From contig QFXC01000011.1 in NCBI GenBank assembly GCA_003349885.1, positions 517,355 through 581,354 on the forward strand: a DNA stretch of 64,000 bases, read 5' to 3'. This document shows, in pieces, positions 1 to 64,000 of the stretch. The notes under the pieces were generated by a model. That model ran no database searches. It was not told the DNA's origin and saw only the letters and a program-made list of their open reading frames with translations. Within the stretch, counting starts at the first letter, position 1. Every line of letters begins with the position of its first letter. The position numbers were made by a program, and so were the translations under genes. Origin of the DNA: an endosymbiont of Galathealinum brachiosum (GTDB taxonomy: Bacteria; Pseudomonadota; Gammaproteobacteria; SZUA-229).

Positions 1-366
1 AACTATTTTGGGTGCCATATTTAACACCTGTTTGAAAATAGGTAATTTTTCCCAGGCGTCTTTCATGCCTTTTGGGGGCTCAGGTTCTTTAAGAAAAGCC
101 AGTAATTTTCCTACTTCATGTAATGCATCTACTGATTCCTCGCCCATGCCCATTGCAACCCTTTGAGGTGTGCCGAACAGATTAGCTAAAACCGGAACAG
201 ATGAATTTTTTACATTTTCAAAAAGTAAAGCAGGTCCTGAAGCGCGTAGTGTTCTGTCACAGATTTCCGTCATTTCAAGATAGGGGTCAACTTCAACGTT
301 TATACGTTTAAGCTCACCTTTCTGTTCGAGCTGTGTAATGAAATCACGGAGATCTTTATATTTCAT
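1..366 (-). CDS. ubiD: 3-octaprenyl-4-hydroxybenzoate carboxy-lyase UbiD, N-terminal part (gene continues beyond window start)
   Basis: Minus-strand translation from ATG at 364-366 gives [51 protein letters not shown]..., close to the E. coli UbiD N-terminus. The ORF runs off the window edge. Confidence 0.8.
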
Positions 367-401
367 AAGTCAGGCTTAAATAAGTAGTTTATAGGGCAGG
401 G

Positions 402-683
402 TTATTTGTATATGCAGAGGTAAGCTGTATCACAAGCAGTTTTGACAAGAAAAGAAACATTTGCTTCAACGATAAACATTTCGTTTATAGCAATTTCTCG
501 CCAGTTATCTTCGTTTGGTAATTTAACGGACATTTCGCCACTGATTAATGTCATATGTTCAATTGAGCTGGTGCCAAACTCATAATCACCTGCAGCCATA
601 ACGCCCATTGTCGCCTTGTCATCGCCTGATTTAAAAGCCAGTGATTTGACCTTGCCATCAAAATATTCATTTACATCAAACAT
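402..683 (-). CDS. ppnP: pyrimidine/purine nucleoside phosphorylase PpnP (YaiE, DUF1255 cupin)
   Basis: 93 aa, MFDVNEYFDGKVKSLAFKS...YLCIYK. Length and motifs match E. coli YaiE/PpnP. Confidence 0.75.
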   Translation of the reverse strand: MFDVNEYFDGKVKSLAFKSGDDKATMGVMAAGDYEFGTSSIEHMTLISGEMSVKLPNEDNWREIAINEMFIVEANVSFLVKTACDTAYLCIYK

Positions 684-741
684 AATAGACCTGTGTTTAA
701 GTTTAAAAAGTGTCGATATTTTAGCATGACCTGAGAATGAG

Positions 742-1239
742 TTAAGCAGGATTGTGCCGGTGTTTCATTAAGCAGATTTTTTTTCCATTTTTCAGGTAAC
801 GGTTAAATTTGTCGGAAATAGCTTCTGGAGCAGAATCGACATCATAACTTATAAAATTAGCGGCTGAATAAAAGTCTGACAAGTGCGTGTAGGGGAAGCT
901 ATAACATTGTAGATCACTAAGCTGTGGTTGTATGTGCTTAAGAAGGGCGCTTCCTATCCCCGTTCGGCGCATATCAGCACTTACACACATGCTCCGTAAA
1001 AGATAAAAGTTGTTAACGGGGTGTAGTCTCAGAGCAGCAACTATCACATTATTTAAAGTGGCGATGTATATAAAGTCGCCTTTAGGAGCCTGGGCCCGCA
1101 TACCATTTTTTTTATAAAATGATTTTACTAATGGCAGGGTATAATTATCTGCCTGTTTGAATATAAGTAATTCAGAAGTGTTCTCTGATGGAGTATTAAA
1201 TAATGTCCCGTGCGTTTTGCTATCAGTGTCGCCGCGCAA
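742..1239 (-). CDS. GNAT family N-acetyltransferase
   Basis: Acetyl-CoA binding motif RRTGIGSALL (GNAT motif A). The start is uncertain: the ORF begins with TTG at 1237-1239 and overlaps the divergent tapT start by 37 bp. The first ATG is at 1099-1101, which would give only 120 aa. Confidence 0.55.
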   Translation of the reverse strand: MRGDTDSKTHGTLFNTPSENTSELLIFKQADNYTLPLVKSFYKKNGMRAQAPKGDFIYIATLNNVIVAALRLHPVNNFYLLRSMCVSADMRRTGIGSALLKHIQPQLSDLQCYSFPYTHLSDFYSAANFISYDVDSAPEAISDKFNRYLKNGKKICLMKHRHNPA

Positions 1240-1823
1240 AAATCACCTGCCTGTGTGGCCGCATCGAAAAACAGCCGAATGAAATAAAAATAGTGGTACT
1301 GCAGCACCCGGATGAGCGTAATAACCCAAAAGGTAGTGCAATCATAGCAGAACTGGGCTTACAGAAGTATCAACGATGGACCGCTGAGGACTTTAGTCAA
1401 CATGAAGAATTTAATGATTTCTTAATAAAGCATAAATCTGAGGTTGCTGTGCTGTATCCATCTAAAGATGCTATTGAATTAAATAAAAAATGGAAAAATA
1501 AGGATGGATGGAATCCGAAGTATTTGATTGTGATTGATGCAACCTGGCGTAAAGCGAAAAAAATATGGGAACTACAGCCTCTTTTGCATAAATTACCTGT
1601 TTTAAGGTTAACAGAGGAAGAATTTTCTAATTACCGAATTAGAAAGGCGCCAAAAGATGGTTATTTATCAACAATAGAGAGCATTGTCATCTCTCTAAGG
1701 GCGCTGGAATACAATTCTCAGGCTTATCAGCCCTTACTGGATCTGTTTGCAGAAATGATTGATTTTCAAATAGAAAAAATGGGTGAGAGGACCTATTTAA
1801 AAAATTATTTAGATAAATTGTGA
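1203..1823 (+). CDS. tapT: DTW-domain tRNA-uridine aminocarboxypropyltransferase (TapT/YfiP-like)
   Basis: 206 aa with an N-terminal Cys cluster (CYQCRRAKITCLCG) and a DxTW motif (VIDATWRKAKK). Matches the DTW/YfiP family. Confidence 0.7.
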   Translation: MSRAFCYQCRRAKITCLCGRIEKQPNEIKIVVLQHPDERNNPKGSAIIAELGLQKYQRWTAEDFSQHEEFNDFLIKHKSEVAVLYPSKDAIELNKKWKNKDGWNPKYLIVIDATWRKAKKIWELQPLLHKLPVLRLTEEEFSNYRIRKAPKDGYLSTIESIVISLRALEYNSQAYQPLLDLFAEMIDFQIEKMGERTYLKNYLDKL

Positions 1824-1900
1824 TTTTTTTTCAGATAGTTATGGAAAATAAGTCGAGCATCATATAGACTGCGCGCCTCTTTGCAGAAAGAGCTAATTGT

Positions 1901-1976
1901 GGGTGATTAGCTCAGCTGGTAGAGCGTCGCCCTTACAAGGCGAATGTCGGGGGTTCGACTCCCTCATCACCCACCA
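1901..1976 (+). tRNA. tRNA-Val (anticodon TAC)
   Basis: GGGTGATTAGCTCAGCTGGTAGAGCGTCGCCCTTACAAGGCGAATGTCGGGGGTTCGACTCCCTCATCACCCACCA forms a cloverleaf with a CTTACAA anticodon loop. Near-identical to E. coli tRNA-Val(UAC). Confidence 0.95.
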
Positions 1977-1978
1977 AC

Positions 1979-2055
1979 GGACCGGTAGTTCAGCTGGTTA
2001 GAATGCCGGCCTGTCACGCCGGAGGTCGCGGGTTCAAATCCCGTCCGGTCCGCCA
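1979..2055 (+). tRNA. tRNA-Asp (anticodon GTC)
   Basis: GGACCGGTAGTTCAGCTGGTTAGAATGCCGGCCTGTCACGCCGGAGGTCGCGGGTTCAAATCCCGTCCGGTCCGCCA closely resembles E. coli tRNA-Asp. It starts 3 nt after tRNA-Val. Confidence 0.95.
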
Positions 2056-2065
2056 TACAAATAAA

Positions 2066-2098
2066 AAAGGCCCCCCTGTTTTCAGGGGGGCCTTTTTT
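2066..2098. terminator. rho-independent (bidirectional) terminator after the tRNA pair
   Basis: aaaaaaggcccccctgttttcaggggggcctttttt: a GC-rich perfect hairpin flanked by an A-run and a T-run. Confidence 0.85.
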
Positions 2099-2388
2099 AT
2101 TTGTATGGATAACTGGAGAGCGTTGACGGGAGTCTATTTCGAAAAAATGCCTGAAGCATTTATAAGAACAACAGTACATAACTATCGGGGACAGACCTCG
2201 CTTTTTGAGCTCTGTCCCTTTAATCCATACCACCAGGAGTTGACAGGGCAAGTTACCGTCCCCGCAATGCTCTTGATAGCATCAAAGCAGGGTCCGGCTC
2301 GAGACTTTACCATTCATTTGAAAAATGACTAATTCAGTTAACCAATATCATTCAATATAAAAAGATTAACTATGACACAATACACATT

Positions 2389-2664
2389 ATGAAATCACCT
2401 GTAGATAAATTATTAAAAAAACATCAGAAGCTCAATCAGAGTGACATGATGAAAGTTGAGTCTCATGTGCAGCGTGAGTCAGGTGAATGGATAATTAATA
2501 CACTGATGATTGAAGGTTATGCTGTGCCTTTTAAATATAAACGTAAAAAGATGTATAAAGACCTGAAAGGGCAGCGGGTCAATTTAACATATTACACGGA
2601 AACAGAAAATGTAGCAGGGATGGAAATAGAAGTGATGAACGTGGTAAGAATAAAAGTCTCATAA
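2389..2664 (+). CDS. hypothetical small protein (91 aa)
   Basis: ORF only. No motif recognised. Confidence 0.35.
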   Translation: MKSPVDKLLKKHQKLNQSDMMKVESHVQRESGEWIINTLMIEGYAVPFKYKRKKMYKDLKGQRVNLTYYTETENVAGMEIEVMNVVRIKVS

Positions 2665-2741
2665 AAAGTCAATTATTATAGTGGTTTTATTTGGTTAGTA
2701 GTAAAAGGTATAAAAATTGTTATTAAGGTTTTTTCTGTTAG

Positions 2742-3779
2742 TTACTGAGTTTTTTCCAGACTTTGTATTTTCAGGCTTACTTTTTTAGCACGATTAATTA
2801 ACTGAATTAGCTCTTTGTTTTCAGGTTCTAGTTGAGCGGCCTGTTGCCATATTTTTAGTGCATCATCTATTTTGTTTTCACTGTAAAGTGTTTTCCCAGA
2901 AGATATTTTATTAGCTACAAGTTTACTAATTTCAGAATTTAGTGTGGACAGCAGTGCTTTTGCTTTTTCATGTGAAGGAGTCACGGTAAGCAAAGCACTA
3001 AGGTGGCTTTGTGCTTTATTGTACTCATGTTTATTATATGTAACTTCATATAAATCCAGCAATTCTTTCTGACGTTTTTTTATAGATTTATCTTTTAACT
3101 GTGCATTTATTTTACTAAGCCATAATTGTTTTTGTTTAGAGGGCGCTAGATTATCTGATAAAGCATAACAGTCTCGAGCTATTTCATATTGCATATTTTT
3201 TCTGGCCTGATCGCCACATCTTTTTAGATGGCTGGCCACATCAGTTCTATCGGCATTGTATCGATCTATATCAAACTGAGCATTATAGTCATAGGGTATA
3301 AGTTTATGAAGTTTGTCATATATTTTTCGATAAGAAATTAAAGAGTGTGCTCGTTTCATGAGCATATCTTTTTTCAGGGCCGTAATTTGTTCATCTCTTT
3401 CGCGAAGCAGGTTAGATCTTTCATGGGTTAATCTGGGCTCGTCCTGAATTTTTTCCAGGGCATCATCATAAACATTAAGAGCTTGTTGCCAATCATTAGA
3501 TGATTTTAATTTTTGCGCGTTAACGGAGGTTTTTTCTATGAATTGATTTTTATTGACGACTATAGTTTCAGTTTTATCCAGAATAGATTTGAATGCTTTA
3601 TCGTTTTTATCAATGTTCTGTAGTGCGTTATCAATTTCATCGTATTCGTTCTGGGTTAACCATTGTTTTAAGTCATGATCTAGTGATTCAGGTGTTTTAT
3701 GCAATAGTGAGCAGGCTGGCATAAGAAAATATGCAAACATGAGAATAATAATCTGACAATTTTTTGTTAAAATATTCAA
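2742..3779 (-). CDS. putative lipoprotein / secreted TPR-like, coiled-coil protein
   Basis: N-terminal signal peptide ending ...FLMPAC (possible lipobox Cys), then a helical repeat-rich sequence. Its start overlaps the stop of the upstream cyclase gene by 4 nt, suggesting an operon. Confidence 0.5.
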   Translation of the reverse strand: MNILTKNCQIIILMFAYFLMPACSLLHKTPESLDHDLKQWLTQNEYDEIDNALQNIDKNDKAFKSILDKTETIVVNKNQFIEKTSVNAQKLKSSNDWQQALNVYDDALEKIQDEPRLTHERSNLLRERDEQITALKKDMLMKRAHSLISYRKIYDKLHKLIPYDYNAQFDIDRYNADRTDVASHLKRCGDQARKNMQYEIARDCYALSDNLAPSKQKQLWLSKINAQLKDKSIKKRQKELLDLYEVTYNKHEYNKAQSHLSALLTVTPSHEKAKALLSTLNSEISKLVANKISSGKTLYSENKIDDALKIWQQAAQLEPENKELIQLINRAKKVSLKIQSLEKTQ

Positions 3780-5266
3780 CTATCAGTCTCATCAGAAATA
3801 TTTAAGATATTATCTAGTTGTTTTTGCATGATTTTTTCCTGTTCAGGAACCATATTATTAACAAGCCAGGTTGATACAGGCAGTTCTTTACCGCGCACAC
3901 GAATTATTTTATGTTTGTTAGCCAGTATCTGTGTCGATATATTATTCTGTTGGTATAACTCTTCAAGAATGAGGATCTGATCACTTTCAGCGATGCCTGC
4001 GAGTCGTGAAGCAATATTAACCGGGTCTCCTATTACAGTGTATTCCATTCTATCGCTTGATCCAAGATTGCCAGCTATCATGAGTCCGCTATTAACACCA
4101 ATTCTAAAATGAATAGGAATTTTATTCTGTTTCTGGCGTATTTTATTAAGCCGGTAAACGGTTTCTCGAATCATAATGGCGCAGTTTATAGCGTTGAGGC
4201 TATGATTATCCGAAGAGTCGGGTACGCCAAAGACAACCATCGCACAGTCCCCCATAAATTTGTCTATGTGGCCATTGTATAACTGGGCAATACTTGATAT
4301 ATGTGAAAAATATTCATTGAGTAAATTGGCGATTTCTTCTGGTGGAAGCTTTTCAGATATACTGGTAAAGCCAACAATATCAGCAAATAAAACGGATGCA
4401 TCAACGTGTTTTCCACCCAGTTCTACATCATTTAGATTTTGCAAAACTTTTTCTGCAACATTGCTGGAAACGTAACGTGAAAATACATCTTCAACCTGTG
4501 TCTTTTGTAATAGTCCATGAGCCATCTGGTTAAAAGCACAGGCAAGCTCACCGATTTCATCATTACGCCGTTCATTTAAACGGTATTCAAAATCACCAGA
4601 GCCAATTGCTTTACTTGCATCGACCAGGTTATGTATAGGCTTGGATAAGTGCCGACTCATAACAAAGGCAAGTAAAATGGCAATCAGGCTCATCAATAGT
4701 GTTGCAAAAATAATTACGAAACGAGAGTTTTTTAAAGAATGAACCATTTGCTGTTTGCTGAAAGTGATAATGACATGTCCAGCGACAAGCTGCTTGAACT
4801 TGATAGGACTATCAAAGCATATCAGTTTGTCTTGAGCGTTTTTAACAGCGGCCCACTCAAAAATATGTGCTGTATTTTTATTGCCTAATTGATGCTGAAT
4901 ATAACTAATAGAGGGTGTTAAGCCATTATTGGCCAGAATTTTTTTCTGATCAGATATAATCACAGCGCCTTTTATCTGGTTATTGTCTACAAGATTGTTT
5001 ACCAGTGTTTGTAAGCCAAGATTGTCATCTGATAAAACCATTTCTGCAGCGCTAATTGAAACCTGTCTTGAAAGTGCAGAACCTATATTATTAATTTGCT
5101 GGCTCAAAACCATTTTCTGGTTTTCTAGTATGATAAATCCGAGCGTTGACATGCCGCTTACAATTAATATTGTAATGGCAATGGCGAGCTTTATGGCAAT
5201 CGGGACTCTTATTTTAAAGCGCTTGTCATCGTTTTTTTCAGGTGTCTGTTTTATGTTCTGATCCAA
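3776..5266 (-). CDS. membrane class III adenylate/guanylate cyclase with HAMP domain
   Basis: Two TM segments, a HAMP-like segment (DASKAIGSGDFEYRLNERRNDEIGELACAFNQMAHGL) and cyclase motifs (VLFADIVGFT..., KFMGDCAMVVFG, GDPVNIASRL). Confidence 0.75.
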   Translation of the reverse strand: MDQNIKQTPEKNDDKRFKIRVPIAIKLAIAITILIVSGMSTLGFIILENQKMVLSQQINNIGSALSRQVSISAAEMVLSDDNLGLQTLVNNLVDNNQIKGAVIISDQKKILANNGLTPSISYIQHQLGNKNTAHIFEWAAVKNAQDKLICFDSPIKFKQLVAGHVIITFSKQQMVHSLKNSRFVIIFATLLMSLIAILLAFVMSRHLSKPIHNLVDASKAIGSGDFEYRLNERRNDEIGELACAFNQMAHGLLQKTQVEDVFSRYVSSNVAEKVLQNLNDVELGGKHVDASVLFADIVGFTSISEKLPPEEIANLLNEYFSHISSIAQLYNGHIDKFMGDCAMVVFGVPDSSDNHSLNAINCAIMIRETVYRLNKIRQKQNKIPIHFRIGVNSGLMIAGNLGSSDRMEYTVIGDPVNIASRLAGIAESDQILILEELYQQNNISTQILANKHKIIRVRGKELPVSTWLVNNMVPEQEKIMQKQLDNILNISDETDS

Positions 5267-5529
5267 ATGTTACTCATTCGCTAAATTATATTAACCGGCT
5301 GAAATCATAGCATGTCTGGGTATGAACAGGTTTCTATTAATTATTTGAAATAGTTTGAACTAATTTAAAATAAATTCGTCTTAATATTTGCAAGCCAGCA
5401 AAGTTGGACAGGGGAGATGGTTTGTCCCTGTCCGTTTTTTGTCTGATTCTCGTTAGAGTAAAAATATCCCAGTTTGTTCCATTTCTTGTCTAGAATGTTT
5501 CTATATGCCCTATTTACAGAATTCGTTCT

Positions 5530-6429
5530 ATGCAGCCAATACTTCAGGTAAATCAGTTATATAAGCAATTTAATCGGTTAAAAGCGGTTAATGGTATTAG
5601 TTTCGACGTGCCAGAAGGAATTTGTCTTGGCCTGTTAGGTCCAAATGGTGCGGGTAAGACTACTACAGTAGAGATGCTGGAAGGTATTAAAAGTCCAGAT
5701 AAGGGAAGTATACTGTACCGTGGAAAATCGCTGGATTCCGAGTTTAAAAACAGGGCGGGCATTATGTTTCAGTCTACCGCACTGCAGGACTTCATAACCG
5801 TGCGTGAGTCTCTTGAGCTATTTCAACAGTTATACCCGAAAGTATCAAATTTAGAGCAAATTATTACGGACTGTGCATTAAACGGTTTTTTAGATCAGGA
5901 TACAGCAAGTTTAAGTGGTGGCCAGCGCCAGCGCGTATTGCTGGCTATTGCAATGGTGAATGATCCGGAGATTATTTTTCTTGATGAGCCGACAACAGGG
6001 CTGGATCCGCAGGCACGTCATAATTTCTGGCGATTAATTGAGAAGATTAAACAGCAAAATAAGACAGTCGTGCTGACTACCCATTATATGGAGGAGGCTT
6101 ATGAGCTTTGTGACAAAATTATCATTATGGACCATGGTGAAATAATAGCTGAAGGCACACCGGATGATTTGCTGTCAGAGCATTTCAATGATGTTGTGAT
6201 ACAGATGCCTTATTCTACTGCTCTTGAAATGTTACTTGAGCGGCTAAATAGCAGAGGAGTGCTTAGTTTTAGTTGCGAGCAGAAGCAGATTGAAATATGT
6301 ACTTCAGACGTGAATCAGGCAATTGAATTGCTGCTCGCAGCAGATATTTCGCTGAATGGCTTACAGATAAGAGAGCGAACGCTAGAAGATTTGTTTCTTG
6401 AGCTGACAGGTAAGGGGCTCAGGCAATGA
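5530..6429 (+). CDS. ABC transporter ATP-binding protein
   Basis: Walker A GPNGAGKTT, ABC signature LSGGQRQRV, Walker B IIFLDEPTTGLD. Confidence 0.85.
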   Translation: MQPILQVNQLYKQFNRLKAVNGISFDVPEGICLGLLGPNGAGKTTTVEMLEGIKSPDKGSILYRGKSLDSEFKNRAGIMFQSTALQDFITVRESLELFQQLYPKVSNLEQIITDCALNGFLDQDTASLSGGQRQRVLLAIAMVNDPEIIFLDEPTTGLDPQARHNFWRLIEKIKQQNKTVVLTTHYMEEAYELCDKIIIMDHGEIIAEGTPDDLLSEHFNDVVIQMPYSTALEMLLERLNSRGVLSFSCEQKQIEICTSDVNQAIELLLAADISLNGLQIRERTLEDLFLELTGKGLRQ

Positions 6430-7433
6430 AATGGAGTCGATTTATTAGTGTGTTGAGGGCGAGAGACAGGGAGTTTTTGCGTGATAGAAGTGCGCTCGCC
6501 TGGAATGTCATATTTCCATTATTAATTATCTTTGGTTTTGCTTTTGCATTTACCGGAGATCAGTTAACTCAGTATAAAGTGGGGGTTGTAAATCAGACTG
6601 ATGATGCGCAACTCGATTTCTACAGGTCTGAGTACATACAGTTTATACCGATAGTGGTAGCTGATAAAAATTCGGCTATTGATAAAGTGAAACGGCATCA
6701 GTTAGATATGCTGTTAGATGCAAAAGAGCGGCGTTATTGGGTGAATGACAGCTCTCCATCAGGTTATATGATAGAGAAAGTATTATCAGGCAGTGGTGGT
6801 GCAGGGTATCAGAAGCAGTTAGTGCAAGGTAAACAGATACGTTACGTTGACTGGCTCATTCCCGGTGTACTCGGTATGAATATGATGTTTAGTGCCCTGT
6901 TTGGCGTGGGTTATGTTGTTGTTCGATATCGAAAAAATGGCGTGCTTAAACGGCTTAAAGCAACCCCATTAAGTGCATTGGAGTTTCTATCTGCTCAGGT
7001 AGTATCCAGGTTGTGGCTGATTATGGTCATTACCACGGCCGTATTTATTGGTTGTGACCTCTTAATTGGCTTCGCTATGCATGGAAGTTATGTCAATTTA
7101 TTCATAGTATATGTGCTGGGAGCCTTTTCTATGATCAGTATGGGGTTGATAGTGGCTGCGCGCGTTAAATCAGAAGAAATGGCGGGAGGGCTGTTAAATA
7201 TGCTTTCCTGGCCTATGATGTTCTTATCTGGCGTCTGGTTTTCACTGGAAGGGCTTCATCCCTGGGTTCAAAAGATGGCACTGATATTCCCTCTTACTCA
7301 CATAACCCATGCAGCGCGTGGTATAATGCTGGACGGAGTCGGCCTGTTAGCTATATTGCCAAATCTGGTTTCTCTACTCGTTATGAGTGTTATTTTTTTA
7401 CTGCTAGGTGTGCTTTTATTCCGTTGGGAATGA
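6426..7433 (+). CDS. ABC-2 type transporter permease
   Basis: 335 aa hydrophobic multi-TM protein. Its start overlaps the ATPase stop by 4 bp, as expected for a translationally coupled permease partner. Confidence 0.7.
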   Translation: MKWSRFISVLRARDREFLRDRSALAWNVIFPLLIIFGFAFAFTGDQLTQYKVGVVNQTDDAQLDFYRSEYIQFIPIVVADKNSAIDKVKRHQLDMLLDAKERRYWVNDSSPSGYMIEKVLSGSGGAGYQKQLVQGKQIRYVDWLIPGVLGMNMMFSALFGVGYVVVRYRKNGVLKRLKATPLSALEFLSAQVVSRLWLIMVITTAVFIGCDLLIGFAMHGSYVNLFIVYVLGAFSMISMGLIVAARVKSEEMAGGLLNMLSWPMMFLSGVWFSLEGLHPWVQKMALIFPLTHITHAARGIMLDGVGLLAILPNLVSLLVMSVIFLLLGVLLFRWE

Positions 7434-7496
7434 AAGTCATATACTCTCCCCCAGAAAAGTGTATTTGCGTAGCAGATATTGTATTGAGGTTAAAAC

Positions 7497-7892
7497 ATGT
7501 TTCATTTAAGTGAAGAACGACAGGTTCTGCTAACGCAAAAAATTATGAGTAGTCTGGATGAATGGGGGCTTTGTGCCGCAGATCAGGTAACTGTTCTAAA
7601 TCTGCCAGAAGGTGTTCGTACGCGTAAATTACGTGCATTTCATGAAAATACTCCGTTGCCAAATGATGATAACGTTGAGTTCAGGGCAATTCGTATTCTG
7701 GGTATTATTGATGCTTTACGCACAACCTATCCGAAAAATGAAATGATGGGTGCTCGTTGGATGAAAAAACCGCATCGTCGTTTTCAAAACCGTCCACCGC
7801 TTCAGGTGCTGGTTGAAGAGGGTAATACAGGGGTAGATAGCGTATTAGCCGAACTGGATTGCTCATACGCCTGGGAGCTAAGTGCTAAATAA
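7497..7892 (+). CDS. hypothetical protein, DUF2384-like (Xre/MbcA/ParS antitoxin C-terminal domain-like)
   Basis: 131 aa. The C-terminal ARWMKKPHRRFQNRPPLQVLVEEGNTGVDSVLAELD resembles the toxin-binding domain of ParS/MbcA antitoxins. No RES-domain partner is adjacent. Confidence 0.35.
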   Translation: MFHLSEERQVLLTQKIMSSLDEWGLCAADQVTVLNLPEGVRTRKLRAFHENTPLPNDDNVEFRAIRILGIIDALRTTYPKNEMMGARWMKKPHRRFQNRPPLQVLVEEGNTGVDSVLAELDCSYAWELSAK

Positions 7893-8205
7893 CCATTTTG
7901 CTTTTTATCCCGGGAAGGCTCATCTCTGCATTAAAGAGCATGTGATTAGCGTTACGAGTATGTTTTTTAAAGTAACCATCGGCCTTTCTGGGTTAGGCAG
8001 AGTGATTAATGGCATTATCTACAGCTTTTTCGTTCGCATCGTTGCTGTGAAGCGAGATATTGTTTAAATTCTTGATTAAATCACCGGCAATTATCTTTTC
8101 TCCTGTCTATACTCTTTTCCATACTAATAATAATTTTTTAAATTTCTGATTTGTGCTTAACGGGATTGTTGGCACTGTCTATTTCACGTAATTGGGTAAT
8201 CTATA

Positions 8206-9408
8206 ATGGAAATAACAACTACTATTCTATTATTGGGCTTTGTAGGCGCTCTGGTAATGGGTTTTGTTGCTCATAAAACAAATTACTGCACCATGGGTGG
8301 GGTTTCTGACTGGATTAATATGGGCAATACTGCTCGATTAAGTGCCTGGTTTTTCTCTATCGCTATTGCAGTTTTCGGTGTTCTTTTTCTTCAAAGTTTC
8401 AATGATGTTTCTGTCGAGAGTACTTTGCCGCCTTTTCTAACGGCTAATTTTGCCTGGCTTAGATATATAGTGGGTGGTCTTATGTTTGGTATAGGTATGG
8501 TACTTGCCGGAGGTTGTGGAAATAAGACACTGGTAAATATCGGAGGGGGAAGTCTTCGTTCATTGTTTGTTTTATTGATAGCATCAATAATGGCTTACCT
8601 GATGACTAAAACGTCTTTCTATGAAATGTTCTTTCATAGCTGGGTGAGTGCTACGAGTATTAACCTTGCTGACTTTGAAATTCAGAACCAGTCTATTGAT
8701 CATTTAATTTCTGCTTTAACAGGTATGGAGCCTTCGACAAGTATTCATAATATTGTTGGTGCTTTATTAGGTGCTACTTTTTTATACCTGGCATTACGTT
8801 CTAAGCATTTCAGAAAAAACAGACAGTTAATGGCTGGTGCTGGCATTATTGGTTTAATGATCGTTATGGCCTGGTATGTAACAGGTGGTAGCATGGGGCA
8901 GGAAGCTATTGAAACGGTTGAGTGGCTGGATGAGAGACCAGTTGGTGTTGGTGTTCAGTCGTATACATTTATAAATCCGATGGGTGATACGCTTGCGTAC
9001 CTAATGGATCCCGGCAACTTGCTTTTGATTAGTTTTGGAGTCGTAGCATTACTAGGTGTAATATTAGGTTCATTAATTTATTCATTGATAGCCGGCAAAT
9101 TTCGTATAAGTGCTTTTTCTTCAAAAGAAGATTTTATTAAACACTTAATTGGCGGAATCTTAATGGGAGTTGGTGGTGTATTAGGTATGGGATGTACCAT
9201 TGGGCAGGGTATAACAGGTGTTTCTACTCTGGCTTTTGGATCATTGCTTGTGCTGGGTTCAATTATTTTTTCTGCAGCGCTGACAATTAAGATCACATAT
9301 TACAAAATGGCTTATGAAGAAGAAGCCAGTTTTATCGGGGCATTTATTAGTACGCTGGTAGATTTTAAATGTTTACCTGAGTCAGTTCGAAGGTTAGAAG
9401 AACCTTAA
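8206..9408 (+). CDS. yeeE: YeeE/YedE family inner-membrane protein (thiosulfate/sulfur-compound transporter TsuA-like)
   Basis: Multi-TM protein with the two GGC-type half repeats (LAGGCGNKTLVNIGGG; GMGCTIGQG) typical of YeeE/YedE. Confidence 0.75.
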   Translation: MEITTTILLLGFVGALVMGFVAHKTNYCTMGGVSDWINMGNTARLSAWFFSIAIAVFGVLFLQSFNDVSVESTLPPFLTANFAWLRYIVGGLMFGIGMVLAGGCGNKTLVNIGGGSLRSLFVLLIASIMAYLMTKTSFYEMFFHSWVSATSINLADFEIQNQSIDHLISALTGMEPSTSIHNIVGALLGATFLYLALRSKHFRKNRQLMAGAGIIGLMIVMAWYVTGGSMGQEAIETVEWLDERPVGVGVQSYTFINPMGDTLAYLMDPGNLLLISFGVVALLGVILGSLIYSLIAGKFRISAFSSKEDFIKHLIGGILMGVGGVLGMGCTIGQGITGVSTLAFGSLLVLGSIIFSAALTIKITYYKMAYEEEASFIGAFISTLVDFKCLPESVRRLEEP

Positions 9409-9450
9409 TAAAATTTAATTTTAAATTATAAAAAATATTGGAGTAATTTC

Positions 9451-9681
9451 ATGACAGATTTTCAAGTAGAAGTTGATGCAAGGAACCTTAGTTGCCCTAT
9501 GCCGGTAATGAAAGCCAAGAAAGCGTTGAAAGGAGTTGCATCAGGTGATGTTTTGCATGTGATCGCAACTGATCCTGCCTCAGTGCAGGATTTAGAGATT
9601 TTATTAGAGTCTTTAGATGATGAATTGCTAGAGCAAACTGAAAGTGGCGGCGAGTTTCATTTTTATATTAAGAAAGCGTAA
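9451..9681 (+). CDS. tusA: TusA-family sulfurtransferase (YedF/TsuB-like)
   Basis: 76 aa. The active-site CPMP motif (LSCPMPVMKAKKAL) is characteristic of TusA/SirA. Confidence 0.8.
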   Translation: MTDFQVEVDARNLSCPMPVMKAKKALKGVASGDVLHVIATDPASVQDLEILLESLDDELLEQTESGGEFHFYIKKA

Positions 9682-9692
9682 ATAAAGATTTC

Positions 9693-9726
9693 AGCTACTT
9701 CTGTCTGATTTATGGACAGAGTAGCT
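9693..9726. terminator. bidirectional hairpin between convergent tusA and dsrH-like genes
   Basis: agctacttctgtc...gacagagtagct: a ~12-bp stem with a 9-nt loop, lying between two convergent stop codons. Confidence 0.55.
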
Positions 9727-9769
9727 TGATCGTATCATTCTTAACTTTCTTTTCATGTGTAAGTTTATA

Positions 9770-10063
9770 TTAAAGCCAGGCCTGCACATTATGCGCTTCA
9801 ACCAGGTCGACGAACCCATCATAATCTGTGGTTTCAACTCCTGCAATTAAATCATCAACTCCTCGTGCTTTAATGTCGGCACTAAGTGCATATACCTTGC
9901 AGGTTTTTAGTAATGATTCAACAAGATAAGATTTGTTAGTGTTACCTGTGGCGGCATAAACAGCGTCTTCAAATAACAGGACTACATCGTCAGCACTTAC
10001 AAAACGTATGCAGCTTTCCAGGCTTGATGTGTTAAAGGGGGATTTATTAATAGTATGTAACAT
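9770..10063 (-). CDS. DsrH/TusB family sulfur relay protein
   Basis: 97 aa with a conserved N-terminal Cys (SLESCIRFV). Sits in the E-F-H operon order. Confidence 0.7.
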   Translation of the reverse strand: MLHTINKSPFNTSSLESCIRFVSADDVVLLFEDAVYAATGNTNKSYLVESLLKTCKVYALSADIKARGVDDLIAGVETTDYDGFVDLVEAHNVQAWL

Positions 10064-10085
10064 AAATATTTCTCAAAATATTGTT

Positions 10086-10484
10086 TTAAAAAGATAAAAT
10101 AGTATCCTGCTGTTTCATCATTTCTTTTAGTTGATCTGTAGACAGTGCTCTGGGATAAACAGTTTCTTCTGTTTCATCATCTTCACCAACAGAGATGAGT
10201 TGATCTGTAGAAATATTTCTATCTTTAAGTGAATCAGAGTCTACATATACGTTTTTAACATCCCAGTCAGCAAGGGCGCCCAATGATGCGCTGAATCCTT
10301 TAATTCCCAGGTCTTTAGTGTCCTGTCCTTTTTTAACTGAGAAAACACCATCATCAATAAAAACGATAGATAAATCCATTTCAAAAGAAGCCATGATAAA
10401 CATCACCTCTATAGCCTCCTGTACATAAATGGTTCCATGAGGGGCTTTACGTAATGTGATCATAAGTTTGTGAGCATCAGACAT
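10086..10484 (-). CDS. DsrF/TusC family sulfur relay protein (with a C-terminal acidic insertion)
   Basis: Aligns to TusC (RKAPHGT..., VFIDDGVF) and has no active-site Cys, as in TusC/DsrF. It carries a ~13-aa acidic insert (VGEDDETEETVYP) not seen in E. coli TusC. Confidence 0.65.
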   Translation of the reverse strand: MSDAHKLMITLRKAPHGTIYVQEAIEVMFIMASFEMDLSIVFIDDGVFSVKKGQDTKDLGIKGFSASLGALADWDVKNVYVDSDSLKDRNISTDQLISVGEDDETEETVYPRALSTDQLKEMMKQQDTILSF

Positions 10485-10493
10485 TTTTTCTCC

Positions 10494-10850
10494 TTAATCA
10501 CCAAAAGTAACTAATCGGTCAGAGTTTTGTATCATATTCGCCAGCTGGCCTAGCCCAGAAATACGTGTGTTTTCTATTAGAATATCTTCGGTCATTCCTC
10601 TACGCTTTGCAGCTGCAATACAAACTACAATATCAACTCCCTGACTGCCAACTTCTGACCAGCGATTTGAAATGTGCCGGTCATCCTGGGGTGGCTCCAT
10701 CATTTTGGTAACATTGTTTACACCATCATGATAAAAAAATATGCCAGTTATCTCGTGTCCCTTCTTTATAGCAGACTGTACAAATTGATAGGCGCTATCA
10801 GCAGCCTGATGATTGTATGGTCCCTCCTGAATTAAAATGGTTAATTTCAT
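10494..10850 (-). CDS. DsrE/TusD family sulfur relay protein
   Basis: 118 aa with the conserved Cys loop (VDIVVCIAAAKRRG), as in TusD/DsrE. Confidence 0.75.
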   Translation of the reverse strand: MKLTILIQEGPYNHQAADSAYQFVQSAIKKGHEITGIFFYHDGVNNVTKMMEPPQDDRHISNRWSEVGSQGVDIVVCIAAAKRRGMTEDILIENTRISGLGQLANMIQNSDRLVTFGD

Positions 10851-10873
10851 TATAAAACCCCTTAGTTATAAAA

Positions 10874-11212
10874 TTACTGGTACGCTTTGTCGCATCGCGC
10901 AGCCATAATAAAATCGTTAATAAATAAGCCTGACAGGCTATGTGTCCACCAGCTTAAATTTACTGTTCCCCATTCAATACAAATGCAGGGATGGTGGTTC
11001 TCTTCTTCAGCAAGGTCGGTCACCATATTGGCAAATTTCATGGCTGACCTGAAATCTTTAAATTTGTAATTTTTTATTATTTTTTGGCTGTCTTGCTGGT
11101 AATTAAGAGTCCAGCCGTTGAGTTCCCTCAGGTGTTTTTCAATTTCTATTGTAGACAGTGCTAAACTATCTTTGTCGCAAGTTTTTAATGACTGTTCAGT
11201 TAAAGTGATCAT
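10874..11212 (-). CDS. phhB: pterin-4a-carbinolamine dehydratase
   Basis: 112 aa with the PCD signature EEENHHPCICIEWGTVNLSWWTHSLSGLFINDF ([E]xxxHHP...W...H...D). Confidence 0.8.
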   Translation of the reverse strand: MITLTEQSLKTCDKDSLALSTIEIEKHLRELNGWTLNYQQDSQKIIKNYKFKDFRSAMKFANMVTDLAEEENHHPCICIEWGTVNLSWWTHSLSGLFINDFIMAARCDKAYQ

Positions 11213-11319
11213 GAGAAGGTCTCTTTATTCTAAAGGGAGCATATAAGTCGCTTTTTATTATTAGAAATGCCCTTTAATATATTAGTAGAAAATTAGAAAA
11301 AAACGAATTTAAAGAAAAG

Positions 11320-11697
11320 ATGACAATGAAATATATGGCCGAGGTGGAAGAATTTCGTGACAAACTAAAGTCAGGTGGCAAGCCATTTTTATTAAGAAAT
11401 AGACTGCCAGCCGTAAAAGTAGAGCTAGAGTTTGAAGGGCTACTTAATGGTATGCCTGTGGTATGGCACGCCTGCATTAGAACGGTGGAAGATTGTTCGT
11501 TGAATAATCAGGTTTCTGATGATCCAAAGCAATTTATAAAAATTGAAATTATTGACGGTAGACATGAACTTGAAGTTGCTTTAAATCTTAATGTCATTGA
11601 TATGGCTACGCTAGAGCGTACTATAATTATGATTAGAAAATATAAGCGATTACAGCCCGGATGCCATGAATATGGTGCGCGAAGTAAGACAGAATAG
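11320..11697 (+). CDS. hypothetical protein (125 aa)
   Basis: ORF only. Immediately upstream of, and on the same strand as, the ParA-like gene. Confidence 0.3.
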   Translation: MTMKYMAEVEEFRDKLKSGGKPFLLRNRLPAVKVELEFEGLLNGMPVVWHACIRTVEDCSLNNQVSDDPKQFIKIEIIDGRHELEVALNLNVIDMATLERTIIMIRKYKRLQPGCHEYGARSKTE

Positions 11698-11746
11698 ATT
11701 TTAAAATTTATGGCTTAGGTTAACTGGTTAAGGATAGATATCAGCA

Positions 11747-12409
11747 ATGAAGCGTATAGTTGTAATTAATACTAAAGGTGGGTGTGGTAAGACGACAGTC
11801 TCCACCAATCTGGCGAGCTATTATGCATCTAAAGGATTTAATACCGCATTATTTGATTATGATCCTCAGGGTTCAAGTATGCGCTGGTTGAAGCTTCGGG
11901 AAGGTGATATGTCGGATATATATGGTGTGGTTGCGCATAAAAATTCAGCCAAAGCAGTTACCATGAGCTGGCAATTGCGATTACCGGCAGAAACAGAACG
12001 GGTTATTATAGATACGCCACCGGGATTAAAAGGCCCGGAGCTCAAGGAGCAATTAAAAGGCGCAGATAAAATTCTAATACCTGTTCTACCTTCCCCTCTG
12101 GATATTTTTGCTACAGCTGATTTTATTCGTGATTTGCTGCTTGATGTTAAGGTTCGATTAAATCAGACCAGTATCGGCATTGTGGCAAATCGGGTTAGAA
12201 AAAATACGGTTGCTTTTCAATCTTTAGAGCGTTTTTTAAGTTCATTAAATATACCAGTAGTTGCTAGATTAAGGGATACGCAGAATTATTTACGTGCGAC
12301 TGAAGAGGGTATGGGGATACATGAATTAAAGGGTAAAAATGTGTATCTGGATAGAACGCACTGGAAAGGTATAGTTGAGTGGCTGGACAGGAATGATCAG
12401 AATTTATAA
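11747..12409 (+). CDS. ParA/MinD-family P-loop ATPase (orphan, no parB)
   Basis: Deviant Walker A NTKGGCGKTT at the N-terminus. 220 aa. No ParB-like partner nearby. Confidence 0.75.
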   Translation: MKRIVVINTKGGCGKTTVSTNLASYYASKGFNTALFDYDPQGSSMRWLKLREGDMSDIYGVVAHKNSAKAVTMSWQLRLPAETERVIIDTPPGLKGPELKEQLKGADKILIPVLPSPLDIFATADFIRDLLLDVKVRLNQTSIGIVANRVRKNTVAFQSLERFLSSLNIPVVARLRDTQNYLRATEEGMGIHELKGKNVYLDRTHWKGIVEWLDRNDQNL

Positions 12410-12411
12410 AT

Positions 12412-12442
12412 AAAAAAGCCAGCTTAAAGCTGGCTTTTTTAT
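12412..12442. terminator. bidirectional rho-independent terminator
   Basis: aaaaaagccagcttaaagctggctttttt lies between the convergent ParA-like gene and the PEP-CTERM protein gene. Confidence 0.85.
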
Positions 12443-12450
12443 TATAAATC

Positions 12451-13212
12451 TTATTTCTTTTTTCTTCTGCTTATGAGGCCTAGTCCAGTGATTCCAGACA
12501 GGAGCAGTAAGAAGGCGGGTGGTAATGGAACAGGCGTAACGGGTGGAGATATACTTGTTATAGAAGAATTCAAAGCAGCTGTTAATGATAATGCCATTGG
12601 GCTAGTTGAGTTTGCCTGCAAATCAATAAACAAAGACTCGTTTAGCGTTTCCCCCAGTGAAATATCAAAATCAGATAAATCTATTGAAGCGGCCATTAAC
12701 CGAACATTTGAATAAGTTGAGCCATCCCAGTCAACGCGATTAGCAACCTGTTCTGTGCCTGACGTGCTGAAAACATTGGAGACAGTTAATGCCTGGCTTA
12801 CACCATTTATAGAAACGGTTGCATCATTTTGTGTCTGGTCCCAGATAAAAAAGAAGGCAAGATCATCGCCATTACCATTCAGGGCGAAAGTTTGGCTAAA
12901 GTCTAATTCCAGAGACAGGCTGCCGGCACCTTGCATTGCTGCTAAAGACGTGGACAGGTCAGAATCTGTAGTATCGTTAGGTGTATTGGTGTTAGCCCAG
13001 GCCTGACCAGTGTATGTTAGCCATGAGTTACTATCTCTGTTTCCTGCGTACCAGGATGTGCCGTTGTATGCTGTGCCCTGACCTGAAATGAGTTGATCGG
13101 CAACAGCATTATCTTCAAATGCATATGAGCCAATACTTGCAGCATTAACCTGTGAGCCTGCAGCAAGTGCTGCAAATAACAAAACGGGTTTTAAAATAAC
13201 GTTAATGTTCAT
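12451..13212 (-). CDS. secreted protein with C-terminal PEP-CTERM-type (VPLPA-like) sorting signal
   Basis: N-terminal signal peptide (LLFAALAAGSQVNA), then a ~200-aa Ser/Thr/Asn/Asp-rich domain. The C-terminus TPVPLPPAFLLLLSGITGLGLISRRKKK has the motif - TM helix - basic tail layout of PEP-CTERM sorting domains. Confidence 0.65.
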   Translation of the reverse strand: MNINVILKPVLLFAALAAGSQVNAASIGSYAFEDNAVADQLISGQGTAYNGTSWYAGNRDSNSWLTYTGQAWANTNTPNDTTDSDLSTSLAAMQGAGSLSLELDFSQTFALNGNGDDLAFFFIWDQTQNDATVSINGVSQALTVSNVFSTSGTEQVANRVDWDGSTYSNVRLMAASIDLSDFDISLGETLNESLFIDLQANSTSPMALSLTAALNSSITSISPPVTPVPLPPAFLLLLSGITGLGLISRRKKK

Positions 13213-13261
13213 TTTCTTTACTCTTAATTTTTTTATAATTTAAATTTTCAGTATTGAGGTT

Positions 13262-13585
13262 CTACTGAAAAGGCGCCGGTGGCGGCGGCGGTAGTGTTAC
13301 AGGAGTTGGTGGGGCAGAGATAACGGGCGTAGATGCATCTATATTGCTGAACCCGGCAATAGTGTTAGGTGTCAGTATTGCTTCACGCAGAAATGCCGAA
13401 TTCTCATTTGGGCGGAAGTTAACGTTAGGTGTTTTAGCTGGTGGAGGCGTTACTCTGGCAACAGGGCCAGCAGCAGGTTTAAGTCCCTCAGACCATTTCC
13501 CCCATGTGTATACAGAGTCCTGCTCTATTGCTGATGCATGCATGGGTACAAGTAATGCGATTGCTAATAAATATATTCTTTTCAT
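13262..13585 (-). CDS. secreted proline-rich protein (107 aa from ATG at 13583-13585)
   Basis: Signal peptide MKRIYLLAIALLVPMHASA. The C-terminus is Pro-rich (APPTPVTLPPPPPAPFQ). Contains a PAAG tetrapeptide. Confidence 0.45.
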   Translation of the reverse strand: MKRIYLLAIALLVPMHASAIEQDSVYTWGKWSEGLKPAAGPVARVTPPPAKTPNVNFRPNENSAFLREAILTPNTIAGFSNIDASTPVISAPPTPVTLPPPPPAPFQ

Positions 13586-13947
13586 ATTCTTAAACCTTAT
13601 TGATATAGAAAGAATTAAAAGCAAATACGATGCCGATAAATATAAAACCTAACGTAAACAGTCACTTGTGTTCAATAGAATTGAAATGCATTTAATCCGT
13701 TATTTCTGTGGGCTTCTATCCCAGATTTGGAAGATTATAGTTATCGTAAAATGCCTGTCCATACCCCATTCGAGGGGGCGCTGAGGGATATTTATGTAAC
13801 TAATTGATAATAAAGCGAATGTTTAAGCGTGAAGTTTGTTTTTTTAGATGAGCTGTTAAATTCAAAATGATTTGTACTTGCCTGTATTGTAAATACTACC
13901 GACAATGACTTGATTATAGTGTCGGTAATATTTACAGGGCATGTATA

Positions 13948-15210
13948 TTAGAAGAAATAGCGGCGCATATTTAGCGCATAGGTATCTCTGTCATATTCGG
14001 TTTCTGCTATATTTGAATCATTATTAGTAAATGTATATTGAGCATTTAGTGTCCATGATCTCAATAAGCCTGTGCGGAAATCATGACTCACCCCTAATAC
14101 AACAAGTAATTCTGTTTCATCACGTATTTCAGTAAAGCTATTGGCTGTATCTATGGCTTTATATTTGTAGTCTCGGCTACTGGCAGTTAAATAAGCCAGC
14201 GCATCATCCCAGGCGGGCATCTGTCCACCGAGATAATATTCGGCACCTGTGTAGTGAAGTGTGCCATCAACTGCACCATTATCGTGATACCTGATGCCCC
14301 CCTGAATCCCTATTGACTGGCGTTCAAAGAATTTTGCAAGGTCAATATTCCATGTTGTCATGGTGCCCCTGAGTCCCTGATCTTCCGGCTGATCATATTC
14401 CCGAATTGATGTTTTGTTTTCGAAAGTGATTTCAAGGTCTTTTGTGATGCTGTAGGTCGCTAAAGGATTAATGCCTATATATTGGGCATAGTCTTCCTTG
14501 CCAAATATGAGCTTGTCAATTTTAAAATTCAAAGCAGCACGCCATTTTTCTTCAGCTATTAGTGCAGGACCGGTGTTTAAGGTTAATACAGATAAATTGA
14601 AGTCAGTATCATCTGAGCCATAAACTCTGCTGAAAGCCGTTGCCTGAGTATGCCATTCAAAATCAACTATGGAGCCGCCCATGTGTAAGGCCTGACTCGC
14701 TCTTGAGCGGTGTGAATAAGTGAACATGAACTGGCCACCACTACCACTTTGCTCGAGTGTTTCTGGTGTGACGCCGGTTATATCTTTGCCAGGGCCCAGA
14801 TTGATATTTGAATCAGTAAACATACCAGCAGAAATATACATGGAAGAGGTAGATCGTTGAGCAGCTGTTTTTATATCACCTGATAATTGAGCTAAATAAG
14901 CGGTTATAGATAATTTAACTTCATCAGGTGTTTCCGGGTCATTTAAAACAGTGGTTAATTCATCTTTTGCATCTTGATAACGACGTGTCAGGTGATAAGA
15001 GATGGCGAGTTCCAGACGCGCACGATTAAGGCCTGGCTGATTACTTAAAATAGTTTCAAATATTTCAATGGATTTGAATAACTCACCATCCTGACGATAA
15101 CGCATCGCTTCGTTAAATAAAGTCTCCGGATCTACGGCTTCTTCAGCGTAGACAGGTGGTGCGAGAAGCGCTGTAGATAAACAGGCTGATACCAGAATTC
15201 TCCTGATCAT
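13948..15210 (-). CDS. outer-membrane protein: N-terminal TPR-like domain + C-terminal beta-barrel (Slam/DUF560-like architecture)
   Basis: Signal peptide (LLAPPVYAEE). The helical TPR-like N-terminal ~110 aa is followed by alternating amphipathic beta-strand sequence ending in ...RRYFF (C-terminal Phe OMP signature). Confidence 0.5.
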   Translation of the reverse strand: MIRRILVSACLSTALLAPPVYAEEAVDPETLFNEAMRYRQDGELFKSIEIFETILSNQPGLNRARLELAISYHLTRRYQDAKDELTTVLNDPETPDEVKLSITAYLAQLSGDIKTAAQRSTSSMYISAGMFTDSNINLGPGKDITGVTPETLEQSGSGGQFMFTYSHRSRASQALHMGGSIVDFEWHTQATAFSRVYGSDDTDFNLSVLTLNTGPALIAEEKWRAALNFKIDKLIFGKEDYAQYIGINPLATYSITKDLEITFENKTSIREYDQPEDQGLRGTMTTWNIDLAKFFERQSIGIQGGIRYHDNGAVDGTLHYTGAEYYLGGQMPAWDDALAYLTASSRDYKYKAIDTANSFTEIRDETELLVVLGVSHDFRTGLLRSWTLNAQYTFTNNDSNIAETEYDRDTYALNMRRYFF

Positions 15211-15478
15211 TTAAATATCCTCAATACAATAAGTAATTTTTCGTGATATTGACGTTTTTTAGGTGTTTTTACAAGGAAAACCGTGATTCTTATCCCATAT
15301 GGGGGGGTGTACTAATTAAGTGTGGGCAGATGAATCAGGTGGTATATACATGAAAAATTGATATTAAAGCCCGTCGCTAGCTATAAGCTATTTTTAAAAG
15401 CGTCCTTAGGCTATTATATTTAACGGTAATTAGCTTAAGCAGGTATGAGTTGTTGATCTACGTAAAGAAGGCGCAAGT

Positions 15479-16114
15479 TTGAGGCAAAAAAGTAAATATT
15501 TACTACATTTTTTGAGTTTGTTGTTTGTTGTGATTCCAGATATTGCTTTGGCAGGGCTTTTTGGATATCAGGAAAATGAACGTGAAAATTTAAAGATGTT
15601 TCCTCAATGGTTATCTGTCTTAGAACGAAATATCAAAGAAAGTGCGCCAGAGGGTAATTGTGAAAGTAGTCGGCTGGATAGTTGTCATGTGAAAAACTGG
15701 TTAAGTTTTCTGAAAAGCATTCGGCATCTTTCAAAAATGCAGCAGATAAATAAGGTTAATCTTTATGCCAATGAGCATGACTATATTTTAGATATAGAAA
15801 ATTACGGTGTTAAAGATTACTGGGCGACTCCCAGAGAGTTTTTATACAATAATGGTGACTGTGAAGATTATGCAATAACTAAAATGCTCTCATTAAAAAT
15901 GTTAGGTTTTAATATGAAGGGTATTAGGTTGGTAGTATTGCAGGATACAAACTTGAGAACACCTCATGCTGTTTTAGCATTGCACACTAAAAATGATATT
16001 TTGATAATGGATAATCAGGTGGATGAGGTTGTGTCACATAAACATATTGTACATTATGTGCCGGTTTATGCAGTGAATGAAAATAAGTGGTGGATGTTTT
16101 TGCCGCAACAATAA
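15479..16114 (+). CDS. periplasmic transglutaminase-like cysteine proteinase (BTLCP / Peptidase C93, LapG-like)
   Basis: TTG start with a GAAGG RBS. Signal peptide, then a candidate C-H-D triad in the conserved context (NNGDCEDYAITK ... TPHAVLALH ... IMDNQ). Confidence 0.65.
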   Translation: MRQKSKYLLHFLSLLFVVIPDIALAGLFGYQENERENLKMFPQWLSVLERNIKESAPEGNCESSRLDSCHVKNWLSFLKSIRHLSKMQQINKVNLYANEHDYILDIENYGVKDYWATPREFLYNNGDCEDYAITKMLSLKMLGFNMKGIRLVVLQDTNLRTPHAVLALHTKNDILIMDNQVDEVVSHKHIVHYVPVYAVNENKWWMFLPQQ

Positions 16115-16165
16115 TGCGAAATTAATCTGTTGTTTAGCTTGCTAAAGTATTTATAAGATAAATGT

Positions 16166-18187
16166 ATGAAAGATAAAAGAACTTCAAAAAAAACAAATTC
16201 CCCTCCCTTGCTGGCAAGTATTTTTCTGGTGTTTTTTGTCGCGATAAGTTTGTGGTTGATTTTTGAGTATGCAGAAAAAGAGAGAAGTCGTGATTTAATA
16301 AACTGGAAAACCCGATTAGCTTTACTGGCTGAGATACGCGCGGCGGCTGTTGAAGACTGGATTGGATTGAGGAAAATCCAGTTGAATAAACTGGCGGAAA
16401 ATGCCAGTTTAAGATTATATCTTTCGGCATATAATAATCGTGATGAAGTTGATAAAAATGTATTGGGCGCTGAGCAGGGGCACGTAAGAAACTTATTACG
16501 AGCAAGCGCGGATCGTTTTGGCTTTGCAGAAAATATAAGCGCGATAAATAAAAATAATTCAAGTGATTATGGACTAGCGATTTTAGATGCAAATCGCCAG
16601 CTTGTTATGTCTACAAAAGGTTTTCCAGATAATGTTGATATACATAGCGGTGTTATAGATAAAGTATATTCGACAGCAAAGTCGCTGATAATAGATTTAT
16701 ATGCGGGGGAAAATAAACAACCGGTTTATGGTTACATAATACCTGTATTTCAGATTCAGGATCTTGAAGCAGTGAATCCTGTTGGCGCAGTTATGCTGTT
16801 GCTGGATCCACAAAAGAATCTATTTTCTATATTAAAAAACAAACAAAGTGTAACGATTTCTGATGAAACATTGCTTGTTAAAAGAGATGGACCAAGCCTT
16901 GTTTTCTTAAGTCCGGTGAAAGGCGAGTTTAAACTGTTTTATCGTCTTCCTGATAATAACAATCAGTTAGCCGCATCTTATGCGTATCATAACCCGGGTG
17001 GTTTTAAAGAAATCAAGGATTATAGAGGAAATGACGTACTGGTGACGGGTCGTAAAATCAAGAATAGCCCCTGGGGGTTAGTGCAGAAAATTTCTTCTTC
17101 TGAAGCGTTAGCTGAATCGAACAAACATCAGGAGTTTTTAATAACAACATTTATATTGTTTGTGATTGGAGTCGCAGCCGCGTTTGTTGCAATCTGGCGT
17201 CACAGTACCAGTTTGCGTTTACAGTCTTTGAGTGATGAGCTTGAAGTTAGAACAGTTTTGCTAGATGCTGTTACGGATAATATAAAAGATAATATTCTTT
17301 TACTGGATCATGATTCAAAAATTATTTTTATAAATATTGCATTTGCAAAAGCCTTGTCGCTGGATGTTGATGAAATAAGATCAAAGCACATAACCAGTGT
17401 GCTTGGAAAGGAAACGGCAGAATCATTAGTTAATAGTTCATGTGAAGATAGTAAAGCATGTGTTATGGCGTTACAGATAGAGGCCAGTGAGCGTGTATAC
17501 CATGTGTCATCTACTCGGCTGGAGTCGGGTGCGCATCAAAGTGCAACTTTATATGTATTGCACGATATAAGCGAGTTAAAGCAGGAGCAGGAAAAACGTG
17601 AACAACTGGGGCAAGGGATTATTCAAACTTTAGTTAAAGCGGTAGATTTGCATGATCCGTTTTGTATCAATCATTCTGAGCGTACGCGTGATGTTGCAGT
17701 AGAAATAGCTAAAGAAATGGATTTAACTAATATTCAGTTAGAGTCTCTTGAAATGGCGTCTTTACTTGCCAATATAGGTAAGTTATTCGTGCCGAAGGAG
17801 ATCCTGATTAAAATGGAAGCATTGTCAGATGATGAGTCTAAACAATTGAAAAAGCATATTGAGTATGCTGTTGATATATTGTCAGGGCTTTCGTTTAATG
17901 GACCTGTTGTTGATATAATTTCACAGAAAAATGAACGACTTGATGGCAGTGGGTATCCTAAAGGTATAACAGGTAATGATATTATGCTTGAATCACGAAT
18001 CCTGGCTGTAGCAAATGCATTCGTCGCAATGGCTAGTTCGCGAGCGTATCGAGAAGGCCGTGATGTAAAAGAAGTAATGAATATCCTTCTAGAACAGTCT
18101 GAATCATTATATGACCGTCATGTTGTTGCTGCTTTATTTCATATATCAGAGAATAAAGCAGACTGGAAAACGTGGCAGAGTATATAA
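16166..18187 (+). CDS. membrane sensor: periplasmic Cache-like domain - TM - PAS - HD-GYP c-di-GMP phosphodiesterase
   Basis: TM helices at ~residues 15-37 and ~321-343, bracketing a ~285-aa Cache-like periplasmic domain. A PAS-like region follows, then HD-GYP motifs (DLHDPFCINHSERTRD ...NIGKLFVP... ERLDGSGYPKGI). Confidence 0.7.
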   Translation: MKDKRTSKKTNSPPLLASIFLVFFVAISLWLIFEYAEKERSRDLINWKTRLALLAEIRAAAVEDWIGLRKIQLNKLAENASLRLYLSAYNNRDEVDKNVLGAEQGHVRNLLRASADRFGFAENISAINKNNSSDYGLAILDANRQLVMSTKGFPDNVDIHSGVIDKVYSTAKSLIIDLYAGENKQPVYGYIIPVFQIQDLEAVNPVGAVMLLLDPQKNLFSILKNKQSVTISDETLLVKRDGPSLVFLSPVKGEFKLFYRLPDNNNQLAASYAYHNPGGFKEIKDYRGNDVLVTGRKIKNSPWGLVQKISSSEALAESNKHQEFLITTFILFVIGVAAAFVAIWRHSTSLRLQSLSDELEVRTVLLDAVTDNIKDNILLLDHDSKIIFINIAFAKALSLDVDEIRSKHITSVLGKETAESLVNSSCEDSKACVMALQIEASERVYHVSSTRLESGAHQSATLYVLHDISELKQEQEKREQLGQGIIQTLVKAVDLHDPFCINHSERTRDVAVEIAKEMDLTNIQLESLEMASLLANIGKLFVPKEILIKMEALSDDESKQLKKHIEYAVDILSGLSFNGPVVDIISQKNERLDGSGYPKGITGNDIMLESRILAVANAFVAMASSRAYREGRDVKEVMNILLEQSESLYDRHVVAALFHISENKADWKTWQSI

Positions 18188-18308
18188 TATTTTCTAATTA
18201 AAATAAGTATATTAGCATTAACTGTTTGTCTTTTAAGTCAATGACAGACATTATTGATCTGTTAATAGAAATAAACGAAAGAATACAAGTCGGGAGCTTG
18301 TCACCACC

Positions 18309-20513
18309 ATGTATGAATCTTTTTATGGGCTTACGGAAAAGCCATTTACATTATTACCTGATCCGGACTATTTATATCTGAGTCCTAAACATCAACGGGC
18401 GTTGACGCTTCTTGAATATGGCATGATGAATCAGGCTGGCTTTAGCGTAATCTGTGGTGATACAGGGGCTGGTAAAACAACCCTGATTCGACGTCTCTTG
18501 ACTGAATTGGGTGATGACACCAAAGTCGGTCTTATAAATAATACCCATCACTCATTTGGTGAATTGCTTAACTGGGTTTTGATGGCATTTGGCATTGATG
18601 GTGACGGCAAGAGCAAAGCCCAGATGCACCAGATGTTCATCGACTTTCTGATTGAACAGTATGCTCAGAATAAACACACAGTTTTGATAGTTGATGAAGC
18701 GCAGAACATGAAGGCCGATACATTAGAAGAACTGCGCATGTTGTCGAATATTAATTCAGATAAAGATCAGGTGTTACAGGTTATTCTGGCGGGGCAACCT
18801 GCACTGCGTGAAACTTTACGCCAGCCTGAGTTAATGCAGTTTGCGCAGCGTATAGCCGTAGATTATTACCTTGAATCACTGAGTGTTGAGGAAACAAATG
18901 CTTATATTCATCACCGACTAAAGGTTGCGGGCACTGAAAATACGATTTTCACGGATGCCGCCTGTGAAGCAATATTTAAATACAGTGGTGGGACACCGCG
19001 ACTAATTAACCTTCTTTGTGATACAGCACTTGTATATGGTTTTGCTGAGCAAAGCGAAGAAATAAGCGAACAATTAGTACATGACGTAGTGCGCGAGCAA
19101 CATAGCAATAGCATTATACCTACGTTTAACACGGATCATTCTGGTTCGGTTTCCAATCCAGCTAAGAATAGCCCGGATCCTGCCCCATTAGTTGATGTGC
19201 CGATTACACAAAGTGATCAGAAAATAAGTGAGCAGAGTGCTGCTTATGAAAAAACAGAAAAAAAGGTCGTAGTTGCTGAGCCACCAGTTAACGAAGAAGA
19301 TAGAGCAGAGAAATCAGCTGAATTACTTCAGCAAGCCAGTCAACAGACAGCCAGTGTGGTCGGTAGTGCTGAGTCGACAGCTCCAGTTTCTCATACAGAG
19401 TCTTTGTCTGGTATAGAAAAGGCACAGATTAGAAATACGGCTAATGACACTTCAAAAGATGAATCTAATGTAACACCGATAAAGGCTGTGCTGTCTGAAG
19501 CGGAAGAAGTAATTGAAGAGTTAGATGCGGCTGAATTAGAGGATGATACAGATCAGCAAGTTGCGTCTGACGTTAAAGAGCCTGAGCAGGCGAGATCAGA
19601 TGAGACGTTTAAAGAGCCAGTTGATCAGGATCAGGAAAGCGGGTCTGGTGAAAGCTCACCAGAAGATATCCTTAGCCATAATGCCCCTGAAATGGGAAGG
19701 CGAAAAGAGGATGTTGAAGAAATAGCACCATATATGTCACGTAGAAAGCGTGATAACGAAGATGACGATGTTTATCCGATTGTGCATATAGAAGAGAATC
19801 CGAATAAGGGATTCAATATGGTAGTGATTGGCGTTGTTGGGGGAATGTTTGTTGCTTCCATTATAATGATGATAGCTGCCTGGACGATGTTTGGATCAAA
19901 AGATAATATTGATCAACAGGCTGTACAGAAAAACTTAAATCAGCAATTACAGTTAGAGGATGAAAGTCGTGAGCTTAAAGCATTGCAAAAAGAGCGTGAT
20001 GCAGCTTTAGCCGTAACACGCGCGCTTGAAAGAGAGCGTGATGCAGCGATAACTGCAGCAAAAGCACAGGAAGAAATTCGTGCAGCCGAGTTACGTGCAG
20101 CCGAGATATTAGCTGAGCAGCAACGTAGAGCGGATAAGAAATTACAGCAGGCTAGAGCCCGAATAAGAGAGGCTGAACTAGCTGAGTCTAAGGCACTGGC
20201 ACGAGAACATGAAATGCAGCTAGCAGCTGAAAGAAAAGAGTCTGAGTTAGAAAATGAGCGTCTTAGGCTGCTTCGTAAAGAACGGATAAGATTAGAAGCT
20301 CTTGCAGTTGATGAAGAAATGGCCGCAATACGTTTGAAAGAAAAACAAAGCCTTATAGAAGAGTCAGAAGTAGTTGATGAAGTAGTTGATGAAGTAGCGG
20401 ATGAAGTAGCGGATGAAGATAAAGTCCAGACAAAACCCGAAGAAGCTAAGAGTTTTTCATCAAATCCATGTAATAGTCCTTCAGCAAAATTTTTGTCTAC
20501 CTGTAAAAAGTAA
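18309..20513 (+). CDS. ExeA/GspA-family AAA ATPase fused to acidic linker, TM helix and TolA-like periplasmic coiled coil
   Basis: N-terminal FYGLTEKPFTLLPDPDYLYLSPKHQRALTLLEYGMMNQAGFSVICGDTGAGKTTLIRRLL (ExeA/MshM-type Walker A) with Walker B LIVDEAQN. A long acidic low-complexity region is followed by a TM helix (VVIGVVGGMFVASIIMMIAAW), an Ala/Glu/Arg-rich coiled coil and a VDEV tandem repeat. Confidence 0.65.
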   Translation: MYESFYGLTEKPFTLLPDPDYLYLSPKHQRALTLLEYGMMNQAGFSVICGDTGAGKTTLIRRLLTELGDDTKVGLINNTHHSFGELLNWVLMAFGIDGDGKSKAQMHQMFIDFLIEQYAQNKHTVLIVDEAQNMKADTLEELRMLSNINSDKDQVLQVILAGQPALRETLRQPELMQFAQRIAVDYYLESLSVEETNAYIHHRLKVAGTENTIFTDAACEAIFKYSGGTPRLINLLCDTALVYGFAEQSEEISEQLVHDVVREQHSNSIIPTFNTDHSGSVSNPAKNSPDPAPLVDVPITQSDQKISEQSAAYEKTEKKVVVAEPPVNEEDRAEKSAELLQQASQQTASVVGSAESTAPVSHTESLSGIEKAQIRNTANDTSKDESNVTPIKAVLSEAEEVIEELDAAELEDDTDQQVASDVKEPEQARSDETFKEPVDQDQESGSGESSPEDILSHNAPEMGRRKEDVEEIAPYMSRRKRDNEDDDVYPIVHIEENPNKGFNMVVIGVVGGMFVASIIMMIAAWTMFGSKDNIDQQAVQKNLNQQLQLEDESRELKALQKERDAALAVTRALERERDAAITAAKAQEEIRAAELRAAEILAEQQRRADKKLQQARARIREAELAESKALAREHEMQLAAERKESELENERLRLLRKERIRLEALAVDEEMAAIRLKEKQSLIEESEVVDEVVDEVADEVADEDKVQTKPEEAKSFSSNPCNSPSAKFLSTCKK
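20372..20419 (+). repeat. 4 x 12-bp tandem repeat (gtagttgatgaa / gtagcggatgaa) inside the ExeA-like CDS
   Basis: Direct tandem copies encoding (V[VA]DE)x4. A slippage-prone in-frame repeat. Confidence 0.7.
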
Positions 20514-20681
20514 CAAACTAGCCCTGCTTATCTAGCAGGGCTGTCTAAAATAGTGATTGTATTAAACAGCAAAATCAAGACTAATTAGAGTCATTTCTAA
20601 AAAACTGCATTACTCATATTTATACAAACTCAAAGCTTAATTGAACTACACTATGTATACCTGATTTAATACGAGAATGAT

Positions 20682-22148
20682 ATGCAGACGTCTGAGGTTA
20701 CAGAAAATATACACTTACATTGGCGTAGAACAAAAATCATAGCGACATTGGGGCCGGCGAGTAAAAGTGAAAAAAAAATCACCGAACTGATTGATGCGGG
20801 TGTAAATGTATTTCGTTTGAATATGTCGCATGGTACGCATGAAGAGCACAGATTATTAGCAGAGCGTATTCGCAAAATATCAAAACGGAAGAAAGAATAT
20901 GTAGCCATACTAATGGATTTGTGTGGGCCAAAAATTCGTGTCGGTGACTTTGAAAATGGTGAGATAGAATTAAAATCAGGAGATGATGTTGTTGTGAGTT
21001 GCTCGGCAACTATTGGAATGGATGGACTGATAGCGTCACAGTATAGAAGCTTATATAAAGATGTAAAAAAAGATGAAAGAATATTGCTTGATGATGGGAA
21101 GATAGAGCTAAAAGTTAAAATGATTGATGAAAAGGATGTTAATTGTGAAGTTATATACGGAGGTATATTAAAAAATAAAAAAGGACTTAACCTTCCCGAT
21201 TCAAATATTTCAACAAATAGTTTTACAGCTAAAGATAAAAAAGATACAGAATTAGCGATTGAATTAAATGCTGATTTTCTGGCGTTGAGTTTTGTCAGGG
21301 ATGAAAAGTGCATTAAGACATTAAAGCGATATGTAAAAAAATCGGGTGGAGATATTCCGGTTATAGCAAAAATAGAAAAACCTGAAGCCATAAATAAAAT
21401 AGAAGAAATTTTGTCTGAAGCAGATGGAATAATGGTGGCGCGTGGCGACTTAGGTATTGAAATGCGAGCACAACAGGTTCCGCTAATACAAAAAGAATTA
21501 ATCAATAAAGCAAGGTTGCATGGCAAGCCGGTTATAGTGGCAACACAGATGCTTGAATCAATGATAACGAGCTCTAAGCCGACAAGAGCGGAGGTGGGCG
21601 ATGTTGCAACAGCTGCTCTATCGAGTACAGATGCTGTAATGTTATCAGCGGAAACAGCGAGCGGAGATTATCCTGTACTGGCAGTAAATATGATGGATGA
21701 TATTTTATGTGAAATGGAGGTGTATCAATGGCAGCATGGGAAGTTTGGAGAAGCTGATTTCGAACAGTGTGCAGAAATGATTGAACCTGATAGAAAAGCC
21801 GTAGCAAGAGCGGTTAAGTCATTATCTAATGAGTTAAAGTTGCAGGGAATAATAGTGCCTACAAGAAGCGGATCTACAGCTAGTATTTTGTCAGCAGACA
21901 GACCGGGCTCACCGTTAATAGGCGTAAGCAGTAATGAGGCCGTATGTAGAAGACTGGCATTATGCTGGGGTGTCGTGCCAATTTATATTAAAGAAAAAAT
22001 AACACATGACTGGCAGGGCTTATGTAATAAAGTGGCTGATATGTGTAATATTGCAACCACAGGCAATCGAGTATTGCTTGTGTCAGGTTTTAGTGATGAT
22101 GTTAGTTTAAATGAACCTGTTTTAAAGCTGATGAGAATTAAAGACTAA
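20682..22148 (+). CDS. pyk: pyruvate kinase
   Basis: TKIIATLGPAS, NMSHG, MVARGDLGIE and ATQMLESM motifs. 488 aa. Confidence 0.9.
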   Translation: MQTSEVTENIHLHWRRTKIIATLGPASKSEKKITELIDAGVNVFRLNMSHGTHEEHRLLAERIRKISKRKKEYVAILMDLCGPKIRVGDFENGEIELKSGDDVVVSCSATIGMDGLIASQYRSLYKDVKKDERILLDDGKIELKVKMIDEKDVNCEVIYGGILKNKKGLNLPDSNISTNSFTAKDKKDTELAIELNADFLALSFVRDEKCIKTLKRYVKKSGGDIPVIAKIEKPEAINKIEEILSEADGIMVARGDLGIEMRAQQVPLIQKELINKARLHGKPVIVATQMLESMITSSKPTRAEVGDVATAALSSTDAVMLSAETASGDYPVLAVNMMDDILCEMEVYQWQHGKFGEADFEQCAEMIEPDRKAVARAVKSLSNELKLQGIIVPTRSGSTASILSADRPGSPLIGVSSNEAVCRRLALCWGVVPIYIKEKITHDWQGLCNKVADMCNIATTGNRVLLVSGFSDDVSLNEPVLKLMRIKD

Positions 22149-22177
22149 AAGACAGGTGAAGTTGTTTTATAAAATTA

Positions 22178-25153
22178 TTAATTATCAGGCTCAGGTGCAA
22201 ATCCCCGGCGCAATGTATTTTCACTAACACAGTAAGTGTGCATGAATTGCAACAGGTAACCGGCACCGCCTGCTTTGCTACCGGCACCGCTCATTTTGAA
22301 ACCTCCAAAAGGATGTCTTCCAACAAGAGCGCCAGTGGTTTTTCTGTTCAGGTATAAGTTACCTACATCAAAGTTATCACGCGCATATTGCAGGTGAGAT
22401 GGTTGTCGAGAGTATACGCCACCGGTTAAAGCGTAACGACTATTGTTTGCTATCTCAACAGCCTGTTTAAAGTCATCTGCTTCAATAACGGATAATACAG
22501 GTCCAAATATTTCTTCCTGCGCTAGCGGTGATGAAGGGTCAACATCAACAAAAACACAGGGTTTGATATAGTATCCGTTATCAGGGTTATTGCCATTTTC
22601 ATAATTATACATAGTTGTGAATAATCGTGCATTTTGAATAGTTTTTAAAATCTTTTCGTATGCAATTTTATCAATGACCGGGCCGATTAAATTGTGAGAT
22701 TTTTCAGGGCTTCCGAATGTAAGGCTATCTGTAGTTTCAATAAGTCGTTTAACAAATTTTTTATAAATATTACGCAGTACGATGACTCTGGATGCGGCGC
22801 TACATTTCTGCCCCTGAAAACAAAATGCAGAATGTACAACGCCCAGAACAGCATCATCCAGATCTGCATCGTTATCAATAATAATGGCATTTTTACCGCC
22901 CATTTCTACAATGACTTTTTTAATATGATTTTGTCCGGGTTGTATGTGTGAACCTATGCTTAGTAATTTTGTACCAACCTGTAGTGACCCGGTAAAAGTA
23001 ATAATATTTATTTCAGTTTTTCTTGCGAGATATTCACCTACTATTTTACCTGGCCCCGGCAGGAAGTTGATGACGCCATCCGGGATGCCCACTTCCTGCC
23101 AGAGCTGCATGAATTTGGATGCTACAACAGGTGTAAGGCTGGATGGTTTAAGTATGCAGGTGTTGCCTGTAACAATTGAGGCGCTTAACATGCCACATAA
23201 AATGGCTAATGGAAAATTCCATGGGGGTATAACGAGACTGACGCCGTATGGTTTATAGTTTATATGATTATATTCTCCGCTTACATCGATGCTTTTTCCT
23301 TTTAAAATCAGTTCGGCCTGATCAGCGTAATAATTAAGAAAGTCGATGGCTTCGCATACGTCTCCATCAGCTTCCTGCCAGTTTTTTCCCGCTTCAAAAA
23401 CCTGCCATGCAGAAAATTCCATGCGTTTTTTAATTAATAAAGAAGCGACTCTGCGTAAGTAGTCTGCACGTTGTTTTACTGGTGTATTTTTCCAGGATGA
23501 AAATGTTTCTACAGCAGACTTAAGTGCTGCATCAGCGTATGTGTGATTTGCGCAGGACACGCTGCCAATTAATTGAGTAGGTTTTGACGGATTATATGAT
23601 TCAATTTTATCTTCAGTATAAATTTTTTCACCATTAATTATTAATGGATAGTTTTCACCAAAATGTTCCGATACTTTTAGTAAATTATTTTTGAAGTCAT
23701 CACACTGCTGTTGTTTGATAAAACGTAACAAGGGCATATTTTTAAATGAGTGGTTTCCAATGGATTTAAATTTAGTAGTCTTAATAGGGGGTGTAGGTGC
23801 GTTAAAAGTATAATTATTTATCGGCTTGATATTATTTCCGATGCCGGAATCTATCATGCTTTGACCACTGGCATTTTCCAGCAGTCTGCGCACAAGGTAA
23901 GCCATGCCGGGAAGTGTTTCACCATAAGGGACATATATGCGTAAGCGATATCCAAGACTAACTAATGCGGGTTTCAAGGTGTCCGCCATTCCGTAAAGCA
24001 TCTGGAATTCAAACTGGTCTTTGTTCAGATTTAATTTTTCGGTGAAAGCTATTGCAAAAGCAATGCTACGAAGGTTATGTGTGGCGATAGCAGTATGGAT
24101 GACATGTTGGGAATTTAATAATAAGGTAAGGCATTTTTCATAATTGTAATCGGTATCATTTTTTTCTTTCCAGACAGGACATGGCCAGTTGTTCTGTTTC
24201 GCGATAACTGTTTCGTAATCCCAGTATGCACCGCGAACAAGACGCACTGTAACCGGTGTGGCACGGTTATTAAGCAGCTTAATTAGTTGTTCGATGTCAT
24301 CATAGCTATCTTTTAAATAGGCCTGTATAGCAATACCGATATGAGGCCATGACTTAAATTCATCTTCCATAATTATTTTTGTAAAACAGCCGAGAACAAT
24401 ATTTTTAATATCGTATTGCTCCATATCAATGGTAATAAATGCATTGTTTTTAATGGCTGATCTAAGTATAGGTCTGAGCTTTTCACAAATAGCTAAAATA
24501 GAATATTGAGGAGAGACGCTTTGAATTTGTGAATAAAGAGAAGAGAGTTTAATAGAAAAATTGAGTCGGGGTGAGTTACTGCTGTGGCTTAAATCTAGTA
24601 AATCGTTTTGATTCCAGTTGCTTACAGGTTCAGATAGTTTGTCTAGCATTTCCAGGTATTGAAGTTGATAAGCTTTGCTTTCAGTTTCAGAAATAGTTGC
24701 TTCACCTAGTAAATCAAGAGTGAAATTCATTTTTTGATGGCGTAAACGACTGATGCTGGTCATTGCCTGATGTAACAGGTGTCCACCCATAAATTTGCGA
24801 GCCAGCCCCCGTAATGTATAACGGACGGTTGGTGCTGCGATTCGTGTTACCCATTGGGCATCAGTGTGCTTTAGTCCCCATTCAGCAATACGAGGTAGTT
24901 GTAAGTTGGAGAAATATTCCTGCAAATGCTCAGCCAGTACCTGGTCGTCATCGAGGCTGGGTAAAACATCAATAAAACGTAATGCCTGAATGCGGAAATC
25001 AGTCTCGGAAATAGTGCGATTAATCAGCTGTTCAAGCCAGTTATGTTGAGATTTAGATGGTGATATATTGTCTAATATGGCTTCACCAAGACGTTCTCCG
25101 CAGTCTGCTACATGCTGCTGAAAAGCTTCGGGTGTTGTGTGTAGAGCAGTCAT
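22178..25153 (-). CDS. putA: bifunctional proline dehydrogenase / delta-1-pyrroline-5-carboxylate dehydrogenase PutA (short form without N-terminal DNA-binding domain)
   Basis: 991 aa. Proline dehydrogenase barrel region plus aldehyde dehydrogenase motifs (VEMGGKNAIIID, EIFGPVLSV, C-terminal FGGFKMSG). Confidence 0.85.
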   Translation of the reverse strand: MTALHTTPEAFQQHVADCGERLGEAILDNISPSKSQHNWLEQLINRTISETDFRIQALRFIDVLPSLDDDQVLAEHLQEYFSNLQLPRIAEWGLKHTDAQWVTRIAAPTVRYTLRGLARKFMGGHLLHQAMTSISRLRHQKMNFTLDLLGEATISETESKAYQLQYLEMLDKLSEPVSNWNQNDLLDLSHSSNSPRLNFSIKLSSLYSQIQSVSPQYSILAICEKLRPILRSAIKNNAFITIDMEQYDIKNIVLGCFTKIIMEDEFKSWPHIGIAIQAYLKDSYDDIEQLIKLLNNRATPVTVRLVRGAYWDYETVIAKQNNWPCPVWKEKNDTDYNYEKCLTLLLNSQHVIHTAIATHNLRSIAFAIAFTEKLNLNKDQFEFQMLYGMADTLKPALVSLGYRLRIYVPYGETLPGMAYLVRRLLENASGQSMIDSGIGNNIKPINNYTFNAPTPPIKTTKFKSIGNHSFKNMPLLRFIKQQQCDDFKNNLLKVSEHFGENYPLIINGEKIYTEDKIESYNPSKPTQLIGSVSCANHTYADAALKSAVETFSSWKNTPVKQRADYLRRVASLLIKKRMEFSAWQVFEAGKNWQEADGDVCEAIDFLNYYADQAELILKGKSIDVSGEYNHINYKPYGVSLVIPPWNFPLAILCGMLSASIVTGNTCILKPSSLTPVVASKFMQLWQEVGIPDGVINFLPGPGKIVGEYLARKTEINIITFTGSLQVGTKLLSIGSHIQPGQNHIKKVIVEMGGKNAIIIDNDADLDDAVLGVVHSAFCFQGQKCSAASRVIVLRNIYKKFVKRLIETTDSLTFGSPEKSHNLIGPVIDKIAYEKILKTIQNARLFTTMYNYENGNNPDNGYYIKPCVFVDVDPSSPLAQEEIFGPVLSVIEADDFKQAVEIANNSRYALTGGVYSRQPSHLQYARDNFDVGNLYLNRKTTGALVGRHPFGGFKMSGAGSKAGGAGYLLQFMHTYCVSENTLRRGFAPEPDN

Positions 25154-25400
25154 AAGAGCATTGCCTTTTAGACTTGTCGTACTAAGGTAATAGCTGTTTA
25201 ATGAGCTGCTTGCAAGTTAGAAAATGAGTATTGCGATATGCGGTGTAACGATTAAATATCGGTGTTCGATAAATCAATAACCTGGATAAGAGTATCCATT
25301 GTAGTGATAGCGAAAATAGGGGTTTAAGTGATTAAATCCTCAGGCAGGTTAAATTAACTGCTTGAGGCAATGGATCACATAACGGGGATATGAGTAGAGT

Positions 25401-25673
25401 TTACTCTAGAAAAACCAGACCAATCCCGTCAGGCTCATGCCGTACAACTTTTGCTCGGTTTACAGGTGGTTCTTCACCATCACCTAGCTGGTTTTTAAGG
25501 CGAACCTGCACTTCAGTATCAACTTTAGGAAGCTCAATATTATCAAGAATGAGATAAAGTCCTCCATCACTAATGTTGCGGGTGCGTACATTCATCATAT
25601 CCTGACCTGGAAGTGTAAGTTCAATATCTACGATAAGGCCTATGCGTAAGTGTTTTCTATTTTCAGATGACAT
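25401..25673 (-). CDS. PilZ-domain c-di-GMP binding protein
   Basis: 90 aa with an RxxxR motif (RKHLRIG) and a D/NxSxGG motif (NISDGGLYL). Confidence 0.7.
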   Translation of the reverse strand: MSSENRKHLRIGLIVDIELTLPGQDMMNVRTRNISDGGLYLILDNIELPKVDTEVQVRLKNQLGDGEEPPVNRAKVVRHEPDGIGLVFLE

Positions 25674-25718
25674 AATTCATTATTATTTTTTTAACAGACT
25701 AGGTATTAATAATAGCTG

Positions 25719-26189
25719 TCAATTTTGAATTTGCACAGATTTTAGTATTTGAGTGATATCTTCTAGCCACTTTTCAAATGTGGGTTTTAGTTCGGGCAGT
25801 TTAAACAGGTCATTATAAGTGGTTGGGTTAGCGCTAATTAGAATAGTATTTTCACCTTCAGCGAAGATCGCTATTTTTAAAGGCAAATAAGGTATTAATT
25901 GGGGGTATTTAAGGGAAAGTTCCTGTATTTGTTTGCCTTTGCCAAAAAAAACGACTCTGTATTTATCAGTTTCATAACCTTTAGCGCTTAAACCTACGTC
26001 TATTCGTTGTATTCTGCTTAATTCATACCCCTGATTACGAATAGCCTCCTGTAGCAGAGCCATCGTTTCTGGAAACGCTTCAGAAGAGCGCACCATAACC
26101 ATTTCACCTGTTACTACAGCCTGGGCATTAGTTGTAGTGAGAAGAAAGCTTATAAGACAGGAAAAAAGCAGTTTTTGAATGATATTCAC
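25719..26189 (-). CDS. DUF302 domain periplasmic protein
   Basis: Signal peptide plus a ~130-aa domain (PLKIAIFAEGENTILISANP). Its start overlaps the stop of the upstream cytochrome gene by 4 bp. Confidence 0.5.
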   Translation of the reverse strand: MNIIQKLLFSCLISFLLTTTNAQAVVTGEMVMVRSSEAFPETMALLQEAIRNQGYELSRIQRIDVGLSAKGYETDKYRVVFFGKGKQIQELSLKYPQLIPYLPLKIAIFAEGENTILISANPTTYNDLFKLPELKPTFEKWLEDITQILKSVQIQN

Positions 26190-27262
26190 AGGCTGGCATC
26201 CTCCAGGATGCTGGTATATACCTCATACATCTGGTCACATGACTCATCCAGTTCGTCATTATTGAACAGTTGGGTCAGGTGTTTGGGGTTAATACTCATC
26301 ATCTGAACCTTGTTGTTTTGTTCGATTACCGTAATACGACAGGGCAGGAACATGCCAGCCCGAGGATCAATTTTTAAAGATTCATATAAAAAACTAAAAT
26401 TACAGAAATAAATAATGGTTTGCTTCGGGTTAACTGAAGTTTCAATATCAAAGCCATGAGTTAATGCCTGATTACGTATATGAACGAAATTTGAGCCGGT
26501 GATTGCGCGTTTTACATTCTCAACTGTTTCATCAAATGAATAAGGAGAGTCTTCAATCAAACTGGCTGGTTCTTCATGGTAAAGAGATTTGTGGGTAATG
26601 TTCTGAAGTTGAAAACTGCGTATATAACTAACCAGATTATTAATATCCTTGTCACTGAGGCCAAGTGCCTTAGCTGATGGCATGGGTGTTTCTTTGCGCC
26701 CATGGCTAATAATGTAATGCAGCATAGAGTCTGTAGCTGAATTTAACAGGCCCTGATTATTAAGAGCGGGAGGCGTGATAGGTAGACCATTTGTTCTTGA
26801 AAAATGCAATCCAGAGCCTTTGCCACCCTGAGCGTTATCACCATGACAAGATGCACATTTGCTTTTAAAGAGTTCTTTACCTGCCAGTTTATTGGCTTTT
26901 ATAGTTTTGTTGTTCCAGATAGGTGCGGGTGTTTTTCTCCAGCTATCAAGGTAGTGAATAATTTCATCAATATCTGATTCAGGCATCCAGTAAAAAGAAG
27001 GCATAATACGATTGGGTCTACCTAATCTAATGGTCTGTTTTATGTAATCTGTTGATGCAGATTTAAGGAAATCATCCAGTGAAAGAGGGATTCCCATGCC
27101 GCCCTCACCTTCATTGCCATGACAGATGGCGCAGTTTTCCAGATAAAGATTTTCACCCCGACTTTCATCAGCCATACTTGTCTGGTTAATGAATATGCCA
27201 ATAGTGATTAAAAGCAGTGCAAGCTGCAAAGGAAGCTTTGAAATGGGGGTTAAAGTGTTCAT
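26186..27262 (-). CDS. di-haem cytochrome c with C-terminal DUF302-like domain
   Basis: Two CxxCH motifs (CAICHG, CASCHG). Signal peptide from the ATG at 27260-27262 (MNTLTPISKLPLQLALLLITIGIF). The C-terminal ~130 aa resemble the downstream DUF302 protein. Confidence 0.6.
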   Translation of the reverse strand: MNTLTPISKLPLQLALLLITIGIFINQTSMADESRGENLYLENCAICHGNEGEGGMGIPLSLDDFLKSASTDYIKQTIRLGRPNRIMPSFYWMPESDIDEIIHYLDSWRKTPAPIWNNKTIKANKLAGKELFKSKCASCHGDNAQGGKGSGLHFSRTNGLPITPPALNNQGLLNSATDSMLHYIISHGRKETPMPSAKALGLSDKDINNLVSYIRSFQLQNITHKSLYHEEPASLIEDSPYSFDETVENVKRAITGSNFVHIRNQALTHGFDIETSVNPKQTIIYFCNFSFLYESLKIDPRAGMFLPCRITVIEQNNKVQMMSINPKHLTQLFNNDELDESCDQMYEVYTSILEDASL

Positions 27263-27361
27263 GAGTTTTAATAGCATAACATGTATAGGTATGCTTTTAT
27301 TAAAGTAATTACCGTGTTTGATAAAGATGATAAAAAGCTGAATATCAGTACAAAGCATAAA

Positions 27362-30300
27362 TCAGGCATCGGAAATATCATTCCAGATTTTCTTTAGTCT
27401 TTTTGCGGAAACGGGTGAAATCGTTTTGATTTCCTGTGCAAAAAGGGAAATGCGATACTCTTCAAGTAACCAACGATACTGTTCAAGCTGTTCTGATTTT
27501 TGATTGTTTTTAAGTAACATGTCCGATCGTTTTTTATAATCTTCCCATAAAGAAGAAATTTCTAATCGGGCTTTTCGATCACGCTCAGGGTTTGCCTGTA
27601 TTTTCTCCAGTCTTTTGTCGATGGCGTTTAGATAGCGTGTATAGTTATTTAAATTATCGTCGTGTGTTTTCAGAATAAAATTATTATGCAATAAATGATT
27701 CAACTGGTTCTGAATGTCTGTCATTGCATCTAACCAGTTAAGGGGTGGGTTTTTTAGTTTTTTATTAAGCTGATGGAAAAGATCGAGTATTTTAGAGAGT
27801 TTACTTAAGGTGTCGGTGAGTGAGTCATCTATGTGTTTACGGTTATCCAGAAGAGCCGTGAATTCATTCTGTGTTGTTGGCATGTGGCGAGTAAAAAGAT
27901 GATCAATTATTCTATGTATTACCTGAGATTTAAATTGTTCGCAGCTACCAATGGATATATATTTTGCACATAAATTTTGCTGTTTTTTTAAATTTAACTT
28001 TAAGTTCTTTACAGGTTGTGAAAGTGCATTAATAAAAAGCTGTCTAATTCCCTCGTAATGTTTTTTCTGCGCCTCAAGCTGTGAGGCTATTATCCGAACA
28101 TTAACCTGTTTTCCTGAAGCGACAATAACGGGATAAGCTTTAATCATTATTCCGTTATTGTTTATTTCAATACTGTCAGGAAGATCATCAAGAATACTAC
28201 TGTCGACATCATCCTGTTCCAGTTTGTTGTTCTTTGTCTCTGGCTCGGTAGTATCAGTGAAGTTTGAATATTCAATCTGAAGTTTAGTTAAATCTCTGCT
28301 TTGTTTAAGTGTTTTTCCATCAGCAGATATAACTCGATAATTAAAGAACAGATGGTCTGAAAGTTTGGCTTCCTGCCACGCGTCATATGCTATTTCAGTC
28401 CCGGTAATTTTTTTCAAATGATTAGACATGGCCATTGTCAGGGTGGTTGTTCCGGGTGATAAGGCGTCCAGACAAGCTTCAGCAAAATTAGGTGCAGGAA
28501 CGAAATTTTTTCTTAACTGCTTAGGTAATGATCTAATCAGTTCGGTCATTTTTTCAAGCAACATACCTGGTACAAGCCAGTCGCAAGCATTTGAATTTAA
28601 TGATGCCAGTCCGGCAGCAGGAGTGATTAGCGTTATGCCATCACAGTGATGACTGGGATCAAAGTGATAGTCAAGGGGGAATTGAATGTCATTAATAAGA
28701 ATAGTATCAGGAAATAAGTTATCTGAAACATGATCGCCACTTTTTTTCATCAGATCATCAATTGATAATAATAATTTTTTAGAATCGTTGTTTTTGATCC
28801 ATTTATTTAATTGAGGCCCACTATAAATATCTTCAGGTAAGCGTTGATCATAAAAATCATAAACGTCATTGTCATCTACAAGAATGTCCTGTCGACGTGA
28901 TTTGGCTTCAAGTTTTTCGATTTCATTAATCAGATCACGATTCTTGTTGTAGAAATCATGCTTACAATCGAAATCACCCTGCACTAGAGCGCTACGTATA
29001 AATATCTCACGAGATTCTGCAGGGTTTATCGGTCCATAGTTTATTTTGACTCCTGGGTTAATAAGCAATCCGAATAGAGTTGATTTTCGAATGGCTGAGA
29101 CCTGAGCCGGTTTTTTCTCCCAATGTGATTCTGTGTAACTATGTTTGATCAGGTGCCTGGCTTTATCCGCTATCCATTGGGGTTCAATCTTCGCAAGGTG
29201 TCGGGCATATACCTTTTGCGTTTCTACAATGTCAGACGCGACAACCCATTTAGGGCCTTTGTTAAATAATCCTGATCCTGGAAAAATATGGAACTTTCGT
29301 TGTCGACAGCCCTGGTATTCATGGCCCTCTTCTTTGAAGCCAAGCTGGCTTAAAAAGCCCGTTATTAATGCTCTGTGAATCTGGTTGTAATCAGCGTCAC
29401 TGGTATTAGGTTTTAATCTTAATTCCGATGACATTTTTTTTATTTGTCGATGAGTATCAATCCACTCGCGCATACGCAACCACGAAATGTAATGCTCTTT
29501 ACACCATTTACGTAACTGGTTGCCAGATAATTCATATTTTGCAGTATGGTATCCTTTCCATAAATTTAACCAGCTGATAAAATCTGATTTATTATCACTA
29601 AATTTTTTATGGGCTTCATCAGCTGCCTGTTGTTTATTAAGCGGGCGTTCACGAGGGTCCTGTACTGATAACGCAGAAACAATGATTAGTGATTCAATCA
29701 AACAGTTTTCTTTTACGGATTCGATTAAAATTCGACCCAGTTTCGGGTCGATAGGCAAGCGAGCTAATTGTTTACCCGTGTTTGTAATTTTATGATGGTG
29801 ATCTATTGCACCCAGTTCATGTAATAATTTGTAACCATCAGTTATTAATCGACTATCGGGTGACTCAACAAAAGGAAAGTCTTCCACATGTCCTAACTGC
29901 ATGTGTTCCATTTGTAATATAACAGCAGCTAAATTTGTTCGTTGAATTTCAGGCTCTGTGAATTCTTTACGTAGATTAAAGTCATCTTCAGAATAGAGGC
30001 GAAAACAAACCCCGGCGCTCACTCTGCCACATCGACCTTTACGTTGATTGGCTGAAGCCTGAGAAATTTTCTCAATAGGAAGGCGTTGTATCTTACTGCG
30101 CCAGGAATAACGTGAAATGCGTGCCAGTCCTGTGTCGATTACATATTTTATGCCGGGAACGGTGAGAGATGTTTCGGCAACGTTGGTGGATAAAATAATA
30201 CGACGTTTTCCAGAGCTTCTAAATATTTTATTCTGTTCAGCTGCAGACAGTCGAGCAAGTAAAGGCAGGATTTCGGTGTTATGTAATTGTTGTTTTGTCA

Positions 30301-31228
30301 GATAATCAGCAGCTTCTCGAATGTCACGTTCACCACTAAGAAAAACCAGTATGTCGCCTCGGTCATAACGAGAGATCTCATCAACGCAGTCTGCAATTGC
30401 ACGAGTCAGATCTTTAGATTCTCCATCTTCAGATTCGGTATCACGATATTCAACATCGACAGGGTATGTTCTTCCTGATACTTCAATAATGGGTGCATCA
30501 TTAAAATGAGTTGAAAATCGCTGAGGATCGATAGTGGCTGAAGTAATTATAATTTTTAGATCATGGCGTTTAGAAATAAGTCGTTTTAGATAACCCAGTA
30601 AAAAATCGATATTTAAACTACGCTCATGTGCTTCATCAACAATAATGCAGTCATATTGATTAAGAAAGGCATCATGATGTGTTTCAGATAATAAGATACC
30701 ATCTGTCATCAATTTGATTAACGCATTTTCACCCAGCGTATCGCTAAATCGTACCTTGTAACCAACAACTCTTCCGCTTTCGGTTTTTAACTCTTCTGCA
30801 ATACGATTAGCAACAGAACGTGCGGCCAGTCGCCTGGGTTGTGTGTGACCAATCATTCCGCGGATACCGAGTCCGGCATCAAGGCACATTTTTGGTAATT
30901 GTGTTGTTTTACCAGAGCCGGTCTCACCGCAAATAATAATGACCTGATTTTGCTTAATGGCCTGAATAATTTCATCCCGTTTCTGACTGACAGGTAGTTC
31001 TTCCGGGTAAGTGGTTGTGGATTTGTTTTGTGCGCGTCGATGGAATTGGCTGGCAGATTTATCAATTAAATCCTGTAAATTGACAAGTAACTTTTCAACA
31101 GGTTTACTGGAATTAAGGCGTGACTGAAGACTCTGGATTTTACGTCTGGCTGAAAATTCATCTTTTAGCATGATTTGCTGAAGAGATTTTTTTAACTGCT
31201 CAACTTGTTTTTTGGGTGACATACTCAT
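27362..31228 (-). CDS. hrpA: ATP-dependent RNA helicase HrpA (DEAH-box)
   Basis: 1288 aa. GETGSGKTTQ and IIVDEAHERSLN (DEAH) motifs, plus an HrpA-type C-terminal extension. Confidence 0.9.
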   Translation of the reverse strand: MSMSPKKQVEQLKKSLQQIMLKDEFSARRKIQSLQSRLNSSKPVEKLLVNLQDLIDKSASQFHRRAQNKSTTTYPEELPVSQKRDEIIQAIKQNQVIIICGETGSGKTTQLPKMCLDAGLGIRGMIGHTQPRRLAARSVANRIAEELKTESGRVVGYKVRFSDTLGENALIKLMTDGILLSETHHDAFLNQYDCIIVDEAHERSLNIDFLLGYLKRLISKRHDLKIIITSATIDPQRFSTHFNDAPIIEVSGRTYPVDVEYRDTESEDGESKDLTRAIADCVDEISRYDRGDILVFLSGERDIREAADYLTKQQLHNTEILPLLARLSAAEQNKIFRSSGKRRIILSTNVAETSLTVPGIKYVIDTGLARISRYSWRSKIQRLPIEKISQASANQRKGRCGRVSAGVCFRLYSEDDFNLRKEFTEPEIQRTNLAAVILQMEHMQLGHVEDFPFVESPDSRLITDGYKLLHELGAIDHHHKITNTGKQLARLPIDPKLGRILIESVKENCLIESLIIVSALSVQDPRERPLNKQQAADEAHKKFSDNKSDFISWLNLWKGYHTAKYELSGNQLRKWCKEHYISWLRMREWIDTHRQIKKMSSELRLKPNTSDADYNQIHRALITGFLSQLGFKEEGHEYQGCRQRKFHIFPGSGLFNKGPKWVVASDIVETQKVYARHLAKIEPQWIADKARHLIKHSYTESHWEKKPAQVSAIRKSTLFGLLINPGVKINYGPINPAESREIFIRSALVQGDFDCKHDFYNKNRDLINEIEKLEAKSRRQDILVDDNDVYDFYDQRLPEDIYSGPQLNKWIKNNDSKKLLLSIDDLMKKSGDHVSDNLFPDTILINDIQFPLDYHFDPSHHCDGITLITPAAGLASLNSNACDWLVPGMLLEKMTELIRSLPKQLRKNFVPAPNFAEACLDALSPGTTTLTMAMSNHLKKITGTEIAYDAWQEAKLSDHLFFNYRVISADGKTLKQSRDLTKLQIEYSNFTDTTEPETKNNKLEQDDVDSSILDDLPDSIEINNNGIMIKAYPVIVASGKQVNVRIIASQLEAQKKHYEGIRQLFINALSQPVKNLKLNLKKQQNLCAKYISIGSCEQFKSQVIHRIIDHLFTRHMPTTQNEFTALLDNRKHIDDSLTDTLSKLSKILDLFHQLNKKLKNPPLNWLDAMTDIQNQLNHLLHNNFILKTHDDNLNNYTRYLNAIDKRLEKIQANPERDRKARLEISSLWEDYKKRSDMLLKNNQKSEQLEQYRWLLEEYRISLFAQEIKTISPVSAKRLKKIWNDISDA

Positions 31229-31422
31229 ATGAACGGGTGATAAATTAACTATAAATGATTTAAATTGTGTCTAAAAGTGAAGAAAAACCTGTTTTTCTAA
31301 AGCATATGTTAAATATGAGCTATATAAATAGTGACAGGTTTTACTTATATTGGCCTGTTATATGCGTAGTTTAAGTGATTGTCAGTTTTCTGGCTCATAG
31401 TATGTGGTGATTTAGTAATAAC

Positions 31423-31968
31423 ATGAAATCAGCGATTATACAGTTTCTAAAGTTTTTTCCAGAGATACTTCTGGTAATGGCGTTGTTTTTCCCATTTTTG
31501 CTGCAGGCCGATTCAGATCGTGCGTGGCCTATTATTACTTTTACCTGTGACAAAGCCAAAAATGAAGTGAAATTAAAAAATGAAGTGAAATGGGGTGAGG
31601 CCGGGAAAAATTTTCAATTCAGTGCGGAGCAAGGCACCTATAATCCATGGTCTTTAGTTTCACTTGAAGATCGAGGTGAGAGAACCCTGATTTCAGAAAA
31701 AACACAGCTTGACCTTAAGTGTAGTTTGAGTGGAGCAGAGTATAAATTTGTTATTAAACCAAAAATATTCAATACAAATTTTAATGCAAAATGTGGAGAT
31801 CGTTTATCGGTTAAAGTGAGTGTGTATAAAGGCTCTTCAATTCTGATACAGGATAAATCTATGGAAACCTTTTGTCATGGCAATGCACCTGTATTAAGGG
31901 GTATCAAGGTAAAAGGCGGGAATAATAAGGTGAAGTTCTATGAAGTGGCCCGTAGCCGGTTTTATTAG
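31423..31968 (+). CDS. hypothetical secreted Cys-containing protein
   Basis: Signal peptide (LLVMALFFPFLLQADS). No family recognised. Confidence 0.4.
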   Translation: MKSAIIQFLKFFPEILLVMALFFPFLLQADSDRAWPIITFTCDKAKNEVKLKNEVKWGEAGKNFQFSAEQGTYNPWSLVSLEDRGERTLISEKTQLDLKCSLSGAEYKFVIKPKIFNTNFNAKCGDRLSVKVSVYKGSSILIQDKSMETFCHGNAPVLRGIKVKGGNNKVKFYEVARSRFY

Positions 31969-31984
31969 GATAAAGCTTTAGATT

Positions 31985-32063
31985 AAGAATGTTCCGGACA
32001 TTTTTCCGAAATCAGTTCGAATCAGGACGCTAGAGCCCCCATATAAAAAAAGCCCTCTTAAGA
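31985..32063. repeat. ~80-bp direct repeat, copy A (matches 34504-34585)
   Basis: aagaatgttccggacatttttccgaaatcagttcgaatcaggacgctagagcccccatataaaaaaagccctcttaaga differs from copy B at only a few positions. Confidence 0.85.
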
Positions 32064-32335
32064 TGTGTGCACGCTTATATATCCTGGCCATATATAAGGC
32101 GCATAAATTGGCCATTTAGAGACTTATTTATTGAATTATTCCCCTAAGCTGGAATTTATAGAGGTGTTAATGAGTTACTGCTTACACCACAAAGTGGACA
32201 TCAGAGATATGTGTATACTAGTCTCTAAACGACCCAAAGCAGACGTTCGTTGGTGCGTCTATGAATGCCTGTACATTTTGAAGCTGAATAAATGTCACCG
32301 TAAATTCAGCTCATTTGAATAAAAACTTAAAGTGT

Positions 32336-32995
32336 TTACGAAAGCTGCGTTACCAGTTCATCAATATCTCGATAAGCATCTTTAAGCGAGTTTTCATGTC
32401 TTTCATCTGCAAATTCTTGATACTCTGATTTAATTTCATAGAACTCCTCAACTCCAAGGTATTTACTGGCGGTTTTTACATGTGGCCCTAGATGATTCAT
32501 CTTTTCTCTAATACCACCTATTTCAAAACCGAATTCTCCGCTTGACGAAATAAGCACAAGTTTCTTACCCGACATAATTGGCTCTATTGGAAAATCACCA
32601 CGTGCTAAATCAAAAGTAAATGTTTTGCCGATACGTACTACCTGGTCAAACCAGGATTTAAGCGCGGCTGGCATGCCGTAGTTATACATAGGGGAAGAAA
32701 TAACAATAATGTCTGCCTGATCAACCTCATCAATTAAGGTATCAGATAAGGCTAACAATGCTCTTTGCTCATCAGTTTTACTTTCATCAGGCGTAAAAAC
32801 AGCGGCAATCCAATCTTGACTAATATACTCTGGTGGGTTTAACCCTATATCTCTATAGATAACTTCATCTTCGGTATTTAATGTCATCCACTTATCCATA
32901 AAGTGTGCCGCAAGTGTTTTCGAAATAGAGTTGAACTCTTGTATATCGTTATCTGTTCTTCTTGCGCTGGTATCTATATGTAATATAGTTTTCAT
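32336..32995 (-). CDS. azoR: FMN-dependent NADH-azoreductase / flavodoxin-like quinone reductase
   Basis: MKTILHIDTSARRTDN..., SSPMYNYGMPAALKSWFD. AzoR family. Divergent from a LysR-family gene. Confidence 0.75.
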   Translation of the reverse strand: MKTILHIDTSARRTDNDIQEFNSISKTLAAHFMDKWMTLNTEDEVIYRDIGLNPPEYISQDWIAAVFTPDESKTDEQRALLALSDTLIDEVDQADIIVISSPMYNYGMPAALKSWFDQVVRIGKTFTFDLARGDFPIEPIMSGKKLVLISSSGEFGFEIGGIREKMNHLGPHVKTASKYLGVEEFYEIKSEYQEFADERHENSLKDAYRDIDELVTQLS

Positions 32996-33112
32996 TTTTT
33001 ATCCTTTTTCAGTTTGAATAAGTTATGGATAAATTTTGCTTGTATAGGTAGTTATTGACAAATGATCAATATTGTCTTATAGATGAATAAAACTTATCTA
33101 TGGTGTTTGTAT

Positions 33113-34003
33113 ATGTATGTCAATCTCCCCCCTTTAAATAGCATTAGGGTTTTTGATGCTGCGGCAAGAACAGGCAGCTTTAAAAAGGCCGCAGAAGAGC
33201 TTTACGTAACGCCGACGGCTGTTTCACATCAAATAAAAGCACTTGAAGCTGCGCTAGGCACTTTGTTATTTGTTCGAAAAACACGGGCAATTGAACTAAC
33301 TCACGATGGTAATTTGTTAGCCAAAACTGCATATAATGTTCTACAACAGTTGGCGAATACAGTGAGTGAAATATCGAGCACTAAAAATATTATTACCGTA
33401 AGCACCACATCTTCTTTTGCAGCAATGTGGTTAGTACCAAATTTAACTAAATTTTATCAACTGCACCCTGATATAGAAGTCGCGGTAAAAACAGGTGAGC
33501 AACTTGATGATTTGGAAAAAGATAGAAGAGTTGATCTCGCTATTAGGTATGGCATTTATGACGAAACTTCAGTCAACGCATCTCTGTTGGTTACAGAAAA
33601 AATAGGCATGTACGCTACTCCAGGTTATATTGAAAATCTTGCCTCTGGGCAATCCATAAATCTATTAGAAACTAGATGGCAATTGCAAAATACAAACCTT
33701 CCAGTATTTACGTGGCATGCACTACGAAAAAACTCAGGAAATTATAAAAATATAGAAAGCGTTAGACAGTTCACTCAAGAGCATCACATTATTCAAGCTG
33801 CTCTCGCAGGTCAAGGTATTGCCTTAGTGAGCAATTTGCTTGTTAAAAATGTGCTAGAGCAAGGTTGGTTAACTCAATGTGACTATGTAGAAACTGATCA
33901 AGAAATTGAAGGATTAAGTTACTACTTATTAGTGCCTGAGCATAATGCTTATAGTAAAAGCATTATTTCGTTTAAGGATTGGCTTCTGGAAGAACTAAAG
34001 TAG
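33113..34003 (+). CDS. LysR-family transcriptional regulator
   Basis: N-terminal HTH (LNSIRVFDAAARTGSFKKAAEELYVTPTAVSHQIKALE). The ORF track starts at 33083; the ATG at 33113 is more typical for a LysR N-terminus. Confidence 0.8.
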   Translation: MYVNLPPLNSIRVFDAAARTGSFKKAAEELYVTPTAVSHQIKALEAALGTLLFVRKTRAIELTHDGNLLAKTAYNVLQQLANTVSEISSTKNIITVSTTSSFAAMWLVPNLTKFYQLHPDIEVAVKTGEQLDDLEKDRRVDLAIRYGIYDETSVNASLLVTEKIGMYATPGYIENLASGQSINLLETRWQLQNTNLPVFTWHALRKNSGNYKNIESVRQFTQEHHIIQAALAGQGIALVSNLLVKNVLEQGWLTQCDYVETDQEIEGLSYYLLVPEHNAYSKSIISFKDWLLEELK

Positions 34004-34280
34004 TAGATATACTTAAGTGAATGGCTGCTATTACTAACAAAATTGCTCATGTAAATGGCTCCTAAGCCCATTCTGCAGAAGTCAGGTTAGCACTCCTTAA
34101 GAGTCAGCTACTGGCTGAAAATGCTCTGTCAGTGCTGATAAGCGAAGGTCTGTTAATGAGACATAAGCGACCGCCAGCAATACTAAATAGAAGGCTTAAT
34201 AAAATTAGGTATCGTGGCCAGATTATACTGTCGTTTAACCATAATGTGGCCAAAACGGCCAACTTATGCCTTCGTGCACA

Positions 34281-34319
34281 GACGCAGAGGGCTTTTTTTA
34301 TATGGCGCGCCCTAGAGGG
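34281..34319. repeat. partial duplicate of the tRNA-Arg 3' end plus downstream flank (att-like scar)
   Basis: gacgcagagggctttttttatatggcgcgccctagagg matches 34583-34621 (16 nt of the tRNA 3' end including CCA, plus 22 nt beyond) with one mismatch. Confidence 0.8.
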
Positions 34320-34503
34320 TGAAGGCGTTAAGAAATTACGCATGTAATTTTAGCCTGAACGCCCGAAGGCTCTGCCGTAGGGCTGGACAATCCTCTTTCG
34401 CTATCAGTGTGAAATAAAGTGTATTGCGGGGTTAGAGGATTGCTCGTCTCATCCCTGAGACTCGGCCTTCGGCCCAGGGTATAAAAAAGCGCCATACCCT
34501 GTC

Positions 34504-34585
34504 AAAAAATGTTCCAGACATTTTTTTCGAAATCAGTTCGAATCAGGGCGCTAGAGCCCCCCATATAAAAAAAGCCCTCTTAAGA
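34504..34585. repeat. ~80-bp direct repeat, copy B (matches 31985-32063)
   Basis: See copy A. Confidence 0.85.
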
Positions 34586-34604
34586 CGCAAAGGGCTTTTT
34601 TTAT
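34567..34604. terminator. bidirectional rho-independent terminator downstream of tRNA-Arg
   Basis: aaaaaaagccctcttaagacgcaaagggcttttttt. Confidence 0.8.
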
Positions 34605-34605
34605 A

Positions 34606-34682
34606 TGGCGCGCCCTAGAGGATTCGAACCTCCGACTTCCACCTCCGGAGGGTGGCACTCTATCCAGCTGAGCTAAGGGCGC
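34606..34682 (-). tRNA. tRNA-Arg (anticodon CCG)
   Basis: Reverse complement GCGCCCTTAGCTCAGCTGGATAGAGTGCCACCCTCCGGAGGTGGAAGTCGGAGGTTCGAATCCTCTAGGGCGCGCCA is near-identical to E. coli tRNA-Arg(CCG). Confidence 0.95.
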
Positions 34683-34813
34683 GTAGGCGACGGAGTATAT
34701 CAGAATAACCATCTTCGACAATCTAATGTGGAGTGACTTAAGTCATCAGGGGGCGAGATAGACGTGAATATAACTTCAATCTGAAATATAATGTGCGCCT
34801 TTATAAAGTCTAA

Positions 34814-37051
<2,238 letters not shown>

Positions 37052-37165
37052 CCTGTCAGTTGCCTGTGTGCTGAAGCAATTTGCCCTGTCATGGCGCTTC
37101 CCCGGTGGAGAAGTGCCATGACAGTGGCGTTTAAGTTAAAGCATGAAAAATTGAGAGATAGTAGG

Positions 37166-38671
37166 CTAAGACATAAACCGATCTAACGAACGATAAGAAA
37201 TTGCTTCAGTTAAGTGTTTTGCGTTAATTGTTTTTTCATTTTCCAGATCTGCAATTGTTCTGCTCATACGCAAAATTCTATGATAAGCACGAGCAGATAG
37301 TTTTAATTTTTCCATGGCGCTATCGAGAAGTTTTGTTTCGTTTGAGTTTAAATCGCAAAACTCATCGGTTTCTCGACTGGTTAATTCCGCATTAGGCTTT
37401 CCGCATCGTTTTAACTGTTTTTCAAATGCAGAAATTACACGCTGTTTTATTTTGGAACTCGTTTCATTATTATTTGTTTTTTCAGATAAAACTTTTCTAT
37501 CAATTGCAGGCACTTCAATATGAATATCAATGCGATCAAGCAGAGGAGCAGAAATTCTGGAGCGGTGTTTTAATTGTTGTTCATGGGTGCATTGGCATAA
37601 TGATTTCCCATCACAGTTATAACCCTGGGGGCAGGGATTCATTGCTGCAACTAACTGAAAACGAGCAGGGAACTCAGCTTGTCTTGCGGCTCTTGAAATA
37701 GTGATGCTTCCCGTTTCTAAAGGTTCACGTAAAACATCAAGGCTGTGCCTGTCAAATTCAGTTAGTTCATCTAGAAAAAGAACCCCATTATGTGCCAGAG
37801 AAATTTCACCAGGTTTAGGGTTAGATCCTCCACCAACTAACGCAACCCCTGATGCTGTGTGATGGGGTGCGCGAAAAGGTCGCTGCCCCCATTCATTTAT
37901 ATTAAAACCCTGATGGCTTATAGATTTAATCGCCGCGCTATCAATTGCCTGTTGTTCAGTTAAGGGAGGGAGCAAACTTGATAATCGAGATGCAAGCATA
38001 GTTTTACCAGTGCCTGGAGGACCAACCATCAGTAGATTATGTCTTCCAGCGGCTGCAATTTCTAAAGCTCTTTTTGCACGGTGCTGGCCTTTTACATCTT
38101 TAAGATCAAGAATGTGAGTTTCATTTTTGTAGAGTTGAATTTTTGGGCGTTGCAAGTCCTCCTGTTGATGCAGGTACCTGCAAATGTCTAATAAATATCT
38201 GGCCTGATAGATGTCTGCATCTTTAATCAGTGAGGCAATTTCAGCAGATTTATCAGGTAGTATTAAAGTATGCTTTAGTTTTTTTGCACCTATGGCAACA
38301 GGTAGTGCGCCACTTACCGGTCGAAGTTCACCACTTAGTGCTAATTCACCATGAAATTCAAATTGCTGTAATGATTCAACGGGAATTTGTTTTGAGGCGG
38401 CCAGAATGCCAATTGCAATGGGTAAATCATAACGGCCTCCATCTTTAGGTAAATCAGCAGGTGCAAGATTGACCGTAATTCGTTGCATGGGAAAATCAAA
38501 GCCAGAATTTATAATGGCAGCACGAACCCTGTCTTTACTTTCTCGAACGGCGGCTTCAGGTAAGCCAACGATAGATAAAGACGGCAACCCACTTGAAATA
38601 TGAACTTCTACACTAACTGAAAGTGATGATACGCCGTTGAGGGCCTGAGTATTGATAGAAGCGTAAGACAT
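37166..38671 (-). CDS. comM: YifB/ComM family Mg-chelatase-like AAA+ ATPase
   Basis: 501 aa. N-terminal Lon-like domain (VEVHISSGLPSLSIVGLPEAAVRESKDRVRAAI), Walker A GPPGTGKTM and a C-terminal ComM domain. Confidence 0.85.
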   Translation of the reverse strand: MSYASINTQALNGVSSLSVSVEVHISSGLPSLSIVGLPEAAVRESKDRVRAAIINSGFDFPMQRITVNLAPADLPKDGGRYDLPIAIGILAASKQIPVESLQQFEFHGELALSGELRPVSGALPVAIGAKKLKHTLILPDKSAEIASLIKDADIYQARYLLDICRYLHQQEDLQRPKIQLYKNETHILDLKDVKGQHRAKRALEIAAAGRHNLLMVGPPGTGKTMLASRLSSLLPPLTEQQAIDSAAIKSISHQGFNINEWGQRPFRAPHHTASGVALVGGGSNPKPGEISLAHNGVLFLDELTEFDRHSLDVLREPLETGSITISRAARQAEFPARFQLVAAMNPCPQGYNCDGKSLCQCTHEQQLKHRSRISAPLLDRIDIHIEVPAIDRKVLSEKTNNNETSSKIKQRVISAFEKQLKRCGKPNAELTSRETDEFCDLNSNETKLLDSAMEKLKLSARAYHRILRMSRTIADLENEKTINAKHLTEAISYRSLDRFMS

Positions 38672-38775
38672 GGATTCCTTTCCTGATGTAATTTAATTGT
38701 AGTGTGAAGAGCGCACTTAAGGTATTAACATTCTCCGTCCCTCATTGAATGTTAATTCTGCACTTCAATAATTAT

Positions 38776-39009
38776 TTATTCTAAATCTTCAACCTTCTTT
38801 TCTAAATCTTTTAACTGTTTAAGTGTACGTTCCAGTAACGCAGTTTGTACATCAAACTCTTCCCGGCTAACCAGGTTCATCTGACGTAAGCTGGATTCAA
38901 GAATAGCCTTCATATTACTTTTCACATCAGATTGCAGGGTTTTAAAGTTGTCAGGTATGGCAGAAGACAGCTTGTCTGCAAGGTCATTCAGGTTTTGATT
39001 GTTGATCAT
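38776..39009 (-). CDS. ubiK: ubiquinone biosynthesis accessory factor UbiK (YqiC/BMFP family)
   Basis: 77 aa. LVSREEFDVQTALLERTLKQLKDLEKKVEDLE matches the E. coli YqiC C-terminus. Confidence 0.7.
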   Translation of the reverse strand: MINNQNLNDLADKLSSAIPDNFKTLQSDVKSNMKAILESSLRQMNLVSREEFDVQTALLERTLKQLKDLEKKVEDLE

Positions 39010-39055
39010 TGCTTGGTCCGGCTAAAAATGTGTCTTTAGTTTACATTAAATATTA

Positions 39056-39072
39056 TGCACCTGCTTTGTGCA
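39056..39072 (+). promoter_or_regulatory. candidate NtrC binding site (enhancer)
   Basis: TGCACCtgcttTGTGCA against the consensus TGCACCAnnnTGGTGCA (12 of 14 specified positions). It lies ~145 bp upstream of the sigma-54 promoter. A weaker half-site GCACCA is at 39080. Confidence 0.45.
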
Positions 39073-39200
39073 AAATTGAGCACCAAAATAGAGCGCATTA
39101 AAATTATATGGTTCATTTTAGTGCATTCAAAGGGTTGGAAAATAACATCATGTATATTAGAAATGGCTGTAACTATATGTTTTTAAAGATTAACTTGTAG

Positions 39201-39217
39201 TTGGCACGTCTGCTGCT
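39201..39217 (+). promoter_or_regulatory. sigma-54 (-24/-12) promoter for the torF-like-glnK-amtB transcription unit
   Basis: TTGGCACgtctgctGCt: GG and GC separated by exactly 10 nt, TGGCAC perfect. ~50 bp upstream of the ATG at 39266. Confidence 0.65.
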
Positions 39218-39265
39218 GTGTACTCTGTCACATTTTGTAATTAATGCTTTTAACAAACTAGGGTC

Positions 39266-39937
39266 TTGAACATGAAAAAATTAAACTTATTAGCACTTAG
39301 TGCAGCAGTAGCTGGTGCACTGGTAAGCGGTACAGCAGCAGCTGACCTAACAGGCAACATTGGTCTTTCTAATAATTATTTATGGCGTGGTGTTACCCAG
39401 ACAGGCGATTCTGCAGCAATTAGTGGTGGAATTGATTATTCAAATGAATCGGGTGTTTATGCCGGTGTTTGGGTAGCTAATATTGATGATTTTGATAGTG
39501 ACCCTGTAACAGGTTCTGCCTATGAAATGGATTTATATGCAGGTTATGCAGGAGAAGCTGGTTCTATTGGATATGATGTAGGTTTTATCACTTATCAATA
39601 CCCACTATCAACAGACGTTAATTTTACTGAAGTTTATGTTGGTGTAGATGTTGTTGGTTTAGAGCTTGATGTTGCATTTACGGTTGATACGGATGCAGGC
39701 GGTGATGATGCTGATATTTATGCGTCTGTAGGTTATTCGTTTGATTTAGGTAATGATCTGAGTTTAGGTCTTTTATACGGCAACTATGCATTTGATGCCG
39801 CTGGATCTGAAGACTATAGCCATTATTCAGCTTCTTTAGGTAAGGGTGATTTCTCTTTTGCGCTTGAAGCAAATGATACTGATGCTGATGACGATATGCG
39901 CGTTGTTGTTGCATGGGGTCAGGAATTCGAACTTTAA
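39266..39937 (+). CDS. TorF-family putative outer-membrane porin (commonly linked to glnK-amtB)
   Basis: Signal peptide, then Gly/Asp/Tyr-rich beta-strand sequence (LSNNYLWRGVTQTGD...) ending ...WGQEFEL. Resembles the TorF-like proteobacterial porin family. Confidence 0.55.
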   Translation: MNMKKLNLLALSAAVAGALVSGTAAADLTGNIGLSNNYLWRGVTQTGDSAAISGGIDYSNESGVYAGVWVANIDDFDSDPVTGSAYEMDLYAGYAGEAGSIGYDVGFITYQYPLSTDVNFTEVYVGVDVVGLELDVAFTVDTDAGGDDADIYASVGYSFDLGNDLSLGLLYGNYAFDAAGSEDYSHYSASLGKGDFSFALEANDTDADDDMRVVVAWGQEFEL

Positions 39938-40003
39938 TTTAATATAGGCAAGCGTAAATCGCTTGCCTTTTTTGCCTGTTATACAGGCTTCTTCTGGAGA
40001 TGA

Positions 40004-40345
<342 letters not shown>

Positions 40346-40363
40346 TTATTGAGGGTATAAACA

Positions 40364-41632
40364 GTGGAAAATCAAATTTTCGAACTTCAATATGCAATGG
40401 ATACCTTTTACTTTTTGGTGTGCGGTGCATTAGTAATGTGGATGGCAGCTGGCTTTGCAATGTTAGAAGCGGGTTTAGTTCGTTCAAAAAATACAACAGA
40501 AATTTTAACCAAGAACGTAGCATTGTTCGCGATTTCATGTGTTATGTACATGGTATCAGGTTATGCAATTATGTATGACGGTGGTTACTTCCTTGCGGGT
40601 ATTGCAGGTGGTGATTCATTAGTTAAAGATGCTCTGGCGTCTTCAGCTGAAAATGGTTTTGGTGGTGATTCAGTTTATTCTGGTGCTTCTGACTTCTTCT
40701 TCCAGGTGGTTTTCGTTGCTACGGCAATGTCTATTGTCTCTGGTGCAGTAGCTGAACGTATGAAGTTATGGGCATTCCTTGCGTTTGCAGTTGTTATGAC
40801 TGGCTTTATCTATCCGATGGAAGGTTCATGGACATGGGGTGGCGCTTCTGTATTCGGTATGTTTACACTGGGCGATCAAGGCTTCTCTGACTTTGCAGGT
40901 TCTGGCATTGTTCATATGGCAGGTGCAACAGCCGCTCTAGCGGGTGTATTGTTATTAGGTGCACGTAAAGGCAAATATGGTGCAAATGGTCAGATACACC
41001 CGATTCCAGGTGCAAACTTACCAATGGCTACACTAGGTACATTCATATTATGGATGGGCTGGTTCGGTTTCAATGGTGGTTCAGTTCTGAAGCTAGGTGA
41101 TATCGCAAGTGCTAACTCTGTAGCGATGGTATTTTTAAATACTAATGCAGCAGCAGCGGGTGGTGCATTAGCAGCATTAGTGGCAGCACGTTTACTGTTT
41201 GGTAAAGCTGATTTAACAATGCTGTTAAACGGTGCGTTAGCAGGTCTGGTTGCAATTACGGCAGAGCCTTCTACGCCAACAGCATTGCAGGCAACTATGT
41301 TTGGTGCGATCGGTGGTGTACTGGTTGTATTTAGTATTATTGCACTGGATAAGATGAAAATTGATGACCCTGTTGGTGCAATCTCTGTTCACGGAACATG
41401 TGGTTTATTAGGTCTTTTATTAGTGCCTATTACAAACCCAGAAGGTGCAACATTTGCGGGTCAGTTATTAGGTGCAGCAACTATCTTTATCTGGGTATTT
41501 GGTACAAGCTTCGCAGTATGGATGGCCATTAAAGTTGTTATGGGTATTCGTGTAAGTGAAGAAGATGAATACGAAGGTATGGATCTGGTTGACTGTGGTA
41601 TGGAAGCCTACCCTGAATTTACGACCAAATAG
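40364..41632 (+). CDS. amtB: ammonium transporter AmtB
   Basis: 422 aa multi-TM protein of the Amt family. Classic glnK-amtB pair. Confidence 0.9.
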   Translation: MENQIFELQYAMDTFYFLVCGALVMWMAAGFAMLEAGLVRSKNTTEILTKNVALFAISCVMYMVSGYAIMYDGGYFLAGIAGGDSLVKDALASSAENGFGGDSVYSGASDFFFQVVFVATAMSIVSGAVAERMKLWAFLAFAVVMTGFIYPMEGSWTWGGASVFGMFTLGDQGFSDFAGSGIVHMAGATAALAGVLLLGARKGKYGANGQIHPIPGANLPMATLGTFILWMGWFGFNGGSVLKLGDIASANSVAMVFLNTNAAAAGGALAALVAARLLFGKADLTMLLNGALAGLVAITAEPSTPTALQATMFGAIGGVLVVFSIIALDKMKIDDPVGAISVHGTCGLLGLLLVPITNPEGATFAGQLLGAATIFIWVFGTSFAVWMAIKVVMGIRVSEEDEYEGMDLVDCGMEAYPEFTTK

Positions 41633-41682
41633 CGTGGTTGATAAATACCAGTAGTTTAGACTCCTGCTGGATTGTGGTTGAA

Positions 41683-41712
41683 GCCGGTGCAATTGCACCG
41701 GCTTCTTTTTTT
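41683..41712 (+). terminator. rho-independent terminator after amtB
   Basis: gccggtgcaattgcaccggc followed by ttcttttttt. Confidence 0.85.
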
Positions 41713-41763
41713 GTGAAAAATATATATAATTTAAAATTACTGCTAAATTCAAAATAAATAATT

Positions 41764-42201
41764 ATGATAAAAAATACTGTGGCTATTCTATTGCTTGTAT
41801 ATTCCTGCTTTACGAATGCAGAAATATATAAATGGGTAGATGAGCAAGGAAGAACGCATTATGAGGATAAACCTGTTGGTAATGCTAAAGAGATGGAAAT
41901 AAATACAGAAAAACAGGGGCATATTAAAGTAAACAAAGAAAGAGAATTAAAGCAGCAGAGATTATTAGAAACATATGAAGATGATCTGCAGAGAAAAAAT
42001 GAAGAGATAGCTAGAAAGAAGAAAAAGAAGAAAAAACTGGCGCGAGAATGTTATCAGGCAAAAAACAGATTGAAACATTACGAAAGAGCAAGCTCACTGT
42101 ATGATCTGGATAAGAATGGAAAGAGGATCACAATGTCAAATATTGAAAGAGAGAAAGCAACCGCAGTATTACGAAATAAAATAAAGAAGAGCTGTAAGTA
42201 A
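41764..42201 (+). CDS. DUF4124 domain secreted protein
   Basis: Signal peptide plus the IYKWVDEQGRTHYEDKP motif typical of DUF4124. Lys-rich coiled-coil tail. Confidence 0.6.
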   Translation: MIKNTVAILLLVYSCFTNAEIYKWVDEQGRTHYEDKPVGNAKEMEINTEKQGHIKVNKERELKQQRLLETYEDDLQRKNEEIARKKKKKKKLARECYQAKNRLKHYERASSLYDLDKNGKRITMSNIEREKATAVLRNKIKKSCK

Positions 42202-42259
42202 TATAAAAGAAGTGGGTACGTTTTTGATTAAGGTCTACACGCTATTATTTAGCGCATTA

Positions 42260-43288
42260 TCAACCAATTTTCTGAAACTGTGTCTTAGATGAAGGTTTGG
42301 TAAATAAATTGTCATGCTTGTAAACTTTTGATAATCCTCGATTAAGTTCTTCTACAAATTCATTTAAGTTCTTTTCAAGTTTTTTAATACCATTTCGATT
42401 TACGAAAATTAACACATCAGAATCCAGTTTAATTAATGAAAGGCGCAATCTGCGTGGCGGCGTAACATCGTCGATATAAATTTCACACCAGATACCAGGC
42501 TTAATTGAAGGTGGTAGAGAGCAACTGTTTGAGAGCGGAGATTTCTGTGTGTTTCCTGACGTTTTATCACTAGAAAAAGAAGATGTTTTCAGGATGGTAT
42601 TGTAGTGCCCTATTAAAGATTTAATCTCGGTCTCTACTTTATCTTCCTGATGATAAAGCAATAACATATTGTTATTGCTTCGTGCAATGTTCATGTAATT
42701 TTCTTTTATATGAATATACTGGTTTGTATCGGCAAGGGGTTGAATAGAAGATAGCAACTCTTTATACATATTAATAGCGTTAATCCATTGAGCGCTAGTT
42801 TCTCCATGGGACTTTAATAATTTAAATAAAGCAATAGGCCATAATTTTAAAATAAGGCCCTGGCAGGGCTTTGGTATGTCATGGTTCAGAATGCAGCTTT
42901 TTATTTTATTGTTTAATATTTTCTTGGAAGTTAATGTTTGATTATCACGACTTGTTTGTAATAAAGTGATTAGTTTTTTAAGCTGAATATTTGCTATAGA
43001 AAATTTATTTACATCAGGTGCTGGTACGTGAAGTTCAGATAAAATAATGTCAATTTTACGGATTATAGATGTATTGTTTTTAGATAAAGCGGATAATTTT
43101 TTTGCAATAAATAAAGTGCGTCTCGCAGGGTGCTTCGGGTTATTGCTGAAATTAGAGTCGGATAAACTAATTTTGTGCATAGGTAGTTGTAATCGCAGTA
43201 GCGATATTTTCAAATCTGCAGGCATGGTTGGATCGCAGCTGACTGTATTGAATAATCGTTCAATAAGTTCAGAGTTTTTTTCAGTCAT
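42260..43288 (-). CDS. truncated paralog of the downstream DUF1631-like protein (C-terminal ~340 aa only)
   Basis: Shares the LLRLQLP block and the C-terminal block (KPGIWCEIYIDD...RRLRLSLIKLD..LIFVNRNGIKKLEKNLNEFVEEL) with the 789-aa neighbour. Confidence 0.5.
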   Translation of the reverse strand: MTEKNSELIERLFNTVSCDPTMPADLKISLLRLQLPMHKISLSDSNFSNNPKHPARRTLFIAKKLSALSKNNTSIIRKIDIILSELHVPAPDVNKFSIANIQLKKLITLLQTSRDNQTLTSKKILNNKIKSCILNHDIPKPCQGLILKLWPIALFKLLKSHGETSAQWINAINMYKELLSSIQPLADTNQYIHIKENYMNIARSNNNMLLLYHQEDKVETEIKSLIGHYNTILKTSSFSSDKTSGNTQKSPLSNSCSLPPSIKPGIWCEIYIDDVTPPRRLRLSLIKLDSDVLIFVNRNGIKKLEKNLNEFVEELNRGLSKVYKHDNLFTKPSSKTQFQKIG

Positions 43289-43484
43289 AATTCTGTAACC
43301 GTCATAAAGTTCCCGAAGACTAAAATAATTCTTAAGGGTTAATGCTCATGGATGACATCCATGCCAGTCAAATGGGCACACAAAAATGCAGAATCATCCC
43401 GCATTATCAGGGTTGAAATATACAGTCAAAGGTTAAAATAACCTGAACTGATAATTTCATTTTATATTTTGCTCATTTTAAGGT

Positions 43485-45854
43485 TTAAACGGTTACGGAT
43501 AGTGAGTTAATGACCATGCCAAGAGCATGATCGAAAGCAGAATGGTCGGCTATAATTTGCGATTCATTAGAACGTAACTCACTGGTAAATATTTCAGCGT
43601 CTTTTTCTATGACTTTAATGCCGACTCTATCAACAAAAATCAACTTGGCTTCTTCCATTATAATGACTGATAATTTAACACGTCGTGCTGCAGATTCTTC
43701 GCCATTGTAAACTTTAAACCAGACGCCAGGTCGTACTTCATGAGGAAGATTGGCAATTTTTTCGCGAGCAACATTGATCTGCTCAAGGAGGGGGTCAACT
43801 ATCTCTTCTTCAATTTCCAATATTGGCTCAGACATAGAGTAAAAATCATCTATTTCATTGTCTGCTTCATTGACAGAAACAAAGTAGGAGTTATGGTCAG
43901 ACGTGTTTTCGGGATTGAAAGCACTTTCATTGAGCGTGCTTTCAAAGGTTAAAAATACATTATTAACTTCAGTTTCGATATCAACCGGATTTTGTTTTGT
44001 GTTTAGTAGGTTGGTGTGAATGGCATCGAGAGCATCATCTTTCTCAGTAGATAAAGTATTGTATGCCTGCGATGATTCGACAGGCTGTAATAATTTGATC
44101 AGGTTGTTTACTATGTGTACAGAGTCGCGCCAGTCGTCACTATTCTTGCCGTACTTTATGTACCGGTGATACATAAGTGTTGACCAGAATTTAAGGACTA
44201 ATTTTTGTGAAATTTTAGGCAAGGTTTTATTTGTTACAAGGTGTTTCAGCTCTGCAAGAACGACTTCGCGAGCATGTTTTTGCAAGACTGATTTTTGAGT
44301 TTCTTTTTCTTCTTTAGCGGTTATTTGTAGCTCATCAAGCTCAATGGATTCTAACTGCGTTGTGGAATTTTCGAAGCTATTAATGTCAATATCAAAATCA
44401 TTCAATAGCATTTCAACAACATCGTTTAATCTGGAAAAGAGAGAGTCATCTCTTGAAGTGAGGCCGCGACCAAGATGTGCTATAAGGTTAAGTGTAGCTC
44501 TGCATGGGTGTTCACCATCTGCAAAAAAGGTTTTGTCTAACATGGCTACTTTTATTACGGGTATTTGTAATCTAAGTAACAAGTTTGTAACGGGTTCTGA
44601 AATACTGATGTCTTCAGTAATGGCGTCAAATAACATTTCAATGAAGTCGATGGTTTTTTCATCAACCTGATTGACCTGTTTAGTGATAGCTCCACCACTG
44701 CGACTTCCCATGTCGGCTAACAGGGCTCGCTTGAAGTCGGCAGCATTTATCTGTTCTATAGGTTCGCTTGACTGTGAAACATTGTGTTGCAGGTTGGACA
44801 GTGCATTCATTACATCGCGGCGGTCATAATATTGCGTGCCAACTGAAGCGTGCGCATTATTTGTCGTTGTAAATGATGCTGGTATTCCTGGTCCAGAAGC
44901 GGTTAGTTCGCCATTTATAAATTGACTTATAACCTGATGCGGCTGTTGCTTTGTATTGTTTGATGAAGAATTGTAAATTTGACTTTGTTCAGAGCCTGTC
45001 GAATATGAAGACCCGGTGCCAGATGAATTGTAATTATAAGTGGAGCTCTGTGAGGCATTATAAGTCGGGTTTTCAATATAAACAGCATCTGTTTCTTTTG
45101 GTTGATCTACAGGCGCTACCTGTGCATTTATTTTAGACGATGTTTTATCTGTAGCATCCCCAAGTTTTATCTGAGGTAATATTCCCTGTTCTATGAATAG
45201 CTGATTTAAGTTTTTGTAAAGATCTTCCAGGTGTAAAATGACTTCCTGATCAAATAACTTATATAAAATTAATTTATTATTTGTTGAAAGTTCTATTTCA
45301 GATAGTGCGTCTTTAAATGATTCGCAAATGTTTTTAGGTTCAAGTGCATTCTTGATAAAAATATCGGAAGATTTAAGTGATAAAAATTCTATTCTGGCTT
45401 CAAGGTGACCAACAGCCTCGCCATATAAATTCATTGCTTTGGAGTGCATAGTGGATATGGCAACCATTTCCTCTAATTCGTCCTGATCAACAAGGCTTAG
45501 CTCATCTTCCTCGGTAGTATTTTGGTTGTTTTGGTTGTTTTGGTTATTGGCTGGTTGTAAGTATTCTTTTAAATTGACAGCGAAATTTTGCCCGATTTGT
45601 TGACGTTCAGTACGTAACATCCGCATCGTGTCAAAATACTGATTCTGGTCTTCGTTTGAATCCGCATTTTCGGCTAGCTGGAATAACATATCATCAGCAC
45701 CGTCAAACATACGACCCATTAATTCAGATAACTCCTCATTGAGGCAGTATGCAATTTTACTTTTTAACTGTTTGAGGTTTATCTCAGCAGTCTGCCCGGG
45801 TGTTCGGGATGTGTTGTTAAAGTTGTGTATGATCGCGCTCATGTATTTTTCCAT
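43485..45854 (-). CDS. DUF1631-like large cytoplasmic protein
   Basis: 789 aa. The N-terminal block ...LMGRMFDGADDMLFQLAENADSNEDQNQYFDTMRMLRTERQ resembles the DUF1631 family. Contains an NNQ repeat and a C-terminal RR...DRVGIK block. Confidence 0.5.
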   Translation of the reverse strand: MEKYMSAIIHNFNNTSRTPGQTAEINLKQLKSKIAYCLNEELSELMGRMFDGADDMLFQLAENADSNEDQNQYFDTMRMLRTERQQIGQNFAVNLKEYLQPANNQNNQNNQNTTEEDELSLVDQDELEEMVAISTMHSKAMNLYGEAVGHLEARIEFLSLKSSDIFIKNALEPKNICESFKDALSEIELSTNNKLILYKLFDQEVILHLEDLYKNLNQLFIEQGILPQIKLGDATDKTSSKINAQVAPVDQPKETDAVYIENPTYNASQSSTYNYNSSGTGSSYSTGSEQSQIYNSSSNNTKQQPHQVISQFINGELTASGPGIPASFTTTNNAHASVGTQYYDRRDVMNALSNLQHNVSQSSEPIEQINAADFKRALLADMGSRSGGAITKQVNQVDEKTIDFIEMLFDAITEDISISEPVTNLLLRLQIPVIKVAMLDKTFFADGEHPCRATLNLIAHLGRGLTSRDDSLFSRLNDVVEMLLNDFDIDINSFENSTTQLESIELDELQITAKEEKETQKSVLQKHAREVVLAELKHLVTNKTLPKISQKLVLKFWSTLMYHRYIKYGKNSDDWRDSVHIVNNLIKLLQPVESSQAYNTLSTEKDDALDAIHTNLLNTKQNPVDIETEVNNVFLTFESTLNESAFNPENTSDHNSYFVSVNEADNEIDDFYSMSEPILEIEEEIVDPLLEQINVAREKIANLPHEVRPGVWFKVYNGEESAARRVKLSVIIMEEAKLIFVDRVGIKVIEKDAEIFTSELRSNESQIIADHSAFDHALGMVINSLSVTV

Positions 45855-46235
45855 TCAGGAATTTAATTACATAATGGCACTATAGTTTCTAACCCAGAAA
45901 AAGCTTTTGGCTTGGTGTTAGTGCGCATCTTCTATAAAAGGGGTTAACCTTCCGATGCTTTTAACATTTGAGGCGTGTGGTGAATTAAGTATTGCACACC
46001 GTTACTTAATAATTTAGTTGCTTTTGCGGGTTTCTGTCGTGATCCTGTTCACAAAAGAGATAACCATATATCTAGCGGTCCAGTCGATAATTTTGACAGG
46101 ACAGTTTTATTTTAGTTCTATTTCTAGAGAATAGTAGTAGAAGCAGACAATAATGAGGTTATCGAAGATGAGAGGTTAAATCGTCATCTTTTTGAATCAT
46201 TAGAGCCCCTTGTGAGGCGCTCTAATGAGTGGCAG

Positions 46236-47099
46236 TTATACCCTGGGGCAGATAATGTCCAGCACCTCAGCGGCCTGTTCCCAGGCCTGCTCCATTACGT
46301 CGGGCAGGATTTTTAAATCCAGACCTGTTATTTCAAGAGATTTAGGTTCAAAACCTGGAAAATCATCGAGTAAGTGTTCATCTACTTCAATGTCAGGCCC
46401 CAGCGCGTTTACTACACAGTTTGCAATGTGCACAATAGAGGCCTCCATACGATAGTTTTTGGCTTTAAGGGGGGTATGGTGGTAGGCGACAACTTCTTTC
46501 AGGGTGTCTGATAGTTTCCAGGCTTCTATTAAAGCAGCACCAACGTCGCCATGGGTGAAGCCAATGATTTTTTGTTCTGAGCGAAATAACTGACCATCAG
46601 ATTCAGCTGCAGCAAGTAATACCTCTTGTGATAACGCAGGTTCTTTAAAGTATAAAATTAGCTTACCAATGTCATGTAGCATGCCGGCAACAAACAGACG
46701 TTCACCGTGTAAAATATTGCAGTGTTTAGATAGCAGTCGTGAAACAATGCCTGTGTGTACGCTATGTCGCCAGAATAAATCTATATCAACCAACTGGTTG
46801 GGGATCCGCTTGAATGTATCAACGGCTGATGTTGCCAGAACCAGATTACGTAGATCGTCTTCACCAATAACCGATACAGCCCGACTAACGAGTTCTATTT
46901 TTGCTCTGAGAGAGTAATAAGCGCTGTTAACAATGCGTAAAATGCGTGCGGTAAGAGCCGGGTCGTGGCTAATTATTTCACCGAGTTGTTTGGCGTTATG
47001 ATTTTGATCTTCAAGAATCTGGGAGACGCGAATATATATTTCAGGTAATGAAATAAGTTTGACGACGCCTTTTACGAGGTCTTCGGGCTTGCGAACCAT
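46236..47099 (-). CDS. HDOD domain signal-transduction protein
   Basis: LPEIYIRVSQILEDQNHNAKQLGEIISHDPALTARILRIVNSAYYSL plus a downstream HD-like region (MLHDIGKLIL). Confidence 0.75.
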   Translation of the reverse strand: MVRKPEDLVKGVVKLISLPEIYIRVSQILEDQNHNAKQLGEIISHDPALTARILRIVNSAYYSLRAKIELVSRAVSVIGEDDLRNLVLATSAVDTFKRIPNQLVDIDLFWRHSVHTGIVSRLLSKHCNILHGERLFVAGMLHDIGKLILYFKEPALSQEVLLAAAESDGQLFRSEQKIIGFTHGDVGAALIEAWKLSDTLKEVVAYHHTPLKAKNYRMEASIVHIANCVVNALGPDIEVDEHLLDDFPGFEPKSLEITGLDLKILPDVMEQAWEQAAEVLDIICPRV

Positions 47100-47119
47100 T
47101 GTTTTCCCTAAGTTTGAGC

Positions 47120-47142
47120 AAAAAAAACCACCCGTTCGGGTG
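47120..47142 (-). terminator. rho-independent terminator downstream of the FHA gene
   Basis: On the minus strand: cacccgaacgggtg followed by T8. Confidence 0.8.
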
Positions 47143-47235
47143 AGTTAGTAGTGAATAATGGCTTAAAATGCGTCGATTTTCTAGTTAACTATAAAAAAAA
47201 CATAAAAATAGGGTGAAAATATGTGTTTTTACAGG

Positions 47236-47502
47236 TTAGTGTGAAATTTCAGCTCTTGCGATAAGTTCTCTAACAGTGCAAACGTGCTCACCAAAAGACA
47301 GGGTTTGTTCTAGATTGATATAACCTTCTTTGAAGCGCTTGCGTTTTCCGTGATCCATCAAGTAAGTGCCGTTAGTGGAATCCAGATCTGTTAAATACAT
47401 TTGATCATTCAAAACAACTAACTCTGCATGACGTGAGCTTGTTGTTTTATCAAAAAGTTCTATATTGCCCCTGCGGCCAATAATATACGTCTTGTTTTCC
47501 AT
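47236..47502 (-). CDS. small standalone FHA-domain protein
   Basis: 88 aa with the signature GR...SSRHAELV...L.DLDSTNGTYL. Confidence 0.7.
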   Translation of the reverse strand: MENKTYIIGRRGNIELFDKTTSSRHAELVVLNDQMYLTDLDSTNGTYLMDHGKRKRFKEGYINLEQTLSFGEHVCTVRELIARAEISH

Positions 47503-47686
47503 TTTTATCCTTTGGAATCTCGCGATTCTCTTCGTTTATCATTTTTATCTGACTAATAGTTATAGAACAGATTCAATTAAGTTGCGTGATTTATATCACA
47601 ATGAAAGTAAAACAACTATGCCTTCCAGCCTTTATCACAGAAGGCCGACAGGTATATCAGAAAATCCTTACGTTGTTCCCTGAAAA

Positions 47687-48064
47687 CTATCTGTTTCTCA
47701 TAAAATCGGCGGTTTTATAGAATGCATCATATAAGATCTGTTTTAATTCGCTTTCAATGTTCATGTCAGTCATTGCTTGCTGTATACAGCTCATCCATTG
47801 GTCTCTCTCAATTTCTCCAATGACAAAAGAAATGTGGCGTTGACGAAGTCTGGGATGTCCGTATTTTTCTATATAGAGAGAGGGACCACCTAACCAGCCA
47901 GATAAAAACATAAACAGTTTTTTACGTGCTTCAGTTAAATCCGGGGCGTGTAATTCTCTTAATTCTGTCATATCTGACTTTTTGTCCATCAGGTCGTAAA
48001 AGCGGTCAACGAGTTCTCGTACTGATTTTTCTCCACCAAGGGACTCATAATGGGTGTTTTTCAT
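47687..48064 (-). CDS. group 2 truncated haemoglobin (trHbO/GlbO)
   Basis: 125 aa. LYERLGG-type N-terminal motif (HYESLGGEKSVRELVDRFYDLM) and proximal His in ...RQRHISFVIG. Confidence 0.75.
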   Translation of the reverse strand: MKNTHYESLGGEKSVRELVDRFYDLMDKKSDMTELRELHAPDLTEARKKLFMFLSGWLGGPSLYIEKYGHPRLRQRHISFVIGEIERDQWMSCIQQAMTDMNIESELKQILYDAFYKTADFMRNR

Positions 48065-48207
48065 AGCATTTTGTCAAATAAGTTCGAATATATGCATTCT
48101 ACACTAATCATAAAGCTCTAATATGCTGTATAATTTGCCACCCTTTTTGATTGGCCGGAACAACTGGCCCATTTGCAACTATTTTTGGCCAGGAGCTTGA
48201 AGCAAAC

Positions 48208-50031
48208 ATGAAATTACGTAATGTCGCAATAATTGCCCACGTTGACCACGGTAAAACTACTCTGGTTGATGAATTGTTAAAGCAGTCCGGCACAATAGAT
48301 GATAGCCGTGGAGACATGGATACCTGTGTTATGGATTCCAATGATCAGGAAAAAGAACGTGGTATTACTATCCTGTCAAAGAATACCGCTATTACCTGGA
48401 ACGATTTTCGTATCAATATCGTAGATACACCGGGTCACGCGGACTTTGGTGGTGAGGTTGAACGTGTACTTTCTATGGTTGACTCAGTATTACTACTGGT
48501 TGATGCACAGGAAGGTCCTATGCCTCAAACACGATTTGTTACGCAGAAAGCTTTCGACATGGGTTTCAAGCCAATTGTTGTTATCAATAAAGTAGATAAG
48601 CCTGCTGCACGCGTTGACTGGGCGTTAGATCAAACATTTGAACTGTTCGATCAGTTAGGTGCAACAGATGAGCAGTTAGACTTCCCTGTTATTTATGCAT
48701 CAGGTTTAGGTGGTTTTGCAAGTCTGGAAGATGACGTAATGGAAGGCGACATGACTCCGCTTCTTGAAGCAATTATTGAGCATGTGCCTGCTCCTGATGT
48801 TGATATTGATGCGCCTTTTCAGATGCAGGTCAGCTCACTGGATTACAACTCATATGTAGGTGTAATCGGAATAGGTCGTATTAAACAGGGTAAAATCAGA
48901 CGTAATCAGGCTTTGTCATTGATAGATAGTGAAGGCAATATCCGTAATGGTATTCGAATGCAGCAAATTTTAGGCTTCCATGGTCTTGAGCGTGTTGAAG
49001 TCGATGTGGCGCAGGCGGGTGATATCATTTGCTTTAATGGTATCGATAAGTTGAATATTTCAGACACAATCTGTGATCCTGAAAATATTGTTGCGATGCC
49101 TCCACTATCTGTAGATGAGCCTACATTAAGCATGACGTTCCAGGTGAATAATGGCCCGTTTGCTGGTCAGGATGGTAAATATGTTACATCGCGTAATATT
49201 TCAGATCGTTTAGATCAGGAACTAATTCACAATGTTGCTTTAAAAGTAGAGCCAGGTGAAACAGGTGATAAATTTAAAGTGTCAGGTCGTGGTGAATTGC
49301 ATTTATCTGTATTAATTGAATCAATGCGCCGTGAAGGTTTTGAGCTTTGTGTAGGTCGTCCTGAAGTGGTTATCAAGGAAGTTGATGGTAAGTTACAGGA
49401 GCCGTATGAAGCGTTGACGGTTGATGTGCCTGAGGATTCGCAGGGAACGATAATGGAAGCCCTGGGTATTCGTAAGGGTGAGCTGAAAGATATGGTGCCA
49501 GATGGCAAAGGCCGTGTTCGTTTAGATTATAAAATACCAACCCGTGGTTTAATCGGTTTCCGTACAGAATTCCTTACAGCGACACAGGGTAATGGTCTTA
49601 TGTATAACGTATTTGATAGTTATGGCCCTAAGCTGGATGTGATTATTGGTCAGCGTAGTAAAGGTGTGCTTATCTCAAATGGTACAGGTAAGGCACTTTC
49701 CTTCTCAATTTATAACCTGCAAGAACGTGGCAAGATGTTCCTTGAGCATGGTGATGAAGTTTATGAAGGTATGTTAGTTGGTATACATGCGCGTGATAAT
49801 GACCTGGTGGTTAACCCGCTTAAAGGTAAGCAGTTAACAAACGTACGTGCATCTGGTACAGATGAAGCATTGACTCTTGTTAAACCTATTCAAATGTCTT
49901 TAGAGCAGGCGCTTGAGTTCATCGATGATGATGAGCTGGTTGAGGTTACGCCTAATCATATCCGTAGCCGTAAGAAATTATTGACTGAAAATCTACGTAA
50001 ACAGAGTTCGCGTGGTATGAAAGTAAGTTAG
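48208..50031 (+). CDS. typA: ribosome-associated GTPase TypA/BipA
   Basis: MKLRNVAIIAHVDHGKTTL..., DTPGHADFGGEV, NKVDK. RBS AGGAGC sits 11 nt upstream of the ATG at 48208. The ORF-track start at 48151 is an upstream in-frame extension. Confidence 0.9.
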   Translation: MKLRNVAIIAHVDHGKTTLVDELLKQSGTIDDSRGDMDTCVMDSNDQEKERGITILSKNTAITWNDFRINIVDTPGHADFGGEVERVLSMVDSVLLLVDAQEGPMPQTRFVTQKAFDMGFKPIVVINKVDKPAARVDWALDQTFELFDQLGATDEQLDFPVIYASGLGGFASLEDDVMEGDMTPLLEAIIEHVPAPDVDIDAPFQMQVSSLDYNSYVGVIGIGRIKQGKIRRNQALSLIDSEGNIRNGIRMQQILGFHGLERVEVDVAQAGDIICFNGIDKLNISDTICDPENIVAMPPLSVDEPTLSMTFQVNNGPFAGQDGKYVTSRNISDRLDQELIHNVALKVEPGETGDKFKVSGRGELHLSVLIESMRREGFELCVGRPEVVIKEVDGKLQEPYEALTVDVPEDSQGTIMEALGIRKGELKDMVPDGKGRVRLDYKIPTRGLIGFRTEFLTATQGNGLMYNVFDSYGPKLDVIIGQRSKGVLISNGTGKALSFSIYNLQERGKMFLEHGDEVYEGMLVGIHARDNDLVVNPLKGKQLTNVRASGTDEALTLVKPIQMSLEQALEFIDDDELVEVTPNHIRSRKKLLTENLRKQSSRGMKVS

Positions 50032-50046
50032 TACAATACCTGTCTT

Positions 50047-50091
50047 CTGGAGAATGCTTCTTCACTTATGAAGTGCAGGAGCATTCTCCAG
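50047..50091 (+). terminator. long perfect hairpin after typA (terminator-like)
   Basis: ctggagaatgct ... agcattctccag forms a 12-bp perfect stem with an inner secondary stem. A T-run follows 8 nt downstream. Confidence 0.5.
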
Positions 50092-50195
50092 ATCACAATT
50101 TTTCTCCAGCTTGAGCGCTCTTCGTGCAAGCCCTGTCTATAACAGCTAAACTCCGGTAATCTAACAATAATTATCAGTAGTGGGTTTTAGTATCA

Positions 50196-51344
50196 GTGTC
50201 AGAAAATAATAAAGAAAATCAGGTCCTCGTTGTAGACGATTCCCGTGTGATTCGTCGTGCCGCAGTTAAAATTCTTCAGAAAGAGTTTGATGTAGTTGAA
50301 GCAGAAGATGGCGAAGACGCCTGGGATGAACTGCAGAAAAATTCAAATATATCCGTCGTATTCAGTGATCTGGGTATGCCTAATATGGATGGTTTTGAAT
50401 TATTAGAAAAAGTACGCAATGCTCAGGACCCTGTGCTGGCTAAAATGCCAATAATTATTATTACGGGGGCAGAAGAGTCTGATGGGACTAAAGAAGAAGT
50501 GCTGCGATTAGGTGCAACTGATTTTATCTCTAAACCGTTTGATTCTATCTCTTTAAAATCCAGAGCATCGGCTCATATAAATTATCGTAATGAAGTGAAG
50601 TCACTGGAAAAAGGTGCTGCACTTGATAAATTGACCGGTTTATTAACTGAGGCTTCTTTTCATCAGCAGGGAGAGCAGGCGCTTGCTTATGCCAAACGAC
50701 ATTGTACCGAATTTACACTAGTACGATTTGATATCGACCGTTTTGCTGATGTTTTTGTAAAGCACGGTAAAGATATTGCAGAACAGATATTAGCTAAAGT
50801 GGCTTCATTAATTAATGAAGGTAAACGCACAGAAGATATAGCCGCACGTCTGGGTGTGTCACGCTTTGCTTTGTTGCTACCCTGTTCGGATCCGCAGGGG
50901 GCGGAAGTCGTCGTTAGTCGAATTTGTCAGCGAGTATCACGATTAAAATTAAAAATGGGCAAAGATGTTTTTAATATACAGTTTAGTACCGGTATAACTT
51001 CACCTGTACTGGATGATACGGAAGTTGTTTTTTCAGATCTGTTCAAACAGGCAGAAATTGCATTACAAAAAGCAGTAACTGATGGCAGTGGAAAAATCGT
51101 TCGATATCAGAGCGGCGAAAGCAGCGTTACAGAAAATACACCAGAATCACTGTCTGTTAGCGAAACAGAGGTTGATCTTGAAGATATTGTGATAAAACTG
51201 GCCAGAGAAGACGCTAGCGTAACTGATGAGCAACTGGCTTCAGCAATGCGAAAAATGCTGCCATTAATTGCGCACGCAGATAGCCGGCTTAAGCTGGGTT
51301 TAAGTAAGGTAATACTGCATCTTAAAAAGCGACTACACCATTAA
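50196..51344 (+). CDS. response regulator: REC domain + degenerate GGDEF domain retaining I-site (likely c-di-GMP receptor, PopA/PelD-like)
   Basis: REC motifs (VVDDS..., phospho-acceptor in VFSDLGMPNMDG). The GGDEF domain reads DKLTGLL...RFDIDRF...RTEDIAARLGVSRFALLL, i.e. the RxxD I-site is present but GG(D/E)EF is replaced by GVSRF. GTG start. Confidence 0.65.
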   Translation: MSENNKENQVLVVDDSRVIRRAAVKILQKEFDVVEAEDGEDAWDELQKNSNISVVFSDLGMPNMDGFELLEKVRNAQDPVLAKMPIIIITGAEESDGTKEEVLRLGATDFISKPFDSISLKSRASAHINYRNEVKSLEKGAALDKLTGLLTEASFHQQGEQALAYAKRHCTEFTLVRFDIDRFADVFVKHGKDIAEQILAKVASLINEGKRTEDIAARLGVSRFALLLPCSDPQGAEVVVSRICQRVSRLKLKMGKDVFNIQFSTGITSPVLDDTEVVFSDLFKQAEIALQKAVTDGSGKIVRYQSGESSVTENTPESLSVSETEVDLEDIVIKLAREDASVTDEQLASAMRKMLPLIAHADSRLKLGLSKVILHLKKRLHH

Positions 51345-51479
51345 CTTGTGATGACAACAGTTGGTTAATAGTCGTTATATTAAAAAGGTATTTTTAGCAG
51401 AATTCGATAATATTTACAGCGATATTACTGGCCTTTAGGTACAATAGAGTCTTTTAAATTATCAGGATTTTACTGTTCC

Positions 51480-53777
51480 ATGCTGTCTATCTCACAACGT
51501 ATTGCCGAAGAATTATCCGTTAACGAAAAGCAGGTTATTGCTGCAGTTGAGTTACTGGATGAAGGCTCAACAGTTCCATTTATCTCTCGTTACAGAAAAG
51601 AAGTTACAGGTGGCCTGGATGATTCGCAGTTGCGGATGCTTGATGATAGATTGCGATATTTGCGTGAGCTTGACGATCGACGGGAAGCAATATTAAAAAA
51701 CATAGATGAACAGGAAAAACTCACACCAGAATTAAAAGCCTCAATTATGCAGGCTGATACAAAAAACCGACTAGAAGATTTATATTTGCCATACAAGCAA
51801 AAACGTCGTACTAAAGCACAGATTGCAAGAGAATCAGGTCTGAAGCCATTGGCTATTACTTTATTCGAAGACCCCTCATTACAGCCAGAAACAGAAGCTG
51901 AAAAATATATTGATGAAGAAAAAGCAGTACCTGATATAAAAGCAGCGCTTGATGGTGCACGACAAATTTTAATGGAACAGTTTGCTGAAGAAGCTGATTT
52001 GTTACAAAATTTACGCGAATATCTGTGGCAGCAAGGTATTATTGAATCAAGTGTAATAGCTGGAAAAGAAATTGAAGGTGCAAAGTTTTCAGATTATTTT
52101 GAATACGAAGAAGCAGTAGAAAAAATCCCATCACATCGTGCTCTTGCATTATTCCGTGGCCGTAATGAATCAATATTACAAATGAATTTAAAAGTGCCAA
52201 ATGAAGATGAGCTGGATACCCATCCTTGTGAAGCTAAAATTACAAATTATTTTAATATTGAAAATCAGGGTAGAGCAGCTGATAAATGGTTGCAGGATAC
52301 CGTTCGCTGGGCGTGGAAAATAAAAATATTTAGTCATCTTGATGTTGAGTTAAAGATGAAGCTTAAAGAGGCGGCCGAAGAAGAAGCTATTAAAGTATTT
52401 GCTTCAAATTTAAATGATTTATTACTGGCAGCACCAGCAGGACCAAAAGCAACCCTTGGTCTTGATCCTGGCTTACGTACAGGCGTTAAAGTTGCTGTTG
52501 TTAATGAAACTGGGAAACTTGTTGATTACGCAACAATATATCCTCATGTACCAAAAAATCAGTGGGATCAATCTGTTGCGACATTAGCTGCATTATGCAA
52601 AAAACATAATGTAAAACTAATTAGTATTGGTAATGGAACCGCATCTCGCGAAACAGATAAATTAGCAAAAGAGCTGATAAGTAAATATCCTGAACTTAAA
52701 ATGACTGCACTTGTTGTGTCTGAAGCAGGTGCTTCTGTTTATTCTGCATCAGAATTAGCGTCAAAAGAATTTCCTGATATAGATGTTTCAATTCGTGGTG
52801 CTGTTTCAATTGCCAGGCGCCTGCAGGATCCATTGGCGGAACTGGTTAAAATTGAACCTAAAGCAATTGGTGTAGGGCAATATCAACATGATGTCAGCCA
52901 GGTAAGGTTAGCGCGTCAACTAGATGCCGTGATAGAAGACTGTGTGAATGCAGTAGGCGTTGATATTAATATGGCTTCAGTCCCATTGTTAACGCAGGTG
53001 TCAGGTTTGAGTGTATCTATGGCTGAAAATATTGTTCAGTTCCGTGATGAAAATGGAGCGTTTAAAAACAGGAAGCAATTATTAAATGTGCCACGGTTAG
53101 GACCTAAAGCGTTTGAGCAATCAGCTGGTTTTTTACGCATATCTAAAGGTGACAATCCATTGGATAGTTCTTCTGTTCATCCAGAAGCGTATCCTCTGGT
53201 AGAAAAAATAGTTGAACAATCCGGCAAATCTATTAATGCCATTATTGGTGACACAAGTTTTCTTAAAAAATTAAGTGCTAATGATTTTGTTGACGATAAC
53301 TTTGGTTTGCCGACTGTTGTTGATGTTATTGGCGAAATGGAAAAACCGGGAAGAGATCCGCGTCCAGAATTTAAAACAGCCGAGTTTAAAGATGGTGTTG
53401 AAGAGATAAAAGACTTAACCGCAGATATGATTCTTGAAGGTGTTGTGACAAATGTGACAAACTTTGGTGCATTTATAGATGTCGGTGTACATCAGGATGG
53501 TCTGGTTCATATTTCAGCATTGTCAAATACCTTTGTAAAAGATCCACGTGAAGTTGTTAAAACAGGTGATGTGGTTAAAGTGAAAGTGATGGAAGTTGAT
53601 GTACAGCGTAAGCGTATAGCTTTAAGCATGAGACTGGATGATGATAGCCGTGATCAGGTTAAAGATATGTCTCGTGAAAAGAAACGTCCGCAAAAATCAA
53701 GACCACAAAATCAGTCTGCAAATAGTATGGGTAATTCAGCTATGGCTGATGCATTAGCTCAGGCGTTTAAAAAATAG
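51480..53777 (+). CDS. tex: transcription accessory protein Tex (YqgF/HhH/S1 domains)
   Basis: 765 aa. [42 protein letters not shown]-terminus and a C-terminal S1 domain. Confidence 0.9.
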
Positions 53778-53901
53778 TCGTAAGTCTTTGTCGTGAGTCA
53801 TAAGTTTAACTGTCAGGCCAGGTTTAATTTTTGATTGTGACTTAAGGTTTATGACTTGTTAAGGTGCTTATAAATAAGCAGAAACTAAAAAGAAAAAACG
53901 A

Positions 53902-55809
53902 ATGTTAACCCTCTCAAATCTCGCAATTCGTCGTGGAACAAAAGTTTTGTTCGAGCAGGCTAGTTTTAAAATACATCGTGGTAATCGCGTTGGTATTACA
54001 GGTGCCAATGGCTGCGGTAAATCTAGTTTGTTTGCGTTAATTTTGAAGCAGATTCACAGTGATGCGGGTGATTTAACAATACCTCAAAAAACGATCATTG
54101 CTCATGTGGCACAAGAAACACCGGCAACACAGAAGAGCGCTATAGATTACGCACTGGATGGTGACGTTGAGCTAAGAAATATTCAGCAACAATTAGCAGA
54201 AGCAGAAAATATTGATGATGGTGCAGCTCAGGCTGAGTGTCATAGTCGTCTGGAAGAGATTAATGCTTATACTGCTGAGTCGCGTGCGGGCAAATTATTG
54301 TTAGGTTTAAGTTTTACAACTGAGCAGTTAACTAATCCCGTTAGTAGCTTTTCTGGGGGCTGGCGTATGCGTTTGAATCTTGCGCAAGCACTTATGTGTC
54401 GGTCTGATTTGTTGCTACTGGATGAACCTACCAATCATCTCGATTTAGATGCGGTTATCTGGTTAGAGCAATGGTTGTTAAATTATACCGGAACCATGTT
54501 ATTGATTTCTCACGATCGTGATTTTCTTGATAAGGTGACCAGCCATATTGTTCACATTGAGCAGCAATCTGTAAATCTTTATACGGGTAATTACAGTGCA
54601 TTTGAAAAATTGCGTGCTGAAAAACTCGCGTTACAAAAATCTCAATATGATAAACAACAACGAGAAATAGCACATATAGAAAGTTTTATACGTCGATTTA
54701 AAGCTAAAGCCAGTAAAGCAAAACAGGCACAGGGACGGGTAAAAGCACTGGAAAGAATGGAAATGATTTCAGCTGCGCATATAGATTCGCCCTTTAATTT
54801 TTCATTTTTTAAACCTGAGAAATTACCTCATCCGTTAATGACACTAGATGATATTAACGTTGGATATGGGGATGTTGAAATATTGAAAGGTGCCAGTTTG
54901 AGTTTGCTACCCGGTGATAGAATTGCATTGTTGGGTCATAATGGTGCTGGTAAGTCGACTTTAATAAAATTGTTAGCTGGAGAGCTTCAGCCGCAGAAAG
55001 GTGAATTTGAGCAATCTTCTGAATTAAAAATAGGGTATTTTGCGCAGCACCAGCTAGAGCAACTTGATTTAGAAGCCAGTGCCCTGTTGCATTTGCAACG
55101 TTTAGATTCAAAATTAACGGAGCAACAAATTCGTAGTTATCTAGGTGGTTTTGATTTTCACGGTGATAGAGTGCTTGAATCAGTTGGGCCATTTTCTGGT
55201 GGTGAAAAGGCTCGATTAGTATTGGCATTACTTATTTACCAGAAACCCAATATATTATTACTGGATGAGCCAACCAACCATTTAGATCTTGAAATGCGGC
55301 ATGCTTTATCGCTTGCTTTGCAGGAATATGAAGGCGCTATGGTTCTGGTATCTCATGATCGCCATTTATTACGTGCCGTTACTGATCAGTTTCTACTGGT
55401 TGATGAGGGTAAAGTTAAGGTATTTAATGACGATCTGGATGCATATAGGAACTGGTTATTACAGCCAAAAACAAGTATTGAAAATGAGTTAGATTCTAGT
55501 AATGAGCCAAAGGCAGTTAATAAAAAAACTCAGAGACAACAGTTGGCAGACCAGCGCAAGTTGTTGAATCCTTTGACAAAAGAGATCAAGTCGTTAGAAA
55601 AAGCAATGGGGTCTATTGAGCAGGAAATAGAAACGATTGAAGTTGAATTATCAAAGCCTGAAATGTATGAGGCAGAAAATCGTGAACAAATGGAGCAGTT
55701 ATCAAAACACAGAGGTGATCTGAGTAACAAACTCGAAGAAATAGAAGAAAACTGGCTGCTTAAAAGTGAAGAGTTAACCCTGTTAACATCTCAGCAGACA
55801 TCTGAATAA
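53902..55809 (+). CDS. yheS: ABC-F family ATPase (YheS-like, two ABC cassettes + C-terminal coiled coil)
   Basis: 635 aa. Two Walker A boxes (GANGCGKSS, GHNGAGKST) and two signature motifs (FSGGWRMRL, FSGGEKARL). Closely matches E. coli YheS along its length. Confidence 0.8.
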   Translation: MLTLSNLAIRRGTKVLFEQASFKIHRGNRVGITGANGCGKSSLFALILKQIHSDAGDLTIPQKTIIAHVAQETPATQKSAIDYALDGDVELRNIQQQLAEAENIDDGAAQAECHSRLEEINAYTAESRAGKLLLGLSFTTEQLTNPVSSFSGGWRMRLNLAQALMCRSDLLLLDEPTNHLDLDAVIWLEQWLLNYTGTMLLISHDRDFLDKVTSHIVHIEQQSVNLYTGNYSAFEKLRAEKLALQKSQYDKQQREIAHIESFIRRFKAKASKAKQAQGRVKALERMEMISAAHIDSPFNFSFFKPEKLPHPLMTLDDINVGYGDVEILKGASLSLLPGDRIALLGHNGAGKSTLIKLLAGELQPQKGEFEQSSELKIGYFAQHQLEQLDLEASALLHLQRLDSKLTEQQIRSYLGGFDFHGDRVLESVGPFSGGEKARLVLALLIYQKPNILLLDEPTNHLDLEMRHALSLALQEYEGAMVLVSHDRHLLRAVTDQFLLVDEGKVKVFNDDLDAYRNWLLQPKTSIENELDSSNEPKAVNKKTQRQQLADQRKLLNPLTKEIKSLEKAMGSIEQEIETIEVELSKPEMYEAENREQMEQLSKHRGDLSNKLEEIEENWLLKSEELTLLTSQQTSE

Positions 55810-55961
55810 TTAGTGAAACTGCAAGTTTCAGTGTTCTTACTGTCTTTTAGCACAGGAAATAGCCCGTTAGTCAGAATAGTGGAAAGCTGAAAAAGTAATT
55901 CTCTATAATAAATGTATATTCCCGGCACCCAATAGACATGGTCTTAATGGGGGAGAGCTAA

Positions 55962-57119
55962 ATGTCTAAAAATAATTCAGTACATCAACTGGAAGCTATC
56001 GGTGCTAGTGCGCTGGCGAGTTTCTTTGTCAATTTTTCTTCATCACAACAGCAAATAGAGCAATCGCTATTAATGCTGGAAATGTCACCACAAGATGATG
56101 AATTAATTCAGGAGTTACAGCAGGGTGTTGAGTTAATTCAGCAGTCATTGAAAGACGTCGGTCTTGAAAAAATTGAACCTTTAACAGTTAGTTTGAATGG
56201 TCTGCTTCAGCAAATAAAATTAAAAAATCTGACATTTGAATCAATGTTAAGTGATTTGATATTGGTAGCCATTGATGACATTAAAATTATAATGGAAAAA
56301 ATGATTGATGCTGAAGATCGCTGTGTGATAGTGACACGAATGCCAAGAATTTGTGAAAGCATAGATGCCATTAGTACAGCGGATGAGCTCAGTAGAAACG
56401 CAGTAATTAAGGATGCTTTATTATTGCTCGATCCAAGTATGGAAATTATTGAAACGAATATTTCTCATAATGATTCATTGGTAAATCTATTTTCTAAAGA
56501 GACGCCAGATGTAGAAGAGCTTGCAGCATATGGAGTTGAGGAAAGTGATGATTTTATTTTCTTTCGAGCGTTGTCTGAACCTTTAGAAACGCGAGCCAAT
56601 TACTGGAGTGGGCGGGTTCATCGTATGTTACGCCTGGCTCTTAAAATGAATGACCATGCAGGCCGGCCAGTAAACCCCAACCAGCTTGCTGCTGCAATCT
56701 ATATGCACGATGCAGGCATGGCTTTGTTGCCTTTAGAAGTTATTAATTGTGAAGATGAATTAACAGAAGGGCAACGAGTGCAGATTCAACAGCATCCTAT
56801 TGTTGGTTATGAATTAATGCGATACATGAAAACCTGGCGTGAAGCGTCATTTATTGTATTGCAGCATCATGAACAGGTTGATGGTTGCGGTTACCCTTAT
56901 GGTTTGAGTGATAATGATATATGTGATGGTGCAAAAATACTGGCTATAGTTGATGCGGTAGATGCGAGAACACATGAACGTGTACATGCTACATTATTAA
57001 AAAGACCATTGCTTCGAGCCGCTATAGAGCTTGGGCAAAATGAAGGAACCCAGTTTAGTGAAAAATGGGTGACAGTTTTTAAAGCTGTATTTCAGGAATT
57101 AAGGAAGCTAAAAACCTGA
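55962..57119 (+). CDS. cytoplasmic HD-GYP domain phosphodiesterase with N-terminal uncharacterised domain
   Basis: IYMHDAGMALLP (HD) and HHEQVDGCGYPYG (GYP). Confidence 0.7.
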   Translation: MSKNNSVHQLEAIGASALASFFVNFSSSQQQIEQSLLMLEMSPQDDELIQELQQGVELIQQSLKDVGLEKIEPLTVSLNGLLQQIKLKNLTFESMLSDLILVAIDDIKIIMEKMIDAEDRCVIVTRMPRICESIDAISTADELSRNAVIKDALLLLDPSMEIIETNISHNDSLVNLFSKETPDVEELAAYGVEESDDFIFFRALSEPLETRANYWSGRVHRMLRLALKMNDHAGRPVNPNQLAAAIYMHDAGMALLPLEVINCEDELTEGQRVQIQQHPIVGYELMRYMKTWREASFIVLQHHEQVDGCGYPYGLSDNDICDGAKILAIVDAVDARTHERVHATLLKRPLLRAAIELGQNEGTQFSEKWVTVFKAVFQELRKLKT

Positions 57120-57193
57120 TTATAGTTTTATGTATAGCTATTTTTAGAGTTAATAGACCTGACAATTACAGAAACATACTTTAATAGCATTAA

Positions 57194-57655
57194 ATGCTGA
57201 AACAATTAAATATGAAAGAATTAAAACAACTAGAATTAGAAAGTCTTAATCATCTTTCTCCTCAGGAAGCGGTGGATATCCTCGAGCAGAAATCAAGTGC
57301 ATTGCTGATTGATATTCGATCTAATATGGAATTTTTATTTGTTGGGCACCCTAAGGGCGCGTTACATGTTCCGTGGATTGATGAACCTGATTGGTGTGTT
57401 AATCCTTATTTTGAAAAAGAAATACGCCAGTTAATGTTAGGTGGTATTTGTGATCAGGGTGAAAGTACTCCCCCTATTATCTTGATTTGCCGTAGTGGGA
57501 AGCGTTCAATTGATGCAGGTAATGTTCTTCTTGAAGCGGGCTTTCATAATGTATGTCATATTACTGAAGGTTTTGAAGGTGATAGAGATTCTGAATATCA
57601 TAGAAGTTCAACTGGTGGCTGGAGATACAGAGGTTTTCCGTGGGAACAGTGTTAA
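57194..57655 (+). CDS. rhodanese-domain sulfurtransferase
   Basis: Active-site loop ICRSGKRS (Cys-Arg-x-Gly-x-Arg). ~150 aa. Confidence 0.65.
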   Translation: MLKQLNMKELKQLELESLNHLSPQEAVDILEQKSSALLIDIRSNMEFLFVGHPKGALHVPWIDEPDWCVNPYFEKEIRQLMLGGICDQGESTPPIILICRSGKRSIDAGNVLLEAGFHNVCHITEGFEGDRDSEYHRSSTGGWRYRGFPWEQC

Positions 57656-57709
57656 TCGATAGAAACTAATCAGTAATAATAAATTAAATAACCAAAAATT
57701 AATTTTAAA

Positions 57710-58108
57710 ATGACTAAAACAACTAAAACTAAAGAACAATGGAAAAAACAGCTCGATGAAGAAACTTATCGAGTGGCACGTGAGCAGGGAACAGAAGCTC
57801 CGTTTAGTGGAGCGTATTACGAAAATAAAGAAACAGGAACCTATAATTGTATCTGTTGTAATGCGCCATTATTTACTTCCCATGAAAAATATGACTCAGG
57901 AAGTGGCTGGCCAAGTTTCTGGCAGCCGGTTAGTGACTCAAGTATAACTGAAATACGAGATGTTTCGCTGGGTATAGAACGTGTAGAGGTCAGATGTGCA
58001 GAATGTGACGCACACCTTGGTCATGTATTTGAGGATGGCCCAAGGCCAACTGGCTTGCGCTACTGTATAAATTCGGTGTGTATGGATTTTAAGTCAGAGA
58101 AAGAATAG
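57710..58108 (+). CDS. msrB: peptide-methionine (R)-S-oxide reductase MsrB
   Basis: Two CxxC pairs (CICC...; [16 protein letters not shown]) and the RYCINS catalytic Cys motif. Confidence 0.9.
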
Positions 58109-58115
58109 AAGAAAA

Positions 58116-59504
58116 CTATAATTCAATACACTGATTATATTCAGCTATAACGGGTTTTATATTTAAATCTGTATTTAATTTTTCGGCAAGTATTTTTTGA
58201 GCCTCAGGCTCACCATGAACCAGTACTAATTGTGGGCGATTTTTAAAATTTTTATACCAGTCAATCAGTCCCTGTTGATCGGCATGAGCTGATAAACCTC
58301 CAGGCGTTGTTACTTTTGCATTTATTCTGATTTTTTCACCCCATAGTGTTAACCATTCTGCGCCATCAACCAATGACCTTCCCGGTGTATTTCTAGCCTG
58401 AAAACCGACAATAATTACATGGCTTTGATGGCGCCATAAATTATGTTTTAAGTGATGTTTGATTCGACCACCTGTGCACATGCCGCTACCGGCTATAATG
58501 ATCGCACCAGATTGAATGCGATTTAAAGCCATTGAATCTTCAGTGGATGAGGTCATTGTTAGATTAGGTAGATTTAAAGGATTGCCACAGTTTTGTGCAT
58601 CTTTACGTGCATCATCCTCGTATATAGAAGAGTATTTTGAGTAGATATTTGTGGATTTTATTGCCATCGGGCTATCCAGAAAAATTTTCCAGTTGTCGAG
58701 TTGCCAGTCATCATAATGCTTATTAAAGCAGTATAATAATTCCTGAGTACGCCCGACTGTAAAAGCGGGAATTAATATGTTACCTCGCTGGCTATGAGCA
58801 TTGCGTATAGTTGATCCTAACTCTTCCCAGGTATCGTCCCAGTTTCTGTGTAGGCGGTCTCCATAAGTGCTTTCCATTAAAACAATATCGGCTTTAGTCA
58901 GGCAGGTCGGATCTTTTAGTATTGGAGCTCCGGCATGTCCAAGGTCACCGCTAAAAACAACTTTCTTTGAATGATTATTTTCATTGAGATCAAGCTCAAC
59001 TATACATGAACCTAAAATATGCCCGGCATCGTGAAATTCAAGCGTTACACCGGACATTAAAGTGGTTTTATGAGTATAGGGGACAGGCTTGAAAAACCGT
59101 AAGCAATTACGTGCTTGCTGTTGTGTGTATAACGGCTCGACTAATTCTAATCCCTGACGTTCACGTTTTTTATTTTCCCAGAATGCACCCCGTTCATTTA
59201 AATAACCCGCATCCTCAAGTAAAACTTCGCATAAATCTATTGTTGCAGGGTGAGCGAATATTTCACCTTTAAATCCTCTCTCTATTAATAAAGGGAGTTT
59301 CCCGCTATGGTCAAGATGAGCATGACTTAAAATTACAGCATCAATTGATGCGGGATTAAAAGGAAAGTCATCATAGTTTTTCTGGGCCTGTTCGTAATCG
59401 CCCTGAATAAGCCCGCAATCCAGTAATATTTTATGGTCATTAATCTGTATAAGGTGGCATGAGCCTGTAACGTACTGTGTTGCACCTAGGAATGTAATAT
59501 TCAT
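58116..59504 (-). CDS. MBL-fold metallo-hydrolase, RNA-metabolising beta-CASP family
   Basis: HAHLDHSG motif II, a beta-CASP middle region and a C-terminal HGEPEAQ motif. Confidence 0.65.
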   Translation of the reverse strand: MNITFLGATQYVTGSCHLIQINDHKILLDCGLIQGDYEQAQKNYDDFPFNPASIDAVILSHAHLDHSGKLPLLIERGFKGEIFAHPATIDLCEVLLEDAGYLNERGAFWENKKRERQGLELVEPLYTQQQARNCLRFFKPVPYTHKTTLMSGVTLEFHDAGHILGSCIVELDLNENNHSKKVVFSGDLGHAGAPILKDPTCLTKADIVLMESTYGDRLHRNWDDTWEELGSTIRNAHSQRGNILIPAFTVGRTQELLYCFNKHYDDWQLDNWKIFLDSPMAIKSTNIYSKYSSIYEDDARKDAQNCGNPLNLPNLTMTSSTEDSMALNRIQSGAIIIAGSGMCTGGRIKHHLKHNLWRHQSHVIIVGFQARNTPGRSLVDGAEWLTLWGEKIRINAKVTTPGGLSAHADQQGLIDWYKNFKNRPQLVLVHGEPEAQKILAEKLNTDLNIKPVIAEYNQCIEL

Positions 59505-59676
59505 AATTAACCTGAAGAGCTCGTAATCGCAACAGAAGAAGATATATTAAGTGTGGCATAAAATGGCCTTACTTCAAGTTTTGTTGTGTATTGCATTGCC
59601 CGGTAGTTACAATCGGGTCTATAATGAATGGCCGTTTCGGTATACTATTCACGAAAGACCATTGCATGGGTTTATT

Positions 59677-59883
59677 ATGTCTGATCTGGATCAAGAGTTA
59701 TTGCGTAAGAAATTAGATGAGTTACTCCTTGAGCATCGTGATCTAGATGATGTAATACATCGCTTTCATATGACAGGTGGTCTGGATCAAATGCAAATCC
59801 AGCGCTTGAAAAAACGTAAGTTAGTATTGAAAGAGTTAATTGTGAAAATTGAAGATCGGTTAATACCAAATATTATTGCCTGA
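59677..59883 (+). CDS. DUF465/YdcH family small protein
   Basis: 69 aa from the ATG at 59677: LDQELLRKKLDELLLEHRDLDDVIH...RLKKRKLVLKELIVKIEDRLIP. The ORF-track start at 59551 is probably an upstream extension. Confidence 0.55.
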   Translation: MSDLDQELLRKKLDELLLEHRDLDDVIHRFHMTGGLDQMQIQRLKKRKLVLKELIVKIEDRLIPNIIA

Positions 59884-59932
59884 ATCAGATTGCAATAACC
59901 TGATATAAAATTAAAAGTTTTCCAGCAATATA

Positions 59933-61657
59933 TTATATTTTTGAGCTGGACAGCTGAAAGCAGACATTAGACGGTTCATTATGAATCAGTTGTAATTGAT
60001 ACCCATTTCTTTCAGCTAGTTGTGCAGACTGATATAGACCAATTCCATATCCATCTTTAGATGGCAATATTTGTTTAAATAATACGTTTGTTTTTGAGAC
60101 GGGGACAGGGTCACCATCATCATAGACCGTTATAACTGGTTGGCCTTTTTCAAGTTTGATGGTGGTAGTAATTTCAGTTTCTGGTCTTGTGCGGCGTTTG
60201 TTTCTGGCGTTTTCAAGCAGATTTTCAAGAACAGTATCAAAGACATCAGTATCGATAGAGGTATTTTGATCTGTTTCTCCAACAAACTGAATATCACGTC
60301 CATGATATCGGCTTTGAAGTTCTGTCCACCAGACATCCATTTGTTTGAAGCTTTTACCAGTGTCAGTTTTAGTCTGTAATTTATCAAGTGTGTTTTGTAA
60401 ACGTTGAGATAATATAGGTAGTTGTTTGCTAATAAGTTGATGGCTTTCAGCCGGATCATCTGCGGCATGCACAACACCAGTTAATGCCTGTAGAGACTGT
60501 AAAATGTTTTTAATATCGTGTGTTAGTTTTGATCCGGTTTCATAAACCGCTTTTAAATGTGTCTGGTTTTTAAGCGTTATTTCACGTAATTTTGAATTAT
60601 AAAAATAACTCATTAAATGCATAAGTAATTGCGCATGAATTTTTAAAGCTGAGCCCATAGGAATATGGCTATATAGAATCATCCTGATTCCATTATCTTC
60701 AAATAATGTTTGTTGTGCACTTACCTCACCGTAAAGGTTCTCGCTTTTATTGTCTGACCATTTAACGCCGCTTACCCAGGAGAGAGTTAATAATTGTTTA
60801 ATGCTATTTTCGAGATATAAATCAGGTGTTATTTTTTTATTCTGCCCCAGCAATGATGTATGTTTAACCCAGTTTTCAAATGGATTGCCGATATTTAAAA
60901 TGTGTTGTTCCCATATTTGTCCTATGCCGGCAAGACCATGTCTGGGTAACCATATAAGACTCAGAATAATAAAGAAAACACCAATGGATAATGCCGTAAT
61001 TAGTAATGACTGGAGATAGTGAATGTTTGAAGTAAAGCTAATTAATATGCTGGTGACATAAAAGCTAAATAACCCAAAACTGATTAAAATACTGTGTAGG
61101 TAATCAATTTTGACAGAACGAACTTTTTTACAAGGCCATAAAATAAGTAAAGCACAGGCAAACAATAAAACATAAAAAATAATTTGTTCGAGTTCATGAT
61201 CAAGTACATTTAAATGAAATAAGCGAGGTGTCAGTATAAGGCTAAGTTGTAGAAATAAAATTACAGCTGAAAGCGCATATAGGGTTCGTTGAAAGCCATT
61301 AACAAGAGCGCTTCCGCTAGTTAAGCCAATTAATAAAATGATCCATAGCGCGATAAACCAGTCACCGAGAAGCAAATACAGCGCTATGTTTAGGAGTAAA
61401 ACAGGTATTAATGTCTTTAGGTGTATTTCTTCAGTCGCATTTAAGGCGGGTTGCCAGAGTAGAAAAAAACCAATGTGTGCGAGTAGAAGTGCTGAAACAA
61501 GAGGGCTGTTTTCCGTTGGTTGGTGTAATGCCAGGTGTAGCAATAACAGCATTAACCCAAGGTTAATAAACTCAAACCGGGTGCTGGTGGTGACTCTGTA
61601 AATATTAGGTTTATTAAACATATATTGTTGAAACATTGTCATTTGTTGATATTTCAA
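59933..61657 (-). CDS. multi-TM sensor histidine kinase (PilS-like architecture)
   Basis: ~7-8 N-terminal TM helices, a cytoplasmic linker, H-box THDIKNILQSLQALTG and HATPase_c (DDGDPVP...DGYGIGLYQSAQLAERNGYQL). No cognate response regulator is adjacent other than glnG. Confidence 0.65.
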   Translation of the reverse strand: MKYQQMTMFQQYMFNKPNIYRVTTSTRFEFINLGLMLLLLHLALHQPTENSPLVSALLLAHIGFFLLWQPALNATEEIHLKTLIPVLLLNIALYLLLGDWFIALWIILLIGLTSGSALVNGFQRTLYALSAVILFLQLSLILTPRLFHLNVLDHELEQIIFYVLLFACALLILWPCKKVRSVKIDYLHSILISFGLFSFYVTSILISFTSNIHYLQSLLITALSIGVFFIILSLIWLPRHGLAGIGQIWEQHILNIGNPFENWVKHTSLLGQNKKITPDLYLENSIKQLLTLSWVSGVKWSDNKSENLYGEVSAQQTLFEDNGIRMILYSHIPMGSALKIHAQLLMHLMSYFYNSKLREITLKNQTHLKAVYETGSKLTHDIKNILQSLQALTGVVHAADDPAESHQLISKQLPILSQRLQNTLDKLQTKTDTGKSFKQMDVWWTELQSRYHGRDIQFVGETDQNTSIDTDVFDTVLENLLENARNKRRTRPETEITTTIKLEKGQPVITVYDDGDPVPVSKTNVLFKQILPSKDGYGIGLYQSAQLAERNGYQLQLIHNEPSNVCFQLSSSKI

Positions 61658-61754
61658 CAGAAGCTATCTTTAAATTGTCGAAATATCAACATAAATTAAT
61701 GCAAAAAATCACCTTTATTAGCTAAGTTATTGAAATATATGTGCTATATATTTA

Positions 61755-61771
61755 TGGCATGGGCTGTGCAA
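61755..61771 (+). promoter_or_regulatory. sigma-54 (-24/-12) promoter upstream of the pilin gene
   Basis: TGGCATgggctGTGCA: GG-N10-GC spacing is exact. 54 bp upstream of the ATG at 61824, and a GGAGAAAG RBS follows. Confidence 0.6.
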
Positions 61772-61823
61772 TATATCCATCAAAGCATTATTTTAATTAT
61801 AAAATCTTTCTGGAGAAAGAATC

Positions 61824-62375
61824 ATGAAAAGACAATCAGGTTTCACATTAATCGAAATAGCCATTGTACTTGTTATTATCGGTTTGTTATTGGGTGGGGT
61901 ATTAAAAGGTCAGGAAATGATGACCAATGCTAAGATCAAGCGTATTTCTAATGACTATAACGGTATTTCAGCAGCAACATTTTCATATCTTGATCGTTAT
62001 TCTTCATTCCCGGGCGATGATCCAAATGCAGCAGCGCGTTGGGGTGGTGCAGTTGTAAGTGGTGACGGCGATGGCCTTATTGATGCCGGAGAGCAACCTG
62101 ACGTTTGGGAGCACTTAAGAGCATCTGGTCTGGTTTCAGGCACGGGTACTACTAATCCCACTCATGCATTTGGTGGTATTATTCGAGTTCAGCAAAATGG
62201 TGCAGGTTTAACGGGCACAGTAATCTGCATGTTAAATATGCCAGGTAAAACAGCTGAAATTATAGACAGACAGGTTGATGACGGTAATGGTAATACCGGT
62301 GAGTTTAGACAAACTGTTAACTCTGTTACTTATGATCAGAATGTTACCAATCTGGAAGTTTGTAAAAAGCTTTAA
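61824..62375 (+). CDS. type IV pilin-like protein (prepilin-type N-terminal methylation domain)
   Basis: MKRQSGFTLIEIAIVLVIIGLLLGG matches the class III signal (G-1/F+1/E+5). 183 aa. Two C-terminal Cys residues (VICM...EVCKKL) are consistent with a D-region disulfide. Confidence 0.75.
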   Translation: MKRQSGFTLIEIAIVLVIIGLLLGGVLKGQEMMTNAKIKRISNDYNGISAATFSYLDRYSSFPGDDPNAAARWGGAVVSGDGDGLIDAGEQPDVWEHLRASGLVSGTGTTNPTHAFGGIIRVQQNGAGLTGTVICMLNMPGKTAEIIDRQVDDGNGNTGEFRQTVNSVTYDQNVTNLEVCKKL

Positions 62376-62395
62376 GCGCACACTGTAAATTAGCA

Positions 62396-62424
62396 CTTAA
62401 AAGGCCTGCATTAGCAGGCCTTTT
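62396..62424. terminator. bidirectional rho-independent terminator between the pilin gene and glnG
   Basis: aaaaggcctgcattagcaggcctttttt. Confidence 0.85.
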
Positions 62425-62452
62425 TTGTTTGATGTTTATAATATAAAAAACT

Positions 62453-63853
62453 CTATTCCATACCAAGTTCTTTGATTTTGCGGGTTAAGGTGTTTCGTCC
62501 CCAGCCAAGCAACTTGGCTGCCTCCTGACGTTTGCCTCCGGTTTTAGCCAGTGCGGCATCAATGAGTATCTGTTCAAATCTTGGCTGAATCTCAGCTAGA
62601 ATATCTTCTTTTCCCATATTTAATTGAGCCTCAGCCCAGCTTAGTAGTCCGTCCTCCCAGTTTTGAGAAGGTCTGTCCATTGGGCTAACACTTTCAGGAG
62701 AAAGCTCGGGAGGCAGATCAGACATATGTATTTCACGGCCAGAAGCCATAACTGTAATCCAGCGACAGCTGTTTTCCAGTTGTCTTACATTGCCCGGCCA
62801 GTCAAGGCTGGATAAATAAGCCTCAACATCACTGAGCAGTATTTTGGCTTCTACCTGAATTTCTTCAGCAGCCTGCTGTAAAAATAAGTGTAACAATGCA
62901 GGAATGTCTTCTTTGCGTTCGCGCAATGGTGGAATCTGGATGCGAATAACATTGAGACGGTGAAAAAGGTCTTCTCGAAACAGGCCTTCTTTAACCCGTT
63001 GTTGTAAATCCTGGTGGGTCGCAGTAATAATTCGAACATTAGATTTAACCGGAGTATGCCCACCAACACGATAAAACTGTCCATCAGCCAGGACCCTTAA
63101 CAACCGTGTTTGTAAATCTGCAGGCATATCACCGATTTCATCGAGAAACAGGGTGCCGCCATCTGCCTGTTCAAATCGACCTCTACGCTGAGATGTCGCG
63201 CCTGTAAACGCGCCACGTTCGTGCCCGAATAATTCTGACTCTAATAAGTCCTTAGGGATAGCGGCTGTATTAATGGCAATAAACGGATGGTTTGCTCGGG
63301 GGCTATGTTTATGTAATGCACTTGCTACCAGTTCTTTTCCTGTGCCTGATTCACCATTTATCAGAACGGTGATATTGGACTTTGATAAACGACCAATTGC
63401 CCTAAATACTTCCTGCATAGAAGGGGCTTCACCAATAATATCTGGTGAGCCAATTTCCTGAGATGTGTTTTTATTTGCATACTCATCACTTTTTTTGCAG
63501 GCGCGTTGGGTTAAATCTACAGCATCATCAATATCAAAAGGTTTAGGCAGGTACTCAAAAGCGCCACCCTGATAGGCAGAAACAGCACTATCAAGATCTG
63601 AATGAGCCGTCATGATAATGGCCGGAATTTCAGGGTGTTTTTCGTTTAAGATGCTTAGAAATTCGATGCCATCCATACCGGGCATGCGGATATCAGTAAT
63701 GATGACATCGGGTTTGGAATTGTTTAAATATTCCAGTGCAGCATCAGCGGTTTCAAAACTACTTACTATAAAGTCTGCAGATTTCAATGCTTTTTCAAGC
63801 ACCCAGCGAATGGAAGGGTCGTCATCTATAACCCATACATTATGCTCGCTCAT
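62453..63853 (-). CDS. glnG: nitrogen regulation protein NR(I), sigma-54-dependent response regulator NtrC
   Basis: 466 aa with REC, AAA+ ([14 protein letters not shown]) and Fis-type HTH domains. Near-collinear identity to E. coli NtrC, including the C-terminal [22 protein letters not shown]. Confidence 0.95.
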
Positions 63854-64000
63854 TTATGTTCTCCAATTTGTTTCTTTCCATTTTTATGATCCTGAGAAGC
63901 AACTGATAAGGGTAAATAAATTGTAAAAATAGTTTCACCGGGGCGGCTGCTCATTTTGATCAGTCCACCATGTTGATTAATGAGTGACTGTGCAATTGAT
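63850..64000 (-). CDS. glnL: nitrogen regulation sensor kinase NtrB, C-terminal fragment (gene continues beyond window end)
   Basis: Minus-strand translation ...QHGGLIKMSSRPGETIFTIYLPL... matches the NtrB HATPase C-terminus. Its TGA stop overlaps the glnG ATG (ATGA). Confidence 0.8.
   Translation of the reverse strand, partial: SIAQSLINQHGGLIKMSSRPGETIFTIYLPLSVASQDHKNGKKQIGEHK

Follow-up and report, generated by a model that had tools for sequence, protein, structure and literature searches.

Do the divergently arranged genes at 12451-20513, which set a LapG-like protease and an HD-GYP protein beside an outer-membrane protein (OMP), a small secreted protein and a PEP-CTERM protein, form a functional unit, and if so, what could this unit do? 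An earlier sequence-only reading had proposed a LapG-like module for the retention and release of surface proteins, wired to c-di-GMP turnover. We followed up this proposal in the window (the whole 64-kb stretch of DNA analysed) and in related loci. Retention and release of a surface protein under c-di-GMP control is still the best reading, but the degenerate HD-GYP domain indicates sensing of c-di-GMP instead of its turnover.

Layout and conservation of the locus

An ORF check of the window recovered all six genes at the coordinates and on the strands given earlier, with the two arms separated by a gap of 268 bp (15211-15478). The domain architecture proposed for the six proteins largely held in profile searches, in which several scores of the window proteins were sub-threshold. 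The proline-rich ORF was present, with its start most likely at ATG 13585 rather than at TTG 13624 as first assumed; the 107-aa product from ATG 13585 is identical to the NCBI-annotated protein P0121.

The same genes were found together elsewhere. Nine gammaproteobacterial MAG loci had a gene order identical to that of the window, and the order was likewise kept in 80 metagenome loci and in three distant loci (L011, L020 and L021), from which the ATPase gene is missing. Counted over loci anchored on the small secreted protein, with denominators that differ per gene, the OMP gene was present in 48/48, the BTLCP protease gene in 42/43, the HD-GYP gene in 35/35 and the gene of the CTERM protein in 50/53. 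OMP and BTLCP genes were adjacent in 42 of 43 testable loci, across Beta- and Gammaproteobacteria and down to an OMP identity of ~35%. We concluded that the gene module is kept across marine sulfur bacteria and that its genes are co-localised far beyond chance. The ATPase, earlier counted among the members of the module, was found in all 23 near-clade loci and in only one of five far-clade loci. The locus is best read as a five-gene core module with a clade-specific ATPase.

Protease and predicted c-di-GMP receptor

The first gene of the rightward arm (15479-16114, plus strand) encodes a periplasmic LapG/DvhG-like cysteine protease of 211 aa, which matched Peptidase_C93 (PF06035) with 69 bits (GA 27) and LapG 4U65_E with an E value of 2.7e-17. 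The Ca-site and catalytic residues are D127-C128-E129, H163 and D178, and GDCEDYA, the His and the Asp are conserved in the alignment to LapG 4U65_E and 4FGO. A simple hydropathy scan gave the export signal, a hydrophobic stretch at aa 11-29 followed by ALA/G. Judged from these matches, the protease keeps an intact Cys-His-Asp triad, the Ca site and a signal peptide. It is not a LapG proper, since it scored 78 bits against the LapG equivalog NF045674 (cutoff 320) and its partner is a PAS-HD-GYP protein rather than a GGDEF-EAL LapD. No record identical to the BTLCP or the OMP of the window was found by exact-sequence look-up.

The partner gene (16166-18187, plus strand) encodes a DvhD-like inner-membrane receptor of 673 aa with a TM segment (15-33), a periplasmic dCache domain (34-324), a second TM segment (325-343), a PAS domain (~366-478) and an HD-GYP domain (488-653), which is the topology of DvhD. 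HD_5 and PAS_9 matched with 149 and 27.1 bits; dCache_1 reached 30.5 bits, under its GA of 45, and orthologs matched it at E ≤ 1e-5. The closest protein in the PDB was DvhD (9RC0), with E values of 1.8e-38 for the single sequence and 9.4e-71 for the profile, while similarity to the periplasmic domain of DvhD (9RC2) was not detectable by sequence. In Desulfovibrio, DvhD acts as a c-di-GMP receptor without catalytic activity (PMC13090378; PMC10990149).

The HD-GYP domain had been described as enzymatically intact-looking, which the alignment contradicts. The HD dyad is replaced by A535-N536 (LANIGK, nt 17765-17782) and the HH pair by K588-N589 (within nt 17924-17959), at the positions where DvhD has S559-Q560 and M612-N613. 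Among 20 orthologs the HD dyad was degenerate wherever it was detected (15/20) and the HH pair was degenerate in 11. Of the eight c-di-GMP contacts compared with DvhD, five are identical (L553, Y597, M622, R626, Y628) and F499 and Q644 are conservative; the bridging-site Pro is kept, and the phosphate contact K582 of DvhD is a Ser in the window receptor. As the metal ligands are degenerate and the closest solved relative is non-catalytic, the receptor is predicted to sense c-di-GMP and not to turn it over.

The pairing of these two proteins, earlier taken as undescribed, is already known from 2024 and 2026 as DvhG/DvhD (BfsG/BfsD) of Desulfovibrio vulgaris Hildenborough, a BTLCP with a dCache-PAS-HD-GYP receptor (PMC10990149; PMC13090378; PDB 9RBZ, 9RC0, 9RC2). 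As there, the protease gene adjoins that of the receptor, the replacements of the HD and HH ligands fall at identical positions, most contact residues are retained, and a neighbouring gene carries the protease motif [T/A/P]AAG. Unlike in the Desulfovibrio locus, T1SS and a giant RTX adhesin are lacking; in their place stand a putative conduit, the Slam-like TPR/14-stranded barrel, and a candidate substrate of 107 aa, which is secreted. The locus further includes a PEP-CTERM protein of hypervariable sequence and, in the clade of the window, a GspA-like ATPase, and its hosts are Gamma- and Betaproteobacteria. With LapG/LapD/LapA/LapEBC of Pseudomonas fluorescens the locus shares a periplasmic Ca-dependent BTLCP with the D-C-E motif and Cys-His-Asp triad and, as far as sequence indicates, the inside-out c-di-GMP control logic and a di-alanine substrate site. 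It differs in its receptor, which is not a HAMP-GGDEF-EAL LapD, and in having neither a retention-module adhesin nor a TolC-like LapE. What is new is the partner arm, which consists of the Slam-like OMP, the small protein with its PAAG motif and the CTERM protein. The sequence-only reading had missed both the PAAG motif, which marks the likely substrate, and the resemblance of the OMP to Slam/T11SS proteins.

Outer-membrane protein, candidate substrate and accessory proteins

The OMP gene (13948-15210, minus strand) encodes 420 aa with a signal peptide, a periplasmic TPR domain (aa 28-117) and a predicted 14-stranded β-barrel (aa 120-419). An AF2 model, built with an alignment of database homologs, placed helices at aa 28-117. 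The window protein itself scored below threshold for TPR_Slam (PF24575; 29.3 bits, GA 35.2) and for SlipAM (16.1 bits, GA 22). All 10 OMP orthologs gave a PF24575 match (best E 5e-9), and precomputed annotations assign the family to nearly all of 120 OMP homologs; a sequence profile searched against the PDB returned only generic TPR proteins. By its sequence the OMP is predicted to be a TPR protein with a 14-stranded Slam/T11SS-like barrel. It resembles the Slam/T11SS proteins (Neisseria Slam1/2, Xenorhabdus NilB/HrpB; PMC8406197, PMC12282271) in its predicted N-terminal periplasmic TPR domain and 14-stranded barrel and in the directly adjoining candidate cargo gene, and a TbpB-like β-barrel is present in the adjacent and homologous protein of Sulfuricella and in P0382, where the match was weak. 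It departs from them in that DUF560/SlipAM is sub-threshold and the adjoining proteins have no C-terminal 8-stranded barrel; domain searches found no such TbpB-like barrel in the small or the CTERM protein of the window.

The small secreted protein (13262-13585, minus strand) consists of a signal peptide, a conserved module, DSVYxWGxWxxG[IL]xPAAG…VNFRPNENSAF, and a variable Pro-rich tail. Within the module, P37-A38-A39-G40 (nt 13466-13477, minus strand) matches the experimentally defined cleavage consensus of LapG and DvhG, [T/A/P]AAG, which is cut between the alanines (PMC13090378), and is therefore a candidate BTLCP cleavage site. In 65 homologs the P and both alanines were invariant and the G nearly so. 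[PTA]AAG was retained in 79/88 distant family members, and a minority of family members carried PASG, PSAG or PGAG instead. Each locus has a single copy of the motif, and this copy invariably lies in the gene that follows the OMP gene. Two further proteins, P0315 and P0397, were rejected as family members because their matches were spurious repeat-protein profile matches. In Sulfuricella the WGxW…PAAG module heads a TbpB_B_D-containing, T11SS-cargo-like protein (33.3 bits, GA 26), whose gene adjoins the OMP gene and two BTLCP/HD-GYP pairs. Other members have lipoprotein or coiled-coil N-terminal extensions ahead of the motif, which fits a layout of anchor followed by cleavage site. Predicted cleavage of the window protein would free an N-terminal piece of only ~18 aa, too small for a LapA-style folded plug. 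Taken together, the small protein is a likely substrate of the BTLCP.

Downstream, a gene of 253 codons (12451-13212, minus strand) encodes a secreted variable protein with an N-terminal signal peptide, a C-terminal TM segment and a VPLPA/PEP-CTERM sorting signal at aa 228-253 (VPLPPAFLLLLSGITGLGLISRRKKK; nt 12454-12531, minus strand). The window protein reached 22.7 bits for TIGR03370 (VPLPA-CTERM; cutoff 25.35), and orthologs exceeded this cutoff with 26.5 and 34.1 bits; two orthologs scored 17.3 and 16.8 bits for TIGR02595 (cutoff 16). The sorting layout of motif, TM helix and basic cluster is present, and the motif is kept in 50/53 loci. The mature part is hypervariable (22-33% identity when classes are compared), and single-sequence AF2 gave no reliable fold (pLDDT 41). 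Between near-identical strains the variable tail of the small protein and the adjoining CTERM protein were exchanged together as a cassette. Physical linkage alone could produce such co-variation. A di-alanine near the anchor (TAAL) was considered as a BTLCP target and rejected, as it was not conserved among orthologs.

The clade-specific accessory protein (18309-20513, plus strand) is a bitopic ATPase of 734 aa. Its cytoplasmic AAA_22/TIGR03015-like domain (aa 1-265; Walker A 50-57, DEAQ 129-132) is followed by an acidic linker, a TM segment (504-522), a periplasmic coiled coil and the invariant C-terminal NPCNSPSAKFLSTCKK. It matched AAA_22 with 95.8 bits and TIGR03015, the XrtA/PEP-CTERM system-associated ATPase, with 302.9 bits (cutoff 324.5); no PDB relative was found by sequence. 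It is bitopic and N-in like ExeA, but no PG_binding domain was detected and the C-terminus is a coiled coil with a Cys-loop tail instead of a peptidoglycan-binding domain, so that we do not class it as GspA/ExeA. The tripartite C-terminal sorting signal, the AAA_22 ATPase near the TIGR03015 threshold and a σ54-type promoter recall PEP-CTERM/XrtA systems, from which the locus differs in having no exosortase or EPS genes in its neighbourhood. Unlike PEP-CTERM/XrtA and GspA/ExeA systems, distant versions of the module do without the ATPase. Its probable role is that of a lineage-specific helper in assembling the envelope or in handling the PEP-CTERM protein.

A σ54-type -24/-12 element, CGGCAT-N5-TTGC (13620-13635, minus strand), lies 50 nt upstream of the ATG of the small gene. 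TGGCAC-N5-TTGC was found at a fixed distance of 48-51 nt in 8/9 gamma loci, a σ54-type match lies likewise upstream in L020 and L021, and strict matches in the 64-kb window number only two when both strands are counted. The small-protein/CTERM operon appears to be transcribed in a σ54-dependent manner. A σ54 regulator and a histidine kinase of the window (59933-63853) were considered as PrsR/PrsK and rejected; the regulator is NtrC (735 bits) and the kinase scored only 45 bits against PrsK. Directly 3' of the OMP stop codon lies a conserved hairpin with a 17-bp stem (13888-13936, minus strand; alignment A3) and a predicted folding energy of -21.5 kcal/mol, for which terminator, stabiliser and operator are candidate roles. 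An Rfam search of the long stretch that separates the OMP gene from the small gene gave no relevant riboswitch, for c-di-GMP or otherwise.

A proposed release switch and its alternatives

We propose, with a probability of about 0.5, that the locus encodes a Lap-like retention/release switch that acts on a T11SS-like conduit, in place of the T1SS used by Lap and Dvh. In this model the Slam-like outer-membrane conduit would be coupled to an inside-out c-di-GMP switch of the DvhD/DvhG type. At high c-di-GMP the receptor would keep the protease inactive; when c-di-GMP drops, the protease would cleave the small protein at A38/A39 and part its N-terminal WGxW segment, a periplasmic hold-fast, from the NFRPNENSAF/Pro-rich tail. 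The freed tail may then be exported or displayed via the barrel together with the cognate VPLPA-CTERM protein, and a variable surface structure would be released or remodelled. The role of the PEP-CTERM anchor, or of any exosortase, is not accounted for by the switch.

A rather unlikely alternative is that BTLCP and HD-GYP protein form a DvhDG/Lap-type regulator of the ordinary kind, which controls a giant T1SS adhesin whose gene lies at another site of the genome, with the OMP/small/CTERM arm as a conserved or divergent-promoter co-regulated neighbour. Every BTLCP substrate characterised so far is an RTX-type adhesin (PMC13090378), and Alphaproteobacteria have BTLCP/HD-GYP pairs without the OMP arm, so that the pair can serve other substrates. 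Against this stand the adjacency of OMP and BTLCP genes across two classes and the invariant consensus motif in the adjoining gene; moreover, neither T1SS or RTX genes nor a giant adhesin with an N-terminal retention module was found among the window ORFs or, in gene tables, within ±10 kb of related loci. Somewhat less probable still is a system of the PEP-CTERM/exosortase type for surface sorting or floc formation, with an XrtA-associated ATPase, the OMP as a PrsT- or PgaA-like TPR/barrel exporter and the CTERM protein as sorted cargo; the BTLCP would be a regulator or, replacing the exosortase, would process the VPLPA-CTERM anchor. No exosortase was found in the 64-kb window or the neighbour tables of related loci, nor glycosyltransferase or Wza/Wzc genes in the window or related flanks. 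The nearby σ54 regulator is NtrC and not PrsR, distant loci keep the CTERM protein without the ATPase, no di-alanine is conserved in the sorting motif, and the TPR domain of the OMP matches a Slam-specific family, below threshold in the window protein. Chance juxtaposition of the six genes, for which nothing but their heterogeneous functions speaks, has a negligible probability and is already refuted by the same order in dozens of loci from differing samples and lineages.

In the searchable literature we found no report of a c-di-GMP-controlled protease in partnership with a Slam-like barrel, a small protein and a CTERM protein, and no paper linking Slam/T11SS (DUF560) to a LapG-type or transglutaminase-like protease or to c-di-GMP; a T11SS co-occurrence paper of 2025 does not mention BTLCP, HD-GYP, PEP-CTERM or c-di-GMP under the terms looked for. 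More tentatively, at clearly less than even odds, the locus may encode a type XI (Slam-like) system for secretion or display, the first such system to be regulated, in which a LapG-family protease, gated by the degenerate HD-GYP receptor, cuts a small, dedicated 'tether' at PAAG and releases or remodels a strain-variable surface structure of two parts, the tether tail and its cognate PEP-CTERM protein. If this were true, BTLCP substrates would extend past T1SS adhesins, and a single machine would join c-di-GMP, T11SS and PEP-CTERM sorting; at its most extreme, this reading has the BTLCP or the OMP route standing in for an exosortase.

If the release switch proposed here is correct, the inside-out c-di-GMP logic of Lap and Dvh would be a portable control unit that has been combined with no fewer than two unrelated kinds of outer-membrane conduit, the TolC-like channels of T1SS and Slam-like barrels. 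T11SS-like proteins of marine bacteria that are not host-associated, for which few cargo proteins are known, would gain a candidate cargo and a regulator, and a short, testable cleavage substrate would be at hand. The exchange of cassettes among strains that are nearly identical points to a surface structure under diversifying selection in sulfur-oxidising, symbiont-related Gammaproteobacteria, which would be relevant to host or surface attachment.

Gene order and conservation of the locus

The six open reading frames of the locus were found exactly where the sequence-only reading had placed them. The leftward arm comprised the genes of the outer-membrane protein (OMP; 13948-15210, 420 aa), the small protein (13262-13624, 120 aa if read from a TTG start) and the CTERM protein (12451-13212, 253 aa). 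The rightward arm comprised those of the BTLCP protease (15479-16114, 211 aa), the HD-GYP receptor (16166-18187, 673 aa) and the ATPase (18309-20513, 734 aa), and a divergent gap of 268 bp separated both arms. Profile searches assigned the domains proposed for the rightward arm, namely BTLCP (Peptidase_C93, 69 bits; gathering threshold, GA, 27), HD-GYP (HD_5, 149 bits) and ExeA-type ATPase (AAA_22, 95.8 bits).

The co-localisation of the six genes was also confirmed by comparison with related loci. All six were present in unchanged order and orientation in nine gammaproteobacterial MAG loci (within L001-L010), including L004, in which RHS genes replace the left flank. In Sulfuricella sp. T08 (L011; NZ_DF967525.1, 229-12651) the genes of a Slam-like OMP and of a 422-aa TbpB_B_D-containing protein lie between two BTLCP/HD-GYP pairs with degenerate HD-GYPs, and a PAS-GGDEF-EAL gene is found at one end. 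The OMPs of two further loci, L020 and L021, were about 36% identical to that of the window. Each is divergent from a BTLCP/dCache-HD-GYP pair, and after it come, in order, a small Pro-rich protein and one of 230-250 aa with the ending AVPLPLPALLFLSGL…RRR; the ATPase was not found in either locus. The alphaproteobacterial loci L012-L019 contained the BTLCP/HD-GYP pair only.

Scanning metagenomes with the small protein as anchor gave 80 loci, and each gene was counted only in those loci whose flanks were long enough to test for it. In these loci, which are not phylogenetically independent (small-protein identity spans about 32-100%), the OMP was present in 48/48, the BTLCP in 42/43, the HD-GYP receptor in 35/35 and the CTERM protein in 50/53. 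The ATPase was present in 23/23 testable loci of the window's clade and in one of five of the distant clade. We concluded from these counts that the core consists of five genes and that the ATPase is a clade-specific accessory, dispensable to the core since distant versions of the module do not carry it. In one locus, L096 (821-2632), the OMP, the small protein and the CTERM protein were present, the BTLCP was not detected and the HD-GYP gene gave a fragment match only; this locus may represent a decayed switch.

A DvhD-like receptor paired with a BTLCP protease

The BTLCP carries an N-terminal signal peptide and is 99% identical to P0002, a database protein from the same MAG. It aligned with the LapG structures 4U65_E and 4FGO, and GDCEDYA (D127-C128-E129), H163 and D178 are kept. 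Against the LapG equivalog model it scored only 78 bits (cutoff 320).

In the receptor, PAS_9 (27.1 bits) and a sub-threshold dCache_1 match (30.5 bits) were detected besides HD_5, and a hydropathy scan gave a TM segment at 15-33, a periplasmic region at 34-324 and a second TM segment at 325-343. The best PDB match was DvhD, the c-di-GMP receptor of Desulfovibrio vulgaris (9RC0, PAS/HD-GYP), with an E-value of 1.8e-38 for the single sequence and 9.4e-71 with a nine-member profile, for which V-cGAP3 was the runner-up at 1e-36. The HD-GYP domain had been taken to be enzymatically intact-looking, and this did not hold. By alignment with DvhD the HD motif is replaced by A535-N536 and the HH motif by K588-N589. 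Of the eight canonical c-di-GMP contacts of DvhD five are identical in the receptor, two are conservative and one, K582, is replaced by Ser; the proline of the bridging site is retained. Twenty orthologous receptors from Gamma-, Beta- and Alphaproteobacteria were compared; the HD motif was detected in 15 and was degenerate (AN, MN or LN) in each of them, as was the HH motif in the 11 Gamma- and Betaproteobacterial receptors where it was detected. With both motifs degenerate and DvhD as the best PDB match, we interpret the protein as a putative c-di-GMP receptor and not as a phosphodiesterase.

The DvhDG papers describe DvhD as a dCache-PAS-HD-GYP protein with SQ as its HD motif and MN as its HH motif, which binds c-di-GMP with high affinity and does not hydrolyse it; DvhD controls the protease DvhG, whose cut in adhesins falls between the alanines of [T/A/P]AAG (PMC13090378; PMC10990149). 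As in the window, DvhG/DvhD pairs a BTLCP with a membrane protein made up of a periplasmic domain, PAS and HD-GYP.

The Slam-like OMP, the small PAAG protein and the CTERM cassette

For the window OMP, TPR_Slam (29.3 bits, GA 35.2) and SlipAM/DUF560 (16.1 bits, GA 22) were both below GA. Ten tested orthologs all matched TPR_Slam and six matched SlipAM; among 120 database homologs PF24575 was found on nearly all and PF04575 on several. A confident AF2 model built with 45 homologs (pLDDT 87.2) has helices at 28-117 and, after them, 14 β-strands, an architecture equal to that described for OMPs of the Slam/type XI secretion system (T11SS) family. Since the Pfam scores of the window protein itself are sub-threshold, we refer to the OMP as Slam-like and not as a proven Slam member.

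The gap between the OMP gene and the small gene is conserved, spans 360 bp and contains three elements. Just after the OMP stop lies a hairpin with a perfect 17-bp stem (13888-13936, minus strand; -21.5 kcal/mol) without a T-tract, whose position is kept in nine loci; its sequence changes appear compensatory, as in L010. It is accompanied by a σ70-like element (13734-13761) and by a σ54-type -24/-12 element, TGGCAC-N5-TTGC (13620-13635, minus strand), at a fixed 48-51 nt before the ATG of the small gene. No riboswitch was detected in this gap. The fixed-distance σ54-type element was found in 8/9 gammaproteobacterial loci (L001, L003 and L006-L010 among them), L020 and L021 likewise have an upstream match, and the whole window holds only two strict matches. 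This conservation implies that the putative promoter of the small gene would depend on some enhancer-binding protein; the sole σ54 activator within the window is NtrC (62453-63853). Between NtrC and a multi-TM histidine kinase we also observed a weakly GspH-like protein with a prepilin-type N-terminal methylation domain (61824-62375, plus strand).

For the small ORF, the ATG at 13585 is a more plausible start than the TTG. The resulting 107-aa product is identical to P0121, annotated by NCBI as a hypothetical protein of the same endosymbiont, and had no family match in domain searches. After the signal peptide its orthologs share D-S-V-Y-x-W-G-x-W-x-x-G-[IL]-x-P-A-A-G … V-N-F-R-P-N-E-N-S-A-F and end in a variable Pro-rich tail; in 65 sequences P37, A38 and A39 were invariant and G40 nearly so. 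Searching 1.84 billion representatives with a profile recovered 88 genuine family members; in 79 of them the WGxW segment is followed by [PTA]AAG. In the other members PASG, PSAG, PTSG, PGAG, PAAA or PLPG stands in its place, apart from one fragment outside the 79 (P0330) that is truncated at the N-terminus and still has PAAG.

PAAG fits the experimentally defined LapG/DvhG cleavage consensus. In all 14 retrieved BTLCP loci with an OMP it occurred exactly once, each time in the gene that lies downstream of the OMP, and it was found in none of the eight without an OMP. In Sulfuricella the PAAG module (GEWGPWSEFIQPAAGP) forms the N-terminus of the TbpB_B_D protein adjoining the OMP, and P0382 shows the same layout (TbpB_B_D, 23.9 bits); T11SS cargo is characterised by a TbpB-like barrel at the C-terminus (PMC8406197). 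Three family members (P0332, P0344, P0348) have a lipobox and a coiled coil of ~140 aa ahead of the motif, an arrangement of predicted anchor, then cleavage site. The case for the small protein as candidate substrate of the BTLCP is thus circumstantial but coherent.

The CTERM protein of the window scored 22.7 bits for VPLPA-CTERM (cutoff 25.35), and its orthologs end in VP[LV]P[AP]A..LFLSGL.GLGL..RRKK. We concluded that the predicted sorting signal is genuine, because orthologs exceed the cutoffs of TIGR03370 (L001, L009) and TIGR02595 (L003, L007). Hypervariability is seen in the mature domains. Across 20 kb the DNA of L001 and L002 is 99.5% identical apart from a completely different cassette of ~800 bp (L001 7039-7855, L002 7052-7855), which spans the CTERM gene together with the small gene's 3' tail; their CTERM proteins are 32% identical in amino acids and their small proteins differ solely in the tail. 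Across 67 loci the CTERM proteins fell into discrete classes, each with its own small-protein tail ending (…LNTGGAL, …VVIAP..TPTTP…, …PPPPP… or …TGPSTGGF), and four different cassettes occur in lineages that share an identical N-terminal motif (e.g. WGAWAQNIQPAAG). The tail and the variable CTERM protein either function together or merely travel together by physical linkage.

Accessory ATPase, neighbouring genes and the proposed switch

The best NCBIfam match of the ATPase was TIGR03015, 'XrtA/PEP-CTERM system-associated ATPase' (302.9 bits, cutoff 324.5). This near-threshold score, together with the PEP-CTERM protein in the locus, suggests that the two are functionally linked. A hydropathy scan gave a single TM segment at 504-522, which places the C-terminal 210 residues in the periplasm. 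Within the clade the N-terminal domain is 88-100% conserved, the acidic linker is variable and the periplasmic coiled coil is conserved. The last 16 residues (aa 719-734, window 20463-20510), NPC[NS]SPS[AS]KFLSTCKK, are essentially invariant in seven aligned orthologs, contain two cysteines, are flanked by variable sequence and may be a docking peptide. Unlike ExeA, the ATPase had no peptidoglycan-binding domain in the domain search. An Ala/Glu/Arg coiled coil resembling its periplasmic coil was seen after the PAAG motif of P0329. No exosortase was found in the neighbour tables of related loci or among the polytopic membrane proteins of the 64-kb window, which are an ABC-2 permease, a 400-aa eight-TM protein read as putative YeeE-like, AmtB and a histidine kinase.

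A ParA-family ATPase (NF041546, 122 bits, below cutoff) and a 125-aa protein without family match are encoded at 11320-12409 on the plus strand. They adjoin the CTERM gene in nine gammaproteobacterial loci and are absent from L004, L011, L020 and L021, and are therefore probably neighbours and not module parts. A HAMP-adenylate/guanylate-cyclase gene followed by that of a TPR protein (2742-5266, minus strand) lies upstream of the module, a pair that is syntenic in several relatives (L001 164-2712; L003 1988-4557). In L001 and L003 a 90-aa PilZ protein is encoded a few kb downstream.

The combination had been proposed to be undescribed. Literature comparison showed that the BTLCP/DvhD-type switch itself is already known; what appears new is that it is coupled to a Slam-like OMP, a small PAAG protein and a PEP-CTERM cassette. 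Our searches retrieved no paper pairing DUF560 with 'transglutaminase-like', 'type XI secretion' with LapG, 'surface lipoprotein assembly modulator' with c-di-GMP, or 'transglutaminase-like cysteine' with PEP-CTERM. The accessible portion of a 2025 T11SS co-occurrence study has no mention of BTLCP/Peptidase_C93/PF06035, HD-GYP/HD_5/PF13487, transglutaminase, c-di-GMP, PEP-CTERM or exosortase. In the available text of the DvhDG papers, T1SS adhesins are the only substrates described and Desulfovibrionales are named; the accessible part of their supplements does not mention Gammaproteobacteria or any of the other taxa looked for (PMC13090378; PMC10990149).

The locus observation of the sequence-only reading was thus confirmed and its interpretation supported in part. 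The likeliest mechanism (confidence about 0.5) would be a retention/release switch of the Lap type, acting on a tether associated with a T11SS-like conduit. The c-di-GMP receptor would gate the switch and the BTLCP would carry out the release, its target being the small tether protein, associated with the conduit and with a variable PEP-CTERM surface protein. The predictions of this mechanism are sharp enough for direct testing.

Follow-up and report, generated by a model that had tools for sequence, protein, structure and literature searches.

The protein encoded at positions 12451-13212 (minus strand) of the window, as the whole 64-kb stretch of DNA analysed here is called, appears to be a PEP-CTERM-class protein of the VPLP(A) form, and sequence comparison indicates that its gene, far from standing alone, comes last in a conserved cassette. 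Five genes make up the cassette. One operon encodes an outer-membrane protein, a small PAAG protein and the protein with the tail (hereafter the tail protein); a protease and a receptor are encoded divergently. We give about even weight to the proposal that the tail protein is a dedicated part of a cassette for surface display and release, and not a free-standing exopolysaccharide-associated protein. The cassette as a whole is best read as a probable release switch of the Lap/Dvh type, set on an outer-membrane channel of a third kind; the tail protein would be the partner of this switch, either sorted or anchored.

The tail protein gene, the third of the operon, is an open reading frame from ATG to stop occupying exactly 12451-13212, and it specifies 253 amino acids. 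Its deposited counterpart from the Galathealinum brachiosum symbiont is RDH82773.1 (DIZ80_10885), labelled in UniRef as 'PEP-CTERM protein-sorting domain-containing protein'. The protein consists of a Sec signal peptide, a beta-sandwich, a linker, a VPLP motif, a transmembrane (TM) helix and RRKKK. By inspection, the N-terminus (MNINVILKPVLLFAALAAGSQVNA followed by AS) resembles a Sec signal peptide, with a basic n-region, a hydrophobic core and the site VNA/AS, features kept in all relatives; the signal peptide prediction suggested by the first-pass annotation is thereby answered in favor of export. An 'AA[ST]I' sequence near the N-terminus was considered as a protease site and discarded, for it coincides with the predicted signal-peptidase site, has no Gly and is missing in one relative (L006). 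The last 28 residues, TPVPLPPAFLLLLSGITGLGLISRRKKK, are identical to those quoted by the first-pass annotation, and they end the protein in tripartite form, VPLPP-AFLLLLSGITGLGLIS-RRKKK. The mature region is as rich in Asn, Thr, Ser and Asp as had been claimed (41.8% together), and contains no Cys, no His and only 3 Lys plus Arg. The AlphaFold2 (AF2) model places a helix at residues 232-252 behind a disordered linker, and folds the mature part, at moderate confidence (pLDDT 66.6), into a jelly-roll beta-sandwich without an 8-strand barrel. This fold, together with an hhalign probability of 5% that reflects the signal peptide only, led us to reject the idea that the tail protein is a detached TbpBBD or handle domain of the cargo found in Betaproteobacteria. 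The gene starts 49 bp beyond the end of the small-protein gene. Directly after it, a bidirectional, intrinsic-terminator-like hairpin (12409-12450, AAAAAAGCCAGCTTAAAGCTGGCTTTTTT) would end both the operon and a convergent parA-like gene; Rfam gave only sub-threshold matches of the terminator type at 12381-12526.

The assignment of the tail to the PEP-CTERM class, in the VPLP(A) form proposed earlier, is supported by comparison with relatives. The VPLPA-CTERM model TIGR03370 aligns with the tail over its full length (1-25 of 25; E 7e-5), though at 22.7 bits the window protein stays under the curated cutoff of 25.35; with the PEP-CTERM model PF07589 the score is 13.4 bits, where 20.7 is the cutoff. 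Each of the 10 close family members examined matches TIGR03370 at E<=0.01, the best at 1.6e-9. Among 39 distinct relatives the tail is the best-conserved part (VPlP....LF.SGL..LG...Rrk), and 140 of the 149 best profile matches carry a PxP-TM-basic tail (VPLP in 40, VPVP in 30, VPEP in 12, and others). More distant homologues of the mature domain bear canonical VPEP tails, at least one of them standing alone. Such exchange of VPLP and VPEP tails among homologues points to a true sorting signal, for which 'suffix swapping' is typical.

The second gene of the operon (13262-13585, minus strand) encodes a small, Pro-rich secreted protein of 107 amino acids, a predicted substrate of the neighbouring BTLCP protease. 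Its start codon is the ATG at 13585 with AAGG upstream, and the product begins with a signal peptide followed by DSVYTWGKWSEGLK-PAAG. No Pfam or NCBIfam model matches it, and neither it nor the tail protein contains a TbpBBD barrel. The only conserved block of the small protein ends in [P/T/A]AAG. Across 67 distinct homologues the motif reads D-S-V-x-x-W-G-x-W-x5-PAAG, where the first position of the tetrapeptide is P in 60, T in 4 and A in 3, with no other residue replacing P, and the remaining positions are A in 64, A in 60 and G in 63. The window protein has K-PAAG-P, the tetrapeptide occupying residues 36-39 with about 17 residues before it. The sequence [T/A/P]AAG is the experimentally defined cleavage site of LapG and DvhG (PMC13090378). 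A 362-bp gap separates this gene from that of the outer-membrane protein, and it holds a sigma-70-like promoter candidate (13734-13761, minus strand; TGGACA-16-TATAAT, 11/12), which is not significant alone since the region contains 6 promoter-like consensus sites, whereas shuffled sequence would be expected to give 9.6. The gap is conserved at 320-700 nt among relatives. A riboswitch in it, for instance one for c-di-GMP, was considered and rejected: Rfam detected none in 12300-15600 and returned only sub-threshold, terminator-like matches.

The first gene of the operon (13948-15210, minus strand) encodes the outer-membrane protein, which resembles Slam and the type XI secretion system (T11SS). 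A signal peptide is followed by two TPR pairs, a long helix and a 14-strand beta-barrel ending in F. The AF2 model (pLDDT 86) has helices at 28-117 and 14 strands, and its best TM-scores are with the 14-strand OmpG and with BcsC and PelBC, exporters that combine TPR and barrel. The window protein matches TPR_Slam at E 1.2e-6 and SlipAM at E 0.0087, in each case below the Pfam cutoff. Among the aligned homologues, TPR_Slam is found in 25 of 25 and SlipAM/DUF560 in 8 of 25, the best at 1.5e-10. In orthologous cassettes of Betaproteobacteria, the cargo adjoining the outer-membrane protein matches TbpB_B_D with 33.3 and 27.0 bits (cutoff 26), and this domain is the hallmark of T11SS cargo (PMC8406197).

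Divergent from the operon lies the gene for a periplasmic, LapG/DvhG-like BTLCP cysteine protease (15479-16114, plus strand). It has a hydrophobic N-terminus and matches Peptidase_C93 (E 5.4e-19) and the NCBIfam LapG model (E 5.8e-22), the latter with 78 bits against an equivalog cutoff of 320. The best PDB matches are LapG of P. fluorescens (4U65_E, 2.7e-17) and LapG of L. pneumophila (4FGO), with GDCEDYA, HAVL and IMDN aligned to the Cys, His and Asp positions; GDCED[YF], which includes the DCED calcium-site motif, occurs in 69 of 70 protease homologues of the cassette. In LapG/DvhG substrates the cleavage site is reported to sit on the Cys-His-Asp triad. The next gene (16166-18187, plus strand) encodes a predicted DvhD-like c-di-GMP receptor of the inner membrane with the order TM, periplasmic dCache, TM, PAS and degenerate HD-GYP (HD_5 1.5e-43, dCache_1 and PAS_9 in Pfam). 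In the degenerate domain AN replaces HD and KN replaces HH with GYP kept, and the same loss is seen in most cassettes (AN in 50 of 58 homologues; KN, KS or KQ in 51 of 58). The closest solved relatives are DvhD structures 9RC0 (1.8e-38, residues 363-665) and 9RBZ. DvhD is also without metal ligands (SQ, MN), and binds c-di-GMP without hydrolysis.

The arrangement is conserved well beyond this symbiont. The cassette is present in about 40 related loci of Gammaproteobacteria, some with different flanks, where the tail protein gene is third in the operon. Six loci with the cassette were found by way of the tail protein or of the outer-membrane protein, and one of them, L007, has completely different flanks. 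A more distant relative of the tail protein (L090) again has a PAAG small protein upstream. Among loci of species genomes fetched with the outer-membrane-protein profile, the BTLCP protease occurs 70 times and the HD-GYP protein 60 times at fixed distances; the counts are 17 for an ExeA-like ATPase, 14 for pyruvate kinase and 14 for ParA. The ExeA-like ATPase (18309-20513), pyruvate kinase and the ParA-like protein were accordingly discarded as cassette members, being confined to the closest 14-17 loci. Betaproteobacteria have the same PAAG module on T11SS cargo of the TbpB-barrel type, and their cassettes lack a tail protein. The tail protein accompanies 33 of 39 short PAAG proteins versus 0 of 10 long TbpBBD cargos, a contrast that tracks the phylogenetic split between Gamma- and Betaproteobacteria and so does not count independent events. 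The betaproteobacterial cargos and the lipoprotein forms at loci L022 and L036 have an N-terminal extension or lipid anchor of their own. The cassette is widespread in uncultured sulfur-oxidising Gammaproteobacteria, among them an animal symbiont, and is found in Azonexus and Dechloromonas MAGs and in the cultured Sulfuricella, Aquabacterium, Marinobacterium and Amphritea. Sulfuricella sp. T08, Marinobacterium jannaschii DSM 6295 and Amphritea sp. HPY are carriers of the TbpBBD form, and the complete genome of Thiotrichales bin102 (CP070838) also contains the cassette.

It had also been argued that, with no exosortase in the window, the processing enzyme must be encoded elsewhere or be of an unrecognised type. 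The absence holds. In a scan for tails and TM segments covering reading frames of at least 50 amino acids, 12451-13212 is the sole frame of the window with a PEP-CTERM-type tail, and no exosortase is among the frames with at least four predicted TM segments, which comprise an ammonium transporter, a TsuA/YeeE-like transporter, an ABC-2 permease, a histidine kinase and a spurious frame antisense to pyruvate kinase. The argument built on the absence is weak, because PEP-CTERM genes are usually dispersed and far from the one or two exosortases of a genome (PMC1569441, PMC3237569), so that 64 kb without an exosortase is uninformative. The relatives extend the search. At about 45 loci that encode a homologue of the tail protein, motif inspection showed no exosortase within 8-10 kb; by their motifs, the frames with at least six predicted TM segments in 1.09 Mb of these loci resemble Na+/H+ antiporters, MFS, PntB, ABC permeases or NrfD-like proteins. 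Further PEP-CTERM-like tails are likewise missing from the 1.09 Mb of flanks. The median number of paralogous tails per genome is about 8 (PMC1569441). The scarcity of tails and exosortases around the 45 or so loci is compatible with a classical exosortase system of many targets, though it fits such a system poorly. A homologue of the XrtA/PEP-CTERM-system-associated ATPase lies 5 kb from the tail protein gene and scores 302.9 bits against a cutoff of 324.5. A histidine kinase at 59933-61657 was rejected as PrsK, its kinase domain alone matching, with 45 bits versus a cutoff of 300. Exosortase, PEP-CTERM, Slam and transglutaminase all go unmentioned in the publication that describes this MAG (PMC6194059).

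Could the tail protein simply be one more PEP-CTERM/VPLPA-CTERM protein of the usual dispersed kind? Its tail would then be removed by a canonical exosortase, XrtA- or XrtD-like, encoded at another place in the 3.77-Mb genome; XrtD (TIGR04152) is the exosortase specific to VPLPA-CTERM. The protein would join the extracellular matrix, and the neighbours would be unrelated and merely syntenic. The usual distance of PEP-CTERM genes from their exosortase (PMC1569441) agrees with this explanation, as do the VPLPA-CTERM matches across the family, the distant homologues with VPEP tails of which at least one is solitary, the UniRef label and the near-threshold ATPase homologue 5 kb away. Nevertheless, we regard it as unlikely. 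The tail protein gene keeps its place beside the PAAG and outer-membrane-protein genes in 33 of 39 loci, and does so even at L007 and in a clade with 'VPLPLP' tails, where the synteny with pyruvate kinase, ExeA and ParA is lost. PEP-CTERM genes typically form single-gene operons with large upstream regions (PMC1569441), and this gene starts 49 bp past its neighbour. The window and the 1.09 Mb of relatives' flanks offer no additional tails of the kind.

Alternatively, the tail may never be cleaved. It would serve as a permanent inner-membrane anchor that needs no exosortase, and the beta-sandwich would hold the DSVxxWGxW handle of the small protein, giving a tether across the envelope (anchor, Pro-rich small protein and outer-membrane pore) that the BTLCP protease severs at PAAG. 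The distribution of the tail protein suits this proposal, since it is restricted to loci with a short PAAG protein that has almost no sequence before the motif, and the betaproteobacterial cargos and the L022/L036 lipoproteins bring their own extension or lipid anchor. The proposal also draws on the absence of an exosortase within 8-10 kb in about 45 loci, given that single-target sorting enzymes usually adjoin the target gene (PMC3237569), and on the lack of other such tails nearby. However, VPxP and SGL..LG are conserved beyond the needs of a plain TM anchor, and the interchange with true VPEP tails in homologues implies recognition by a sortase-like partner; a permanently anchored tail accordingly seems doubtful to us. 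The third alternative, that a non-exosortase enzyme of the cassette itself processes the tail, for example the transglutaminase-like BTLCP acting as a sorting transpeptidase or protease on VPLP(A)(A), can draw on the many tails of the form VP[LV]PAA(A/V/I)W with the P-A-A of the protease consensus, on transamidation being possible in principle for the BTLCP fold (PMC4241560) and on the protease being the only conserved hydrolase of the cassette, but is highly improbable given that neither the window tail (VPLPPAF) nor the large clade with VPLPLP has the AA while PAAG of the small protein is near-invariant, that the tail motif abuts the membrane on its periplasmic face and has no consensus Gly, and that betaproteobacterial cassettes retain the protease without a tail protein.

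The reading of the cassette as a release switch of the Lap/Dvh type would proceed as follows. The three operon products would cross the inner membrane by Sec, and the small protein, or in Betaproteobacteria the TbpB-barrel cargo with the same N-terminal module, would engage the outer-membrane pore. The cargo may be retained on the cell by DSVxxWGxW, a short handle at its N-terminus that would lie on the periplasmic side. When c-di-GMP is high, the receptor would restrain the protease; when it falls, the protease would cut PAAG between its two alanines and free the distal part, as in Lap and Dvh. The tail protein would be a second, co-evolving partner confined to cassettes with a short PAAG protein, and its beta-sandwich, similar to a carbohydrate-binding module, the functional moiety for adhesion or binding. 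The VPLP-TM-RRKKK tail would initially hold the tail protein in the inner membrane. Most likely an enzyme of the exosortase class encoded elsewhere in the genome would then free it, and it would be displayed with or through the outer-membrane protein. Against this reading, the window tail, the outer-membrane protein and the protease all score under the curated cutoffs of their closest models. Moreover, the PAAG module is a handle of 20 amino acids, which is too small to plug a pore alone. A bolder version, which we offer tentatively as a possibility of less than even weight, is that the cassette represents an undescribed class of c-di-GMP-gated surface display. It would join a DvhD/DvhG switch, analogous to LapD/LapG, to a type-XI-like pore through a portable handle of about 20 residues (DSVxxWGxW-x5-PAAG), and the gammaproteobacterial cargo would be split into a Pro-rich tether and a tail protein that works without a classical exosortase. 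The tail would either anchor a trans-envelope tether permanently in the inner membrane or be acted on by a sorting enzyme of an unrecognised type.

Proteolytic release of the LapG type is the best-understood coupling of c-di-GMP to bacterial surface attachment. To our knowledge, it has so far been found only for giant adhesins whose channel is of type I (TolC-like) or of type Vb. With the cassette, Slam/type XI would become the third channel family to follow the same logic, which would also reach cargos that are small or TbpB-barrelled and marked by a short, easily recognised N-terminal module. For type XI secretion it suggests a mode of cargo retention and release. For PEP-CTERM biology it offers a tail-bearing protein in a fixed functional context, which could help to show what such tails attach to, or whether they are always cleaved. 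In a horizontally acquired symbiont, a surface protein switched by c-di-GMP would be a plausible colonisation factor. The occurrence of the cassette in cultured Beta- and Gammaproteobacteria makes these proposals directly testable.

Among known systems, PEP-CTERM/VPLPA-CTERM proteins (TIGR02595, TIGR03370; PMC1569441, PMC3237569) share with the tail protein the signal peptide, the tripartite tail at the extreme C-terminus, a mature region rich in Ser, Thr and Asn with little homology, and the swapping of VPLP, VPVP and VPEP among homologues. The tail protein differs in that its tail scores under the trusted cutoff, its gene belongs to a multigene operon inside a cassette unrelated to EPS, and its tail is single in 64 kb with none in relatives' flanks and no cognate exosortase in the window. 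The outer-membrane protein resembles type XI/Slam systems, defined by DUF560 and a TbpBBD cargo (PMC8406197), in its N-terminal TPR and 14-strand barrel, in the TPR_Slam and SlipAM matches across its family and in the cargo gene directly downstream. The betaproteobacterial cargo, with its Sec (SPI-type) signal peptide and single C-terminal TbpB_B_D, corresponds to the 'TbpBBDsol' class. The window protein is a distant member, under the Pfam cutoffs, and the two proteins encoded downstream of it have no TbpBBD. In the literature searched, we found no T11SS described together with a PEP-CTERM-type protein, a BTLCP protease or a c-di-GMP receptor.

The Dvh system of Desulfovibrio vulgaris (DvhG and DvhD; PMC13090378, PMC10990149) has likewise adjacent genes for the BTLCP protease and the receptor, a dCache-PAS-HD-GYP receptor that lost the HD and HH ligands and retained GYP, and a [T/A/P]AAG site in a secreted protein encoded nearby. 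The Dvh operon, however, encodes a T1SS and giant adhesins of the RTX type that bear a retention domain at the N-terminus. The Dvh system has been reconstituted in P. fluorescens. The cassette contains no T1SS or TpsB gene and no giant adhesin; its channel candidate is a T11SS-like barrel, its PAAG protein has 107 amino acids with about 17 before the site, and a tail-anchored third protein is added. In contrast to the Lap/Dvh substrates (PMC13090378), the PAAG module has no retention domain, targeting helix or DP turn. With neither T1SS nor TpsB and with a substrate candidate of 107 amino acids, the cassette is, strictly speaking, neither a Lap nor a Dvh system. The logic that we infer for it is that of LapA/LapE/LapG/LapD in Pseudomonas fluorescens and of CdrA/CdrB-LapG in P. 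aeruginosa, where a periplasmic LapG gated by a c-di-GMP receptor cuts a dialanine site and the surface protein leaves its outer-membrane channel. The cassette departs from Lap in its receptor, which is of the DvhD type and not LapD (GGDEF-EAL). The Lap module is known to serve two types of channel, T1SS TolC-like and T5b TpsB; the cassette would add a Slam/DUF560-like channel as the third, with a substrate that is tiny, or a TbpB-barrel in Betaproteobacteria.

The gene at 12451–13212 (−) is an ORF of 253 aa with exact ATG-to-stop boundaries, in a window of 38.8% G+C; the genome (QFXC00000000, 3.77 Mb) has 38.9%. The MAG 'endosymbiont of Galathealinum brachiosum' lists the identical product as RDH82773.1 (DIZ80_10885), to which UniRef already attaches the label of a PEP-CTERM sorting-domain protein. 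The N-terminus is shaped like a Sec signal peptide (…AAGSQVNA↓AS). Asn, Thr, Ser and Asp make up 41.8% of the mature part, in line with the richness in these residues claimed by the first-pass annotation, and Cys and His are absent. The C-terminus, TPVPLPPAFLLLLSGITGLGLISRRKKK, contains the residues quoted there as a PEP-CTERM-type, VPLPA-like tail. TIGR03370 (VPLPA-CTERM) aligns to the tail over all 25 model positions with an E-value of 7e-5 and 22.7 bits, narrowly below the curated cutoff of 25.35, and PF07589 gives 13.4 bits against a cutoff of 20.7. TIGR03370 is matched by each of the ten close relatives (best E 1.6e-9). No other ORF in the window has a tail of this type.

The tail is also the best-conserved region across 39 distinct homologues (VPlP....LF.SGL..LG...Rrk). 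Searching 1.84 billion representatives with a profile returned 1550 relatives, and a PxP-helix-basic tail is present in 140 of the best 149 of them (VPLP 40, VPVP 30, VPEP 12, and others). The domain family thus covers both canonical PEP-CTERM and VPLPA-type tails, as would be anticipated if the signal is a true sorting signal.

The tail may be handled by an exosortase. The strong conservation of the motif and the exchange of VPEP for VPLP between homologues favor such an enzyme. Two points speak against a classical exosortase system with many targets: 1.09 Mb of relatives' flanks showed no exosortase-like gene and no additional PEP-CTERM-like tail, and dedicated single-target sorting enzymes tend to adjoin their target (PMC3237569). 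The reported absence of an exosortase from the 64-kb window was borne out, since its multi-TM ORFs encode only an ABC-2 permease, a TsuA/YeeE-like transporter, an ammonium transporter and a histidine kinase; the remaining large ORFs scanned are housekeeping genes. Taken alone, this absence says little, because PEP-CTERM genes are typically scattered from their exosortases as dispersed single-gene operons, one or two exosortases serving each genome (PMC1569441; PMC3237569). The window also encodes a 734-aa protein (18309–20513, +) whose N-terminal 264 residues match TIGR03015, 'XrtA/PEP-CTERM system-associated ATPase', over the full length of the model, scoring 302.9 bits where the cutoff is 324.5, followed by a C-terminal extension of ~470 aa with no domain match. 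The ATPase may be a hint of PEP-CTERM-system genes in the lineage, or an ExeA/GspA-like paralogue.

Upstream of the tail-protein gene and on the same strand lie the genes of a small Pro-rich secreted protein of 107 aa (13262–13585, −) and of a 420-aa outer-membrane protein (13948–15210, −) that matches TPR_Slam and SlipAM (DUF560) weakly. Divergent from this operon are a BTLCP cysteine protease (15479–16114, +; Peptidase_C93) and a dCache-PAS-HD-GYP membrane protein (16166–18187, +). The five-gene set recurs at every relative that could be placed on a contig. L007, for instance, has an outer-membrane protein of just 37% identity and wholly different flanks (MoxR/DUF58/TgpA rather than pyruvate kinase/ParA), and there too the small gene is present though uncalled. 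A wider survey with the outer-membrane-protein profile against species genomes yielded 80 loci in Gamma- and Betaproteobacteria, analyzed at the ORF level with phmmer and jackhmmer. The BTLCP gene lies ~2.0–2.2 kb upstream in 70 of the 80, and the HD-GYP gene ~4.1 kb upstream in 60. The set includes the cultured organisms Sulfuricella sp. T08, Aquabacterium soli, Marinobacterium jannaschii and Amphritea sp. HPY; for Azonexus and Dechloromonas the sources are MAGs. ExeA-like ATPase, pyruvate kinase and ParA were rejected as cassette members: they flank only 17, 14 and 14 loci, respectively, as synteny of close relatives, and the ATPase gene adjoins the DvhD-like receptor gene in the 17 closest loci only.

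A long gap of 362 bp (13586–13947; 300–730 bp in relatives) separates the outer-membrane-protein gene from the small gene. It holds a near-consensus sigma-70-like site, and the small and tail genes may therefore have a promoter of their own; an Rfam scan of the gap gave no match. On the other side of the tail gene, a 125-aa protein with no family match (11320–11697, +) precedes an orphan ParA/MinD-like ATPase (11747–12409, +); this pair is syntenic in close relatives and convergent with the tail gene, with a putative bidirectional terminator in common. Further genes at 10086–11212 and 8206–9408 encode DsrE/DsrF-like proteins and a TsuA/YeeE-like thiosulfate transporter (below cutoffs), sulfur metabolism typical of a thiotrophic symbiont, and a pterin-4a-carbinolamine dehydratase lies in the same neighborhood. 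Downstream of the tail-protein gene, L006 (12890–21239) encodes a secreted dockerin/TSP3-like protein of 504 aa and another, longer than 2300 aa, that combines RHS/YD repeats with a transglutaminase core.

The closest solved relatives of the protease are LapG of P. fluorescens and L. pneumophila, with which the Cys, His and Asp positions align; GDCED[YF] occurs in 69 of 70 cassette homologues. Those of the receptor are the DvhD PAS/HD-GYP structures 9RC0 and 9RBZ (E 1.8e-38). DvhD has SQ instead of HD and MN instead of HH, and binds c-di-GMP without hydrolyzing it. The cassette receptor has likewise lost the metal ligands (AN for HD, KN for HH) and retained GYP, as have at least 50 of 58 cassette receptors. 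The regulatory half of the cassette, with its LapG-like protease and its DvhD-like receptor, is therefore a module of the DvhD/DvhG type.

The protein encoded directly downstream of the outer-membrane protein has, across ~65 survey loci, D-S-V-x-x-W-G-x-W-x5-[P/T/A]-A-A-G as its sole conserved block. Counted over 67 distinct sequences, its four closing positions are P 60, T 4 or A 3, followed by A 64, A 60 and G 63. Experiments have established [T/A/P]AAG as the motif at which the BTLCP proteases LapG and DvhG cut, and di-Arg substitution abolishes the cleavage (PMC13090378). The small protein thus carries the cleavage consensus of the neighboring DvhD/DvhG-type module. In L022 (9567–10325) and L036 (2999–3973), both Gammaproteobacterial, this PAAG protein carries a signal of the lipoprotein type (…MGC) and an N-terminal extension of ~150 aa ahead of the NSV(F/L)GWGDW…PAAG module, with the tail protein still next; a lipid-anchored N-terminus would be consistent with the part before PAAG being retained. 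The variable Pro-rich C-termini of the small proteins at many loci (window 13262–13585; L006, L007, L010, L014, L018 and L082) often terminate with a Gly-rich stretch and an aromatic residue (…STGGF, …DTGGF, …ADGLF, …PPGSF, …GDRF, …APFQ), reminiscent of a C-terminal recognition signal.

Betaproteobacterial PAAG proteins are 400–480 aa long with a C-terminal TbpB_B_D domain, the hallmark domain for cargo of type XI (Slam) secretion (PMC8406197); two exceed the Pfam cutoff of 26, at 33.3 and 27.0 bits. In Azonexus and relatives two such cargo genes stand in tandem after the outer-membrane-protein gene (L074, 9497–10786 and 10985–12361; also L060, L071, L075 and L076). In Aquabacterium and Burkholderiales (L059, L084, L086, L088) the outer-membrane protein is followed by this cargo, with no BTLCP or HD-GYP gene within the fetched flanks; the protease gene may lie elsewhere, or something else may read the PAAG motif.

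For the outer-membrane protein, AF2 gave a confident model (pLDDT 86) in which two pairs of TPRs and one long helix accompany 14 beta-strands. Foldseek matched it to 14-strand barrels (OmpG, TM 0.68–0.70) and to TPR-barrel exporters (BcsC, PelBC); the PDB contained no Slam structure for comparison. TPR_Slam was matched by 25/25 aligned homologues and SlipAM/DUF560 by 8/25 (best 1.5e-10). By the predicted fold, these matches and the TbpB_B_D domain of the Betaproteobacterial cargo, the family is T11SS-like, with an N-terminal LapG-type site on its cargo.

The tail protein is confined to the Gammaproteobacterial form of the cassette, in which the PAAG protein is short. It is present at 33/39 loci with the short PAAG protein versus 0/10 with the long TbpBBD cargo, a contrast that coincides with the Gamma/Beta split and does not represent independent events. 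Several of the six short-PAAG loci lacking it have fragmented genes. In a distant VPVP member (L090) a small PAAG protein again precedes the tail-protein gene; none stands in front of a VPEP member (L089).

We propose that Sec exports all operon products. The PAAG protein would engage the T11SS-like pore, an N-terminal handle on the periplasmic side keeping it cell-associated; this handle could plausibly dock on the outer-membrane protein's TPR domain or on the tail protein. The receptor with bound c-di-GMP would restrain the protease, which at low c-di-GMP would cut PA↓AG and free the distal part. The tail protein would provide the functional beta-sandwich, its tail at first anchoring it to the inner membrane. 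The tail could then be removed by an exosortase encoded elsewhere, serve as a permanent anchor, or be recognized by another enzyme.

Within the library of papers searched, we found no publication joining DUF560/T11SS terms with LapG/BTLCP terms. The T11SS survey (PMC8406197) is silent on c-di-GMP, HD-GYP and PEP-CTERM, and the neighborhood data of the DvhDG paper lack the genera found here. The tail protein resembles PEP-CTERM/VPLPA-CTERM proteins, but its own score is sub-threshold, and an exosortase is the defining partner of that class. The cassette resembles T11SS, but the form in the window has no TbpBBD cargo and its outer-membrane protein falls below Pfam cutoffs. It would work in the manner of the Lap and Dvh systems, yet one of their defining features, a giant adhesin with a T1SS or T5b channel, is absent, and the cassette is therefore not classed with either. 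While the first-pass observation on the gene was correct but ordinary, its genomic context appears, on strong and purely computational comparative-genomic support, to be a novel version of a known type of system.

What the first reader, a model, noticed from the sequence alone, without database searches (positions are those of the whole stretch)
15479..18187. LapG-like periplasmic cysteine protease co-transcribed with a Cache-PAS-HD-GYP membrane protein (LapD-like logic, opposite enzymology)
The 211-aa secreted protein has the Cys/His/Asp arrangement of bacterial transglutaminase-like cysteine proteinases (GDCEDYA...HAVLALH...D). Fifty-one bp downstream on the same strand is a 673-aa protein with TM - ~285-aa Cache-like periplasmic domain - TM - PAS - HD-GYP, where both the HD and the GSGYP motifs are intact. 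In the Pseudomonas LapD/LapG paradigm the inner-membrane partner is a catalytically dead c-di-GMP receptor that sequesters the protease. Here the partner is predicted to degrade c-di-GMP and has a ligand-binding Cache fold, suggesting periplasmic protease or ligand binding could control c-di-GMP hydrolysis, or the reverse.
Basis: partly seen in the sequence, partly recalled or inferred. Interest (0 to 1): 0.6.

Follow-up and report, generated by a model that had tools for sequence, protein, structure and literature searches.

The report
c-di-GMP-gated protease beside Slam-like transporter
The protease gene is real, but its membrane partner is a catalytically dead c-di-GMP sensor of the recently described DvhD type rather than an active enzyme; what is new is that the pair always sits beside a Slam-like outer-membrane transporter and secreted proteins that carry the protease's known cut-site motif.

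Summary
Both ORFs exist as described: 15479-16114 and 16166-18187, 51 bp apart. The 211-aa protein is a secreted BTLCP whose Cys128/His163/Asp178 and GDCED calcium site align to LapG.

The key claim about the partner is wrong. The true HD motif reads AN, HH reads KN, and six of the eight PmGH metal ligands are lost. These changes are fixed across the family. The GYP loop and the c-di-GMP contact residues of D. vulgaris DvhD are kept. All three modules (dCache, PAS, HD-GYP) match the DvhD structures 9RC2/9RC0/9RBZ best. The pair is therefore a DvhD/DvhG-type c-di-GMP receptor plus protease. It follows LapD logic with the same enzymology, not the opposite.

The context is new. There is no T1SS or giant adhesin nearby. 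Across divergent Gamma/Betaproteobacteria the pair stays linked to a TPR + 14-strand Slam/T11SS-like OMP. It also stays linked to secreted proteins with an invariant N-terminal "WGxW...PAAG" module, and PAAG is a validated LapG cleavage site. Larger versions of these proteins carry the TbpB-type barrel typical of T11SS cargo.

Best reading: c-di-GMP-gated proteolysis of T11SS-like cargo. The receptor-protease pairing is well supported; the substrate link is inferred.

The parts
15479..16114 (+). Secreted BTLCP (Peptidase_C93) cysteine protease of DvhG/LapG type, 211 aa. It has a signal peptide ending around ...DIALA|G. Catalytic residues are Cys128 (nt 15860-15862), His163 and Asp178, with a GDCED Ca2+ site.
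   Evidence: Pfam gives 69 bits. The NCBIfam LapG equivalog gives only 78 bits against a cutoff of 320. The triad aligns to 4U65/4FGO and is at least 95% conserved in 120 homologues. Identity is 44% to a DvhD-associated Desulfovibrionaceae BTLCP, against 28-32% to the LapG structures.
16166..18187 (+). DvhD-like inner-membrane c-di-GMP receptor, 673 aa. Layout: TM1 (~14-34), periplasmic dCache (~37-324), TM2 (~325-345), PAS (~365-478), degenerate HD-GYP (~488-653). The HD motif reads AN (535-536), HH reads KN (588-589), the D305 equivalent is N617, and the GYP motif at 596-598 is intact.
   Evidence: Domain calls come and hydropathy. 9RC0 (DvhD PAS/HD-GYP) matches at E 1.8e-38 over residues 363-665. 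DvhD canonical c-di-GMP contacts are conserved: L553, M622, R626, Y628, Y597, Q644 and F499. The periplasmic model has pLDDT 84, and its top PDB hit is 9RC2, the DvhD periplasmic domain, at E 5e-10 and TM 0.66/0.75.
15211..15478 (.). 268-bp divergent intergenic region between the OMP arm and the protease/receptor arm. It presumably holds promoters for both directions.
   Evidence: Only weak sigma-70-like matches were found, not above shuffled expectation.
13948..15210 (-). Slam/T11SS-like outer-membrane protein, 420 aa: signal peptide, an N-terminal TPR domain (~27-116) and a 14-strand beta-barrel (~120-418).
   Evidence: For the window protein, TPR_Slam gives E 1e-6 and SlipAM E 9e-3, both below cutoff. 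At family level TPR_Slam hits 36/36 members and SlipAM 14/36, with best E 1.5e-10. The AF2 model has pLDDT 87, pTM 0.74 and 14 strands. The best PDB folds are 14-strand OmpG barrels. The gene is adjacent to the BTLCP in 17 of 21 gamma/beta-type loci.
13262..13585 (-). Small secreted protein, 107 aa counted from the ATG at 13585. It has a signal peptide, a conserved module DSVYTWGKWSEGLKPAAG (nt 13466-13519), an FRPNENSAF block and a proline-rich tail. It is the candidate BTLCP substrate.
   Evidence: It has no Pfam or NCBIfam family. The module is invariant in 4 orthologues that are 41-57% identical overall. 46 of 50 true family representatives carry W..W..PAAG. The module is present next to the Slam-like OMP in 14 of 16 evaluable divergent loci. 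Starting from this protein, metagenome loci show the OMP in 33/33, the BTLCP in 27/27 and the receptor in 24/24. PAAG is a validated LapG site.
12451..13212 (-). Secreted 253-aa protein with a C-terminal VPLPA/PEP-CTERM sorting tail (VPLPPAFLLLLSGITGLGLISRRKKK). It is the last gene of the OMP arm and a probable exosortase-sorted surface protein.
   Evidence: NCBIfam VPLPA-CTERM gives E 7e-5 at 22.7 bits, against a cutoff of 25.35. The tail is conserved in orthologues. HMM hits also occur in L005, L008, L009, L014 and L015, always just after the PAAG gene.
18309..20513 (+). ExeA/GspA-like AAA_22 ATPase, 734 aa. It has one TM segment (~500-530) and a long acidic, coiled-coil-like remainder. It lies 121 bp downstream of the receptor gene. 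It is a peripheral element, conserved only in the closest clade.
   Evidence: AAA_22 gives 95.8 bits. TIGR03015, the XrtA/PEP-CTERM system-associated ATPase, gives 302.9 bits against a cutoff of 324.5. The gene is present in L001-L004 and in the close metagenome clade, but not in L005-L022.

Best explanation
The two genes encode a DvhG/DvhD-type signalling pair.

The 673-aa inner-membrane protein is a receptor, not an enzyme. Its HD-GYP domain has lost the metal centre needed for hydrolysis but keeps the pocket that binds c-di-GMP in DvhD. By analogy with DvhD and LapD, c-di-GMP binding in the cytoplasm changes the PAS/stalk dimer. That change is relayed through the membrane to the periplasmic dCache domain, which then restrains the secreted calcium-dependent BTLCP protease. 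When c-di-GMP falls, the protease is freed.

The likely targets are not T1SS giant adhesins. They are the Sec-exported proteins encoded on the divergent arm. These carry an N-terminal 'DSVYxWGxW...PAAG' module and are handled by the adjacent Slam/T11SS-like outer-membrane protein. Cutting between the two alanines would separate the short N-terminal module from the rest of the protein, and so release or mature the surface cargo.

What is shown: the domain identities, the degeneracy, the conserved binding residues, the fold matches, the synteny and the motif conservation. What is inferred: c-di-GMP binding, protease control, cleavage at PAAG, and transport by the OMP.

My confidence in the receptor-protease layer is about 0.85. 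My confidence in the PAAG/T11SS-cargo layer is about 0.5.
For: Receptor layer:
- 9RC0/9RBZ (DvhD) is the best sequence match, at E 1.8e-38.
- 9RC2 (the DvhD dCache) is the best fold match among 350,542 chains.
- The metal ligands are lost and the loss is fixed in the family.
- DvhD canonical contacts are conserved in 100-118 of 118 homologues.
- DvhD was shown experimentally to bind c-di-GMP, not to hydrolyse it, and to control DvhG.
- A BTLCP is adjacent to a DvhD-like gene in about 68 of 84 loci from four proteobacterial classes.

Protease layer:
- The triad and the Ca2+ site align to LapG and are conserved.
- The protease is closer to DvhD-associated BTLCPs (44% identity) than to LapG (28-32%).

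Substrate layer:
- In divergent genomes only the BTLCP, the receptor, the Slam-like OMP and the PAAG-module genes stay together. L010 has them rearranged onto one strand.
- The PAAG module is present in 14 of 16 evaluable loci and in 46 of 50 family representatives.
- The reciprocal co-occurrence test gave 33/33, 27/27 and 24/24.
- PAAG fits the [T/A/P]AAG consensus and is a mutation-validated LapG site in FrhA.
- DvhG docks its substrates through two aromatic residues just before the site, which parallels the invariant W...W here.
- Larger PAAG proteins in L018 and L022 end in a TbpB_B_D barrel, the T11SS cargo handle.
- The OMP is TPR plus a 14-strand barrel, with family-level Slam Pfam hits.
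Against: - No biochemical data exist for this family. c-di-GMP binding, protease activity and cleavage at PAAG are all untested.
- The DvhD 'bridging' c-di-GMP site is not conserved (K520->H, R569->E/D), and K582 is S/N, so affinity and stoichiometry may differ.
- The window's own PAAG protein is only 107 aa and lacks a TbpB-type barrel, so it is not a canonical T11SS cargo.
- The part N-terminal to the cut site would be only about 16 residues, which is not a folded retention domain like that of LapA.
- The window OMP scores below both Pfam Slam cutoffs, and no Slam structure is available in the PDB for comparison.
- Four of the 50 family members have PASG/PTSG/PGAG instead of a di-alanine.
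- In Alphaproteobacteria the pair occurs without any OMP or PAAG neighbour, so remote substrates are common. A T1SS adhesin elsewhere in this genome could not be excluded, because only 64 kb was available.
- Within the closest clade, housekeeping genes (pyruvate kinase, ParA) are equally syntenic, so that part of the co-occurrence is weak evidence.
Confidence: 0.55

Rival explanations
1. One reading: the partner is an active HD-GYP phosphodiesterase, and its c-di-GMP hydrolysis is controlled by periplasmic ligand or protease binding.
For: A strong HD_5 Pfam hit and an intact DGSGYP loop. Public annotations call relatives 'c-di-GMP phosphodiesterase class II'.
Against: Six of eight metal ligands are replaced, and the replacement is invariant in the family. 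The homologous DvhD domain, with the same pattern, shows no hydrolysis with any metal tested. An HD-GYP protein elsewhere in the same window (55962-57119) keeps HD, HHE and GYP, so the loss is specific to this protein.
Confidence: 0.03
2. It is a standard Dvh/Lap system whose true substrate is a T1SS (or T5bSS) giant adhesin encoded elsewhere in the genome. The Slam-like OMP and PAAG genes are merely neighbours, or share only regulation.
For: All characterised LapG/DvhG substrates are large adhesins. The Desulfovibrionaceae locus L082 has ABC and HlyD genes next to the pair. The alphaproteobacterial pairs stand alone, so trans-encoded substrates must exist in at least some lineages.
Against: There is no T1SS or adhesin gene in the 64-kb window, nor within +/-8-10 kb in any gamma/beta-type locus. 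The OMP and PAAG genes are the only partners retained across divergent genomes and across a rearrangement. An invariant, validated cleavage motif in the neighbouring protein is unlikely to arise by chance: my rough estimate for one [TAP]AAG in 100 residues is about 1%, and here it is conserved in 46 of 50 family representatives.
Confidence: 0.25
3. The PAAG proteins are cut by the BTLCP, but cleavage is a maturation or licensing step needed for export or assembly (removal of an N-terminal pro-segment). Alternatively the small protein is a pseudo-substrate or adaptor that tunes the protease. In either case cleavage is not a release switch for surface-anchored cargo.
For: The segment upstream of the scissile bond is only about 16 residues, too short to act as a LapA-like plug. 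The window protein lacks a cargo barrel. There is no lipobox to anchor it.
Against: The Lap and Dvh precedents are all release switches. The larger homologues have a full passenger plus a T11SS handle, which suggests displayed cargo.
Confidence: 0.15
4. The membrane protein is mainly an outside-in sensor. Its dCache domain binds a small extracellular ligand, and the degenerate HD-GYP signals by protein-protein contact without c-di-GMP. The protease adjacency is incidental.
For: dCache domains are typically ligand sensors, and the fold hits are chemoreceptor ligand-binding domains. The bridging c-di-GMP site is not conserved.
Against: The canonical c-di-GMP contacts are nearly invariant. The BTLCP adjacency holds in four proteobacterial classes and in two gene orientations. 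DvhD itself showed no ligand density in its dCache.
Confidence: 0.05

Closest known systems
DvhD/DvhG of Desulfovibrio vulgaris Hildenborough (Karbelkar et al. PNAS 2024, PMC10990149; Font et al. Nat Commun 2026, PMC13090378; PDB 9RC0, 9RBZ, 9RC2)
   Same: The receptor has the same architecture: TM, dCache, TM, PAS, then an HD-GYP with a dead metal site, the shared LAVANAF motif and an intact GYP loop. The canonical c-di-GMP contacts are conserved. A BTLCP gene is adjacent. The substrate motif is of the [T/A/P]AAG type.
   Different: Identity is only 36% in the HD-GYP domain and 16% in the dCache. The HD motif reads AN/KN rather than SQ/MN. The bridging c-di-GMP site is not conserved. The protease has a cleavable signal peptide rather than the membrane anchor of D. 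vulgaris DvhG. There is no T1SS or giant adhesin; a Slam-like OMP and small or medium PAAG proteins take their place. The host is a gammaproteobacterial sulfur-oxidising symbiont, whereas the papers describe Dvh systems as mainly deltaproteobacterial.
LapD/LapG/LapA/LapE of Pseudomonas fluorescens (and the orthologous V. cholerae, Bordetella, Legionella and Shewanella systems)
   Same: The logic is the same: a degenerate c-di-GMP-metabolising domain acts as an inside-out receptor that controls a periplasmic Ca2+-dependent BTLCP, which cuts at a di-alanine near the N-terminus of an outer-membrane-associated protein.
   Different: The receptor is unrelated: no LapD_MoxY_N, HAMP, GGDEF or EAL domain was found. 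The protease scores 78 bits against the LapG equivalog cutoff of 320. The outer-membrane partner is a TPR + 14-strand barrel rather than a TolC-like T1SS channel.
LapG control of CdrA/CdrB in Pseudomonas aeruginosa (type Vb secretion; PMC4694147, cited in PMC13090378)
   Same: This is a precedent that a BTLCP switch can be coupled to an outer-membrane transporter other than a T1SS.
   Different: CdrB is a TpsB/Omp85-type transporter and CdrA is a large adhesin. Here the transporter is Slam-like and the candidates are much smaller.
Slam / type XI secretion systems (DUF560 OMPs with TbpB-, fHbp- and hemophilin-type cargo; PMC5449769, PMC8406197, PMC12282271)
   Same: The OMP has an N-terminal TPR domain plus a 14-strand barrel. 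Cargo genes are adjacent. In L018 and L022 the cargo ends in a TbpB_B_D barrel.
   Different: The sequence relationship is distant: the window OMP scores below the Pfam cutoffs. The candidates are Sec proteins, not lipoproteins. The window's candidate lacks the cargo barrel. Neither of the two T11SS papers searched for these terms (PMC8406197, PMC12282271) contains 'transglutaminase', 'cysteine protease', 'c-di-GMP', 'HD-GYP' or 'PEP-CTERM'.

Membership tests
BTLCP / Peptidase_C93 | Pfam PF06035 hit above the gathering score | tested here: met
   69 bits against a cutoff of 27.
BTLCP / Peptidase_C93 | Cys-His-Asp triad and the adjacent Ca2+-binding D-C-E-D | tested here: met
   C128, H163, D178 and GDCED align to 4U65/4FGO. 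They are at least 95% conserved in 120 homologues.
LapG (NCBIfam NF045674 equivalog) | Score at or above the equivalog cutoff | tested here: not met
   78 bits against 320. Identity to the LapG structures is 28-32%.
LapD | LapD_MoxY_N periplasmic domain, HAMP domain, and degenerate GGDEF-EAL domains | tested here: not met
   None of these Pfam families was reported at E <= 0.01. The hits were dCache_1, PAS and HD_5.
Active HD-GYP phosphodiesterase | Complete set of metal ligands (PmGH E185, H189, H221, D222, H250, H276, H277, D305) | tested here: not met
   Only the H189 and H250 equivalents (H503, H564) remain. The others are F499, A535, N536, K588, N589 and N617.
DvhD-type c-di-GMP receptor | TM, periplasmic dCache, TM | tested here: met
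   Two TM segments. The AF2 model has pLDDT 84, and its top PDB fold hit is 9RC2, the DvhD periplasmic domain, at E 5e-10.
DvhD-type c-di-GMP receptor | Cytoplasmic PAS + HD-GYP homologous to DvhD, with a degenerate metal site and an intact GYP loop | tested here: met
   9RC0 matches at E 1.8e-38 over residues 363-665. The LAVANAF motif is shared, and both proteins have lost HD and HH.
DvhD-type c-di-GMP receptor | Canonical c-di-GMP contact residues (DvhD Y523, L577, K582, Y621, M646, R650, Y652, E668) | tested here: met
   Five are identical (L553, Y597, M622, R626, Y628). Two are conservative changes (F499, Q644). K582 is replaced by S. Family conservation is 100-118 of 118.
DvhD-type c-di-GMP receptor | Bridging c-di-GMP site (K520, P567, R569) | tested here: not met
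   The equivalents are H496, P543 and E545. In the family the R569 position is E or D in 103 of 118.
DvhD-type c-di-GMP receptor | Binds c-di-GMP without hydrolysing it, and controls the adjacent BTLCP | not testable with these tools
   This needs ITC, HPLC and reconstitution experiments. Only the adjacency was tested: about 68 of 84 loci.
Dvh/Lap adhesin operon | T1SS genes and a giant adhesin with a retention module in the same locus | tested here: not met
   None is present in the 64-kb window or in the gamma/beta-type loci. The control locus L082 does have ABC and HlyD genes. The rest of the genome was not available.
Slam / T11SS outer-membrane protein (DUF560) | N-terminal TPR plus C-terminal 14-strand barrel matching PF24575 and PF04575 | tested here: inconclusive
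   The window protein scores 29.3 bits on PF24575 (cutoff 35.2) and 16.1 bits on PF04575 (cutoff 22). At family level PF24575 hits 36/36 and PF04575 14/36, with best E 1.5e-10. The AF2 model shows TPR plus 14 strands. There is no Slam structure in the PDB to compare against.
Slam / T11SS cargo | Adjacent Sec-dependent protein ending in a TbpB-type 8-strand barrel | tested here: inconclusive
   This is met in relatives: L018 scores 27.0 bits and L022 scores 26.1 and 24.5 bits, against a cutoff of 26. It is not met by the window's 107-aa protein, which has no Pfam domain.
LapG/DvhG substrate | [T/A/P]AAG di-alanine site preceded by a hydrophobic docking element, near the N-terminus of an exported protein | tested here: met
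   KPAAGP lies at residues 36-41, after the signal peptide and WGKW. It is invariant in orthologues and present in 46 of 50 representatives. PAAG is validated in FrhA. Actual cleavage is not testable here.

The most novel reading that the evidence does not exclude
The Lap/Dvh principle is c-di-GMP-gated periplasmic proteolysis that decides whether a protein stays on the cell surface. In a broad set of sulfur-oxidising and related Gamma/Betaproteobacteria, this principle may be wired to a type XI (Slam-like) secretion system instead of a type I system. The 'DSVYxWGxW...PAAG' segment would then be a portable N-terminal cleavage and retention tag, fused to cargo that ranges from roughly 85-residue proline-rich peptides to 400-residue TbpB-barrel proteins. 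That would be the first regulated release mechanism for T11SS cargo, and a third class of outer-membrane conduit under BTLCP control.
Probability: 0.45. Interest if true: 0.7.

Novelty: new variant of a known kind. Interest (0 to 1): 0.55.

Why it matters
Three consequences follow.

1. Annotation. This whole family is labelled in public databases as 'HD-GYP c-di-GMP phosphodiesterase class II', 'PhoR' or hypothetical. The residues indicate a non-catalytic receptor, so c-di-GMP turnover budgets inferred for these genomes are wrong.

2. Distribution. The DvhD/DvhG solution, described in 2024-2026 as mainly deltaproteobacterial, also occurs in Gamma-, Beta- and Alphaproteobacteria. Carriers include cultured Chromatiaceae (Marichromatium, Thiocystis) and animal symbionts.

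3. Secretion biology. If the linkage to the Slam-like OMP is functional, it gives T11SS biology its first regulatory input. It also gives Lap/Dvh biology a new class of small substrates that are easy to test with a short peptide reporter. For a tubeworm endosymbiont, such a switch could govern the change between surface-attached and free states during host colonisation.

Tried and rejected
- Metal-ligand table. My first table used PDB chain indices that are offset by 6 from the published PmGH numbering, and gave nonsense. I redid it by motif and offset. The DvhD contact table was checked against residue identities and is correct.
- AFDB fold library. It was not available, so the OMP could only be compared with the PDB. 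The PDB holds no Slam structure, and the hits are generic 14-strand barrels.
- Metagenome scan. A 37-sequence alignment of PAAG proteins was too divergent to seed the scan. A 12-sequence alignment worked.
- Alphaproteobacterial loci. I searched them for a neighbouring signal-peptide protein with [TAP]AAG and found only scattered, non-homologous hits. No conserved substrate candidate exists there.
- A fourth conserved gene. An apparent extra 'gene' cluster in 13 loci proved to be antisense shadow ORFs over the BTLCP and receptor genes.
- Promoter and terminator scans. They gave nothing above background between the two genes. This is compatible with co-transcription but is not evidence for it.
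- The Galperin & Chou HD-GYP census (PMC9017333) is not held.
- Supplements of the DvhDG paper. They contain no gamma- or alphaproteobacterial taxon names, and the class-level figure could not be read.
- LapD-type receptor. Rejected, because none of its domains is present.

Full report
OBSERVATION

A 211-aa ORF lies at 15479-16114 (+). It has a TTG start preceded by AAGAAGG. A 673-aa ORF at 16166-18187 (+) follows after 51 bp. The window is identical to a MAG named 'endosymbiont of Galathealinum brachiosum', genes DIZ80_10895 to DIZ80_10905.

The first protein has a signal peptide. It hits Pfam Peptidase_C93 at 69 bits against a cutoff of 27. It scores only 78 bits against the NCBIfam LapG equivalog, whose cutoff is 320. 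In HMMER alignments to the LapG structures 4U65 and 4FGO, its GDCEDYA, HAVLA and IMDNQ segments line up with the catalytic Cys, His and Asp regions and with the calcium-binding D-C-E-D. Cys128, His163 and Asp178 are conserved in at least 95% of 120 homologues.

The second protein has two hydrophobic segments, about 14-34 and 325-345. It has a weak dCache_1 hit, a PAS_9 hit at threshold, and a strong HD_5 hit of 148.9 bits.

THE ERROR: THE HD-GYP DOMAIN IS DEGENERATE

I aligned the domain to three enzymes solved as active phosphodiesterases: PmGH 4MCW, V-cGAP3 5Z7C and PA4781 4R8Z.
- The catalytic LLHDIGK reads LLANIGK (A535, N536).
- The HHE(R/K)xDG(T/S)GYP block reads KNERLDGSGYP (K588, N589).
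- The Asp of VAD.FDA is N617.
- The position of PmGH E185 is F499.
- Only the equivalents of H189 and H250 (H503, H564) remain.

The degeneracy is a fixed family character. AN occurs in 109 of 109 close homologues. K is at the first His in 109 of 109. N or S is at the second His in 107 of 109. N is at D305 in 101 of 109. A more distant alphaproteobacterial branch is degenerate in its own way, with MN or IN for HD and LQ or VQ for HH, plus the same AVANAF motif. The DGSGYP loop is intact. Another HD_5 protein in the same window (55962-57119) retains HD, HHE and GYP, so the loss is not a property of the genome.

WHAT IT IS

The best PDB sequence matches are 9RC0 and 9RBZ. 9RC0 matches at E 1.8e-38 and covers PAS plus HD-GYP, residues 363-665. 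These are the cytoplasmic fragments of D. vulgaris DvhD.

Font et al. 2026 and Karbelkar et al. 2024 show the following about DvhD:
- It is TM, dCache, TM, PAS, then HD-GYP.
- SQ replaces HD, and MN replaces HH.
- It binds c-di-GMP with a Kd of about 0.3 uM and does not hydrolyse it with any metal tested.
- It changes the conformation of its stalk helices on binding.
- It confers c-di-GMP control over the adjacent BTLCP, DvhG. This makes it a functional analogue of LapD built from different parts.

I mapped the published DvhD contact residues onto the alignment. Chain index plus 490 equals DvhD numbering, which I verified on eleven residues. At the canonical site:
- Kept: L577, M646, R650, Y652 and Y621, which are L553, M622, R626, Y628 and Y597 here. 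They are present in 108-118 of 118 homologues.
- E668 is Q644.
- Y523 is F499.
- K582 is not kept.
The 'bridging' site is not conserved, with K520->H and R569->E.

I modelled the periplasmic region, residues 37-328, with a 38-sequence alignment. The model has pLDDT 84 and pTM 0.81, and shows a long helix followed by two alpha/beta lobes. Its best match among 350,542 PDB chains is 9RC2, the DvhD periplasmic domain, at E 5e-10 and TM 0.66/0.75. That is ahead of all chemoreceptor dCache domains. All three modules therefore point to DvhD.

The protease agrees with this. It is 44% identical to a BTLCP that sits beside a DvhD-like gene in a Desulfovibrionaceae MAG, against 28-32% to the LapG structures.

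DISTRIBUTION

A scan of one genome per species returned 80 loci of this BTLCP subfamily. They fall into these groups:
- Gammaproteobacteria: Chromatiales, Thiohalobacter, and the cultured Marichromatium bheemlicum and Thiocystis violacea.
- Betaproteobacteria: an Azonexaceae MAG.
- Alphaproteobacteria: Rhodospirillales, Kordiimonas, Dongia, Magnetospira and Micavibrio.
- Desulfobacterota.

A DvhD-like gene is adjacent in about 68 of the 84 loci. It is co-directional and downstream in the gamma type, and divergent in the alpha type. [quoted passage not shown] The spread seen here is wider than that text indicates. I could not read the class-level figure of the 2026 paper.

SURROUNDINGS: WHERE THE LOCUS DEPARTS FROM DVH

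The window contains no T1SS component and no giant adhesin. Three genes run divergently from the protease:
- A 420-aa OMP at 13948-15210 (-).
- A 107-aa secreted protein at 13262-13585 (-).
- A 253-aa protein with a VPLPA/PEP-CTERM tail at 12451-13212 (-).
An ExeA-like AAA_22 ATPase follows the receptor gene.

The OMP. Its model has pLDDT 87 and shows TPR helices followed by a 14-strand barrel. All 36 family members hit Pfam TPR_Slam, and 14 hit the Slam barrel model SlipAM with best E 1.5e-10. The window protein itself is below both cutoffs.

Synteny in the close clade. In close relatives the whole block, including pyruvate kinase and ParA, is syntenic. That says little on its own.

Synteny in divergent genomes. 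In L005-L022, where BTLCP identity to the window is 44-62%, the flanks differ. The only gene clusters retained around the protease are the receptor (21 loci) and the Slam-like OMP (17 loci). One other apparent cluster is antisense shadow ORFs.

THE CANDIDATE SUBSTRATE

The small protein has no known family. After its signal peptide it reads DSVYTWGKWSEGLKPAAGP.

This block is invariant in orthologues that are only 41-57% identical overall. A motif and HMM search of the divergent loci found a protein next to the Slam-like OMP in 14 of 16 evaluable loci. Each has a signal peptide followed by DS[VA]xxWGxW-x(4-6)-PAAG, or AAAG or TAASG in two Chromatiales loci. Downstream regions of these proteins are unrelated, and total lengths run from 107 to 455 aa. 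L022 has two paralogues, and L010 has the whole set rearranged on one strand.

A phmmer search of 1.84 billion representatives found 50 true family members. 46 of them carry W..W..PAAG, and four carry PASG, PTSG or PGAG.

The reciprocal test started from this protein in metagenomes. Every locus with enough flank had the OMP (33/33), the BTLCP (27/27) and the receptor (24/24).

PAAG fits the [T/A/P]AAG consensus shared by LapG and DvhG. In V. cholerae FrhA, changing PAAG to PRRG abolishes LapG cleavage. DvhG docks its substrates through two conserved aromatic residues just upstream of the site, and the invariant W28 and W31 occupy a comparable position here.

The large versions of the PAAG protein end in a Pfam TbpB_B_D barrel with the typical GSFYG...GG signature. 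L018 scores 27.0 bits and L022 scores 26.1 and 24.5 bits, against a cutoff of 26. This barrel is the recognised handle of Slam/T11SS cargo. They have Sec signal peptides and no lipobox.

MECHANISM

Shown:
- A secreted BTLCP with a complete triad.
- A membrane protein whose every module is DvhD-like and which cannot bind the catalytic metals.
- A conserved four-gene association with a Slam-like OMP and PAAG-module proteins.

Inferred:
- At high c-di-GMP the receptor holds the protease inactive.
- At low c-di-GMP the protease cuts between the alanines of PAAG. This detaches the short N-terminal WGxW segment from the remainder of a protein that the Slam-like OMP exposes or exports, and so releases or matures it.

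I give about 0.85 to the receptor-protease layer and about 0.5 to the substrate layer.

Weak points:
- The window's own candidate is tiny and lacks a cargo barrel.
- The piece N-terminal to the cut is only about 16 residues, unlike a LapA retention domain.
- The OMP is only a distant Slam relative.
- Alphaproteobacterial pairs have no such neighbours, so remote substrates exist in some lineages.
- The rest of this genome could not be searched for a T1SS adhesin.

COMPARISON AND NOVELTY

As a gene pair this is a new member of the DvhD/DvhG kind, not of LapD/LapG. The membership table gives the tests.

The unreported element is the coupling of this switch to a T11SS-like OMP and to a portable PAAG tag. 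This is as far as the held literature shows. Neither T11SS bioinformatics paper that I searched for these terms (PMC8406197, PMC12282271) contains 'transglutaminase', 'cysteine protease', 'c-di-GMP', 'HD-GYP' or 'PEP-CTERM'. The text of the Dvh papers discusses only T1SS, plus the P. aeruginosa T5b case.

I therefore rate the finding as a new variant of a known kind, with interest 0.55. The corrected pair alone would be modest. The T11SS link is specific, testable with a peptide reporter, and would interest both the c-di-GMP and the secretion fields.

Noticed in passing
window 55962-57119 (+): A second HD_5 protein, 385 aa and soluble, keeps HD (YMHDAGM), HHE and GYP (QHHEQVDGCGYP). It therefore looks like a catalytically competent HD-GYP phosphodiesterase and serves as an internal contrast to the degenerate receptor.
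   Followed up: partly
window 50196-51344 (+): A response-regulator receiver domain fused to a GGDEF domain. The signature motif reads GVSRF instead of GG(D/E)EF, so it is probably non-catalytic.
   Followed up: partly
window 46236-47099 (-) and 3776-5266 (-): An HDOD-domain protein and a HAMP + class III nucleotidyl cyclase membrane protein. The window is rich in second-messenger signalling genes. The cyclase is also syntenic with the cassette in L002 and L003.
   Followed up: no
window 18309-20513 (+): A 734-aa ExeA/GspA-like AAA_22 ATPase just under the TIGR03015 (XrtA/PEP-CTERM system-associated ATPase) cutoff. It has one TM segment and a very acidic, coiled-coil-rich remainder. It follows the receptor gene only in the closest clade. 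Its relation to the PEP-CTERM-tailed protein on the other arm is unexplained.
   Followed up: partly
window 12451-13212 (-): A secreted protein with a VPLPA/PEP-CTERM sorting tail but no exosortase gene in the 64-kb window. Homologues always sit directly after the PAAG gene (L005, L008, L009, L014, L015). It may be a further surface component of the system.
   Followed up: partly
window 15479-16114 (+), residues 61 and 69: This BTLCP subfamily has two invariant cysteines (C61, C69) and conserved LFGY and FPQWL blocks. They lie in an N-terminal extension that is outside the regions aligned to the LapG structures. A periplasmic disulfide is possible.
   Followed up: no
L082 (Desulfovibrionaceae MAG) 5742-7817 and 9769-11871: Two DvhD-like paralogues flank a glycosyltransferase and the BTLCP gene, downstream of ABC and HlyD T1SS genes. 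This suggests receptor duplication within a Dvh locus.
   Followed up: no
L022 (Azonexaceae MAG) 5252-6619 and 6820-8109 (-): Two tandem paralogous PAAG-module proteins with C-terminal TbpB-type barrels and different passenger regions. They resemble a diversifying cargo pair.
   Followed up: partly
L001 1-2671 (-): In one relative, the cassette lies next to a 2,398-aa RHS/YD-repeat protein with a Transglut_core domain, a polymorphic-toxin-like gene. It gave a weak hit (37.7 bits) to the HMM of the PEP-CTERM-tailed protein.
   Followed up: no
window 42260-43288 (-) and 43485-45854 (-): A full-length DUF1631 protein (789 aa) is followed by a 342-aa ORF that matches only the C-terminal part of DUF1631. 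This may be a partial duplication.
   Followed up: no
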